This document shows, in pieces, positions 1-64,000 of a stretch of DNA of 64,000 nt; positions within the stretch are counted from its first letter, which is position 1; every line of letters begins with the position of its first letter. This DNA is from Euglena gracilis. Lineage: Eukaryota. The notes beneath the pieces were generated by a model that saw nothing but the letters and a program-made list of their open reading frames with translations, made no database searches and was not told the origin of the DNA. Made by a program: the position numbers and the translations under genes. The stretch spans positions 15,890,140 through 15,954,139 of the forward strand of contig CP154954.1 of the NCBI GenBank assembly GCA_039621445.1, given 5' to 3'.

Positions 1-1900
1 GGGGATCAGAGGCAGGCAGACCCTCACCGCGGCATCAGTTGCCTGTCTGTCAGAGGATCTGCCTGGCCGCCATGTACCTCGGGCCGCAGGAGTGTGTGGG
101 AGAGTGGCACGTCAGCCGCAGCGATGACAATGCCATGCTCTGCCGGCGAGACAGTCCCACCCATGCTGTTGCTTAGCTTGAATGAGTGGCAGGCAAGCAC
201 CCACAGTCATCCAGAATCCCAGACCCAGTCATGCCCGCTCACGCCCGGTCATTTCATAGGTGCTTGGTGGCAAGCACTCACTCGGGAGGTACGCTGGACA
301 AGTCAGGTTTTGGGGCAAAAATGCAAACTCCCCCCCAAAACAAAACCACACAAAGCAACGTCGAGAGAAACGCAGACGCCAGAAACCAGACGCCCTGCCA
401 AAAGGGGTATCGGTTTTCCCAAACCAAAAAAAAGCAGCCAGGAGGGGGAGGGCAGGCATAAGCAACCCTGCATGTCCCCACATCCGGCAGCACGGTGCGG
501 GGACGGGCGGGTGAGCGGCGCCGACGGGCCCGCCGCCCTGTCAGCCCGGGGAGCCCCGGCGAGCCGCAGCCCGCAGTGCGGGGGGCAGCAGTCCAGCACC
601 CCGGGGGCCAGGGGTGCGGGGGCGGGCAGGGCGCTGGCAGCCCTGTCCTCCAAAGGCGCGGGCCTGCAGTGTAACGCAGCTACTGACCCCCCCGGCACAG
701 CAACGTTGGAACGTTCCAAAATAGAATCTCTGTCCAATGTTCAATTATCCACGTCTGCCAATGTCAGGCAAAACTTAGAAAAAATCACACGGGAATCCGG
801 CCTCGCAGGCTGGAGGAGAGGACTGGGAGCCGTAGGGGGACTTGGGGGAACGACGAGGGGGGAGAGGGCCCCCAGGTTTGGACGGGTCGGGACTTGGGAG
901 CAGTGCTGGGCACCACGCTGGCCATGAGACAGCATCCAACTCCCTGCCGACCATGAGCTGTCTGTGGTCAAAGCAGGCAGTAATTATTTCAGGGCACCTA
1001 AAAAAAAAAACCTTAAAAAACCTTAAAACATTAAAAACCCTTAAAAAACCAGAAAAATGGCCAAAATAAAAAAAAAAAAAAAAAAAAAAACTCTTAAAAA
1101 TCATTCTGGCAAAGCTTGTTCCTGACGAGCAAAAACGATGTTGCAAAAACTCGACAAAAAAGCAAACCAACTCCGGGAAAAAATGATTTATGGCACCACT
1201 CTAACTGGGGAAAATGGGTTTCAACTTTTTTGTTAATTTTGGACCCCATTTGATGCCCAGGCGGACCCTAAAAAATATCCTGGGAATCTAAAGAATCCTA
1301 AAACACCGAAAACCCCAAAGAAAGAAAATCCGAAGAAAAAAATACTAAAACAAACCTGCAAAATGCCGACTTTAAAACCTTTGAAATGTTTCAAAATATT
1401 TGACTTAAAAAATAATGCCTGAAAGCAGGGCTTTACCTACAACAGGGTGGGCGTCCGGTAAACCCCTGGATCCGTAAGAGGATGGACAGAGTGTTATGAC
1501 CATGACCATACAACCACTCTTGCCTGCGCAGCGCTGGTCTGAAAAATTAAATATTTGGTGGCTGGAAAGCCCGCTGAATTGAAAGCAACCTGCCCTCCAT
1601 CTCAGGTAGGGTGAATCTCCTCTGCTGCCACCCCACAGCCAAAAAAAATGGGGGCTGTGGACGGCACGCACCCTCCCATTGCCCAAATACCTCATCGGTT
1701 TCGGCCGCTTTCACAAAAGCATCGACAAACTTTTTTGCATCGTATGGCACACCCGTGTGGCTGCAAAGAGTGGGAATTGACGTCGTCAATGCATGCGAGA
1801 ACGTGGCAACTACTGCCAGTTTTATCTTTCGCTGGTGTGACCGATTCAAAAGCATTCCCGCTGGCGCTCGTGGGTCCGCCCACCCTTGCAAATTTGTCAG
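1..1900. repeat. Segmental/TE duplication, copy 1 (runs off the window start)
   Basis: Near-identical to 18590-20508, including the nested 978-1421 element. Similarity ends after AAATTTGTCAG. Confidence 0.95.
978..1421. mobile_element. hAT-like non-autonomous element (CAG...CTG, 8-bp TSD)
   Basis: Ends CAGTAATTATTT...AAATAATGCCTG. Perfect TSD AAAGCAGG at 970-977 and 1422-1429. Internal CCTTAAAA repeats. Confidence 0.85.
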
Positions 1901-3439
1901 GAGAAGACCACCGTATGGTTTACCTCCCCCATGATGAACATTGTACTACGCCATCAAAAGATGAATCTTAACAGCAAAAAAAAACGAGAAAAATGCAAAC
2001 AAGGTGCCAAAAAGAAAACCGGAGAAGATGGATCAATCAGCAGAAACTGTGCACAAAATGAAAAGCATGTAAATTCCAAGAGCATGTGAACAAAAGAGAA
2101 CGCTGGAGTCCAGTATCATTCTGGAGGAATGCTGGAAACAAAACCGGAAATTAGAAGGGGGAAAGCGAAGGGGCGGGTGTCATCAGGAACAAGGAATATG
2201 ACGTTTGAGAGGTATCCTCCATCATAAAGAATGGCTCACAATCACCTTCGCATAAGTTGTCATCCCCGCACCCATGCGCTCCCATTGTCCTTCAATCTTT
2301 TCCTTTGCCTTCACAAGACCACGAGGGGCCTTTCTTCCGGCGCCTTTAGTGCCGTGCGCCATTTTTGGTCATTTCCGGTCATCCCCCCCCCGTTCCTGGC
2401 GTGCCCAGTGCCCAAAAACCAATCAGTGGACCAAACACCCCTGATGGTGGGGGGGGGGGGCGGGAAGTGGCACACACTAAGCAAACAGCGGGGTTTGCAT
2501 GCTGTGCGTGGACGGTTTGTGTGAACCAGCCCGGCCTCCTTCTTTGCAGCCGCAGTGCAAGCCGCGGTGCAAGCCGCGGTGCAAGCCTCGTGGACCTGGG
2601 GGAAGACGTAGCTGGGGGATGGTGTTGCGGCCAGGCTGCTGTTCTTATTGAACATGCGCTGGGTGGCTTTGCATTCTTGTCCCTTTCAATAGCTGTCCCC
2701 CAACCTCAGCACCGCCAAGCAGGGGTTTTCTAAGAGAAATCCACCAGGCTTTTGCTTAAGGACCCGGGGGGGGGGTCCACTGGCTAGCCACTATTGCTGG
2801 AGGTGGGGAAAATGGACTGGCTAGACCCCCCTCCTCCCCGGGGGTCTCCCCCCGGCTGGAAAAAAGTCCTCCAGCGCTGCGCACCCAGGTGGGAATGAGG
2901 TTTTAATTGCATTTTTGGCTGATTTTGTTCCAAAAAGAAATCCCAAATTGGGGGGCCAAAATTTTCGGCGCTTCGCGCCGGTCACTGGGACAAATTTTTA
3001 CACTGGATGACCCGGCTAGCGGACCCCGCTCCTGGGGATTTCTACCAGCCAACACAATTTGGACCAGCTGCAGCCCAGCCCCCCCCCCCCGGATACTGCG
3101 AAACCTTTACCTCTACGAGGAGGGGGGGTCCCGCGGACTGGCTGGAATAAGGATGCTGTGCCGCCTGCCCGGCTGGATCCCAGAAACCAGACAAAAAGGC
3201 CCAAATCCATCTGGGTTGCATTCAGCCAAAAATCTGGAGGTGAAAACCAAAAACCTCAAGAGTGCCGTTTTTTGGGGGCTGTTTTTGACTCCTTTTCTTC
3301 TAAAAAATTTTCCGTGCGTTTTCTTCCAAAAAAATTCTGGCCCATTCCTCTTCGCCACTGTCGCCAGTGACGCAGTCGCCAGGCTGCCCCAACTTCATTT
3401 CAGTAGACCCGGGGGGGGGTGTTCAATGGAACGTCTTTG

Positions 3440-3850
3440 AAGTCTTGATTCTGATGAAATACGTTGAAGGTAACCCTGTTCCCCTGCATTGAGGAAGAAA
3501 ACAGCCTTCTTGCAATCGCTTTAAAATATATGCGGTCGCGTTGCCCAGGAAACGATGCCCCAGCCCAGCAAGAGGGGGCAGCTGGCGGATGACGTGGGTT
3601 GCGAATGGGCGAGGACAAGGCTCCCCATCCAACCAGTGCGGACACACAAGAGGCAAAGGGTAGCAGAACGCAGTTTTTGATGGCGCGACCCAGATGGTTG
3701 TGTCCAGGTTGATGCGCATGTTCCTCACCGAGCGACGTGACGAGGTCGAGGGTGAGATTGGTGCTGTCGAATGTCAAGCAGGTTGGAAGCACACCCCGGA
3801 CGGTACGACAATTGGTACTGGTGCTGACGCACTGTCTCAATGGGTTAGGG
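3440..3850 (-). pseudogene. Degenerate coding fragment of unknown family (homologous to 39630-39910)
   Basis: DGEPCPRPFATHVIRQLP...LGHRF aligns by eye with NGEPCPRLFGMHVCRQLP...LGHRF at 39.7-39.8 kb. Confidence 0.55.
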
Positions 3851-4419
3851 TGCAGCTGCCCGTTAGGACAAGGAGTGATATTACATTACATACCACATAC
3901 TGTGTTTGCCAGCCAACCGCACACAACACACTGACGAGTGTTCATGCGCGCATATGATGTTCTTGGACCTATGATGTTTTTGGGCGTGAGGCATGTTGGT
4001 ATGTGCAATTGCACACACAAACAAATTTTTGGTACATATTATGGATTCCATTCTGGTCTGGTGACAGGTCCCAGGAAAGGTAGAGACAGGGGATCTCCTG
4101 AAGGTGGGAGCAGCCACCCAATAACGGCGCACGTCCGCTGGCACCGATTTTAGGATCCCAACGGCCCTGCCTCTGGCCACAGCCTGGGCTCCGCTGCTGC
4201 AGCTACACTAGCTGCTGATGCTTCAGCACCCACCAGGCCGGCATCGACCTCCCCAGTGCAACAGTACCGTACCCACCGAAGCGGACATGTTGTTCACCAA
4301 CCCATAATACCAGGTGTTAGAGGAGACAATGTGGTCATTGGGGTTGAACCCCTTCAGAAGCCACTAAAGGTGGTTGTTGAAGGGCCGAGTGATGCCGCTT
4401 TTTATTACTCCATTGGTGG

Positions 4420-5105
4420 TTAATTTGTGCATTAGTGCGCCAGTGCGCAAATGACCCACTTCTGAATTTCTGCAAATGGCTCATTTGCGCCTTGGCGCCC
4501 ACGAACAACGTGATGTGCGCTTTAGCACAAACGAACCACCAGCGATTCACCGGCGTTTGACGGTTGTATATTTTGTCACAACGTTTATGAGCAAACTGTG
4601 TTCATGGGCATAAATGCGCACACAAAAAATTTTGAGCGCGCTTTAGCTCCCAAGAACTGACGCCGTCGATAAACGGTGTGACAAACCCACCAAAATATAC
4701 TTCTGGACGGCCTGCTGGTCTGCGCCGTCACAACCCAATTGTTTATCGACCACATCATCTTCGGCGCAAGCACACAATTTCATTTATGGGCGCAAATGCG
4801 CGCACAAACAAAATTGTGTTTGTGCGCGCATTTGCACCCATCAAGACAATTTTGTTTGTGCGTGCATTAGCGCCCACGGTTTGTTTGCTAGGTTCTTTGC
4901 AACTAAACTGAATTCCCAGTACAGGTTGGGCGGGAATTCCCCTCAGTTGGCTGTCCCCAAAACAGGAATTTGCTCATTTTTTGCCCTCTCTTGTCGCTGT
5001 GTTTCCAAAGCCCTAGTTACGCAGCCCAAAAAAGTTTCGTCTCAATTTTCACAAATGCGCAAACTAACACAAAAAAAGGCTTAAATGCGAATTTGGCTAC
5101 CTAAG
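4420..5105. mobile_element. Right-end fragment of a CTTAG-TIR family element
   Basis: GCGCAAA-type subrepeats and the end CTTAAATGCGAATTTGGCTACCTAAG resemble the 29830-29854 TIR. Confidence 0.5.
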
Positions 5106-5669
5106 ATGCAACCCCATGAAAAAGGAGAGAGTTAACAACAAGGCCTGTCAACCATGGCAAGAATTTTGTGATACTACAGGGGAACACACGGTTTGCACAT
5201 GGAACTTGCGGGGGAAGATGCAAGGCACAAAAACCCCCGACATTCGACCAGAGTGTATAATTCCACTGATATTTTGGGCAACGTGTCGGTCCAGCTGAGG
5301 TGCCTTGTGCTGGTCAATCCCAGAGGGCTTTGCACAAATGGCACAGCGACACCACGCCGGCTGACAACCAAAACACACAAACACACATGCACCCGCGAGC
5401 GCACGCACGCACGCACGCACACGCACACGCACACACACGCGCGCGCGCACGCACGTGCGTACAAGCACGCACAGCCACGTGTGGGCAGGAACAAACAGTG
5501 TACAGATGCGGCTTGCCAGGTAGGGCTGCAACGACCCAGCCACTGCCCCACACCTGAGATTATCCGCTTATTTAATTATTTAATTGATTAATTCAAGTGT
5601 TCATTATCATTAATCTAATTATTTTGAGTGGCATTTCCCTAACGGATTTTTTGTTATTAATTTAATTTA

Positions 5670-5670
<1 letters not shown>

Positions 5671-5724
<54 letters not shown>
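5671..5724. repeat. (TTGA)n microsatellite
   Basis: Direct observation. Confidence 0.95.
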
Positions 5725-5794
5725 ATTTGCTTTTATTTTGTCAATTTAGAAGATGCATGAACTGACTAAGCCATCTCTTGAGGACCTCCTGGCC

Positions 5795-6140
5795 AGAGCA
5801 TTGTTTTTAAGCACCTTAAAAATCCTCAAAATGTCTTGCAATCTGCCTTACAGTTTTTGGCCAAAAATCCTTAAAAATTGGGACTAGCAGAATTTTCTTC
5901 TACTGAGCAAAAATGAAATTGTCCAAAATTTTTTGCAAAAACAGATCAGGGAAGGAAAATGATTTCTGGCATCGCTAAAACATCATCCATTTGACCAAAA
6001 TTCGAAAAAAAAAAAAGAGGTTTGATTTTTTTTTGATTTCGGACTGTGCGCAAAAATCAAAAACGTTGGTTTGATGTCCAGACCGCCTTGGACCCTTAAA
6101 AAAAAAATGCCTTAAAATGCCTTAGGGGGGGAATGCCTCG
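5795..6140. mobile_element. Diverged relative of the 978-1421 element
   Basis: Shared blocks GAGCAAAAA, AAAATGATTT.TGGCA, TTGATG.CCAG and CCTTAAAA repeats. Ends CAGAGCATT...AATGCCTCG. TSD not preserved. Confidence 0.5.
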
Positions 6141-6379
6141 GGGTTCAGGCCAATTTCACTGTCTGTCTGGAAAGCCAGCAGCTTGAGGCTGCCCCACCCT
6201 CTCCATCAGGGGGGGGGGTCTGAAAAACAAAAGGGGGACAAGGGCTGGGACAAGGGACAAGGGAGGTGAGGTCTTGTGAACTGTTCCAGAAGTCCCAGTC
6301 AGGAGCATTTGAATACCCCCCCCCCGGGGGAAGGCATCATCTGGCAAATACGAGTGGCCTTGGTGACAAATATCAGGGT

Positions 6380-6700
6380 CAGAAAATAATAATATTTTTG
6401 CAAAATTACACTGAAATAATGCATCTTTAATGAAATTCCTCACATATTTTTTGTGAGAAACACCAAAATATTTTCGCCATAACCACTCAATGGTCGAAGA
6501 AGGAAGGTGCTTCATGGATGAAAGTTAGGGCACACCAGAGCAGGTGTCAACTCAATATCCAAGGCACAATGACCTAGTTTGTGTGTTTGGGAACCTTCCA
6601 ACGGCTGCCTCTTTAAGTTGGTGTATTGCTTGAACAATTCGGAGCAGGTGAGACGGAGGCCAGCAAGCTGTCATGAACACTTTGATCTTACAAAAAAAAG
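6380..6700 (-). pseudogene. Possible PIF/Harbinger-ISL2EU-type transposase N-terminal remnant
   Basis: Frameshifted text HLLWCALTFIHEAP...GVSHKKYVRNFIKDAL resembles the HLLW.L.F motif upstream of DDE_Tnp_4 domains. Weak. Confidence 0.25.
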
Positions 6701-7139
6701 TGGGTTGTTTAGCACAATTGCGAAAAGGAACCACTTTTGCAGAAAAAATGAAAAGCACGTTTGCGCAACTGCTAGAGCGGGCGGTTCCCACAAGGCTTAG
6801 GTGGTTCCTTTGCACTTACAAACCAAGCAGGTGCTCTTTAGAGGGTTAATCGAACATATCGAGGTTCGGATGGGGAAATTAGGAGTTGCCTGGAAATTCC
6901 AGTTTCAACCCATGCCATTTTAAATGGTTTAAGATGGAACATGATGGGTTCAAACATGTATTCACACTGCAATGAGGGGGGGGGCGCCATTTGTTGGCGC
7001 CATCCGTTCTCACACTGTAAAACAAAACGTGATTAATCATTGATCAAACGTGATTAATAATTAGTCAAATAATTAAATAATTAATCAGCTAATTAAGTTG
7101 TTGACCCAAATTGGCTAGTTAACACACCAACTTTGTTCA

Positions 7140-7370
7140 AACCCCCCAAAAAACCTGGCGTGGTCCTTGCTCCTAACAGTGGCCAAATAACTTGGCGGCG
7201 GGTGGGGCAAAAAATGATGGTTCCAGTAACTTGGCACCCCCCCTTTTTAAGGCAAAGTTCCTTTATGACGTTGAAAAAAGGGCCGAAATAACCTGGCAGG
7301 GGGGGGGCAGGGCCAAAAGTTGGTTCCAGTAGCCTGGCACCCCACCAGGTTATTGGGGGGGGGGGGGGGT
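7140..7370. mobile_element. MITE with poly-C/G TIRs (same family as 18202-18418, opposite orientation)
   Basis: AACCCCCCAAAAAACCTGG...CCAGGTTATTGGGG..GGT. Interior is the reverse complement of 18202-18418. Confidence 0.75.
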
Positions 7371-8091
7371 TAGTGCGACCGCGGCGCCAAAGGCGCCACT
7401 GTCCCCGAGCAAGGGCGGTCTTTGACAAAAAAAAAGACTTCCCATCCCAGCACATTCAATGAAAAATTCGTAGGAAAAAGGAACGAAAAAATGGCCATAT
7501 ATTTTGGCGAAAATGGGTCGACTTCAGAGAAAAAAGTGATTTCTGGCACCCAAAACGTCAAAAAATGTGTTTTTGGATTTTTTCTTATTTTTGACCCCGT
7601 TCAATCCCGGATTGGCCGGGGCCCTTAAGGGAAAAAACTTTCCGTCCCTTATTGCGCTGAGCTTGGGCTCCCCCTAAATTGTCCTTGTGAAAGAGGCTTT
7701 CAACAACAGGAAGCACAAAATTTTGTAGCGAGCCTCACTGCGCTAGTGTGAAACTACAGAAAAGTTCAAAGCAATTTGTATTTGATTGAAACTGGGCAGT
7801 TTTTTTTGGTCAATCCACCTGGGGTTAAAAATGAAAAACCAAATAAGAAATAAATATAAATATAACAATTAGCCACACTCACAAAAACAAATCAACTCGC
7901 ATTCAGCACTGACACCATGAGGACATGCCCCGGGCATGTCCCAATGTCCTAATGTCATTATGGCATGTCTTTATGGCACAAAAAAGTGTGAGGATGAAAG
8001 ACATTTGAACTTCATGACGGCGTTGGGTCGTGGGGGAAACCATCGAGTGGGTGTGTTTATGACTTAAAAACGTCCGCATTCGGGGGGGGTA

Positions 8092-8362
8092 TACCCACCA
8101 AGCTGTCACCTGACAGGTTGGCCAGTACCGGGGACCCTGACAACTTCCTGTCATGACAGGTTGGCTGGTACCAAGGACCCTGACAGTTTCCCGGGGGGAC
8201 CCAGACATTTTCCTGGGCAAAGAATTTCAAGGGAAAATAAATGAAAATGACCCTGACAGGTTCGACGGTACCAGGGGCCGGTAACAGTTACCCTGACAGT
8301 TTCCTTGGCGGGACCCAGACCGGTTCTCGGGCATGATAATTTCCCAGGGTGGGGGGTAGGTA
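8092..8362. mobile_element. TA-flanked MITE with CCCTGACAG subrepeats
   Basis: About 6 copies of (C)CTGACAG/GGTACC motifs, with TATA at both ends. Confidence 0.55.
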
Positions 8363-8369
8363 TAATGCA

Positions 8370-8760
8370 ACACTCTGACGTGGTTCTTTGACCAACTAAG
8401 ACATGCTGCACAAACACTCGAGTTCGTGGATTCTGTTTCCACTATCCTCCTGTCTCAGAATTCTTCGTTGTCAAGGCCTTGAAAAATGAAATTAACTTTG
8501 GGACGCTTGTCAAATAAACCACATGATAAATCATGCACCATTTTGAATCGTTCCTTTGCGTAATTGCGAACTTCACAACTTTTATTCTCCAGATCCAAAC
8601 AGGTCGACTTAGGAGGCTGTTGGTTGATTTGAAGTGGTTCCTTTGTGAAATTGTGCAAAAAGAACAGAGAAGGTTCCTTTGAGAATTTGCACAAAGGATG
8701 GGTGTTACAGAGTCTCAACTTAAGTGGGGTGATGTGGCAAACCTGCCACACAGCTCAACA
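8370..8760 (-). pseudogene. Degenerate coding remnant inside the CTTAG element
   Basis: TCLDLENKSCEVRNYAKERFKMVHDL...EEF*DRRIVETESTNSSVCAACL reads through one stop. Family not recognised. Confidence 0.35.
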
Positions 8761-9023
8761 AACTGGTGGAAGCCCATCAGTGCTCTTTGTCCTTTTCATC
8801 TACGAGAAACCTTCTCCAGGAGTTAGCTTCCACACAGGGGTTCAAAATTCCACAACATATTTTGAGGGGAAAAAAACACCAAATTCCGCCCTTTCCCAGG
8901 TTTCACCCCGAAAACTGTGGAACTGCACAGGCCGCCATGCAACCGGGAATTCAGAAGCCTAACTCCCTTGAAATCAAAAAACACTTTCCTTTGCGCAAAT
9001 GTGCACGGGAACACGAAGGCATA

Positions 9024-9110
9024 AACCCTACAAATATAAAGCCCCCCCCCGGCTTTGTATTTGGGTCAGATTTCAAGACCCTCAGAGGGGGCTTTGCATT
9101 CGGGGGGGGT
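9024..9110. mobile_element. Short TA-flanked MITE
   Basis: TA-AACCC..AATATAAAGCCCCC / GGGGGCTTTGCATTCGGGGGGGGT-TA. Interrupts the CTTAG-family right end. Confidence 0.65.
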
Positions 9111-10533
9111 TAAGCGCGAGATCTACCACCTAAGATGTTGGGGGGGCTGAAACCTATTTCTAACACAAACGTTATGAATTATGGCAAATCCTGAACCGTG
9201 CAGTGACGGTATCAGCAGGGATGCAGACCTGTCACCTTAGGGCTGTCTCCCCCTGCTTATCTGCCCCCCCCCTTGCCCAACAACGGTTTCCTACAACCTG
9301 CGACATGGGGGAGGGGGGGGGGGCTCAGAGGCACTCCCTCACCTGCAAGCCCAACCAAGGTTGATGGGTATATAGGTGGACGGTGTGCAACGGGGGGACC
9401 AAAGGAAGCACCCGGCCAAAGCCACTGCTTTGGTGCTGGCCCGCCTTTTCAGTCAAACGGAAAGGGGCAACCAGCAGCAGTAGCGGCTACCGGGGCGGGG
9501 GGGGGGGGGGGGGGGGGAGTTGTCAGTGATCCGGTTTGGAGTGCCGCCACGGCAAGCGTCAGCCATTCTCATTCCCATCGACCGCCATCCAGATGGGGAA
9601 CTGGCACAGATTCACTGAACCTCTGCGCGACCCATGTGGGGCAGGCTTTCAAAGGCAGGTGTTTGGAATTGGTGTTTGGCATGGTGGGGTGCTTTGAAAA
9701 ATGGCGCTGGTGGGTCTGGGGGGGCGGGGGTGTTGGACTTAACTGGAGCCCGAAAGCAGCAAAAAAAAAAAACAGTCCAAATACAGCTAGGTTGAGATTA
9801 GGTGATTTCTTAAGGACCCCGCCCAGGGGAGGGCCCAGCCTCCGGCTGGCAAAAATGCTGCTGGCTGGACCCCCCTGGTGGGAGGGGGGGCGGGGGGGGG
9901 GGCGGGGGCTGGAGGGGGCTGGGCTGGGCTGGGTCGATGAAAACCAAAATTTTCTAAAACATTTTTTTCATTTTCGACATTTTGATGGATGGAGCTAGAT
10001 CAAGGGCGGGGGGCTGTGATGGAGGAAGCTGTGATGAGGGGAAAACAAGCATGGATAGGTGAGCTGGGCAGCCCAGCTGGCTGGCCAGCCTGCGGCCGCC
10101 TGGCCCGGCCTCCGGCCGCCTGGCCCGGCCTCCGGCCGGGCTGGACCCGACCGGGGGGAGCAGTTTTTCCCAGGCCCAAACCCACCCAGAATGTTTCCCG
10201 CAAAAAAAATCCCATTCGACGTTTTTCCCCCTCCGGTGTCTCCTTGCCTCTCCAGTATCGCCTTGGATGTGAGGAATGGCTGGGGCTGTCAGCAAGTCCA
10301 ACTGGCCTGGGAGGGTGGACGTGCCACCCATCCATAGAACAAGCCGCTGATGGCGCAAAAAAGCCAATGGCTGGGGTGGGCGGAGGGGTCCAGGCCCACA
10401 TGGGTGGCAGTTGCAGCACAGGGTTGTCCTGCCTCATATTTGCCGGGGAAAAAAAACAAACCAACAACCTCTGGGAAAACGTCTCCAGACAAGTCAGGTG
10501 AGAGACACAGGTACACAGGTCCAGAGAGAGGTA

Positions 10534-10906
10534 AACCCCCCCTAATTGTAGAGCGGGTGCTCTTGTAGTGGACGCTCGCTTCGCCAGAGGGGGGGTGCTC
10601 TTCTTCTTGTAATGGACATCACACACATTTTCCTACAGCCTCCCTTCCTCCACCTAAACCGGCAACCAAGTGCCAACGGCAGCCGACGTTGGGGGAATTG
10701 TTCAGCCGCTGAGCTCTGGGAAGCTTGTCTTTTTGAGGCAAGTTACAAACCTTTTCACAATCACATGGAATGACTTGCCTCGCTTCTGCTTCCATTGGTT
10801 TTCCAGGGGGATGCTCTTGTAGTGGACGCTCGCTTCGCCAGAGGGGGGGTGCTCTACTATTTGGACCCTGCTCTTGTACAGGGCACGCCCTACTATTAGG
10901 GGGGGT
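10534..10906. mobile_element. Tc1/mariner-pogo-like non-autonomous element
   Basis: TA flanks. TIR ACCCCCCCTAAT.GTAG / CTACTATTAGGGGGGGT. Internal ~45-bp direct repeat at ~10558 and ~10812. Confidence 0.75.
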
Positions 10907-12733
10907 TACACAGGTGGAAACAGGTCCCTAAAAGGGCAGATCAGCGTGTATGGGGGTAGAGGACAGTTTCCGGGGAGGGGGGGGGCAGGTATATGCATCA
11001 GCCTGTGCTACTGGCCTTGTCCCATTGAGAAATGATTTTTGTCATCATAAATTACCTTTACAACAGAGCAACAAAGGGAAGGTTCTCTCTATCTATGAGT
11101 TCAAAAATGTGAGATATTTAGATCGTTTCCAGGGTTTTTAAACCTGGAGGGAGGGTAAATCGTGCAGAGAAAAAAATGAGCAACTCTGGGGGGCAGCAGC
11201 TGGTCACTTAGAAAATTAGAGAAGACTAAAAGTTGATGAAAAAGATTGTGGAAAAAATAGTTTGATGAATTTTCTATTCTGGATGATTATTTTTGCTAAA
11301 GATTAATAATCAACTATTTTTTGCACTCTTTTGCCACGTGTCGATCAGTTTTATACTTACGCTTCATTGAAAGAATCGAACAAATGAAGGCTGTTTTCCA
11401 TCAAAATGCCAACATTTGCCGACATCCATGCATTCTCTGGCCATCAAGACCAGTTTCCAACCATTTTTGATCAATTTAGGATGGATCCTTCATAGGAGGG
11501 TGTCAAGGAATTGACAGTGGTCGAAAATTAAATTAAAAAATTGAAAAAAATAAAAAAAAGAAATCAACAAGTGTGAAGAAATTAAGGTAAGAGTTGGGGG
11601 ACTTTACCAAATTTCTCTCCGCCCGATGAGGCGGGGGACGCCGGACTTGCCGGAGCGGACCAGAAAGCCGGCTGTGTCGTGGCAGAAAAGACCACCGCAT
11701 GAGACCATCACAAGAGGTTCATTATTTACGGGATTCGGGCGACACAACTTCAGAAAGTAAATATCAAATAATTTTCACTCCGAGGCCGCCGCGGGAGAGG
11801 GCTTATCATTGTGGGCATATTCCAGACAGAGCCAAAACAACCTTCAAAATAAAAGGAAGGCAGTTCCCTCCCCCGTCCAGTCTCGAGCCTGGCCATGGGA
11901 ACAAAATTCATGAGAACCCCGCGCTGTCTCCTGTCGAGACGAGGGGAAAATACAGAGTCATTGCATCACCCTTGCTGCAGCAAGGGCATTGGAAACCCCT
12001 CGGGTGCCATCCACAAGAGGGGGAATTTCGCCCAGAAAACCACATTTTTTTGACCAGTTGAGTCGTTCAGCCGTTCTGTTCATTTTTTTTATGCATGAGT
12101 TGGCCGAGTGCAAATGACCAAGTGGCCCAACTGCGTGACCAAGGGCACCAAAGAAAATCTGCACCCGAGTAATCTGGGGACGTTTTATCCTCAACCCTGA
12201 GGAGTGTGTGAACACCAGAACCCACCCGCCACCCCAGCCACCCAAACAGTCCCACAGTGCATTGATGGGCTGATATGGAAAGGCAGCACACAAATTTTGT
12301 CGGAATGGCAGCAGCAGACCTGAAACTCAGGTTGGAGGGGCTGTTCGGCAGCTTCCTTCCCCAGGGTTGGGCGGGAAGGCTGGGAGGGGGGAAAGCCACG
12401 AAAGGACACTGCAAAGATGGAGTTTCAACACCAACCAAGGCCGGGTCCTGGCATCCAACACCCCAGGAGGCAAGCCAGAGGTCAGAGGGCTGCGAAGTGC
12501 CCGCAAGGCAGGAACCCCGCACCGCTTGAACCGAACCAGGGGCCACTGGGCTTCGGCTGCGGAGGACACACTCAGAGCATTGGGCAGGTGGGTGCCTGAC
12601 CGGGGTGTTGGTGAGGGAGGTTTGACACACGGGTGCCGGCCAAAGAACCCGGAAGCTACTGGATGTATGCGGCGCCTCATGTTATCTTATTTTTATTATT
12701 TTTGTTATCATTTATTTTATTGTTTTTATTATA

Positions 12734-12734
<1 letters not shown>

Positions 12735-12832
<98 letters not shown>

Positions 12833-12915
12833 CGTCGTCGTAGTCGTCGTCGTACAGTAGTCGTCGTAGTCGTAGTCTAGTAGTAGTAGTAGTAGTAGTA
12901 TATATTATTATTATT
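12735..12915. repeat. (TAT)n-(TAG)n-(TCG)n compound microsatellite
   Basis: Direct observation. Confidence 0.95.
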
Positions 12916-13746
12916 CTTTCTTTCTCTTCTTTCTTTATTTATATTATTTATTATCTTCTTATTTATCTTTCTTTATTCATTTTATTTATTCATTCATTTA
13001 TTTTCTTCTTTTATTCTTATTTATTATTTATTTTTATTTATTTTTTTATCATGTGCCTCATGTGCTATTTTTTTTGCTATCGCAAGCTGCAAAGCTGGAA
13101 AAGAAAAGCGTGGCAGCAGATGGGCGCCTCTGTGCCACACATTGTTGCCAGGAGGCTGGATTTGACCACCCCGGGGTGAGGAAGGGGACATCGGAGTTCC
13201 GGGTGCATTTCCAGGCAGGGACTACCCCCCGGGTCGCACCTACCACAAAAAAAATTGCCCGGAACAGAACCTTTTTGGGATTCCAGCAACATATGCACCG
13301 GCGGTGGGGGGGGGTGTCGACCCCACCACCCATAGGGTTCTGGGCACTCCCGTACCCCGGGGGGTCGTGAAACAGATCAACCGAAAAGATGCTCAAACCC
13401 CACTGTTCATCATTTCTGGAAATTCGAGGATATTGTTTCACCAGGGTTGCCTGAGAAAGAGACGTTGTGAAACCTCTGTAGGCCCATCAACGGTGCTTTG
13501 CATCAGACACTTTCAGCCCGACCCACACCCGGGCCCTAGCGTGAGACTGGCTGTTCCGCATGAAAAACAACGTCTGTGTGCTAATTTGTGAAGCCATTTC
13601 CTTTCTCCCCATCAATCATCCTTATCCTTACCATGGGCTTGAACTTTTTCCCTTGAACCTTGGGCCTTGGGTCTGGGTGAGAAGCACAGCAGAGCTCCAC
13701 ACTTGTGGCATAAAAAATGAGCGGCTCCTGCCGTCAGGGTTTGAAC

Positions 13747-14029
13747 CATGCTTGTGCTTCCCAGCGGGGGGGGGGGTGGATGCTCTAGGGTGCCTGCCCC
13801 TAGCAGGCACACCCCCAGGGGGGGGTCGGGGGGGACCCAGAAAATTTTCATTGAAAATGGCCTTTTCCGGGCCCGCGGCGCCAAAGGCGCTGGGGTCGGA
13901 GGGGGGGTGCCTGCTAGGGGCAGGCACCCCCAAAACCCCACCCCCCGGGGGGGTCGGATTGGGTGCTATGGGGTGCCTGCCCCTAGCACCCCCCCCTGTG
14001 GGGTAGGCACCCGACTAAGCACAAGCCTG
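13747..14029. mobile_element. hAT-like MITE (CAT/CAG...CTG, 8-bp TSD)
   Basis: TIR CATGCTTGTGCTT / AAGCACAAGCCTG. Perfect TSD GTTTGAAC at 13739-13746 and 14030-14037. Internal palindromic GTGCCTGCCCCTAGCA repeats. Confidence 0.9.
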
Positions 14030-15976
14030 GTTTGAACCAAACTTGTCAGGGTGAGCAACCCGACGGAAGCTACCACACGTTCCCCTCCAGCTTGCACAAC
14101 AAGGAAAATATCAGTCAGCCACCTCCTTCTCCGGGTGAGCCAGTAAACAAGCAAACAGCAAACTGCGGGGCGGGGCAGCTCGGCAGACAACCTGAGCCTA
14201 AGCCTCAGCAGGAGCCGTTGGGCTGACCCAGCAGAGGAAGGGGCAACAGACAAGACTGGAAAGCCTTGGGAGAGAAGGTTTTCTTTACCAAGCACCCCTT
14301 GGCTCCATCGTGGCAGGGACGAATTGTACGCCTCCCGGGGGGGGGCAGAGTCATGAATATCGCTGAAAAGTTGGTGGATTCGACCACCAACCCGTATTGA
14401 AAAACAAGCGCAACCTTCTTTATCCCAAGGGTTCATTTTTTCAACACAGACACATAACTCCCTCCAATTGCAAACACCTGGGGGTCTTGAAATGCTGCCT
14501 GAATATAAACATGGGGGATTAAAGTTGACAGCATCTGTTCATATGGACAAATGGTTCATCCGGCGGGGGGATACCATGTGGTTCCACCTGGGCCCCACTT
14601 TCGGGGAAAGTCGTGACCCTTCAGATAGGATCAGGGTCATGGCCGGACTGCTGTGGACTCTCTTTTTTTTTGGATTCCGGAAGAAGTTAGTTTCCGGAAG
14701 GATTCCGGAAGAAGTTTTTGGGGATTTTTTTCCTTAAAAAATGATCCCTGTTTGACACATGGCCTTGGCTGTTCATCACACAGGGAAAGGGGGGTACTTT
14801 CTCTAAAAGACAGCAAATCATTTCAGTGACACAACGAACAAAACGTGTCAAACAAAAAGACAAAAAGTGTCAAACAAAATGATTGCTGAGTCCTGATGAT
14901 CATGACTATGACGATTTCATGCCAGGTGGGAGGATTAGGGCTAAGACACAAAATTGAATGGGGAAAACAGAGCTTCTTGTTTTGAGAAAAGTATCATCGA
15001 CTTTAGGATGGCATTACACAGAAACCGTGAAGATTTCGACTCCCTGAGTTATCACGCTGAGAAGAGGCAAAGGACTCGTTGGCAGAGAAACCACTGACAG
15101 GTTCGACAGCATCCGGAGGAAATTGTGAGTGTATTCAAGCCCGCTCCCAATCAGGTCTGGCTTCAGGGCAGGAGAGCCCAATGGCGTGCTGGGTTGCCCA
15201 CCTGCCGTTCTCTGCTCTGCAGGAGAGGATATCGTATAGCAAGGCCCATTGCAAGACAGCCGGTGCAATGAGCCGCGGGTCGGAGAGAGGGTGGACATAA
15301 CACAGCAGCATCCCACTGGGCGAAGTGTAATGCGACGCTGCATCCCCATAGGAGGGGGAAATGAGCGGGGGTCAAAAGAGGGTGTGAACTTCCTGAAAAG
15401 TCGGGATAGGCCATTCACCAGGAAATAAATCATCCTGCAATGTGATCACAGAGTTAGACGACGACACATCATTCTGGCAGACAAAGAAGCCATACCAATG
15501 AAAACAAGGTCAGGTCCTTTGACGTGTCCACACTAAAATTGCAGTTGACCATACGTTGGTGTGGCTTCTGTGTCTGAAGAGCTCCCATGCACAAACATGT
15601 GGGAAGACCAACAAATAATTGTTATTTGGCGACAAAATTTTCTAACAATTCCGAAACTAGGAAAACGAAATGCAATACACCACATCCCTCACCCTGCGGA
15701 CAAGAAAACATTTGAAACTTGTGGATGAATGAAAAACTGCAAAAAACCAGCAAATGAATGAAAAACTTGGTGCCTTTTCCACCCTGTCAAACGTACAGTA
15801 CAGGGCGAGGCTGCACTTGTTATCAAGGTACTCTTTCGTGTCGAAATCCAATGTTTTTTCATTCAAATGTTCTTATTTTTGTTGATATCCCCGGTCGATT
15901 CCTCATTGCATTGCCTTGGTCAAGTCAGCACTAATCTCTTAAGTGTTTGAACAAATACCTTTCTCTGCATGTTAAC

Positions 15977-16290
<314 letters not shown>

Positions 16291-18201
16291 TTTACAGGTT
16301 GGTCGGGCTGCAGCTGTATGTATGAAGGTCAGAAATTCACTAGGACCATTCAACAGGCTCAAAAACATTGAAAAAAACTGCAGTATGCTTCGAAAGAAAA
16401 TTTTAAAAATCGTGCAAAAAATTAACCCCAGAAAAAAATTGAACAAGCGAGAGAAAATTGCAAGCGATCAGAATAATTGCAAGCGAATGCAAAAGATGAA
16501 ATGTCAACTGTGAAAGAAAAATTAAAAAAAGGTCAAAAAAAGTGAAAATTACTCAAAAAACACTGGAATGCACGTTTGTGATTTTTTGCACAAAATACAA
16601 AAAAAAATGTTAAAATGCACAGCACATCCCTCCTTGCTGCCTGTCTGTAGGTCTGTCTCTCTGCTTGTCTGTTCTCCGGGAGTCGCACAACAACCCCACT
16701 GGCAGGGGTCTTGGCCAGAGCGTCGCAAATTTGGGCTGGAAGGGATGCTGCCCCCCTTTCTCAGTCCTGGGTTCCGGATTGGGCGAATGGGGCCAAAAAA
16801 GTCCTGTAAATCAAAGAATCCGTGACCCAATTTGCGATCCAAGGGGGAAGAGAATGCTGCCAGTTGGTTCATCCCTGCCCTTACAAACCCACGAATTAGT
16901 AGGATTTTGTTGGATTGAAGGGGGATTGTAGGGTGGGATATTTCTCGAATTGTTGCCCCAAACACCCAAATAAAGCCGATGAATGGTACTTTTAACAAAG
17001 TTCGTCAAAATCGAATCGCATTGAATAGAAATTATATAAAAAAAAACTTCAGTCCCTTGGTATTTTGAAGGTTTTGTGAACTTCCTCAGATGCCCTCTGT
17101 TTCTTTACCAGAGGTGGGGGGAATTATTGATGAGGTTGTTATGGGGTGGGTAGATCCCCAAAGCCCTCATCACACCCGAGACTGGGTTGCACGCAGTGGG
17201 ACGCTGCCTCTTCACCACAAGCACAGCATGCGTGTGGCGTGGACTCGGCGGCAGCAACCATCCTGCGACCCCACCCCAAACCCCCTGCCAATTTTCAGCA
17301 GAAAATGCAAAGCTCGACCCCCCAAAAACAACGGGGTTACCAGACGAAGAAGCAGCAGAGTCCAATTCTAATTCCCAAATGTCGCGATAGGTCGGTGTAG
17401 GTCACTATCCACTCATTGTTTGCCCACTGAACCCCTTAGGGCGTTAGGGCGTTTAGCTCATTCATATTATCCCTACCGCTTGGCCAGCACCAATGAAGGC
17501 TAGGGGCAAACCAATTATCGAATCAACATTGAGAACAGAGGCCCCTGAAAACAAAAGGGGGGCAAAACTAATGCCACAATAAAAAAATCACTCCACCATC
17601 AAATATTTCTATTCCACCATCAAAATTTTCCATACCACCATTAAAAAAAAATCACCCCCCACACCCCCCAAAACACTCCCCAAAGCAGCCAAAGCTGACA
17701 TTTTTTGGTTAAAACAACGAAAATGCGAATTGGCATCTAAACTGACCCCAAACATTGGAGAACTCATTTTCTCGGAGAGGGGCTGAAAATTCCATCTGAA
17801 ACGGAAGGACAATAACTCCAATCAGCTCCGCAGAAGCTACCACGGGACACAAGGTGGTGGCTGTCCAAGTTCGCAGGTGTACAAAAGAGGTAGCGAGGGG
17901 ACGGGAAAGTCCGTACACAGGTTGTCGGTCTTTAGAGTCGATCATGAGGTCGCTTGGACCACAAATTGAGGGCCATCGCAAGGGTCCTGGGGCCAGGGGT
18001 CAGGTTCGGAAACGAGGAAGAACTATTGGCCCTAAAATTTGGAGAACAAACAAAAAAGGGGAGCGTCTTTGAAATATGGGGGGGGGGCAGAAGTATGCAA
18101 TTCTAGGAGATCTTCATGGAAAATCCGATAAAATCAACAGAACAATGATTGAAATGGTAGATCACGAAATGCGCGCTTTCCTTTTTTACCCGCCTCGTTT
18201 A

Positions 18202-18418
18202 AACCCCCAAAATAGCCTGGCGGGGTGTTGGAACCAGCTTTTGGCTCTGCCCCCCTGCCAGGTTATTTGGGCCCTTTTTTCAGCATCGAAAAGGAATTTT
18301 GCCTTAAAAAGGGGTTCCAAATTACTGGAACCATCTTTTTTGTCTGCCCCCCCCCCCGCCAAGCTATTCGGCCACTGACAGGAGCAAGGGCCCCGCCAGG
18401 TTATTTGGGAGGGGGGTT
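18202..18418. mobile_element. MITE, second copy of the 7140-7370 family
   Basis: TIRs AACCCCCAAAATAGCCTGGCGGGG / CCCCGCCAGGTTATTTGGG..GGTT. Confidence 0.75.
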
Positions 18419-18589
18419 TGTACTCCGGGAGTTAGACGAAAAGTGAACACCCGCAGACACACACACCGCTGCACTGCAAACTGAACATTGCCAAAGGACC
18501 TTCAAAGGAATACGGATTGTGCACCATGTGGTGGTGGGCTGCCACCTTCCTGGGCGACATGGGGGGAGGCAGGCTGGGACCCATCAGAG

Positions 18590-20508
18590 GGGGATCAGAG
18601 GCAGGCAGACCCTCACCGCGGCATCAGTTGCCTGTCTGTCAGAGGATCTGCCTGGCCGCCATGTACCTCGGGCCGCAGGAGTGTGTGGGAGAGTGGCACG
18701 TCAGCCGCAGCGATGACAATGCCATGCTCTGCCGGCGAGACAGTCCCACCCATGCTGTTGCTTAGCTTGAATGAGTGGCAGGCAAGCACCCACAGTCATC
18801 CAGAATCCCAGACCCAGTCATGCCCGCTCACGCCCGGTCATTTCATAGGTGCTTGGTGGCAAGCACTCACTCGGGAGGTACGCTGGACAAGTCAGGTTTT
18901 GGGGCAAAAATACAAACTCCCCCCCAAAACAAAACCACACAACGCAACGTCAAGAGAAACGCAGACGCCAGAAACCAGACGCCCTGCCAAAAGGGGTTAA
19001 TCGGTTTCCCCAAACCAACAGACCAAAAAAAAGCAGTCAGGAGGGGGAGGGCAGGCATAAGCAACCCTGCACGTCCCCACATCCGACAAGCACGGTGCGG
19101 GGACGGGCGGGTGAGCGGCGCCGACGGGCCCGCCGCCCAGTCAGCCCGGGGAGCCCCGGCGAGCCGCAGCCCGCAGTGCGGGGGGCAGCAGTCCAGCACC
19201 CCGAGGGCCAGGGGTTCGGGGGCGGGCAGGGAGCTGGCAGCCCTGTCCCCCAAAGGCGCGGGCCTGTAGTGTAACGCAGCTACTGACCCCCCCGGCACAG
19301 CAACGTTGGAACGTTCCAAAATAGAATCTCTGTCCAATGTTCAATTATCCACGTCTGCCAATGTCAGGCAAAACTTACAAAAAATCACATGGGAATCCGG
19401 CCTCGCAGGCTGATACCGAGGCCGCCAATGGTGCTCCACGGCAGCGGAGGAGAGGACTGGGAGCCGTAGGGGGACTTGGGGGAACGACGAGGGGGGAGAG
19501 GGCCCCCAGGTTTGGACGGGTCGGGACTTGGGAGCAGTGCTGGGCACCACGCTGGCCATGAGACAGCAACTCCCTGCCGACCATGAGCTGTCTGTGGTCA
19601 AAGCAGGCAGTAATTATTTCAGGGCACCTAAAAAAAAACCTTAAAAAACCAGAAAACTGGCCAAAATGTTGAAAAAACCCTTAAAACTCCAAAAAAAAAA
19701 ACTCTTAAAAATCATTCTGGCAAAGCTTGTTCCTGACGAGCAAAAACGATGTTGCAAAACTCGACAAAAAAGCAAACCAACTCCGGGAAAAAATGATTTA
19801 TGGCACCACTCTAACTGGGGAAAATGGGTTTCAACTTTTTTGCTAATTTTGGACCCCATTTGATGCCCAGGCGGACCCTAAAAAATATCCTGGGAATCTA
19901 AAGAATCCTAAAACACCGAAAACCCCAAAGAAAGAAAATCCGAAGAAAAAAATACTAAAGCAAACCTGCAAAATGCCTACTTTAAAACCTTGGAAATGTT
20001 TCAAAATATTTGACTTAAAAAATAATGCCTGAAAGCAGGGCTTTACCTACAACAGGGTGGGCGTCCGGTAAACCCCTGGATCCGTAAGAGGATGGACAGA
20101 GTGTTATGACCATGACCATACAACCACTCTTGCCTGTGCAGCGCTGGTCTGAAAAATTAAATTTGGTGGCTGGAAAGCCCGCTGAATTGAAAGCAACCTG
20201 CCCTCCATCTCAGGTAGGGTGAATCTCCTCTGCTGCCACCCCACAGCCAAAAAAAATGGGGGCTGTGGACGGCACGCACCCTCCCATTGCCCAAATACCT
20301 CATCGGTTTCGGCCGCTTTCACAAAAGCATCGACAAACTTTTTTGCATCGTATGGCACACCCGTGTGGCTGCAAAGAGTGGGAATTAACGTCGTCAATGC
20401 ATGCGAGAACGTGGCAACTACTGCCAGTTTTATCTTTCGCTGGTGTGACCGATTCAAAAGCATTCCCGCTGGCGCTCGTGGGTCCGCCCACCCTTGCAAA
20501 TTTGTCAG
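18590..20508. repeat. Segmental/TE duplication, copy 2
   Basis: Direct repeat of 1-1900 with scattered substitutions and an extra ~35 bp at ~19412-19446. Confidence 0.95.
19608..20031. mobile_element. Duplicated copy of the 978-1421 hAT-like element
   Basis: Same ends. TSD AAAGCAGG at 19600-19607 and 20032-20039. Confidence 0.85.
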
Positions 20509-20679
20509 CCAGCAATGCCTCCTGCCACGACGAGAGTATGATGAGCCTGCAAGACGGAGAGCGGGGGCAGGCCACAATATCGGTTAGCGAAATGTTGCTA
20601 CCAACCCCTCTGCCGTAGAGTCTCCCGGATGGAATTGGCTTGATGTGGGGTTGAGCCAGGCATTAGAAGAATGTCGAAA
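20299..20679 (-). pseudogene. Degenerate exon of an unidentified spliced gene (partial copy at 1691-1900)
   Basis: Minus-strand acceptor TTTTTTCCCTTCAG| and donor GAG|GTATTT. Protein-like text (KIKLAVVATFSHALTT...FVDAFVKAAETDE) but with stops and a frameshift. Further remnants at ~21225-21500 and ~18500-20150. Confidence 0.5.
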
Positions 20680-21084
20680 CTGAAGGGAAAAAAAGCCATC
20701 TGCAAATCGTGTAAAAGAAAATCGATTTTGACCAATTTTTGAGCTAGGCAGGACATATCCGACGTATCCGATTTTTACCAATTTTCCCCCGTTTGCCCCG
20801 TTTTGACCCATGCGCTTTGTCTTTGAAGAAAAAATACACTACACTGCAGCCGCCCTTCAGGTGCTGGACAGGAGGGGATCCGAGGCTGGGAAAAGACGCT
20901 GGCTGGCTGGCTGGCTGGACACACCAGGGTCCAGCAAAAGTTCCCGTGCCTCTCCAATCAATATCACAAAACCGGGTTTCTTCCCCCCATGTGCATGGTC
21001 AAGATTGGATATGAGGCCAGGGGATGAAGGCAACTTCACATGCGCGCGCACACATACACACACGCGCGCGAACGTGCATGCACA

Positions 21085-21228
<144 letters not shown>

Positions 21229-21787
21229 GCAGTTGAGGTGGCAGGCAACGATCTTCAGGGTCTGCTTCGGAGCCGCGCAGCTGCAGCCACAGGTCGGACT
21301 TGCCGGGGAGCTGCTGCAAGAGGCTGAACGGGGCGGCCATATTTGGGAGGGGGGCCGGGGCAAAGAATAGCCGGAGAACCCTGTCAGAAGAGAGCAGGCG
21401 TACATCTGGGGTTTCTGCGGAAGCCGACACGCTGGGCACAGCACCCAAATCGCACCCTGTGCACCATTTTTCCAGGTCAGGTGGAGGTGGTGTTAACGGG
21501 CGGGGCCCCAGGACCACAATCCAAAAACGTGGATTTGTTCCTACCAGTGCTTTGAGCCAAAGGTCACAACATTGATGTACTTTTGCACAAAACGCACCTT
21601 CCTTGTGACCAATTTACATTTTTGTTCACCATTTTTCGGCAAAAATTCAGCTGTTTGCCCTTTTTGCCTTTTTGGACCAAAAATTACATGTCCATTGCAT
21701 AAAACTGTCACAAAACGATACATTTTGCGATTTTCCGTGTCGACTGACGCTTGCATGGCACCTCTCGACGCACACTGCAGGTACACT

Positions 21788-22024
21788 TGGTGGTGGTTGG
21801 GTGGGTGGGTGGTGGAGGTGGTGTTGGTGGGTGGGTGAGTGGGTGGGTGGGTCGTTGTGTGGGTGGGTGGGTGGGTGGGTGGGTGGGTGGGTCGTTGGAT
21901 GGGTGGGTGGGTGGATGGGTGGGTAGGTGGGTGGATGGGTGGGTAGGTGGGTGGATGGGTGGGTAGGTGGTGGTGGTGGTGGTGGCGGTGGCAGCGGCGG
22001 TGGTTGGTCGTGGTGGTGATGGTG
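21788..22024. repeat. (GGGT)n/(GGT)n G-rich tract abutting the RT remnant
   Basis: Direct observation. G-quadruplex-compatible. Confidence 0.9.
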
Positions 22025-22770
22025 GTGGCCATCTTCGATTTTTCCACCAAAGGTGGCCAAAGGCATAGCCACCTTCGAGTCTTCCACCATGTACACCACC
22101 TTCAGCCAAAACACAATTGTGAGGCCTGCAAAAAACAAAGCAGAAAGAGGCCTCCCGCTGCCGGTTCCGAGATGTCAAACACGATGGAAGGCGGCTGGGT
22201 GTTCGGCACGGGTTGGAGCTACAAGGAAGTGGAGGCCATGATTCGCTTCAGCCTGGCGACTGCATACACAATCAACGGCGGGCAGGTGGGACGGCAGATC
22301 CAGGGCCATGCCCCATTGCTTGCCAATCATCGTCGAGCGCAACCACGTCCTAACCATCAACAAACAAAGCATCATCTGCTGCTACATCGATTACTTCTTC
22401 GTCAGAGCCAGCACGGCTCCGCCACCACAAGAGTCGTTTGGCATGACCCTCAACCAGACCTCACAGACCCTGCTGAAGTTTTCTCCCTCGGTGTCCGCTG
22501 CCGCATCATCGACGACCGCCTACGTACCACGCTCTTCGACCGCGAGGAGGAGTCCCCTTCCATACCCCGAGTGAGACACCACCGACCCCGCCCGCAGCTT
22601 GGTGGGGTGCTGATAGGGCGCTCCATCGCAGGCTAGGAAGCATTCTCCCATATGCGGGACTTCAAAGAGAGCGTAGCCAACGTCGCCCACCATGCCTTGT
22701 GGCAGGGGTACCCTGAGAAACTCGATTGTTCGGTCTGGAGCTGCTTCCTGCAACGCCGGTGGCAGGCCTC
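22025..22770 (+). pseudogene. Degenerate reverse transcriptase of a Penelope-like retroelement (Naiad/Chlamys-like)
   Basis: Ordered motifs across frameshifts: VAIFDFST / STMYTTF (motif A), MIRFSL..AYTINGGQVGRQIQG..APLLAN (motif B), ICCYIDYFFV (decayed YIDD), RTTLFDREEE, QLGGVLIGR, SHMRDFKESV...QGYPEKL..SVWSCFLQRRW (thumb). Confidence 0.75.
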
Positions 22771-23529
22771 CGGTGTACTGCTGTGTAGCTCCAATACCTG
22801 CGCTCCACTGCCCCCCAAAACCCAGGTACCCAGCCCCACACATCAGGCAAGCCAACAACCCATTGTTCTGGCAGACCTTTGGTCCCACACCGACCGCAAC
22901 CCCTGCCCCCGCAAGTCCCCCCAGTTCCACCTCCAGGCAGTCAAGTGCGCGATCGCAGCTTGTGCCTGGACACCCTGGCGGCCACACTGCCTCTGGGAGC
23001 CCCCACCGTCAAGGCCGTGGAAGGGCTGGTCGCCCCTCGGCACCCTCCGGATTGGCACCGGCTCCGCGAGGAGGGCTGCTCGAGGCCTCAGAGGAGTCCT
23101 CTGCTGTGGTCAGCTGGATGCCTTGGCCGTAGGGTTGGGAAATGGCTGCAAACCCTCCGAACCGAAACCGGACCGCCCCGGCAATGGCGCGTCATCGGTC
23201 CCTGGTGCCGGTGGTGTACCGTGCGGCTCTTAGGTGTGGACCTCCTCCATCAACTGCGGTGTGATCCAAGAGGGGGCCCCGGGGGCAAGGTGCCGTCCCA
23301 AGTGTTGCCGTTGAGGCCGTCACCCGCCCCCCTCATGCACGGTGGGATACAGAAGGATGCCCTGGAGGCCGTGGCCAGCCCTCGAAGGTGCCGAGGCCTT
23401 GACCAGCCCTCCCCGCGCAGGCACCATCCCGGAGGGTGCCTCAGAGGTAGGACAGTGCTCGCAGCTACCGCCGGCGCCAGAATTCAATGGGGCCCACCGA
23501 TGTGTGTTGGAAAAGCCAGTGTTGGTGGA

Positions 23530-23605
23530 CCCATGCCCGTTCCGGTGCAATTGCCCACGCCCATGCCAGTGCCAGTGCCGGTGCCAGTGCAAGTCCCCGT
23601 GCCAG
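23530..23605 (+). other. VPVP-rich coding-like tract
   Basis: PMPVPVQLPTPMPVPVPVPVQVPVP. Confidence 0.45.
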
Positions 23606-24146
23606 GGAGGGGGGGGAGATCGGTGGGTGAGAGAGCCTCGCTCTCTCCGTGTCGTCTGTGGCCTGGCAACCCCCGGTCAAGTGACATTGCGGCGTCACCC
23701 TCCCGGGACCAATTGGCCTCACACGCGGGCAGCATCCTTTCGGACTCGACTCTACTGCTCTCCCTGCATGGGTAGCAGGGGCGCCCAAGTGACCACACGC
23801 CCGAGGGCGTGTGGGTGTCTGGCAGGCCCTTCCGGGGCCATGTTCCAGGACACTCGTCCACCTTGCTTGGGCGACTTTAGGTGGGTAGGATCCACCCTGC
23901 CGCCGTGGGGTGTCCGGGACTGTGCAGCCCTGGCCGGGGGTCGGTGGTCTCTGCAGGGCACTGGGGGCTCGCTGGGGCCGGGTTGTTCGTGGCCGCCTGG
24001 GCACCCGGGCAACCGAGTGCGGCTTGTCGTGGCCCCTTGGGCAGCCCTCCTCCGCTGCAGCTCCCTGTCAGCGGCCCCCAGTGCCCCTCGAGACCCCGGA
24101 CCGCCGGCCGGAGCTGCTCAGCTGCAGGCACCCGCCGGGCCGCATG

Positions 24147-24855
24147 CAGAGGGGGGGAGAAATTGCACATCGGGAGGTCGAAAATTGCAGCGCAAAAAAA
24201 AATTGCACAAAATTGCACAAAATTGCACATACCAGAAAAGCCATACCAGAAACCAGAAAAGCTGCATATTCTGCCAATTTACCCGGTCGGTTCGCCCAAA
24301 AAGTTGCAACACAATCAGCCGTGGCAATATGCGATGGCAATACTTACGCCATTCATCCTGAATTTGTTCATCATCCAGCGGAAGACACAACAATTCATAC
24401 TTAGAAGTTACCAAGGAACAAAATACGAACCTGTTGTAGAATGCCTGTTGCTCCTTTGCCAATTGGCCGATTGGGTTTGAAACCTGAGTAAACCAATAAT
24501 AAACAGCCTTTGAACGGAAATTTTCACTACATACATCAATTTCCCAGCAAAAACTACCCCTGCTACCCATGCATTGCAAAAACTGGCTCCTACACTGGTC
24601 AAATGTGGGGGGTGGGGGGTGGGTGGGGGGGTGGGGGGGGTAGGGTAAATATCCAGTGTAAGAGCCAGTTTTTGTAATACCTCCAGCAAAAAAAGGTTAA
24701 ATTCTCAATTGCATCAAAAACTGACATTTTCCAAAACAAATGTCCTGGGCCGTGTGCAATTAATTGCACAAAATTGCAAAAAATTGCACATTTCGGGAAA
24801 ATCGAAAATTGCACAAAATTGCAAAAATTGCACGGTGCAATTCCCCCCCCCCCTG
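24147..24855 (-). mobile_element. Internally deleted hAT-like element with residual coding sequence
   Basis: TIR CAGAGGGGGGGAGAAATTGCAC / GTGCAATTCCCCCCCCCCCTG. Flanking duplication CCGCATG (7 bp). AAATTGCAC subterminal arrays. Internal LPLDDEQIQDEWRKYC. Confidence 0.8.
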
Positions 24856-25104
24856 CCGCATGGGCTTCACCTGCCTGACCGGCCGCCCCTCCTGGCCCCC
24901 CGGGGGTTGCCCGGACGGCACTGAAGCCGCTTAGGATCCTTTCGAGGCGGTCAGCCCACCCCACCCTCCTCCATCCTCACACACCGCGGGAAGCAGCGTG
25001 TGGGTTTAGGAGGGGTGCTGCCTGCGTTGGCGGCATGCCTCGGCTCCATGGCATGCCCCCAGGGTACCACCGTGCCACTGAGGCTGGAGGTGCAGGTCCG
25101 ACTT

Positions 25105-25230
25105 GGTACCCCCAAGTCCCCGTGCCAGTCCACGTGCCTGCCCCAGTCCCCATGGACCGCATCGTCCATCATGGACCCCATCTACATCCCAGTGCACATG
25201 CCGGTGGCCTGCCCAACCCACATGCCTATC
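25105..25230 (+). other. Second VPVP-rich (articulin-like) tract
   Basis: YPQVPVPVHVPAPVPMDRIV, then frameshifted to PIYIPVHMPVACPTHMPI. Confidence 0.45.
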
Positions 25231-25431
25231 CGAGGTGCAGCGGCCACCTCTAGACCAGCCAAAATATGGACTGGAGGAAAATGAACAAAAAATATACACA
25301 ACAGAAACGGCACATGAAGATTTCACCCCCCGGGCCTCAAACTGGTGAGGTTCAGTGAATGTTCATTGGTGACTTCACTTGGGAGGTCCGGGACCCCTCC
25401 TTCCATCTGCCTGACCTCCTCCGGGCCCATA

Positions 25432-25838
25432 AACCCCCCCAAAAATAAGACCGGGGGTCCATTTCATGGGTCGGTTGCTGGAAAGCCCGAGGGGGGGTCT
25501 TATTCATGGGGGGGGGGGTCCATTTTATGGATTTTTGCTGGAAAATTTCTCGACCCCCCAAAATGTCCAAAAATGCCCCCAAAATACCAATTTTCGAAAA
25601 ATTCGGTGCTTCGCGCCAGACAAATAGGAGAAAATATGCCGAATTTTTTTTGAAAACTGCCCCAAAATGGCAGATTTACCCCCCAAAAATGTCCCGTTTT
25701 TCAAAAATCCGGCGCTTCGCGCCGGCAGGGGGTGTCTTATTTATGGGGGGGGTCCATTTCATGGATTTTTGCTCGGACCGGCCATATTTTTGGGGGGGTC
25801 CATTTTATGGGGGGGGGGTCTTATTTTGGGGGGGGGGT
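25432..25838. mobile_element. TA-flanked pogo/mariner-like MITE
   Basis: TIR ACCCCCCCAAAAATAAGACC / GGTCTTATTTTGGGGGGGGGGT. Internal GGGGGTCCATTT repeats and GGCGCTTCGCGCC hairpin. Confidence 0.8.
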
Positions 25839-26636
25839 TACGTTGGTTCATTTCTGTGGCCCAATCGGCCTCACCCCCCCAGCCGAGGGATTGGGCCCAA
25901 GTCATGATTGAAAGGGGGCACATTTGCATGCTGGGCGCTTGGCCCCCGACTTGGCTGCGCTTGTCCCTGAGGTTGAAACCCTGGCCTTGCCGTCAATTGT
26001 GATGGCAAGGCTGGGGGGGGGGTCAAACTTAGTCGGGCCAAGTTTGCAGGTTAAGAATTTCGGCAGGCCATGCACAAAATGGGCCAAAAACCTTAAACCT
26101 TAAAAATGTGGGGCCAAAGTCGCAAGGGAAGGCTGAAGCCTAACTTTAGGGGGACAGGTTCGCCTGTAAGGAGGAGCGGAGCCAAGCGCCTGGGACTGGG
26201 GGGGGGGGTATGTGATTGAACCCATTGGTTGGGTGCGACAACAAACAGCTGCCGTGATATATTCACCATCAATTCGTTTTGACTGCCATTTGAATTCCCC
26301 CTCTCAAAACTGATCTATCTCTCAAAATTGCTGTTGGTTGAAAAGAATCCAGCTGTTTTCAGGAAGCTCGGGGCGCTGGTTCTCCTCCCAACACGTTCCG
26401 CAATAAACACACAATCCGACAACAAAGCCCACGCACACAGAGTTCTGTCGCAGACCACATTGCAGGGGCTGCAGCGCATCGGGATGCCTGCGCATGACGG
26501 ACATCCGCTCGCCATCCACTTGGGAGGCAAGGAGTGGGTCAGGGAGTGGCCCTGTGGCCCTGTGTTACGGGTGGAAGCCGTTGGGGGTTTTGGGCCAGCT
26601 GTCCCCTCTTTTGGGCTTGTGGCCAAGCCGCCATAT

Positions 26637-26771
26637 CACGGGGGGGGGGTATGCAACTTGGCCTTTCGAATTATGCAAGTCAAAAAAATGCAAAAAATGC
26701 AACTTTCAGAAAAACCTGATTATGCAAAAAAAATGCAAATTATGCAAGTTGCATATCTCCCCCCCCCCCTG
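26637..26771. mobile_element. Short hAT-like MITE
   Basis: CACGGGGGGGGGGTATGCAACTT / AAGTTGCATATCTCCCCCCCCCCCTG. Flanks share CATAT (degenerate TSD). Confidence 0.6.
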
Positions 26772-27231
26772 CATATCAACATCAACGGGGCCACACCGAA
26801 ACGCCTGATGGGTGGGGGGGGGTAAGGTACCTCCAGGCCAGAATGGGGGGGGTGAGGGCCCCTCAACTATTCCTGCAGTTTGCATGAAAACTTTGGCCTA
26901 AAAATGGGCGTCTTGGAAAAAATGGAAAGGTGGGGGGGGACATGCGGGGGGGGGGGGGCGTAAAATATCCACACGGGCAGGCGAAAAAAATAACTGTATA
27001 AAACCGCACACAAGTACACACAATTGTAGAAATGCATGCACTGACATACACTGACTTCTGAAAAAAAAAAACAGATTGTCAACATTCTGCTGTGACGGAC
27101 TTTGGAAACATTTGTTTGTTTTTCAAAAAAAATTCACACTCAAGGGTTCTTGGCTCAGATGTGAAGGGTTCAGGGAGGCTTGACCCAAAAATAGAGTCAC
27201 CCAAAAGTGGGGAAGAAAAGACTCTGAGCCA

Positions 27232-29854
27232 CTTAGGCGGCCCAACTCGCACTTAGCTTTGAAAGTGACTGTAAATTTGCGCCGACGCGCAAATCCAAAA
27301 AAAAGTTTGGTTTTCGAACACCGTGGCCTGAGACTCGAGACAATCCGAAAATAGTGTCTCCCTGCACCCCAGGGCCTGGGGACGAAAGCAACGACCTGGA
27401 ACTCCACGGTCCACGGGCACAGCGCTCCCGGGGCCCCGTGTGCCTGAATACGAAGCGGCGGGTAGTAAAACGAGGGGACTCCATTGCGCATTTGCGCTTT
27501 GGCACAATTTTTTTTTCATCACGAAAAAAACATTTGCGCTTTGACGCAAATTTTGACTTTTTTGTAATTCAACATGTGGGTGACCATTGCCGCACTTGGA
27601 CAATGATAACAACTTTTGTGTCAACATGTGTTTCCCTTGCGCCAAAGCGCAATGGGCAGGCTTATGAAGAATGGAAATTTAAGAGTTACCTTGCCCCAAA
27701 GCGCAAATTGAAATACAATTTTTAAAATTGTAAAAGCAACATGGCTTGCGCCGAAGCGCAAATATAACTACTTGAAACTTATCTCACAACGGAGGGAGAG
27801 AACGGCCCGGGTAGAGTATGAACACCAGAGGTGATAGAGCACAAGATATAGTGCAGGGGGACGGAAGCCTACTCTCAGTCACGTTGCCTTAAAATGGGTC
27901 AACATTGCGCGTCGGCGCAAGAGCCACGCTGCTTTGCGATTTTAAAAAGTGCATTCCCATTGCGCTTTGGCGCAATGTAACTCTGAAATTTCTATTCTTC
28001 ATAAGCCTATCCATTGCCTGTGGAGCAACAGTTATCAATTTTTAATTTCTCATGTTTATCACTGCGGGTGGAGAGAGCAGTCTTGGATCAATCTCATCAC
28101 CAGAGCGAACATAAGGCGGAGGGAAGCCTTGCCTGGGACAGGAAGCCAACCCCCTGGTGTGTGAAAGCAACCACCAACTTCATGACATCCAGACGTGTCT
28201 TGTTCTATGCGTTGTAAACCCAACTTCCACTGCCGGAGGTTCCTCCCACTTGCCTCGCAGTTAAGCGTGCCTGAGGGGCCCTTCTCTTTGGCCGACTTTT
28301 GAAAGTCGGAAAAAATTCTGTTTGGAAAAGAACAGGTGCCAGATGAACCCTGGGAATCACAGCCGAGGAAACAGTTTTAGGCGTCGAAAGGGTGTTTTAA
28401 AGAAGCTCGTCACCCCCCTTTCCTCGCCCACGATTTAAAGCACACCACTTTAAGGATGAGCGAATGGAATTGAGAAACAGAAAGGGCCCATCAACAACGG
28501 CGGAGAAGGGAAGACATGATGACACACCTTTTTTCGGTAATTTGCAACCCACCAGACAGCCATATACCACCGGGCAGATGGAGGGCATTGTTCAGCCGAA
28601 AAAGGTCTTTCTGTCAACATCCCAAAAAACCCCACTTTGTGCACTAAGTGAAGGTCACTGAGGCACCACAGCCTACCGCCCACAATTGGTCTTATTGGAA
28701 CAGCCACTTCCTCCCCAGCGCCTGAATAGTTCAAAAGCACCAACCCAGCTTCTGGCACAGCAGTGCTCATACCCTCCTCATCATTCTCCTCTATCCCCCA
28801 CCTTCTCACACAGCAACGCATTCAAACACATCTGCCATTTGAAAAAGCATTTGTGTCGGGGGCCCCTCTCTGAACGGCCAGTGTGCGGGCTTGGTGAGGA
28901 AATACATTGCTCCGAAGCGCAAGGACATGCCTACATAATGCACTGCTTGTTCATTCAGATTACACGTTAGCCGCGTGTTTGCACTTCGTATGCAATGCGT
29001 GTTTGCACCATTTTGTATGATGGTTTGCGCTTCGGCGCAATGCATTTCCTCACCAAGTCCGCACACTGGCCGTTCAGAGAGGCACCCCCGACACACCGTA
29101 ACACATCAGAGGGACTCCCAAAAGGGCTCAGCTCAGGGCCTTCTGTTTTAACTTGCGCTCAAGCGCAAATTTTTAACTTGCGCTTAAGTGCAAGTTAAAA
29201 ATTTGCGCTTAAGTGCAAATGTCCATAAACATTGCCTTCTGTGCCCGGCAGTGTGGGGCCTGGCGTTGCTCACCAGACGTTGGGACAGGTCCCTGGGCTT
29301 GCCCTCAGTCCCCCTAACCCCCCCCCCCACCTGGGTGGTTCCCGCTGTACCGCTCCTCGCACTTCAAGCACCCAGGGATCACAACTCTGTGACACGCCGT
29401 TTTTTCCAACTTTTCACAACGTGTGTGTAGAGTCCATCCTCTGGATGCCTCAACAGGCAACCTTTCAGACACACATCGCAGAGCCCAAAAAAAGCAACAA
29501 AAAGGCCACGTTACTCCCGGACTGTGTAGCACCATCCGGGGGGAACACTGTCAAGGCTTCAAAAACGGGGACTCGCAATGGGGGTTTTGGCCCCTTTTGG
29601 GAAAATTCACGTGTCCCGGCGGTCAAACCCAGGGGTTTGGACCTTTTTCAAAATGGTGAACTGGCTGAAAAACACCAAAATTGGGCCTGTTCCCCAGGTT
29701 CCAACATCGGAAAATGATGCACACGCCACCGTGGTCTCCGCGGAACCAGAGGGTCAAAAGGGTGGGTTCTACCGCCGGGTCTCAAAGAAATCGAAAATTT
29801 GCGCGAAAGTGCAAGCTAAAATCAAAACCTTAAGTGCGAGTTAGGCCGACTAAG
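27232..29854. mobile_element. 2.6-kb TIR element CTTAG...CTAAG with 5-bp TSD, superfamily unclear
   Basis: TIR CTTAGGCGGCCCAACTCGCACTTA / TAAGTGCGAGTTAGGCCGACTAAG. AGCCA at 27227-27231 and 29855-29859. Many TTGCGC-N4-GCGCAA palindromes. Confidence 0.75.
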
Positions 29855-32800
29855 AGCCAGGCATCGAACTTTGAAAAAATAGCATTCTGAGGATTTTGGC
29901 CGTTATACCTCTAAATTTTGGCTGGAAAACCCCAAACCAGCCTTCTGCTGGGATTTTGGGTGGCCGGTTCCAGCTGGATGGACAAAAGCATGCCATTCGC
30001 CCTCTTTGATCTAACCAGTCTTCTCAGACTGGAAAAAAAAATTCCCAGAGGTCTCTTCCCAGTCTCTTCCCAGAGGGTCATGCAAATCCTCTGACCTGCA
30101 GCCTTTAGTAGTGGTCGCAGGGATCCACTGGTTTGGCACTGTTGGGCGACCGTGCTGATTTGTTTTGAGTTGTGTGACCCATCAAAAACCTAAATGAAAT
30201 GAATCAGAGGATTGTTGAGGGACCCGGGGGTCAATAAAAAAGGTGCTGGATAAACCGGAAACCAAAGAATGCCCCAAATCTGAAGCGACCAGGCAGCTCT
30301 CCCCAACCGCTCCCACCAAAGCAGGCTCGGTTTGAAATAGTTTGGCGGAGGCAGCCGCCGCAAAAAAAAAAGACAAACAGACAAAAAGTCAACAAATAAA
30401 AGCTCTGCTTTGAAAGAGCTTCTGCTGCCATTGACGCTAAGGGGTTTGAACCAAACACGAACAATTCAAAAACCTTCCCCTCTAACCCCCCCCCACTTGT
30501 AAAACCCACCCCACTTGTAACCCCCCCCCCCTGGGCCGACCAACCAAGGTAGTGTGTAGTGGGAGGGTGGAGGCAGACTCAACGGGTTCCAAAAAAAAAC
30601 CCTCAGATATTTTCTTCCTTGACGTCATCTCACTTTTCATTTCATTTCTTTGTGCTCCTTGTGCGCTTCCATCGAGCTATTTTCTCAGGAAAAAGAGAAC
30701 AGAACCTTTTCTGGCTTGATTTGGTGAGATGTTGTTCATCTTTGGCTCCAAAATCTTGCAAGAACATGAACCCCTATGCATTTTGATTTGGTGTCCTTTT
30801 TGGTGCGAATGACCTTTCCTGCGTATCTTTCTTCATACAGGGGGGATTTCAAAAATTTACCATCATGTTATATTGGCTGGAAAGCTAAAAAAGAAAAAAA
30901 TGGATGTGTTGCGCCAGAAAAAGCAAGTGAAGATGGTTTTGGACCCCCCAAAATGACCCCGAATTTTTCGGCAAATTTGGTCAAAATGACATTTATGATA
31001 ATGGTCGGTCTCAAAAAATTGCCAAAAAATCAGTTTTTGGGGTTTGCCGCCGAAAAAATCGTCCCTGGCGGCTTTCATTTTTCTTCCCCGGAGGGGTTAT
31101 AACCCATGGGACTGGGGGGGCGGGAGGGCTTCCCCTTCGGCGACCCATTCTGTGAGTTGATTTGGGGTCGAAATTTTGGGCTTTGTACCAAAAATAGAAG
31201 AAAAAAACCTCCTTCCAGCCCCGGGCACCAATTTATAATAAAAAAAAAGAGCCTCTGGTAACTGTGTGCATTCTGTACGTACATCTGCTGCAGGGCATTG
31301 AAACCAATTGACTGCCATTGACTGCCATTGAAACTGATCAACATCTGCCAAACATGCGATCAATGACCAAGGAGAAGTTAATTGATCGCATGTGAGCGAT
31401 GGAGACCATACGTGGACACTGTAAGTGTGGGGTTCATAACCATGGGAGGGTTGCAATTCAACATGGACTCTCAACAAATGCAACAGAACAAAAAGCGAAT
31501 AAAACAAATAAGCTTCAAAAAAACACAAGGAATGGGAATTTGACAGGTATGAGTGCCAAAAAAATTTGTGCTCTGACTTCGACAAATACAATTGCTGGTC
31601 AAAAGAAATTCAAAAATGAATGAAAAGCAATTGGCAAAAAAACAAAATAAAGTAAAATAAAAAAATAAATTAAAATAAAATAAATAAATTAAAAGAAAAC
31701 AAAGCACAAAATTTCCTTCGTCGAATCCATTTTTGCAGAATAAGGAAATCGTTTAAACATACTAAATATTTGTGATCGTTGCAAACAAAAGAAACTCAAA
31801 TGGAGTTGGAACTCATCCATCCATCCCTTTATGGGCGCTTGGCACGGGCTACGATTGAAGGTACGGCCCCGAGGGCAATTTGGGGGGGAAATCGAATGTT
31901 AAGAATTTAGGCCATGACAAAATAAGCCAAAAAAAGCCTAATGGGGGGGCCAAGATTGCACGTTAAGGCCGAAGGTCAACTTTTGGGCCAAGTTTGCATG
32001 TAGGGAATATGGAGCCAAGAGTGTGGGGGGGACCCAAAGCTATAGAAACTGACCGCAAAAGGCCACAGACACTCCAACAACTCCCCAAATAGCTTTTTCA
32101 GCACCTTTGGCTTTTCACTTCGGCACCTTTTGCAATCTTGCATCACCGCCTTCAAAAAAAAGAGCGTCTTAAAAAAGCGCCTTCAAAAAAAAGGCGGTCT
32201 CAAATGGGCCGAGTGGACCAGAACACTGCTTGCCTGCTTTTTTAAGAACGGGGGGGTGGTCTAGAACCCCCCCCCCCGGGTCACCAAACTGGAAAAAAAA
32301 TCTCTGATCCAGAGGCGATGTACAGAGGGAAGGGGAGGGGCCGCAGCAACCACAGGCGGTGAAGTGGTCTGGGGTAGGGCTGCAGATGTGGGAGGTCCAG
32401 GATGCTGAAATGGAGCTGAAAGCGCAGGGCCTCCCAAGCATGAAATGAGCGCAGGGGACAGACTGCATGTCACTTATCCTTAATGCATTGTCGGTAAACA
32501 AAGCAATAATTGTCGGAATTATGCAGGGGGGGGATGATTTGGATTATGCGGCAATTATACGGATTGTGCAGGTGAGAAATGCGGCGTAAAATCCTTTTGG
32601 CCGTTGTTTGGTCGCTTCTATTCAATTTCTATCTTTCAAACAGTTTTTTCAACTTTTTTTGTTGCTTCAGTGGCAGATTTTTTGGTTACTTTTGACCCTC
32701 CGGTGCCCGCATCTGTGCTCCAGTTGCTACATCCAGTAGCCGCACAGCCACATCTGCTACTAAAACTGCTGGAGGGTGTTTGAAAAATACCTTTGACATC

Positions 32801-33408
32801 TGTGCACGGTAGGAAATCTGCAACTTTAGCCTAAAGTGCTGGCCAAAAAAATACCCAAAAACAGTGGCCCAGAAAGGCCCAAAGATTAAACCCTGGTCCA
32901 ATGCGCCCCATCAAAGAAAGCTAGCTGAACCTCCTAAAAGGTCGACCTCCCCACAAAAAAGGGGACCCCTAGAGATGGGGGAAAAAAAACAAAAAATAGA
33001 CCTCGCCTGAGTCTGCATTTTTGGGGGTTTTTTGTTTAAAAAATTGTTGAAATTGTTGAAATTGTTGGCAGGGAGCCTTCTTTGCAGGAGGTCTGACTGG
33101 TTTGGGGGTGGCACTCTCACGGCTTACGAACAAAATTTATCCCCTTCCCAGGACCCCGAAGTGCTGGTGTGAACAGCAAGTATTCAAAAAAGCACATCCA
33201 AAAAATGAGATTAGATTTGAGCAACCAATCGAAACAGTGGCCCTGGGTCTTATTTTGCGGAGGGATTATTATTTTTATTTTGTCTGCCAATTCTTTTCAG
33301 AATTCTGCACAATCCTGTTTTAGACTGATTTGGGCCAATTTTGATCATTTTAGTACATTTCGTAGATTTAGGGAAATCACAAAAATTTATGCATTTGGCC
33401 CAAAACTT

Positions 33409-33522
<114 letters not shown>

Positions 33523-34990
33523 AATATATGCATTGTGCGAAAAAAAGAGGATTATGCCTCCCACCCTGCCTTGATGCTTCAATTACCCCTCCCGAACACA
33601 TCGCCCAGCCATGCCCCCCCCCTCGGGGGCATAACCTCCCTTAAAAGAAGTAAGGGTCGCTGCAAGCGCAGTGTCCACTTAAAAAATGCACCCCCCCCCA
33701 CAATCGGTCCACCACGAGCACAGCCATTCTTTTATTTGTGGGTGGGTCAGGAATGGGACATCAATGCAAATTGCGGAGAATGTGCAAGCACGATGCATTC
33801 TGTGAGGACGCTTTCTCCCATTATTCTCCTCCTGGCTGGATAAAAACACACACAATAAATTGGCTGAAACTGTCACACAACCGGATTGAATGTTCCTCCA
33901 CGATTGACGGTAAAGCTGGGGTTGCCAACTTTAGGGGACCAATTGCATATTAAGAATTTCAGCAAGCCAGCACAAAATTCCGAATTGGCCAAGAACATTA
34001 AAGGGGGGCAAGATCGCAAGTTAAGGCTAAAGGGCAACAAATTTGCATGGAAGGAGGAGGGGTGCCAAATGCCCAGGGGGGGGGGGGCAAGCGAGGGGGG
34101 AGGTACCTGCACAGCAAATGCCTGGACCTTTCCACACAGATGGGCTGAATAACAGCGGGTTATGCGCTTATGGGAAACTGGGGTGAGGTCGGTTCAGTTT
34201 CTTGGCACTTCCAACATCAGTTGTGCTTGTTGTGAGGGAAGTCGGTTCAGTGAACACCACAGAACACTCCCTGGCTGGCAAATCATTTTCCAATGACTGC
34301 CACCTTGCCAGCCCCAAACCGCATTGGCCCGCCGGTCTAAGCATTGGAAAATATGAATCAGAGTGGTTTTGCCCACACAAAGAGGAGGTCCGAGTTGGAA
34401 AGATGGACCATAAAACGAAATGAGAAACCTCTCTTTTTCCCCTTCAAAAAGCAAAAAAAAATCAAAACCCCAAACACTCATTTTATTTTGAGAAAAGACG
34501 ATATGTTCAATGGAACTTTTATTCTATTGCCGAGCTGTAAAAATGGAAACTTAACTAACCTTGAAACCTTTGATGCGGTTTGAATGCTCCAGGAATGTCG
34601 CTTTGACACGGGGGCGGGGGTGTCAAACATGGATCAAACATGAAAACAGCAAATAACCAGGAAAGGGGTGAGTGTCAACAACATGGCGTGGACGGGGTAA
34701 GGTGGATAACTTCCAAAATTTCCACAACTGGGGATGAAAATCATGCAGTGGGTCCCGAGGGAAGATTCGAGCTCAGTACGACCTTTATCAGTCAGGAAAG
34801 CAGTTTTCTAGCAGGAGCCCCTTGCTTGCGAACAATTTCCCAGCTGGCAACCCGGGGACAGATGGGTTTGCGAGAGTGGGTGGGTGGGCCACTCAGCCGA
34901 CCCAGGGGGGTGGGGGTGGGGGTGGGGGTGAGGTGCACCGTGGGCCAGTCTGTCCCGGCCAAGCACCTCTGGTCAGCCATGCCCTTGGGC

Positions 34991-36397
34991 CCAGCATCGC
35001 CCAGCATCGCTCAGCATCGCCCAGCATCGCCCAGCATCGCTCAGCATCGCCCCCTTGAAGGTGTACCTATAATGCCTGCTGCTTTTGCCGCTCTAGCCCA
35101 CTTTTGGTTACTTTTCGCCGTCTTTGGTTGCTTTTTGACCACTTTGACCACTTTTTGACTGCTTTTTGCCCACATTGACCACTTTTGACTGCTTTTTGAC
35201 CACTGTTGCCCACATCTGCTGCCTTTTGACCAATTTTGACTGCTTCTTGACCACTTTTGCTGCTTTTTGCCCACCTTTGCCCATTTCCAACCACCTTTGC
35301 AGCTTTTTGATCACTTTTGCTGCTTTTTGACCACTTTTGGCCCCTTTTGCCTGCTTTTTGACCACTTTTGACAACTTTTGTTGCTTTTCGACCACTTTTG
35401 CCCACGTTTGCTACTTTTTGCCCACTTTTGGCCATTGTTGCTGCTTTTTGATCACTTTCACTTTTTTGTTGCCCACTTTTGCTGCTTTTTGACCACTTTT
35501 GCCCACTTTTGCCCACTTTTTTACCACTTTTGTTGCTTTCTGACCACTTTTACCCACTTTTGCCTGTTTTTTGACCACTTTTTGACCACTTTTGCTGCTT
35601 TTTGCCGGAGGATGTGGTGCAGGCCTGTGAGATGGCAACATCAAGTGCAAGTTGCAAGCCTCTTGCCGGTCAGACAAACAAAGTCCAAACATCTGCATCT
35701 TGTCCAGTATCTGCATCTTGTCCAGCAACTGCATCTTGTCCAGCATCTGCTCCTTGTCCAGCAACTGCATCTTGTCCACCATCTGCATGTTGTCCAGTGT
35801 CTGCATCCAGTTCATCTTGTCCAGCATCGGCATCTTGTCCAGTATCCGCATCGTGTCCAGCATCTGCATCTTGTCCATTATCTGTCCAGTATTCATCTGT
35901 TGGCTCCTGACCAAGCCAAAATAACCACAAAAGCCCAAAACCGACCACAAAAAACCTAAAATTGACCACAAAAAGCCCCAAAAAGCAACTAAAATAACCA
36001 AAAATTGCCCAAAAACACCAACAATGCCCACAAAAGATTGTGAGAAATGACCCAAAATCACCAAAAAGGCGCAAAATGGCCAAAAATGGCATAAAATCTG
36101 CTCAAAAAGGCCCCAATTAGCCCAATATTTGCCAAATCAGTGATAAATAGCCCCCAAATTAGCAAAAATTGACCCGTTATGGCCAAAATGGGTGTAAAAC
36201 TGGAGCTTTGTGGGGAAATTATCCCAAAAATAGTTCAATTCTCCAAAATATACAAAAAAATGCCAGCATCGCCCAGCATCGCCCTGCATCGCCCAGCATC
36301 GCCCAGCATCAGAACCCCAACTCTGGTCTCCAAAAATCCAGCATCGCCCAGCATCGCCCAGCATCGCCCTGCATCGCCCAGCATCGCCCAGCATCAT
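34991..36397. repeat. Composite minisatellite block
   Basis: (CAGCATCGCC)n at both ends, ACCACTTTTG-type repeats at 35100-35600, and an 18-bp repeat TCTGCATCTTGTCCAGCA at 35690-35890. Confidence 0.85.
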
Positions 36398-36590
36398 CAG
36401 AGGTGCTTGGTCCCGGCCGAAGGCCAGGCCAGTATTATTTTAAAGACTTCCCGCCGATGTTGTGCGGGTGTGTTGGTGGGAGGGTGGACCCCCTCCCCGA
36501 CTGCCAGGGTGGGTGAGCAAATTTTTTGTGGAACCGCCCTCCCTTCTGGGGGTTAGGGTTAGGGTTAGTGTAGCCATCGTGGGGTGAACG

Positions 36591-37452
<862 letters not shown>

Positions 37453-39629
37453 GGGCCAGTGCTGCTGGTTCCCTCTTCAAGACGTTGACACAAAATTTGC
37501 CAAGATACTGCCGACATTTCTTTTCCCGAAAAACTCTCTGTTGACCATTGCAAAGCTGTACACCAGTCCCTGTGTCAACAGAAAGACAGCCTGAATGGTT
37601 CGTCCCCATATGCGCGTAACGATTCGTCCAACGATCCATAAACCTCAAATCGAAATCAAATCAAAAAGACCTCAAATGGCCAAAAAAAAGTTCAGAAATG
37701 ATCAAAAGCGGCCAAAGCAGCTAAAAACAGTGTGGCCGAATGTGGCCAAAATGGCTGAAAACGTCAAACAATAGCAAAAAATGCCGACATCGCTTTGCAT
37801 TGCCCTGCATCCCAAATTCAAGAACCTCACCTTAGACTCCACAATTACTGCATCGCCCTGCACCATCCCAGCGCCCTGGACTCGATTGAACGTTAGGCCA
37901 GGGTACCAACCATGCGTAAAATAAGCCAAAACGCCCGAAAATTGGGCGCAAAGTTGCAAATTAAGGCTGAAGTTTAGGGAGGTCAAGTTTGCATGTAAGG
38001 AGGAGGGGGGGGCAAGCGCCCGGGGGGGGGGGGGGCAAGCGCCTGGGGGGGGGGGGACCAACCCCCAAGGATTTCCAGCCAAGCCATGCAAGGAACCTGT
38101 GGGGCGGGCGATCGAGTCTGGGCCCGCAGACGCGAGAGCCAAAGCTATTACACAACTATTACGCAACGCAGAGGACAAGCGACACGCGACTCGCAAAGCT
38201 TGCAGAGCTTCCGAGCTATGGAGCTTGGAATCGTTATAGCTTCCAAGGAGCTCTAAAAACAAGAGCGCAAAGAATTGGGGCTGTTGATTCATCAGATGGG
38301 AACGCCACCAGAATGGTCCCGGGGCTTGGCCCACGCCTGCAGGACACACGCCGCAACTGTGTCACCGTGGCCGAAGGGCAGGGTAAAAAATGAGCGGGGA
38401 CAGGGGGGGTAGGACCCCCTGGAGGGCGTGTGGGTCGGACCCCCCCTCCCCCTGTGCAAAAAATCTTTACAGCTCTTTGCACCGGAAAAAAAATGGGCCT
38501 TGAAAAAGGCCAAAAAAAAAATGCATTTTTGAAAAATTGGTCAAAACATACGGCGAAAATTTCATTTTCCCGGCGAGAAGCGCTGGAAAATTGTTCTTGG
38601 TTCCTGGGGAGGGATTTTAGCATGATCCACTTGTGCAGGATCACTGGAGATTTTGAACAAAATAATACTTCTTGCCTGTCCCACTAGTTCCTGTAGGACG
38701 TCCCACTACTTATACCCCCACTTAAGGAAGCACATTTCACAGTGATTCTGAAAATGCACCCGAAATTTCTGGGTTTATCCCAACCCCCCAACCCACACAG
38801 TCCCCCCACTAAGGCCAGTGGGGGTGCCAATTCTTCCAGTATATGACATTTGTGGTTCAAGATTGGGGGTGTTTGTTGGGAAACAGTTTTGTTGGGCAAA
38901 CGGTGCCACTATCGGTCATCTGGCCTCCCCCTGGGGGGTGTAGAGCCCAAAAAACCGATCAGTTAATATGTAATCACCCCTGGTGGCGGGGGGTAATGGG
39001 GAAAACAGTGAGGAATGGTATGGCTTTGTTGGCATCAAGGTTGACATCAGGATCAAGCAGTTTCCGTGACATGGTTTTTAAACCATCCACGACTTCTTCT
39101 TCGCAGCCACCGTGAAAGCCCTGAGACCTGCAAGGAAAATTGAGCCTGGGGATGGCGTTGCTTGCAGGATGTTGTCCTTTTAAAACCACCGTTGGATTGC
39201 TTCGGCACTGGATTTCTGCTAGTTGAGACACCCACCCAATATCTTTGAAGAAAATGTGCCGAATGCACAGTACACCCCCCCCGGGCGTTTGGCCAATCTC
39301 CTCCTTACATGCAAACTTCGCCCCTGTAGAGATGGCCTTTGGACTTTTGCACATGGCCGCCAAAATTCTTCAGATGCAAACTTAGCCCCCTTAAGGTTGG
39401 CCCCCTGGCCTTACCTTCATGGCCTGGGCCAAGCACCCGGGGGGGGGGGACAGCAAGAAGCAAAATTTGGCTAGACTGACCGATGGTCCTGTCAGCCATT
39501 TCATGCAAAGTTTGCGTTGATGTGGTCTCGATGCTGCCAAAGCCGCAAAACCATCAAGTGTGTACGCGCGCGCGCGTGTGTGTTTGTGTGTCATGAATTT
39601 CACCGTTTTTGAATTTTTGATAAACAGGA

Positions 39630-39910
39630 ACCTTTGAAGTCTTGAAGTCGTTAAAACATTGAACTTGTGTTCGGCTCCTGTGGATCTGGAAAAAAAACAG
39701 CCTTTTTGCAAGTCGCTGTAAAAATATGTGTGGTGTCGTTGCCAGGGAAACGGTGCCCCAGATCAGCCAGAGGGCAGCTGGCGGCAAACGTGCATACCAA
39801 ACAGGCGAGGGCAAGGCTCCCCGTTCAACCGGTGCGACATGCGCAATGTGAAAAGGTCTTTCGCTGGTGCAACCAGGGGCTCAGTTGAGGCTGAGTTGGT
39901 ACAAATGATC
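39630..39910 (-). pseudogene. Diverged second copy of the 3440-3850 coding fragment
   Basis: Shared DNA blocks TTTGAAGTCTTGA, AAAACAGCCTT, GGGCAGCTGGCGG and CAAGGCTCCCC occur in the same order. Confidence 0.55.
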
Positions 39911-39919
39911 GCACACGCG

Positions 39920-40070
<151 letters not shown>

Positions 40071-41357
40071 ACATATCAGCCATAAATCACCCTGGTAGCT
40101 ACCTTCAAGGTAAGGGAATGGTGGCGGGGAGGGGGCAAAATCTACAACAAGGTCTTCACGGTTTCTACCATTTTTGGAACTTTGGAACTTGTATTTTTTC
40201 AAAAAAATGCCAAAATAAGGGGAAATGCAAGCTTTGGGGGTGAAGAGAAAATGCAAACTGCATAATTTACATCATTGACAGAATCCAGGTAGTGGCAACT
40301 AGGCATCTTTTCAGAAAGCTTCACCCCGGAGTGCTTTCCCATTAGCATTACCCAAATACTCGCACGGGGGGCACGGGGGGTCGAAAATGAACCCCCCTTG
40401 CCTGACCATGGCGTGCCCGATAATGGCCATTCACAAGGGAGCATTGACTGTAATGGCAATTTTCTCAAACCAAACCAAACCATTCTTTCCCAAACCAAAG
40501 CCCCCCAGGGGGGTTTCCTGTCATGGCACGCCATAGCCCAACGCACCCCCCTCCCCAAGGGTTGTAAAAAAACAAAAAAAAAACAAAAAAAAAATACAAT
40601 TTAAAGACAAAGGAAAAAGCAAACAAACACAAAAGCCACCCAAAGGGGGGCACATAACCAACGACAAAAAAAACCGAAGCACCCCTCACACAAATGTCAA
40701 CACACCCACCCAACACCACATTTAAAGCCCCCCCACAAACACACAAGAACCCACCCGACCACAACGGGAAAGGGAAAGGAAAGAAGAAGGAGGAGGGCAC
40801 CCCCGTAAACCTGCGCAGTCCCTCATCCCTCCTTTCCGGCAAACCCCCCCGACGACAAAAGCCAAAAATAGCCAAAATTGTTACAAAACGCCAAAGTGGC
40901 GAAATGGCTTAAAATAATCGAACGTTGACAGAAGAAAAAATTCCGCTCAGCGCCCTGCCGCCTGCAACAGACCCACCCAAGCTTTGGCCCAACTTGGGGA
41001 GCTGCTCACACACTCGCACTAGAACGCGCACTGACGAGCTGCAGAGGTGTCCGCTGCCCCAATCCTGCGCATTATCCATCATTTCTCAAATTATGGGCTA
41101 TTTATACACGGATTTGCTTATTTGAAATTTACTGGTATTTTTTATTCAGCTTGAGTTCTCTGATGTGAAAAAAAGAGCAGATATGGAAGCATAAACGCCT
41201 GAATGGCCATGCCTTCACTTAAGGGTCCCCCAGAGGGTGTGTCGAACTGAATTGACACTAGCTGGAAAACCTCGCTGGAAACAAAAATACTTCAGAGTCG
41301 CAGCTGGCTGCAAAAAAAATTGTTCCCCATGGTCGCAATAAAAAAAAAACAATGACT

Positions 41358-41780
<423 letters not shown>

Positions 41781-41958
41781 GCAAAAAATGTATGGTGTTG
41801 CATAATGAATCATGTTATGTGTACGATTTATGCCAGAATATTACAAGTTGTGCAACCTCTGTTTGTAATAAAGCTGGTTTGAAAACGTGCCTAAAAATGC
41901 GGGACTGCAAATTCTTTTAGAACCTGGGGGGGTCAGCACTTGGGGTGGGCCACAATTG

Positions 41959-42356
41959 CAGGGAGGGGAAAAACACAACATGGACCCTCAAAAAACGCGA
42001 TGCAAACAAATGAAAAATAAACGTAAAAAAATGCAAAAAAAAACGGTAATTGCATGTAAAATCCTTTGCAGAGCTGCGGAGCCACGGAGCTCCACCCCGA
42101 AATGCAATTTCAGCCTGAGGGGCTTAAATTTCAGCTCCATCAGGGCAGATTTTTCAGTTCGCATAAAGATATGCAATTTGTTGGCAAAAATTGCAAAATT
42201 GGGGACATTGGGGGCAAAATGAGGAATTTTTCATTCTCCAAAAAATTCCAGCAAAATCGAAAAATCGCTGCAAAAAAAGCAAAAAAAAACAAAATTTTTG
42301 CCAAAATCAAAAAAAACACAAAATAAAAATGCAAAAAAAACGCGTTCCCCCCCCTG
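41959..42356. mobile_element. hAT-like MITE (CAG...CTG, 8-bp TSD)
   Basis: CAGGGAGGGGAA / TTCCCCCCCCTG. TSD CACAATTG / CACATTTG (7 of 8 match). Confidence 0.8.
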
Positions 42357-43848
42357 CACATTTGAAAACGAGGATTGGGTGGCCAACGTTGGGGTGCCTA
42401 ACTTATATTCACTATTCTCGGCGGGTCATATCCAAAAATAGGGTCAAATTCAAATGGCCCTGGGCAAGGTTGCACTTTGAGGTCAGAGACGTATGGGGAC
42501 GTCAAGTTTGCAAATGCAAATAACCACTTGACAATTCTCCGGACAACCCTGTTTTTTTTTACGACAACCTTAGATGCAGAAAATGAAGACCTTTTCTGTA
42601 TTTAAATCCCAGCCCCAAATGCTTTCAACCGAATTCTTATTCACGATTAAAACGTGAACGTCTCATAACTGGTTGTGCATGCCAAAATTTGGCAAAATCG
42701 ACAGAAAAACTTCTGGAAATTTGTGAGATACACCAAAATATTTGGAACGTGAGTACGGGTGAGGAAATCATGTCGCGCGTTCTTTAAAAGCTGGAGAGGG
42801 GAGTCCCCTGAAGCATCCACTCTCCCCCCTGGGGTTCAACATTCGAAAAATACCTGGATTCCACCCAAATAAAATCAAGGGTGGACATTGGGGGGGGACA
42901 ACCCAAACCCGAACCAACACCCAAACATTAATACCTATCTCCAACAACAAACCATCATAAGCAATAATGTGAAAATTGTGAATGTTTCAATCAGTTTTTT
43001 TTTTGGAGGCAATCCGCCTGGAGCTGTAGCTGGTCTTACCACATTCCGCACAAAGGGCCACTCAATAAGCCTGCCTCACCACACTATCTGCCCAACGTCG
43101 AAGACGCCTGGCCAATGCCGTGCTGTCTTCATCGGTCAAACAGGAAGGCAGCACCTTGCAGGCCACAGGCAGCTGTAGCGGACACCAGGAGGGGGGTGGG
43201 AGAGGTTTGGTTTTGGGGTGCCGTCGAGGGGAAGGCAATGTGGGGCCAGCCATGCCAACAAACCGGCGTCCCAGTCGCCCAGGCCAGGTGACTGGCATGG
43301 ATTAGCCACCTACCCCTTGGGAGGATGGGGTTTGGACTGACCCCCTGTAAAATTTCTGGACCAATCTCTTCGGGCACCTTGTCAGTATCCAAAAAACATT
43401 CATGGACCTATTCATGAATGCGCTTTGGAAAAGCAATTTGGTGTCAAATGGCTTCAATTCAGAGGACAACAAAAAATTATAGCATTTCGGGTTATTGTTG
43501 TCCATCAGACTTTTTGGAGGAAACATTTTGTCAAAAAAAAACTAAAAAATTGCTGTGAAAAGCCAATAGGGAGAATCTGTCCAGTTTGGTGGGATCTCTG
43601 GGTATCCTGTGGGGTTTGATGCAGGTGATGGTGTCTGAGAAAGAATCCTGTTTGGGTCACTGGAACCCCCCCCCAAGACTGAGGTGCACTCAGGGTCAAT
43701 ACAGTCGGGCCGGAAAGAGATTTCAGAATTCATTTGGGGGGGGGCGTCGATGTCCCCAAGGAGTTGCAGAGGTCCCCAGAAACAACCTCACGTTGATTTT
43801 TCCACGGACACTATCTGCATCTGCCTGGTGGCATGGACGACCGACCTA

Positions 43849-44018
43849 CCTCCCCCCCCCCTTGTCGTTGACATGCCAATGTTCCAGGAGAGTGCCGTTT
43901 ACACGGGGGGGGGGGGGTGTCAACGACACGCCATGTCAATGTCACTGTGATTCAATAGGTAGTGTTCCAGAAAAGTGTCGTTGACACGGGGTGTGTGTCA
44001 ACGACAAGGGGGGGGAGG
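43849..44018. mobile_element. Tc1/mariner-type MITE, TA TSD
   Basis: TA-CCTCCCCCCCCCCTTGTCGTTGACA / TGTCAACGACAAGGGGGGGGAGG-TA. Absent from copy B at ~59619. Confidence 0.9.
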
Positions 44019-45551
44019 TACCTTCTCCTTTCCTCCAAAAAACTGACCTGCTGATTTTGCGCAATTCTGATGAGAGGCTTTTGATACCCCCCCCCCCCGT
44101 CAACTTTGCGACGAACACAAACCCAAGGTATCGCAAGGCCCTACTACTACCCATACTAAATGCCTGACCTTGCCTGCGGTGGCCTGACTACCGTGTCGAC
44201 ACAATGGTGCCCTGATTTACATTGGTGTGAAATAACAAGTGTGGCCCACACTGTCCATCGGCTGGGGAGGGGCCAAAAGCAAGTAATCGCAGAAGGGAAC
44301 CAACGTTGCTGCCCAGAATCCTCGGAAAGGGAATTTCCCCTGCGTATCAAGGAGTGGCTGGGGTTGTCAGCAACCCCGGCTGTCCTGGCACGGTGCACAG
44401 GCCACGCGTGGCACAGGGCGGGGCGCGGGCGCAAACGGGTCAAAAAAAAGCCAATGGCGGGCGGGGGGGGGGGGGCAAGAGAGACAGAACCACATGGGTT
44501 GCAGTGGCAGCACAGGGTTGGCTTGTCTCATACTCATGCAAAATGTGCAATTTGCCACCCCGGTGCCTGTGCATTGCCTTTCAGGGTTCCTCCCATTTCC
44601 GTGCTGGCCGAGGCCAAAATGTACCCGTAATTTTCCGTGATTTTCAGTGAATTTCCTTTTTCATTTTTTTTAAAAAAAGTCGAAATCATTTTCCATATCT
44701 AATCATATCCCTCTGCCTCATCCGTGAATATCCGTGAATTTTCGCAATTTCTGTGAAAATGGCCTCACGCCTTTTTCCGTGATCCTCCATGAATTTCAAT
44801 TAATTTCCTTTTCAGGAAATGGGAGGATCCCTGTGTTTTTACACTGTTGAGAAACGATTCTCTTCGTTTCACATCATCACCAAAAAGGTAAAAATTACTT
44901 TTCCTATTACAAATAAATCACATCAGTGAAAACTTAAAAAAGCATGGGGGTGGGCGAAAAAGAATTTGCCTCCTCCAAAAAAAACTGGTGACTTAATTCT
45001 GAGGACATTCGGAGGAATCCTTTCTGATTGAAGCGAGCAATGCTTCCGCTTGTGGTGGTCCTGCCCATCCCGGCATGCCAACTGTAGGTTGCGTGCTGGT
45101 CCGCCTGCATGGAGGCAAAAAAAACAGCGCACGAACGTAGAAATTGAACATCACAAGTATTAGCAAAACCTTTTCGTAACTGCTGATGAGTTGGGGAAAG
45201 ACTTCAGATCGGGTGGCTGATGTTTCTTTGGGTGAACATATGGAAAAGAACTTTGATTTTCGCCGAAATTCTGGTGGCACCACTTTTCAGAAAATACACT
45301 GCCATCGTCCAGAATCAAATATGTCATATCCGAAGAACTAAAGCAGACAACAAAACGCCATTCCTTTCCCCGTCCAGCCTCACCCCTGTGAATGGAACCC
45401 GAAAGAGCAAATCCAGGAAAACCAAGCACTGTCAACAGTCCAGACAAGGGGACAGTTGGTGCAGCAAAAGTATTGAAACCACCGCGGGCAAGGGGGGGAG
45501 TTTCGGGCCAGGAAACAGCATTTTGCAATCTGGGGAAGCAACCCTGCCATC

Positions 45552-45573
45552 CTCTCTCTCTCTCTCTCTCTCT

Positions 45574-45643
<70 letters not shown>

Positions 45644-45656
45644 CTCTCTCCCTCTT

Positions 45657-45687
<31 letters not shown>

Positions 45688-46215
45688 CTCCAAAAACATT
45701 TGGACTCCCCCCCCACCCCCCACACCCGGTGTTGCGTCTGTCGGTCGGGGGGGGTTCCAGCATCTGGGGCAAAAACACCCCTCTTCTCTCGGGGGGTCGC
45801 AGGGGGGATCTCTCCTCACCCTCCAACCCGGGGGTGGGTCGGGCTGGGGGGTGGAACCTCCCCAAAGGGGAAAAATCGTCTCACTGCATCGAGGGCTCCC
45901 TCCGGGACAGCCTGGCACAAGGGGGGGACGCTGGCTGACAGGCCCCAGGGGAAGGCCTCACTGCGGGACCGCCAGAATTCGTGCGCGGGTATGGAGCGCT
46001 CCCACCTTGCCTGGGGAGGGTGGCCTGAGCCGCAGCCTTTTGCGAGTCATCCTCGTTTCTGCATGGGGGCATTTTTGGTGCGAAACAACCCTGCGCCCTG
46101 ACCATGGAAACTCTCTCTCTCCTCCTCTCACTCTCGCATCTCTCTCTCTTCTCTCTTCTCCTTGCTCATTGTCCTCTTCTCATGTCTGTCTGTGTGTGTG
46201 TGTGTGTGTGTGTCT
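45552..46215. repeat. (CT)n/(GT)n-bounded ~660-bp segment present only in copy A
   Basis: Copy B has only a short CTCTCTCT at ~61170. Confidence 0.75.
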
Positions 46216-48616
46216 CTGCCTGTGGTGTGAGTTGACCGAGTCAAAATTGGCCAAGGGGCCAAACTGTGTGACTGTGTGTGTGTGTGTGTGTGTGTGTGGT
46301 GACTGCAGGCGAGGGCTGCGAAGTGCCCGCTAGGCAGGAACCCCACGCCGGTTAATCCAAACCAGGCCACCGAGGCCCGGGTTTGGCTGCGCAGGGCAGC
46401 CTCCAGACCGTTGGGCAGGGAGGTGCTTGACCTGGGTTTGGGGGGCAGGGGGTGGTGTTGGGTGCTGGGCAATCCGGACTGGGCCAACCCGGAACCCGGA
46501 GGCAGTTGGAAATTCAGTGCCAAATACGTGCACATTTTCTGAAGCACAATGGTGCCTCACTGAGGGGTTGCACACTGAGGCACCCCCTCAGTGTGCCTCA
46601 GGTGGCGCCCAGGAGCCTGATTCTGACCAACCCAGGGGTGGGGAGCGGAGTTCCGGGTGCTTTCCAGGGAGGCACCCCCCCCCAGTTGCACCTTCTCCCC
46701 CTTGAAATTGACACGCCAAAATATGGGTGAAATGCAGCCAATAAGACGCCAGTATATGAAGGCTTGCGCCTTAATATCGAGCCTGATAATAAATTTGGCT
46801 GTGGCAACATCCAGTTGTCCAAATTTTCAGCAGTCATTTTTCTGGCCCACGTTAATGTCCTGACGTGTTTCAGTTCAAGCCAAAACAATCGATAAAAAAA
46901 TTCCCGCAGACAGAAGCCATCACTTCAGCATGGGGGAGGGTGACAAACGAGTCAGTCGCTCAGGGATTTTTTAAAAAAAAACTCGGTCAGCCACCTCCCT
47001 CACGTGGAAATACCCAGTTGAGAAAATACACCCCACGGTGAATGGGCTCGCAGAGAGCCTGAGGAAGCCTCAGCAAGCTGGAAAGCGTTGGGAGAGGATC
47101 TCACGCCATCCTTTCCTGCCCCTTGGTTCCACCTTCACCCAGTCTCCCCACCCCGGAAACTGTCCCCAGACAAATCAGCAAGCACCGATGTAGGAGGCAG
47201 GTCAGCAAATACGGAGAGGGGGGGTGGGGCTGGGTGAGAGGGGAAAAAGTCAAAAAGAATTCGACCGCCGGCAGACAGAAAATCCGACAACACAATTTTT
47301 CGCAAGTTTGGGATAAGCTTGAAAGCAACGTTCGGAGTTTTTTTCAACTCAGGAATCTGCTTCTTCAAGAAAAAAGTGAAAATTTTCAAACAATCGTTGG
47401 GAGACAAGGTGCGGGGAGAGAGGAGGACAGGTGCCCCCAATGAAGTCAGGTTGGTGAATATGGAGGGAAGAGGATAGGCTCCCTGGGGGGGATTCCAACC
47501 TCAGAGTTTTTCAAAAAGGAACTTCATTGAATTTTGACCTCGACACGTTGGCCAGTACCTGGGGACCTGGCAGTTTCGTTGGTGGGCTGCTGACAGGTTC
47601 TCGGTAATGACAACTTACTGAGAGGGGGGTGACGGCCAATTCTTCGACCCATTTCTGGAAACGTCTTTCTGCAACCAAGCTCCAAAACTTTGGAAATTCT
47701 GCATCATGCCCTTGCTCCAACTTGACGCTTTCCACCCAGAATGGGTTGGAAAAGAAACCTCACGGACATTTTTTTCCAGCCTCTGCAAACCGCCACTAAC
47801 CAGACCACCACCGCCACCCCCATTTCCAAGTCAGGTCTGGTTGCAAGGAACGAGAGCGCGCAAAAGGCATGCTGGGTTGCCCACCAACCGCTGGGAGAGA
47901 AAACATATAACAGGGCCATGACAGGCATGCATGTCAATGAGTCGCGCGTCGGAGAGGGGTTGGACATTGCACAGCAGCTCTCCACTGGACCAGGCGTAAG
48001 CTACATCCCCACAGGGAAAAATTAGGGGGAAAGATGGGAAATAATTCCAAGCTTCTTTTTACCAAACTCTGGGGGAGGGGATGTCTAGCAGGCTTCTGTT
48101 TACCAACTCTGGGGAGGGGGGGGTTCGTCCTGTAATAATAATAATAAAAAAGCGCTTACCTGTACCGGTGGGGGAGGTCAGGACCACCTAACCAATTTTA
48201 TTGCAGAACTACTTAACCCAGGCGCTGTCCGAGAAGCAGTGTAATATAGACACATCAAAATACCTGACCTTGCTTGAGTTGGGATGGCGTCAACTTCTGC
48301 CTCAACACTGGTGTGTCGGCGTCTATTTTCTGTTGTTGTGTTGTGTATTGCCTCTTCACTGACGAATGACCCTTCCAAGATTTTTGAAGGAAGCTTGCAC
48401 CTTCCCCCAGGGGGATGGGAGCCATGGCAGGGGGTGGGCGATTTTGACGGTGTCACGATTTGGTGCAGGAGGATCAAAAGAGCTCATGCATTGTGTGTGG
48501 ATGAAGAGCAAGAAAAAAAACAACTTTCTGTTTGATTGGCCTCACAATTACGGGATGCGATCAGAACAGCGACGGGTTTCTTCTTTCGCTAAAAGCCGGG
48601 TTGAACAGACTGACTA

Positions 48617-48855
48617 AACCCGACCCCCCACTTATAACCCCCCCAATCCTATAACCCCCCCCCTACTTATAACCCCCCCCCCTCGGGCCCAACCACTAAA
48701 CCGTGACTTATAACCCCCCCCCCCCTGGAAACCATGAGAAGGCAAAGAGAACGGCCAAGGCTGAAACCCCCCCCACTTATAACCCCCCCCCTCGGGGCCA
48801 ACCACTAAACAGGATCCTATAACCCCCGGGGGGGTTATAAATGAGGGGGGGGGGT
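48617..48855. mobile_element. TA-flanked MITE with CTTATAACCCCC repeats
   Basis: Empty site GACTATTC at ~63876 in copy B. Confidence 0.9.
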
Positions 48856-49219
48856 TATTCATTTGCAACTGAACCACTGCGGAAATGCTGCACGACTCAC
48901 CTGGTGCCACGTCCAATTTTGACAGCAAACCATCCAGCACCCTTTGAAACCTGGCACGTGTACTCCACCACTGTTCTGTCAACAGAAAATGCTCGAGCTT
49001 CTGTTGTTAAAATCATTTCTACGCATCCTGAGTAATTGTCCCGTTATGCAAATTAAGCTGAGATGGTGCCAAGTCGAACGCTCTTATTCTTTTGTGCCGG
49101 CAAAAGTTCTCTGATGCCATAAAATCCATGTTCCTTTGCGCGATTGCGCAAAAGAACATAGCACAAACATTCCAAGAAGAATGTACAATTGTTAAACTAA
49201 CACACTGAACTTTTTTCTG

Positions 49220-49960
49220 TTTGGGCACTGCAAATTCTGTGATGATGTCGCAAAGCAGCCGGTCCCACCGTCGCGGTATGCGGACTACGCCTGCCTCTGC
49301 CAAAATGGGGAAGATCCTGGGCAGATTCGTCCAGGACCACTTTGTGGAGGGCTATGAGGTGTTCGTAGCCAATGCCCAGATGACCCCTACTGAACTTAAT
49401 CATCCAGATGCCCACACCCGGGTCCTGCTGATTACCGACGGCGCCTGCTTGGAGTACCTGCTGGTGGAGTTGTGATGGCAGCTGCGACTCCACTGGACAG
49501 AGTTGCTGCTGCGGGATGCCTAGGTCCTGTATCGTACAGTGCGCCACCGCGACTGCCCTATGGCGCAACAGCCCATCGTGGCCCCTGAGGACGTCCAATG
49601 CAGATGAAGGAGTCATTCAGCAGACACCTGAGTCCTGGCGGCATCCACCTGACTGGGCCTGACTGGAATCAGTGGTCACGAGGAGAGAGCGGAGGGGTGT
49701 CGGGCAGGCAGCAGATGGCGGGGAAAGTCTGTGTGCTGTGGTATGACAACTTCTGGAAGCACCAGATGCGGTCCACCCCGTTCGAACCTGTCCACACCCA
49801 GGACTGCACCGCCATAGCCACTGTGGCCATCGTGCGGACGACCCTGGTGGCCATCCCGGAGTACCCAAAGTGCCCTTCCGTGGAGAGGGTGCTATGCTGC
49901 GTCCCACTGGTGGCCAGGCTCCCAGTGCAATCAGTCCTGGCGGACTTCGTGCAGCATCAC
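49220..49960 (+). pseudogene. Degenerate transposase-like ORF (possibly Academ/DUF6589-like)
   Basis: GC-rich coding texture with stops. VCVLWYDNFWKHQMRSTP...QDCTAIA resembles the hhhhDN...TA first catalytic strand region. Confidence 0.35.
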
Positions 49961-51194
49961 CAACATCGCTGTGTCCCCGCTGGATGGCAAAGCGTGGACG
50001 TTCCCAATCAGTACACTCAGGACTTTGTTTCTTCTTTCTCGTGCTATATGCCGTGAAAAACAATGATTTTCAGTGGATTGCCAGCAGAATTGCGGATGTG
50101 CAAGCTTTGTGGTATCAATTGGTTTGCGCAATTGTCTTTACAAGTCTTCACAGGCACCGTTTGTGCAATTGTGATATTCTAATGTTTCAATATGTGTTTG
50201 GGTTAGGGTTAGACAGTTCGAGTAAGGGATGGCTCGACAACAAAATCTGAATCCTGCATTTTTTGGGGTTGCCTCCACGGAGCCCCCGTGGAGGCTCCGC
50301 AGAGGATCTGGGTAACCAGTCTCCACAGAGGCTCCGCGAAGGCTCCGCGGCTCCAAACAACCAGCCTCCACAGCGGTTCCTCAGAGGCTCCGCGGAGGCT
50401 CAGGTAACCAATTTGCCAGAGCATGGCAAGACACATGGAAATGAACGGGAAAATCTCAAAAAAAAATGGAACGCAAAAGGACATTTGAGCCTCACCTTGC
50501 ACAGAGTAGTGATGCCATTTTTGTTCTGGGGGGCATCCCCTCCCCCAGACGAGGCCGGTGTCAAAAAATGACGCCAAAAAAGGAGCCAACAAAAAGTGAA
50601 TTGTATGCCAAAAACTTGGCATTCAATGAGGTCCAAGTGTGAGGTGACAGGGGGGGGGGGTGGCAAGGAAGGGGTATGTGTGGTGTGGCAGCAGGGGGGG
50701 GATGTGAGGTGTGGGGGGGGGTGGAGGGGGGGGGGTACTGTGGGTGCACCACTTCACGCCATCTCTCACTTTGAGATTGAAAATTTTAGCACTTCGAGCC
50801 AAAAACAAAATAACAACAAACCCGCCCCCAAAAAGGCTGAGGGATGATGCCCCATTACAAGCCGAAAAAGACTGCACACACACGCACACGAACATTACTC
50901 CCGTTTGATAAATCTTTTCTGTGGAATTTTCGATACCGCGGGCAAAAATCACAAACTTTCGATCGAGGAGGGGAGGTGTGGGAGGTCGATGCTGCTGGTT
51001 TCTTTCAGGTTCGGTCACACAAATGAGCGACCCTGAAAAGCATTGGCGGGCTCGTGGCCCATTTTCCCTTCGAAACAGCCAACCTTTGCCATCGCTCCCC
51101 AACCATTTACCAAGCTCAAAAACGATGCCTTGGGTCGTTAACACTCGGAGAACAGGAAAAAAGGCCGAGAAATGATGCCCCAGGGCCCATTATA

Positions 51195-51399
51195 CCTCCC
51201 CCCCCCCGGGCGCTTGGCCCGGGCCATGATTGAAGGTAAGGCCAGGGGGCCAACCTTAGGGGGGCCAAGTTTGCATGTTAAGAATTTTGGCGGCCATGTA
51301 CAAAAGGCCTAAGGCCAACTTTAGGGGGGCCAAGTTTGCATGTAAGCAGGAGGGGGGCCAAGCGCCTAGGGGGGGCCAAGCGCCCGGGGGGGGGGGAGG
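51195..51399. mobile_element. Tc1/mariner-type MITE, best copy of a family with about 6 copies in the window
   Basis: TA-CCTCCCCCCCCCCGGGCGCTTGG / CCAAGCGCCCGGGGG..AGG-TA. Relatives at ~25890-26210, 31830-32035, 33900-34105, 37870-38055 and 39271-39450 (reverse). Confidence 0.9.
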
Positions 51400-53003
51400 T
51401 AAGCCGACAAAAGATTGCACACGCACACACACCGCACATTACTCCTATTTGACAAACCTTTTCTGTGGAATTTCCCCTGAGTGCCCCCCCCCCTGGGTCC
51501 AATCTTCAAGAAATCCCTGATTTAACAAGGAATCTGATTCTCCAAACCGCCCTTTCAGCTGTCCAGATTCTACTTGCCTGCTGCTTTATGAATCAGGGCA
51601 AAAATGATTATGATTATGATTATGATTATGATTATGCCATGGATTAGAGAGGATTAAATGTGGCATCGACCGACAATCCTGAACGTAACCCAAACCCTAG
51701 CTCAAACCAAACCCCAACCTGAACCCTTAAACCAGGGCCCCACCTGCCGGTGAGGTCCTGGCGTGGTCAATTGCCCTTTCTCTGCAGTGGAAAGCAATAC
51801 TCTTCCCTTCACTTGCAAATTTTCTTCCGTTTTGCACTCATTTTTTTCATTCTTGGAAGAGTTTTGCATTTGCATGGTTTTTTGTGTTTGTCCCTTTAAT
51901 TCTTTTTTCCCAATTCTCTCATTTTTACATTTTTAAATGAAATTTTTCTTTGCATTTTTTAAGCACACTTTTGCACGCTTTTTTCCCTGAAGATGTCCAA
52001 AAGACAGATACAGACACTCAGACACACATATTGACAAACAAAAAAACATCCAGGCAGAGATGGGAAAATCCGTGATATTTTTTTGCGGAGAGAAACTGGT
52101 CAAAACAGCATTCATTCATTCATTCATTCATTCATTCATCTCATAAAAACTGCAAAAAAAATCAGCTAATTGAGATTCTGCAACTACAAAAAATCTTCAG
52201 AGTCCCCTCACAGAGCTGGGGAGCTTCATAGATCAGGGCTATAATGGGAAGTTGGCGCCCTCACCATCACTAAAATGTATTGCACGTGTTGAGAGCTGCC
52301 CTAGATTCACCCAATATAAAGATTGTGGGTGCGACATGGCTCAGCGGAAGGATAACACTCCATGGCAGCAACCATCCTGTAGCAGCGGTTGCCGACTTCT
52401 GCTGGCAATCAGGGATGGGACAATCCAAAAGCAAGAGCAGACCCTGAAACAAACGAGGAGAGTGGGGCAACCTGTGAATGTCCAATGCTCTCAGGCAATT
52501 GGGCTCCTTCAGTAACTCCCAATTTGTTTCTTGTATATCCTTGTATAAAATCCTTGTGTACAGATGAAAATTCTTAACATATTCAATAAATCTACAGTGT
52601 GCCCGGCAAATATCAATTTTCGGGAAATTGTCACCTGTCAAATCAGTGAGTATGGAGGGAGGTGACAGGTCCCTATAAAGATAGGTCAGCGGTGCAGTGC
52701 TAGAAGCCACATTCTCCCGGGGAGTCCGGGTAGCCAACACAAAAATCCGAAAATGTGGTTTTTCCACACATTTGCGATCAGCAGCCACAGAAATTCAAGC
52801 AATTTTTTTCGACTCGGGAAGTGTGATTTTTCGACAAGAATGTGAAAAATCTGAAAAACATATAGGTTACAGGTCTGCGGATAAACCAGGTTTTGAATAG
52901 TGCTGAGCTCTTAATAAGCGCTCACCCACCCCTTCATTGACACCCCCATATAAACCGGCCCACTCCATGGAGCTCTGTTGACTGAAATGCAAAGGCTTGC
53001 AAA

Positions 53004-54316
53004 TTGCCCGAAACAGGGCGCCGGGGGGGTGGAAACCCACTAATTTTTGGCTCAAAATACACCTTTTCCGGGTCTGGGGAGCCAAAAAAACAGCGCTTTG
53101 AGCGAAAAAAAATTTCGATTTTTTTCGTGTTTTTTGACCCGAAAATGACCAACAGTGGGTTGACGGCCCATGACGGGGCGCTGGCGGGTCGAAAAAACGC
53201 TCATTTTTCGGCCCAAAAAGCAGTTTTTCTGGGTCCAGGAGGCCAAAAAACATCGCTTCGAGCAAAAAAAATTTTCGATTTTTTTCGACTTTTTTGACCC
53301 GAAAATGACCAAAAATCAATGGGTTGGCGGCCCAAAACGGGGTGCTGGCGGGTCGAAAAACGCTCATTTTCGGCCCAAAAACAGTTTTTCTGGGTCCGGG
53401 AGGCCAAAAAAACAGCGTTTCGGGCCAAAATTATCACGGTCTACCCAGGAGGGGGGGGGGCGGGGGGGGGTTGGACCCCCTTTTCCCTGGTGCTAAGCTT
53501 CGCTCTTACTCTAAAGAGATAAGAGCTCAGCGACCAGGGTGTGACGTAGAGCTGAGCACTTTGGGAGACTACCCCGGCGTCCCAGCCCGGCCCGGCCCGG
53601 CCCGGCCCGGCCTGGCCCGGCTGCGGCCCTGTGGCCCGTCGATGCCCCGCCCAACCTGGCCAACGCCTCGGCGGCCCAGCCCGGGCTGGGGACGGGGGTT
53701 GTTTTTGAGCTCGTTTTCGGCTCAAAAACACCTTTTCCGGGTCCGGGAGGTCAAAAAACATGGTTTTGAACAAAAAAGATTTTTTCGAATTTTTCCAACT
53801 TTTTGACCCAAAATGGCCAAGTCCACCGGTCAACCCCCCCCCCCCCTAAACCTCATGATTGACCCCCTGGTTTGGGTCCCAATTCCTTGTCTAGTCCAAG
53901 ATGGCCAATTTATGGTTTCGGGCCCCAAAGAGGCCCGAAATGGCCAAAACTGGCAAAACCATAAAACAGCCGTATCTCGGGCTAGGCGAGGAGTTGGCCC
54001 AAACCGCAAATACCGGTGGATAGGGCGTCCCAAATTTAAGGAATGACGTCCTCTTTACTTTTTCTCAACTCCGCAGCGTTTTTGAAGTATTTTGAATTTT
54101 TCGATTTTCTGACCCAAAAATGACCCTGCAATTTCCCCGGAAAAAAAAGACGGTAGACAACTTTTTTGCTCGGGCATATCTCCGGACTGGCGTGGAGTTG
54201 GGGTAACCCAAGGGCTCTGGTGAAACTAGGGATCGTCCCCTAACCTATTGGCTATTCAATTTGGGGGCCAGGAAATCCAATCACATCGATAATCCTCGGG
54301 GGTCATTGCCTACCCA

Positions 54317-54362
<46 letters not shown>

Positions 54363-55557
54363 CGGACCCCCCCCCTCCGGCCCCGGTGGCAAGCTTCGCT
54401 CTTACTCTAAAGAGATAAGAGCTCAGCGGCCAGGGTGTGACGTAGAGCTGAGCTCTTTGGGAGACCACCCTGGCCCGGCACGGCCGGCGGCTCGGCGGCC
54501 CAACCCAGGGATACGGGGTTGAAAAACACTCATTTTCGGGTCAAAAACACCCTTTCCTGGGTCTGGGAGGCAAAAACACGTGGTTTTGGGTAAAAAAAAA
54601 TTTCGATTTTTTTTGACTTTTTTGACCGGAAAATGACCCAAAGTCCAAAGGATTCGGGCCAAAAACGGGGTGCTGGCGGGTCGAGTGGCGCTCATTTTCG
54701 GCTCAAAAACACTTTTTCTGGGTCCGGGAGGCCAAAAAACATAATTTCGGGCAAAATTTTTTTTGATTTTTTTCGACCTTTTTGACCCGGTTTTGACCCA
54801 AAGTCCTTAAGATTTGGGCCCAAACCGGGGCTGGCGGGTCAAAAAAAGCTCATTTTTTGGCTCAAAAACAGTTTTTCCGGGTCCGGGAGGCCAAAAAACA
54901 TGGTTTTGGGCGAAAAAAATCTTTCGATTTTTTTCGACTTTTTTTGGCCGAAAACGGCTAAGTGGGGATTGCAGGTCATTTTGGGGTCAAAAAATCGAAA
55001 AATTCAAAATGTCTCGAAAACGCTGCGGAGTTGAAAAAAAGTAAAGAGGACCGCCTTCCACAACGCCCGATCGATCGGTATGCGCGGTTTGGGCCAACTC
55101 CTCGCCTAGCCCGAGATACGGTCGTTTTGTGGTTTTGGGCCAGTTTTGCCAGTTTTGGCCATTTCGGGCCTGTTCCAGGCCCGAAACCGTAAATTGGCCG
55201 TATCTCGGGCTAGACGAGGAGTTGGGACCCAAACCAGGGGGTCAATCATGAGGTTTGGGGGGGGGGGTTGACCGTTTTTTGAGGTTCCCGGGGTCTGGTT
55301 GTGCGATTTTGGGCCAGTTTTGGGTACCATGGGACCCCTGGAGGGGGGGGGGGGGGCTGGGGGAGGGGGGGGATGGCAGGCAGGTTGGGAACCCAAAATT
55401 TGGAAAAAAATTTTTTCCCTCCAAAAAACACTTTTTTTCACTTGTTTTAAAACATCAAAAAAAAGTGGTTCGAGCCACAAAAAAAAATTTAAAAACCGAC
55501 CCGGACAAAACCCAAGCGGCCATGAGCTAACAAACACCCCAACCCACCCACCACCCC

Positions 55558-55591
<34 letters not shown>

Positions 55592-58500
55592 CCGGTGGAC
55601 GTAGCCATTTTTTGGGTCAAAAAGTCGAAAAAATTCGAAAAAAAAATTTGCCCAAAACCATGTTTTTTGACCTCCTGGACCCGAAAAAAGTGTTTTCGAG
55701 CCGAAAATGAGCGTTTTTGGACCCCCGGCCTCCGTTTTGGGCCCGAAACCAATGGACGTTGGATCATTTTCATGTCAAAAAAGGAAAATTTCAGGGTCAT
55801 TTTGGGGTCAAAAAAATCGAAAAATTCAAAATATCTCGAAGACGCGGAGTTGAGATAAAATAAAGAGGAACTCATTCCACAACTTTGGGACGCCCGTTCG
55901 ATCGGTATGCACGGTTTGGGCCAACTCCTCGCCTAGCCCGAGTTACGCCCGTTTTGTGGTTTTGGGCCAGTTTTGCCAGTTTTGGCCATTTCGGGCCCGT
56001 TCGGGGCCCGAAACCGTAAATTGGCTATATCTCGGACTGGACGAGGAGTTGGGACCCAAACCAGGGGGTCAATCCTCAGGTTTAGGGGGGGGGGGTTTAA
56101 CCGTTTTTTGAGGTTCCCGGGGTCTGGTTGTGCGATTTTGGGCCATTTTTGGGTATTCGGGGACCCCTGCGGGGGGTCCGAGGGCGGATGGGCTTGGGAG
56201 GTCGGGAGGCAGGTCGGGACCTAAAAAAAAAAATTTTTTTGCTCACTTTTTTTCACTTCACAACATCAAAAAAAGTGTGTTTGAGCAAAAAAAAATTCCG
56301 ACTCGGACTGCCCCCCACATGCCCCCCCCCCCCCCTGGCTGGGGCCCGCCCCGCTGGCCGGTGGTGCATTAAGCCATTTTTGGGTCAAAAAGTCGGAAAA
56401 ATTCGAAAAAAAATTGCCCAAAACCATGTTTTTTGACCTCTCGGACCCGAAAAAAGTGTTTTCGAGCCAAAAATGAGTGTTTTTCGACCCTCCAGCGCCC
56501 CGTTTTGGGCCGCCAACCCATTGACTTTGGGTCAAAACTGGGCCAAAAAAAGTTGGGAAAAATCGAAAAAACCTTTTTTGCCCAAAACCACGTGTTTTTG
56601 CCTCCCAGACCCGGAAAAACTGTTTTTGACCCAAAAATGACCCTGCAATTTCCCCAGAAAAAAAAGACGGTAGACAACTTTTTTGCTCGGGCATATCTCC
56701 GGACTGGCGTGGAGTTGGGGTAACCCAAGGGCTCTGGAGAAACTAGGGATCGTCCCCTAACCTATTGGCTATTCACTTTGGGGGCCAGGAAATCCAATCA
56801 CATCGATAATCCTCGGGGGTCCTTGCCTACCCAGGGAGGGGGGGGGCGGACCCCCCCCCCCCTCCGGCCCCGGTGGTAAGCTTCGCTCTTACTCTAAAGA
56901 GATAAGAGCTCAGCGGCCAGGGTGTGACGTAGAGCTGAGCTCTTTGGGAGACCACCCTGGCCCGGCCCGGCCCGGCCCGGCCGGCGGCTCGGCGGCCCAA
57001 CCCAGGGATACGGGGTTGAAAAACACTCATTTTCGGGTCAAAAACACCCTTTCCTGGATCTGGGAGGCAAAAACACGTGGTTTTGGGTAAAAAAAATTTC
57101 GATTTTTTTTGGACTTTTTTGACCGGAAAATGACCCAAAGTCCAAAGGATTCGGGCCAAAAACGGGGTGCTGGCGGGTCGAGTGGCGCTCATTTTCGGCT
57201 CAAAACACTTTTTCTGGGTCCGGGAGGCCAAAAAACATCATTTCGGGCAAAATTTTTTTTGATTTTTTTCGACCTTTTTGACCCGGTTTTGACCCAAAGT
57301 CCTTAAGATTTGGGCCCAAACCGGGGCTGGCGGGTCAAAAAAAGCTCATTTTTTGGCTCAAAAACAGTTTTTCCGGGTCCGGGAGGCCAAAAAAACATGG
57401 TTTTGGGCGAAAAAAATTTTTCAATTTTTTTCGACTTTTTTTGGCCGAAAACGGCTAAGTGGGGATTGCAGGTCATTTTGGGGTCAAAAAATCGAAAAAT
57501 TCAAAATGTCTCGAAAACGCTGCGGAGTTGAAAAAAAGTAAAGAGGACCGCCTTCCACAACGCCCGATCGATCGGTATGCGCGGTTTGGGCCAACTCCTC
57601 GCCTAGCCCGAGATACGATCGTTTGTGGTTTTGGGCCAGTTTTGCCAGTTTTGGCCATTTCGGGCCTGTTCCAGGCCCGAAACCGTAAATTGGCCGTATC
57701 TCGGGCTAGACGAGGAGTTGGGACCCAAACCAGGGGGTCAATCATGAGGTTTGGGGGGGGTTGACCGTTTTTTGAGGTTCCCGGGGTCTGGTTGTGCGAT
57801 TTTGGGCCAGTTTTGGGTACCCGGGGACCCCTGCGGGGGGGGGGGGGGTGGAGGGCGGCTGGGGGAGGGGGGGGCGGCAGGCAGGTTGGGACCCAAAATT
57901 TTGAAATTTTTTTTTCGCTCAAAAACACTTTTTTTCACTTTAGAACATCAAAAAAAGTGTTTTCGAGCCAAAAAAAATTAAACTGACCCGGACCCCCCCC
58001 CCCGGCTGCCCCCCCCCCCCCCCCCCCCCCCCCCGGCCGGTGGACTGAGCCATTTTTTTGGGTCAAAAAGTCGAAAAAATTCAAAAAAAAGTTTTCCAAA
58101 ACCATGTTTTTTGACCTCCCGCACCCGAAAAAAGTGTTTTCGAGCCGCAAATGAGCGTTTTTGGACCCCCAGACCCCCGTTTTAGGCCCGAAACCAATGG
58201 ATTTTGGGTCATTTTCGGGTCAAAAAAGGAAAATTTCAGGGTCATTTTGGAGTCAACAAAATCGAAAAATTCAAAATATCTCGAAGACGCGGAGTTGAGA
58301 TAAAATAAAGAGGAACTCATTCCACAACTTTGGGACGCCCGTTCGATCGGTATGCACGGTTTGGGCCAACTCCTCGCCTAGCCCGAGTTACGCCCGTTTT
58401 GTGGTTTTGGGCCAGTTTTGCCAGTTTTGGCCATTTCGGGCCCGTTCGGGCGCCGAAACCGTAAATTGGCTATATCTCGGACTGGACGAGGAGTTGGGAC

Positions 58501-59503
58501 CCAAACCAGGGGGTCAATCCTGAGGTTTAGGGGGGGGGGGAACCGGTTTTTGAGGTTCCCGGGGTCTGGTTGTGCGATTTTGGGCCATTTGGGTATTCGG
58601 GGACCCCTGCGGGGGGCCGAGGGCGGATGGGCTTGGGAGGTCGGAGGGCAGGTCGGGACCCAAAATTTTAAAAAATTTTTTTGCTCAAAAACACTTTTTT
58701 TTCACTTCACACATCAAAAGTGTGTTTGAGCAAAAAAAATTCCGACCCGGACTGCCCCCCCCCATGCCCCCCCCATGCCCCCCCCCCCCCCCCCCCGGGC
58801 TGGGGCCCACCCCGCTGGCCGGTGGTTGCATTTAGCCATTTTTGGGTCAAAAAGTTGACTTTGGGTCAAAACTGGGCCAAAAAAACGTTGGGAAAAATCG
58901 AAAAAACCTTTTTTTTTGCCCAAAACCACGTGTTTTGACCCGGAAAACTGTTTTTGACCCAAAGACCCTGCAATTTCCCCAGAAAAAAAGACGGTAGACA
59001 ACTTTTGGGGGCATATCTCCGGACTGGCGTGGAGTTGGGGTAACCCAAGGGCTCTGGAGAAACTAGGGATCGTCCCCTAACCTATTGGCTATTCACTTTG
59101 GGCCAGGAAATCCAATCACATCGATAATCCTCGGGGTCTTGCCTACCCAGGGAGGGTGGGGCGGGGGGCGGGGGGGGGCGGTGGGGGGGTCGGACCCCCC
59201 CCTCCGGCCCCGGTGGTAAGCTTCGCTCTTACTCTAAAGAGATAAGAGCTCAGCGGCCAGGGTGTGACGTAGAGCTGAGCTCTTTGTGAGACCACCCTGT
59301 CCCGGCCCGGCGCGGCCCGGCCCGGCCCGGCCGGCGGCTCGGCGGCCCAACCCAGGCCGGGGACGGGGTGGAAAAACACTCATTTTCGGGTCAAAAACAC
59401 CCTTTCCTGGGTCTGGGAGGCAAAAACACGTGGTTTTGGGTAAAAAAAATTCGATTTTTTTTGACTTTTTTGACCGGAAAATGACCCAAAGTCCAAAGGA
59501 TTC
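53004..59503. repeat. Head-to-tail array of complex TIR-less units
   Basis: Units begin CTACCCAGG at ~53441, 54310, 56827 and 59143. Conserved AAGCTTCGCTCTTACTCTAAAGAG block (4 copies) and ~190-bp end block (3 copies). Confidence 0.9.
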
Positions 59504-59504
59504 T

Positions 59505-62500
59505 GACAATTCATTGGGGGGTCAATGTCCCCGAGGAGTTGCGGAGGTCCCCAGAAACAACCTCACATTAATTTCTCCCCGGACACTATCCGCACATGCC
59601 TGGGGGGGACGACCGATCCACCTTCTCCTTTCCTCCCAAAAAAAACTGACCTGCTGATTTTGCAAAATTCTGAAGAGGCATACCCCCCCTTCAATTTGCG
59701 ACGGACACAAACCCAAGGTATGTCAAGGCCCTACTACTACCGATACTAAATGCCTGACTTTGCTGCGGTGGCCTGACTACCGTGTCGACATAGTGGTGCC
59801 CTGATTCACATTGGTGTGAAATAACAAGTGTGGCCCACACTGTCCATCGGCTGGGGAGAGGCCAATGGCAAGTAATCGCAGAAGGGAGCCAACATTGCTG
59901 CCCAGAATCCCCGGAAAGGGAAATTTCCCCTGCGGATTCGAGGAGTGGCTGGGGTTCTCAGCAAGACGGGCTGTCCTGGCACGGTGGACAGGCCACGCGT
60001 GGCACAGGGCGGGGCGCTAATGGGTCAAAAAAAAAGCCAATACTGGGGGGGGGCAAGAGAGACAGAACCACATGGGTTGGCACAGTGGCAGCACAGGGTT
60101 GGCTTGTCTCATATTCATATGCAAAATTTGCAATTTGCCACCCCGGTGCCTGTGCATTGCCTTTCAGGGTTTCTCCTGTTTCCGTGCTGGCCGAGGCCAA
60201 AATGTATCCGTGATTTTCAGTGATTTTCCGTGAATTTCCTTTTTTTTATTTTTTTTTAAAAAGTCAAAAATCATATTCCATATCAAATCATATCCCTCTG
60301 CCTCATCCGTGAATATCCGTGAATTTTTGCGATTGCTGTAAAAATGGTCTCCCGCCTTTTTCCGTGATCCTCCATGAATTTCAATTAATTTCCTTTTCAG
60401 GAAGTGGAAGGATCCCTGTGCTATTACGCCGTTGAAAAACGATTCTCTTCGTTTCACATCATCACCAAGAAGGAAAAATTACTTTTCCAATTACAAATAA
60501 ATCACATCACCAGAAAACTTAAAAAAGCATGGGGGTAGGTCGGTGCGAAAAAGAATTAGCCTCCTCCAAAAAAACTGGTGACTTAATCCTGAGGACATTC
60601 GGAGGAATCGTTTCTGATTGAAGCGAGCAATGCTTCTGCTTGAGCAGTGTTCAGTGGTGGTCCTGCCCACCCCGGCATGCCAACTGTAGGTTGCATGCTG
60701 GTCCGCCTGTATGGAGGCAAAAAAAGAACAGCGCACGAACGTAGAAATTGAACATCACAAGTATTAGCAAAACCTTTTTCAAAATTGCTGAAGAGTTGGG
60801 GAAAGACTTCAGAACGGGTGGCTGATGTTTCTTTGGGTGAACATCTGGAAAAGAATTTTGATTTTCGCCGAAATAATGGTGACACCACTTTTCAAAATAC
60901 ATTGTTCAGAGTTTCATCAGAGAATGCATCGTCCATTCATTACAATACATCGTCCAGAATCAAATATTTCATATCTGAAGAATTAAAGCAGACAACAAAA
61001 CGTCATTCCTTTCCCCGTCCAGCCTCACCCCTGTGACTCTCCAGTCCACAAGGGGACAGTTGGTGCAGCAAAAGTATTGAAACCACCGCGGGTGCCATTC
61101 ACACAAGGGGGGGAATTTCGGACCAGGAAACAGCATTTTGCAATCCAGCGAAGCAACCCTGGCATCTTCTCTCTCTGCCTGTGGTGTGAGTTGACCGAGT
61201 CAAAATTGGCCAAGGGGCCAAACGGTGCGACTGTGTGTGTGGTGACTGCAGGCGAGAGGGCTGCGAAGTGTCCGCTAGGCAGGAACCCCGCGCCAGTTAA
61301 TCCTAACCAGGCCACTGAAGCCTGGGTTTGGCTGCGCAGGGCAGGCTCCACACCGTAGGGCAGGGAGGTGCTTGACCCGGGTTTGGGGGGGAGGGGGTGG
61401 TGTTGAGTGCCAGGCAATCCGACCTGAACCTGGAGCAGAGGTTTTTTTAAGACCGGGGGGAGGGGGGGTCCCCCCCGCCCACCCACCCACCTGGCCACCC
61501 GGGGGGGGGGGGGGGTTCCGGAGCCACTCAAAAATGGGGAAATTCCAAAAATAGCACCTTTTCAAAAACTCTCGGCGCCTTCGGCACCGAAAAGTATATC
61601 CCACTCCCCCCTAGGGGCCCGGGGGGGGGGGGGCTCAGCCGGACCCACCCCCCCCAACCCCCCCCCCGGGGCCACGACTAAAAAAAACCCCTGACCTGGA
61701 GGAAGTTGGAAGTTCAGTGCCAAAATGTGCACATTTTCTGAGTGGTGCTGTAGCAAACCCGTCAGTGTGCCTAATGTGGTGCCCAGGAGCCTGATTCTCA
61801 CAAACCAAGGGGTGGGGAGCGGAGTTCTGGGTGCTGTCCAGGGAGGCCCCCCCCCCCCCCGGTTGCAGCTTCTCCCCCTTGAACTTGACACGCCAAAATA
61901 CGGGTGAAATGCGGCCAATAAGGCGCCAGTGTATGAATGTTGCGCCTTAATATCGAGCCTGATAATAAATTTGGCTGGAGGAACATCTAGTTGTCCAGAT
62001 TTTCAGCAGTCATTTTTCTGCCTCACGTCAATGTCCTGACGTGTTTCAGTTCGAACGAAAACAATGGATAAAAAAAAATCCCCAAAACAGAAACCACCAC
62101 TTCAGCACAGGGGAAAGAACAATGGGATAAAAAATATTCCTGCAGACAGAAGCCACCACTTCAGCATGAGAGAGGGTGACGAACGAGTCAGTCGCTCAGA
62201 GATTTTAAAAAAAAAGCATCACATCGTTTCAGCCACCTCCCTCACATGAAAATAACCCGTTTGGAAAATACACTCTGGGGTGGGTCACCTCGCAGACAGC
62301 CTGAGGAAGCCTCAGCAAGCTGGAAAGCGTTGGGAGAGGATATCCCACCATCCTTTCCTGCCCCTTGGTTCCATCTTTACCCAGCCTCCCCACTCCGGAA
62401 ACTGTCCCCAGACAAATCAGCAAGCACCGATGTAGGAGGCAGGCCAGCAAGTACGGAGAGGGGGGGTGGGGCTGGGTGACAGGGAAAAAAGTCAAAAAAA

Positions 62501-64000
62501 ATTCGACCGCCGGCAGACAGAAAATCCGACAACACAATTTTTCGCAAGTTTGGGATAAGCTTGAAAGCAATGTTCGGAGTTTTTTTCAACTCAGGAATCT
62601 GCTTCTTCAAGAAAAAAGTGAAAAATTTCAAACAATCGTTGGGAGACAAGATGCGGGGAGAGAGGAGGACAGGTGCCCCCAATGAAGACAGGTTGGCGAA
62701 TATGGAGGGAAGAGAACAGGCTCCCTGGGGGGATTCCAACCTCAGAGTTTTTCAAAGGAACTTCATTGAATTTTAACCTCGACATGTTGGCCAGTACCTG
62801 GGGACCTGGCAGTTTCGCTGGTGGGCTGCTGACAGGTTCTCGGTCATGACAGCTTACTGAGAGGGGGGTGACGGCCAATTCTTCGACCCATTTCTGGAAA
62901 CGTCTTTCTGCAACCAAAGCTCCAAAACTTTGGAAATTCTGCATCATGCCCTTGCTCCAACTTTACACCTTCCACCCAGAATGGGTTGGAAAAGAAACCT
63001 CACGGACATTTTTTTCCAACCTCTGCAAACCGCCGCTAATCAGACCACCACCGCCACCCCCATTTCCAAGTCAGGTCTGGTTGCAAGGAAGGAGAGCGCT
63101 CAAAAGGCATGCTAGGTTGCCCACCAATCGCACTCTGTTCTCTGGGAGAGAAAACATATAACAGGGCCATGACAGGCATGCATGTGAATGAGCCGCGCGT
63201 CGGAGAGGGGTTGGACATTGCACAGCAGCTCTCCACTGGACCAGGCGTAAGCTACATCCCCACAGGGAAAAATTAGGGGGAAAGATGGGAAATAATTCCA
63301 AGCTTCTTTTTACCAAACTCTGGGGGAGGGGATGCCTAGCAGGCTTCAGTTTACCAACTCTGGGGGAGGGGGGGGGTTCGTCCTGTAATAAAAAAAAAGC
63401 GCTTACCTGTACCGGTGGTGCAAGCTTCCTTCAGAAACCTTGGAAGGGTCATTCGTCAGTGAAGAGGCAATACACAACACAGCAACAGAAAATAGACGCC
63501 GACACACCAGCGTTGAGGCAGAAGTTGACGCCATCCCAACTCAAGCAAGGTCAGGTATTTTGATATGTCTACATTATACTGCTGCTCCGACAGCGCCTGG
63601 GTTAAGTAGTTCTGCAATAAAATTGGCTAGGTGGTATGACCTCCAGGGGGCTGGGAGCCATGGCAGGAGGTGGGCGATTTTGACGGTGTCACAATTTGGA
63701 CCTTACACTGGCATGGATTCTGTGTCTGTTGCAGGAGGATCAAAAGAGCTCATGCATAGTGTGTGGATGAAGAGCAAGAAAAAAAAACTTTCTGTTTCAT
63801 TGGCCTCACAATTACGGGATGCGATCAGAACAGTGACGGGTTTCTTCTTCCGCTAAAAGCCGGGTTGAACAGACTGACTATTCATTTGCAACTCAACCAC
63901 TGCGGAAATGCGGCACGACTCACCTGGTGCCACGTCCAATTTTGACGGCAAACCATCCGGCACCCTTTGAAACCTGGCACGTGTACTCCACCACAATTCT
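59505..64000 (-). pseudogene. Degenerate multi-exon element, copy B (runs off the window end)
   Basis: Clearly alignable to 43720-48980 throughout, differing by insertions and one inversion. Confidence 0.65.
61436..61693. mobile_element. hAT-like MITE (CAG...CTG, 8-bp TSD)
   Basis: CAGAGGTTTTTTTA / TAAAAAAAACCCCTG. Perfect TSD ACCTGGAG at 61428-61435 and 61694-61701. Absent from copy A at ~46494. Confidence 0.92.

Follow-up and report, generated by a model that had tools for sequence, protein, structure and literature searches.

The window, by which we mean the whole 64,000-nucleotide stretch of DNA that was analysed, carries several short elements bounded by CAG...CTG ends and flanked by direct repeats. 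The focal one, E4, has the following parts:

61428..61435, no strand: left flanking duplication (TSD) of E4, ACCTGGAG, read directly; same letters as 61694-61701
61436..61693, no strand: E4, a 258-bp non-coding element with terminal inverted repeats (TIRs), a probable MITE, with CAG...CTG ends and subterminal hairpins made of G/C runs
61436..61453, plus strand: 5' TIR of E4; 15 of its 18 positions agree with 61676-61693 read as reverse complement
61676..61693, minus strand: 3' TIR of E4, which pairs with 61436-61453
61694..61701, no strand: right TSD of E4, ACCTGGAG, read directly

E4 opens with CAGAGG and closes with CCCCTG, and its first letters, CAGAGGTTTTTTTAAGAC, find their near-complement at the far end. 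A degenerate pattern derived from these termini matched twice in the 64 kb, at the two ends of E4 itself, with 0.08 matches expected and two matches reached in none of 100 shuffles. Compared with metagenomes, the same pattern gave 102 loci, all of them covering 18-25 nt only and thus chance matches. Within the window blastn found one copy of E4. In the predicted RNA fold the CAG at one end is paired with the CUG at the other, in the MFE as well as in the centroid structure, and the stability of this fold stays at the level of shuffled sequences (z = -0.8) because the whole element is rich in G/C runs.

Five companion elements, one of them present twice, were located in the window:

970..1429, no strand: E1 (978-1421), 444 bp, A-rich, with TSDs AAAGCAGG at 970-977 and 1422-1429; termini agree at 10 of 14 positions
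19600..20039, no strand: second copy of E1 (19608-20031), with TSDs AAAGCAGG of identical letters; 90.8% identity to 978-1421
13739..14037, no strand: E2 (13747-14029), 283 bp, CAT...CTG, flanked left and right by the TSD GTTTGAAC; termini 12 of 14
24140..24862, no strand: E6 (24147-24855), a 709-bp CAG...CTG element with a 7-bp flanking repeat, CCGCATG; termini 12 of 14
34952..36417, no strand: E5 (34960-36409), a 1450-bp TIR element, CAAGCACC...GGTGCTTG, with the TSD GTCCCGGC; termini 13 of 14
41951..42364, no strand: E3 (41959-42356), 398 bp, CAGGGAGGGG...CCCCCCCCTG, with TSDs CACAATTG and CACATTTG (7 of 8 positions alike); termini 11 of 14

A preliminary description of this DNA had reported E1 in two copies, E2 with its CAT end, and E3; their coordinates and duplications were all confirmed by direct reading, and E5 and E6 are added here. 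That description had also held that the elements belong to unrelated families, and blastn among E1-E5 showed no cross-similarity except in A-rich, low-complexity stretches. E3 and E6 do have in common a G-rich terminus and ATTGCA-type subterminal repeats, which in E6 take the form AATTGCAC. E5 has CAA at both ends, an interior filled with tandem repeats and a TSD that is perfect over its 8 bp. For E3, the predicted MFE and centroid structures both join the terminal CAG to the CUG, with a fold z of -3.3. E1 is duplicated and each of the other elements is single in the window. The two copies of E1 lie in a segmental duplication (1-1900 against 18590-20508, 95-97% identity), and since both sit inside the duplicated block they go back to a single insertion event. 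A foldback at 28852-29095 was considered as a further element and rejected, as it has no flanking duplication.

E4 also lies within duplicated DNA. A local duplication pairs 44020-48401 with 59620-63644 at 87-95% identity, the approximately 4 kb around E4 being one of its copies, and the other copy carries the target without the insertion:

46494..46501, no strand: empty site of E4, a lone ACCCGGAG without the element, from the paralog alignment

When compared with the flanks of E4, the paralog aligned on the left up to 46476 and on the right from 46494, with an 11-nt local indel directly upstream of the site. This pair of filled and empty sites is a classic signature of a cut-and-paste transposon, and since the paralog holds the empty site the insertion of E4 is later than the local duplication. 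Evidence of mobility of this kind belongs to E4 alone among the elements. The geometry first claimed for E4 (CAG...CTG ends, an 8-bp TSD and an empty site in the paralog) is therefore borne out by direct reading and by the single ACCCGGAG at 46494-46501. In the same alignment, an extra 650 nt of paralog A (45561-46213) with respect to paralog B was evaluated as a MITE and discarded, its boundaries falling in CT/GT microsatellites.

The length of the flanking repeat is nearly constant. It matches at 8 of 8 positions in E1, E2, E4 and E5 and at 7 of 8 in E3, and E6 has a 7-bp repeat; in the five independent elements E1-E5 the TSDs directly abut the CAG/CTG (or CAT, CAA) termini, and the terminal inverted repeats agree at 10-13 of 14 positions. 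Among the 12 termini of E1-E6, nine start with CAG, while one end of E2 has CAT and both ends of E5 have CAA. We scanned the window for CAG...CTG pairs with termini agreeing at no fewer than 10 of 14 positions and an 8-bp repeat with at most one mismatch. The scan returned five matches, namely E1 twice, E3, E4 and a doubtful one at 435-2858, and 20 block shuffles gave 13 matches in total (mean 0.65, maximum 3), so that five were never reached. With other repeat lengths the same scan gave no match at 9 or 10, one at 7 and six at 6. The terminal inverted repeats of hAT elements measure 5-27 bp and are led by CAG or TAG. A YARNG-type motif is the terminus of hAT elements, and a terminus like this was found at both ends only in E3, E4 and E6.

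The surroundings of the elements gave little indication of genes. None of the 275 stop-to-stop frames of at least 85 aa in the whole window passed the Pfam cut-off, a search that leaves shorter frames aside and may miss short exons, and among these frames there was no transposase domain, of hAT or of any other type. A Zip match in the frame 20807-21367 was rejected (21.5 bits against a cut-off of 35.1; the frame crosses a (CA)n tract at 21081-21224), as was a sub-threshold FIN1 match (17.7 against 25). Neither the frame at 52870-53430 (minus strand, in a high-copy repeat) nor that at 49589-50053 (plus strand, the most protein-like) had a protein match of near length. Three-base periodicity peaked only at tandem repeats. 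Thus frames of at least 85 aa, Pfam and periodicity revealed no recognisable coding exon around any copy. Rfam returned no match at the gathering threshold in the window, and its 45 sub-threshold matches lay in or beside tracts of tandem repeats or coincided with a long hairpin; no SL RNA, snRNA, rRNA or tRNA was found in the window by Rfam, and ARAGORN gave 0 tRNAs.

In addition, positions 41830-61829 were compared with one DNA run and with three of the four RNA raw-read runs that share its species label. Most bins had an RNA depth of 0-1.6, with 0-0.4 over E3 and 1.7-8.3 over E4, and 84-94% of the RNA reads ran into unlike sequence, their loose ends being chiefly poly-G/C. No RNA-supported joint appeared among the 15 joints listed (there were 647 more), at a depth too low to judge splicing or expression. 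The share of window words was 0.41-0.47 in 14 DNA-type runs and 0.08-0.14 in six small, putative RNA runs. The window has a GC content of 50%, a CpG observed/expected ratio of 0.61 and 59 runs of G or C of at least 10 nt in its 64 kb. Between 52.5 and 59.5 kb the summed depth of the repeats rises to 10^5-10^6, compared with a few hundred in unique parts.

The flanking repeats, the termini, the empty site and the lack of coding capacity make it probable that E1-E6 are non-autonomous, cut-and-paste MITEs of hAT type, inserted at staggered 8-bp cuts, E4 after and E1 before a duplication. The assignment to hAT is putative, with the repeat length and the termini as its sole basis. A transposase acting in trans would recognise the short, CAG-led terminal inverted repeats; a staggered 8-bp cut at insertion and its subsequent repair would leave the 8-bp duplications. 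E4 would have jumped in once the local segment had been duplicated, leaving an empty site in the paralog, and the insertion of E1 would have preceded another duplication. Published descriptions define hAT elements by 8-bp duplications and short TIRs, and give CAG(G/A)GG as the terminus of Mar, a hAT MITE of Drosophila. Mar and Vege, both hAT MITEs of Drosophila willistoni, resemble the window elements in being short and non-coding, in their imperfect TIRs of 11-18 nt starting from CAG(G/A)GG and in their 8-bp TSDs; as described, MITEs of this type often have no autonomous partner nearby, which is a further likeness. Unlike them, the window elements have interiors in which extended runs of G and of C, or tracts rich in A, predominate, and no transposase relative was seen for them. 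The target consensus of hAT elements (nTnnnnAn for Ac, nnnTAnnn for Buster) was likewise not evident in the five sites of the window. CAG(R)GG ends together with an 8-bp TSD are the generic geometry of hAT MITEs and point to no particular host. The best reading of E1-E6 is that they are ordinary members of hAT-like MITEs, in repeat-rich and apparently non-coding DNA.

The same geometry also resembles that of the nonconventional introns of euglenids, a type expected in euglenid or diplonemid hosts, and the preliminary description had built its interpretation on this resemblance. According to Milanowski et al. (2016, PMC4770533), the conserved core of these introns is formed by positions +4 to +6, which pair with positions -8 to -6; of 55 introns, 33 have CAG/CTG there and 31 have G/C at +7/-9, and a pyrimidine followed by a purine is favoured at both junctions. 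Genetic work in Euglena agilis and E. gracilis (PNAS 2025, PMC12501133) reports that one substitution in CAG or in CTG is enough to abolish splicing, that the donor spacer has to measure 3 nt and the acceptor spacer 5 nt, with one extra nucleotide tolerated, that a purine is favoured at the start of the exon, and that synthetic 50-bp introns built by this rule are spliced. The rule as first described, CAG at +4 to +6 and CTG at -8 to -6, is thus stated in print, and its 3-nt and 5-nt spacers have been demonstrated genetically (PMC4770533, PMC12501133).

The arithmetic drawn from it, 3 + 5 = 8, holds against the published code. Cuts between positions 5 and 6 of each repeat in an arrangement [8-bp repeat][CAG...CTG][8-bp repeat] take out the element along with one repeat copy, no more and no less. 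Furthermore, both junctions would then fall at one and the same repeat position and therefore, we infer, share a single pyrimidine-purine preference at both ends. Direct repeats are indeed described in these introns. Short ones flank the junctions of 84.4% of E. agilis introns (PMC12501133), and intron 4 of gapC in E. agilis ACOI 323, which is strain-specific and the one recent gain so far described, has direct repeats of eight nucleotides, longer than those of any other intron in that study, which its authors attribute to break repair (BMC Evol Biol 2016, PMC4770533). A MITE origin of euglenid nonconventional introns has already been published in general terms, as the preliminary description had said, and a 2024 review calls CAG/CTG a "TIR" and the repeats "TSD-like", with no mention of hAT. 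Among the matches listed by a literature search, no paper connects the introns of Euglena with hAT or with an 8-bp duplication. The link to the hAT duplication is accordingly a neat refinement of the known hypothesis of a MITE origin, and it gains real support from the published data.

When the elements were scored against the intron code, E1, E3 and E4 had the CAG/CTG motifs and the 3-nt and 5-nt spacers by construction, with cuts between TSD positions 5 and 6. Every item of the code is satisfied by E1 on the plus strand, with C before and A after the cut, and by E3 on the minus strand, with T before and G after it. At the same cut E4 has G before G on the plus strand and A before G on the minus strand, so the purine expected after the cut is present in both orientations and a purine also precedes the cut. 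The junction purine and the pyrimidine-purine rule failed for E1 on the minus strand and for E3 on the plus strand. It had been proposed that these elements could be spliced in either orientation; this applies to the CAG/CTG geometry, but the preferences for a purine and for a pyrimidine followed by a purine do not always hold. E2 fails the code because it starts with CAT, and one changed letter in either CAG or CTG is enough to prevent splicing. Removal of E6, with its 7-bp repeat, would not restore sequence or frame. A copy that landed in an exon of a euglenid host would probably be removed along with one copy of the TSD.

The full form of this interpretation, which takes these MITE families for a functioning introner system in a euglenid host, appears unlikely. 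It draws on the exact agreement with the published code (3 nt, CAG...CTG, 5 nt and a purine) and on the splicing of synthetic introns, on the junction repeats of most E. agilis introns (both PMC12501133), on the 8-nt repeats of the sole recent gain and on the G/C at +7/-9, which matches the CAGG-type termini of the window elements (both PMC4770533), and on the labels chosen by the 2024 review. There is also a circumstantial fit of the host, made up of the GC content, the G/C homopolymer runs, the high-copy k-mers, the share of window words in the DNA runs and DNA contigs mostly 95-99% identical to the window; for E. gracilis, published accounts give abundant low-complexity sequence, 31-mers occurring more than 10,000 times, 2.2-2.6% heterozygosity and a genome of 2.25 Gb with 58.8% repeats. 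We consider a euglenid host about as likely as not. Against it, no euglenid marker was found within the window, no copy is surrounded by a recognisable exon, E2 is off the code and E6 has a repeat of 7 bp, and the geometry is shared with published hAT MITEs from flies and from further hosts. What stands of the earlier interpretation is thus the TIR insertions with 8-bp duplications, the published rule and the sum 3 + 5 = 8, and what does not is the inclusion of E2, part of the orientation claim and the specificity of a geometry that is generic to hAT MITEs. For a function as introns the window contributes the presence of such elements, one of them with a proven insertion, and nothing beyond it.

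According to the published accounts, the nonconventional introns of E. agilis and E. gracilis share with the window elements the CAG/CTG pairing near the ends and a stem that joins the ends, which is predicted here, as well as direct repeats at the junctions, with offsets of 3 and 5 nt that sum to the 8-bp TSD of the window elements. However, those introns are defined by their removal from the mRNA of known genes, whereas the window elements are known from DNA with no recognisable exon. Introners, described in Micromonas, Polarella, Amoebophrya and Fritillaria, are similarly insertions with TIRs and TSDs that create spliceable introns, the TSD supplying part of the splice geometry. They differ in that their removal is mostly spliceosomal, with splice sites that the element brings along or generates, and in that the TSDs of Amoebophrya are 3-5 nt long. 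Membership among introners needs many near-identical genic copies that act as introns in unrelated genes. In maize, Ds, a non-autonomous hAT element, acts as a de novo intron and is removed from transcripts. Removal of Ds relies on cryptic sites of the spliceosome and tends to be imprecise, without a dedicated 3/5-nt ruler.

Since the 1990s it has been asked how the euglenid nonconventional introns originate and by what mechanism they are removed. It is a tentative and rather doubtful proposal that the host is a euglenid in which CAG...CTG elements with 8-bp duplications are a living source of these introns, the 3/5-nt ruler existing because 3 + 5 equals the length of a hAT TSD. If it were true, each new exonic insertion would be erased from the RNA together with one TSD copy and so be born as a working intron; an entire class of introns could then be traced to a named transposon superfamily, which would explain their odd splice geometry. 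The link between the ruler and the hAT duplication would further imply that direct repeats at intron junctions are capped at 8 and stand in register with CAG/CTG, that the youngest introns carry full 8-bp repeats, that intron families are common to intergenic MITEs, and that hAT transposases are present. If the window comes from Euglena, it would show that such elements are true transposons with an empty site; if it comes from elsewhere, the elements are ordinary and the idea depends on published data alone.

Two further alternatives concern the elements themselves. Duplications of 8 bp or so are also made by the P, Merlin and Zisupton superfamilies, and termini of the CANRG type are typical of P elements too. 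The elements could on these grounds derive from another superfamily with TSDs of about 8 bp (P, Merlin, Zisupton or Novosib type) and not from hAT, all the more as the search of the window gave no transposase to anchor hAT and E1, E2 and E5 have ends unlike the typical hAT motif. We consider this quite improbable, however, because both ends of E3, E4 and E6 fit the hAT terminus and because hAT is by far the commonest origin of MITEs with 8-bp TSDs and CAG(R)GG termini. It is far-fetched to derive the direct repeats from the repair of double-strand breaks or from filler insertion, which was put forward for the gapC intron of E. agilis with its 8-nt repeat (PMC4770533), or simply from chance, with up to three chance matches per shuffled window, since their length is constant in five unrelated elements and they lie exactly at the inverted-repeat ends, the E4 paralog has a clean single-copy site, and neither TIRs nor a fixed length of 8 bp are products of break repair.

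Transposition of hAT-like MITEs therefore remains the preferred explanation of E1-E6. Lastly, the DNA contigs compared with the window were mostly 95-99% identical to it, and at position 42289, inside E3, 22 DNA contigs of one run (X1) diverge into loose ends. This divergence hints at further copies.

Besides the smaller hAT-like elements, two longer elements with inverted terminal repeats lie in the window, together with two local segmental duplications whose copies are 87-97% identical.

Elements and segmental duplications in the window
34952-36417, TIR element E5 (1450 bp) with its flanking duplication; termini CAAGCACC...GGTGCTTG
24140-24862, CAG...CTG element E6 (709 bp) with its flanking repeat; G/C-run termini
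1-1900 versus 18590-20508, first local segmental duplication
44020-48401 versus 59620-63644, second local segmental duplication

The termini of E5 match at 13 of 14 positions, the 8-bp duplication flanking it (GTCCCGGC) is perfect, and its interior is made up of tandem repeats of 10, 18 and 51 bp. E6 carries the subterminal repeats AATTGCAC at either end, and its terminus is similar to that of E3, the element at 41959-42356; its flanking repeat is only 7 bp long. A foldback was also observed at 28852-29095; its two arms, each of 71 nt, show 93% complementarity and are separated by 102 nt, and it lacks a flanking duplication.

The second segmental duplication terminates in a 229-bp inverted piece (48173-48401 versus 63644-63417). 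Within 52500-59500, direct and inverted repeats are interleaved in one block, with tandem units of 159-160 bp. In the DNA sequencing run X1, summed k-mer depth over this block reached 10^5-10^6, as compared with a few hundred in unique parts, and these repeats are therefore families of very high copy number. The long hairpin at 57819-58048, which several miRNA-precursor models match, all below threshold, is probably another palindromic repeat unit. One DNA contig of run X1 joined 49174 to 49499, suggestive of a polymorphic indel or of a paralogous copy; the 324 nt skipped lack MITE-like ends.

Small islands of RNA reads occurred at 47055, 47942 and 52356; with 5-6% of every run sampled, a run gave 6-26 reads per place. 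First mates were mostly on the + strand, and the islands hint that the - strand, or related copies elsewhere, may be transcribed at a low level.

Regarding base composition, the + strand was A-rich in 28 of the 32 2-kb bins, and the observed/expected ratios over the whole window were 0.61 for CpG and 0.48 for TpA. The window also holds 59 homopolymer runs of G or C that are at least 10 nt long, the longest of these being G45 at 54317 and C30 at 55560.
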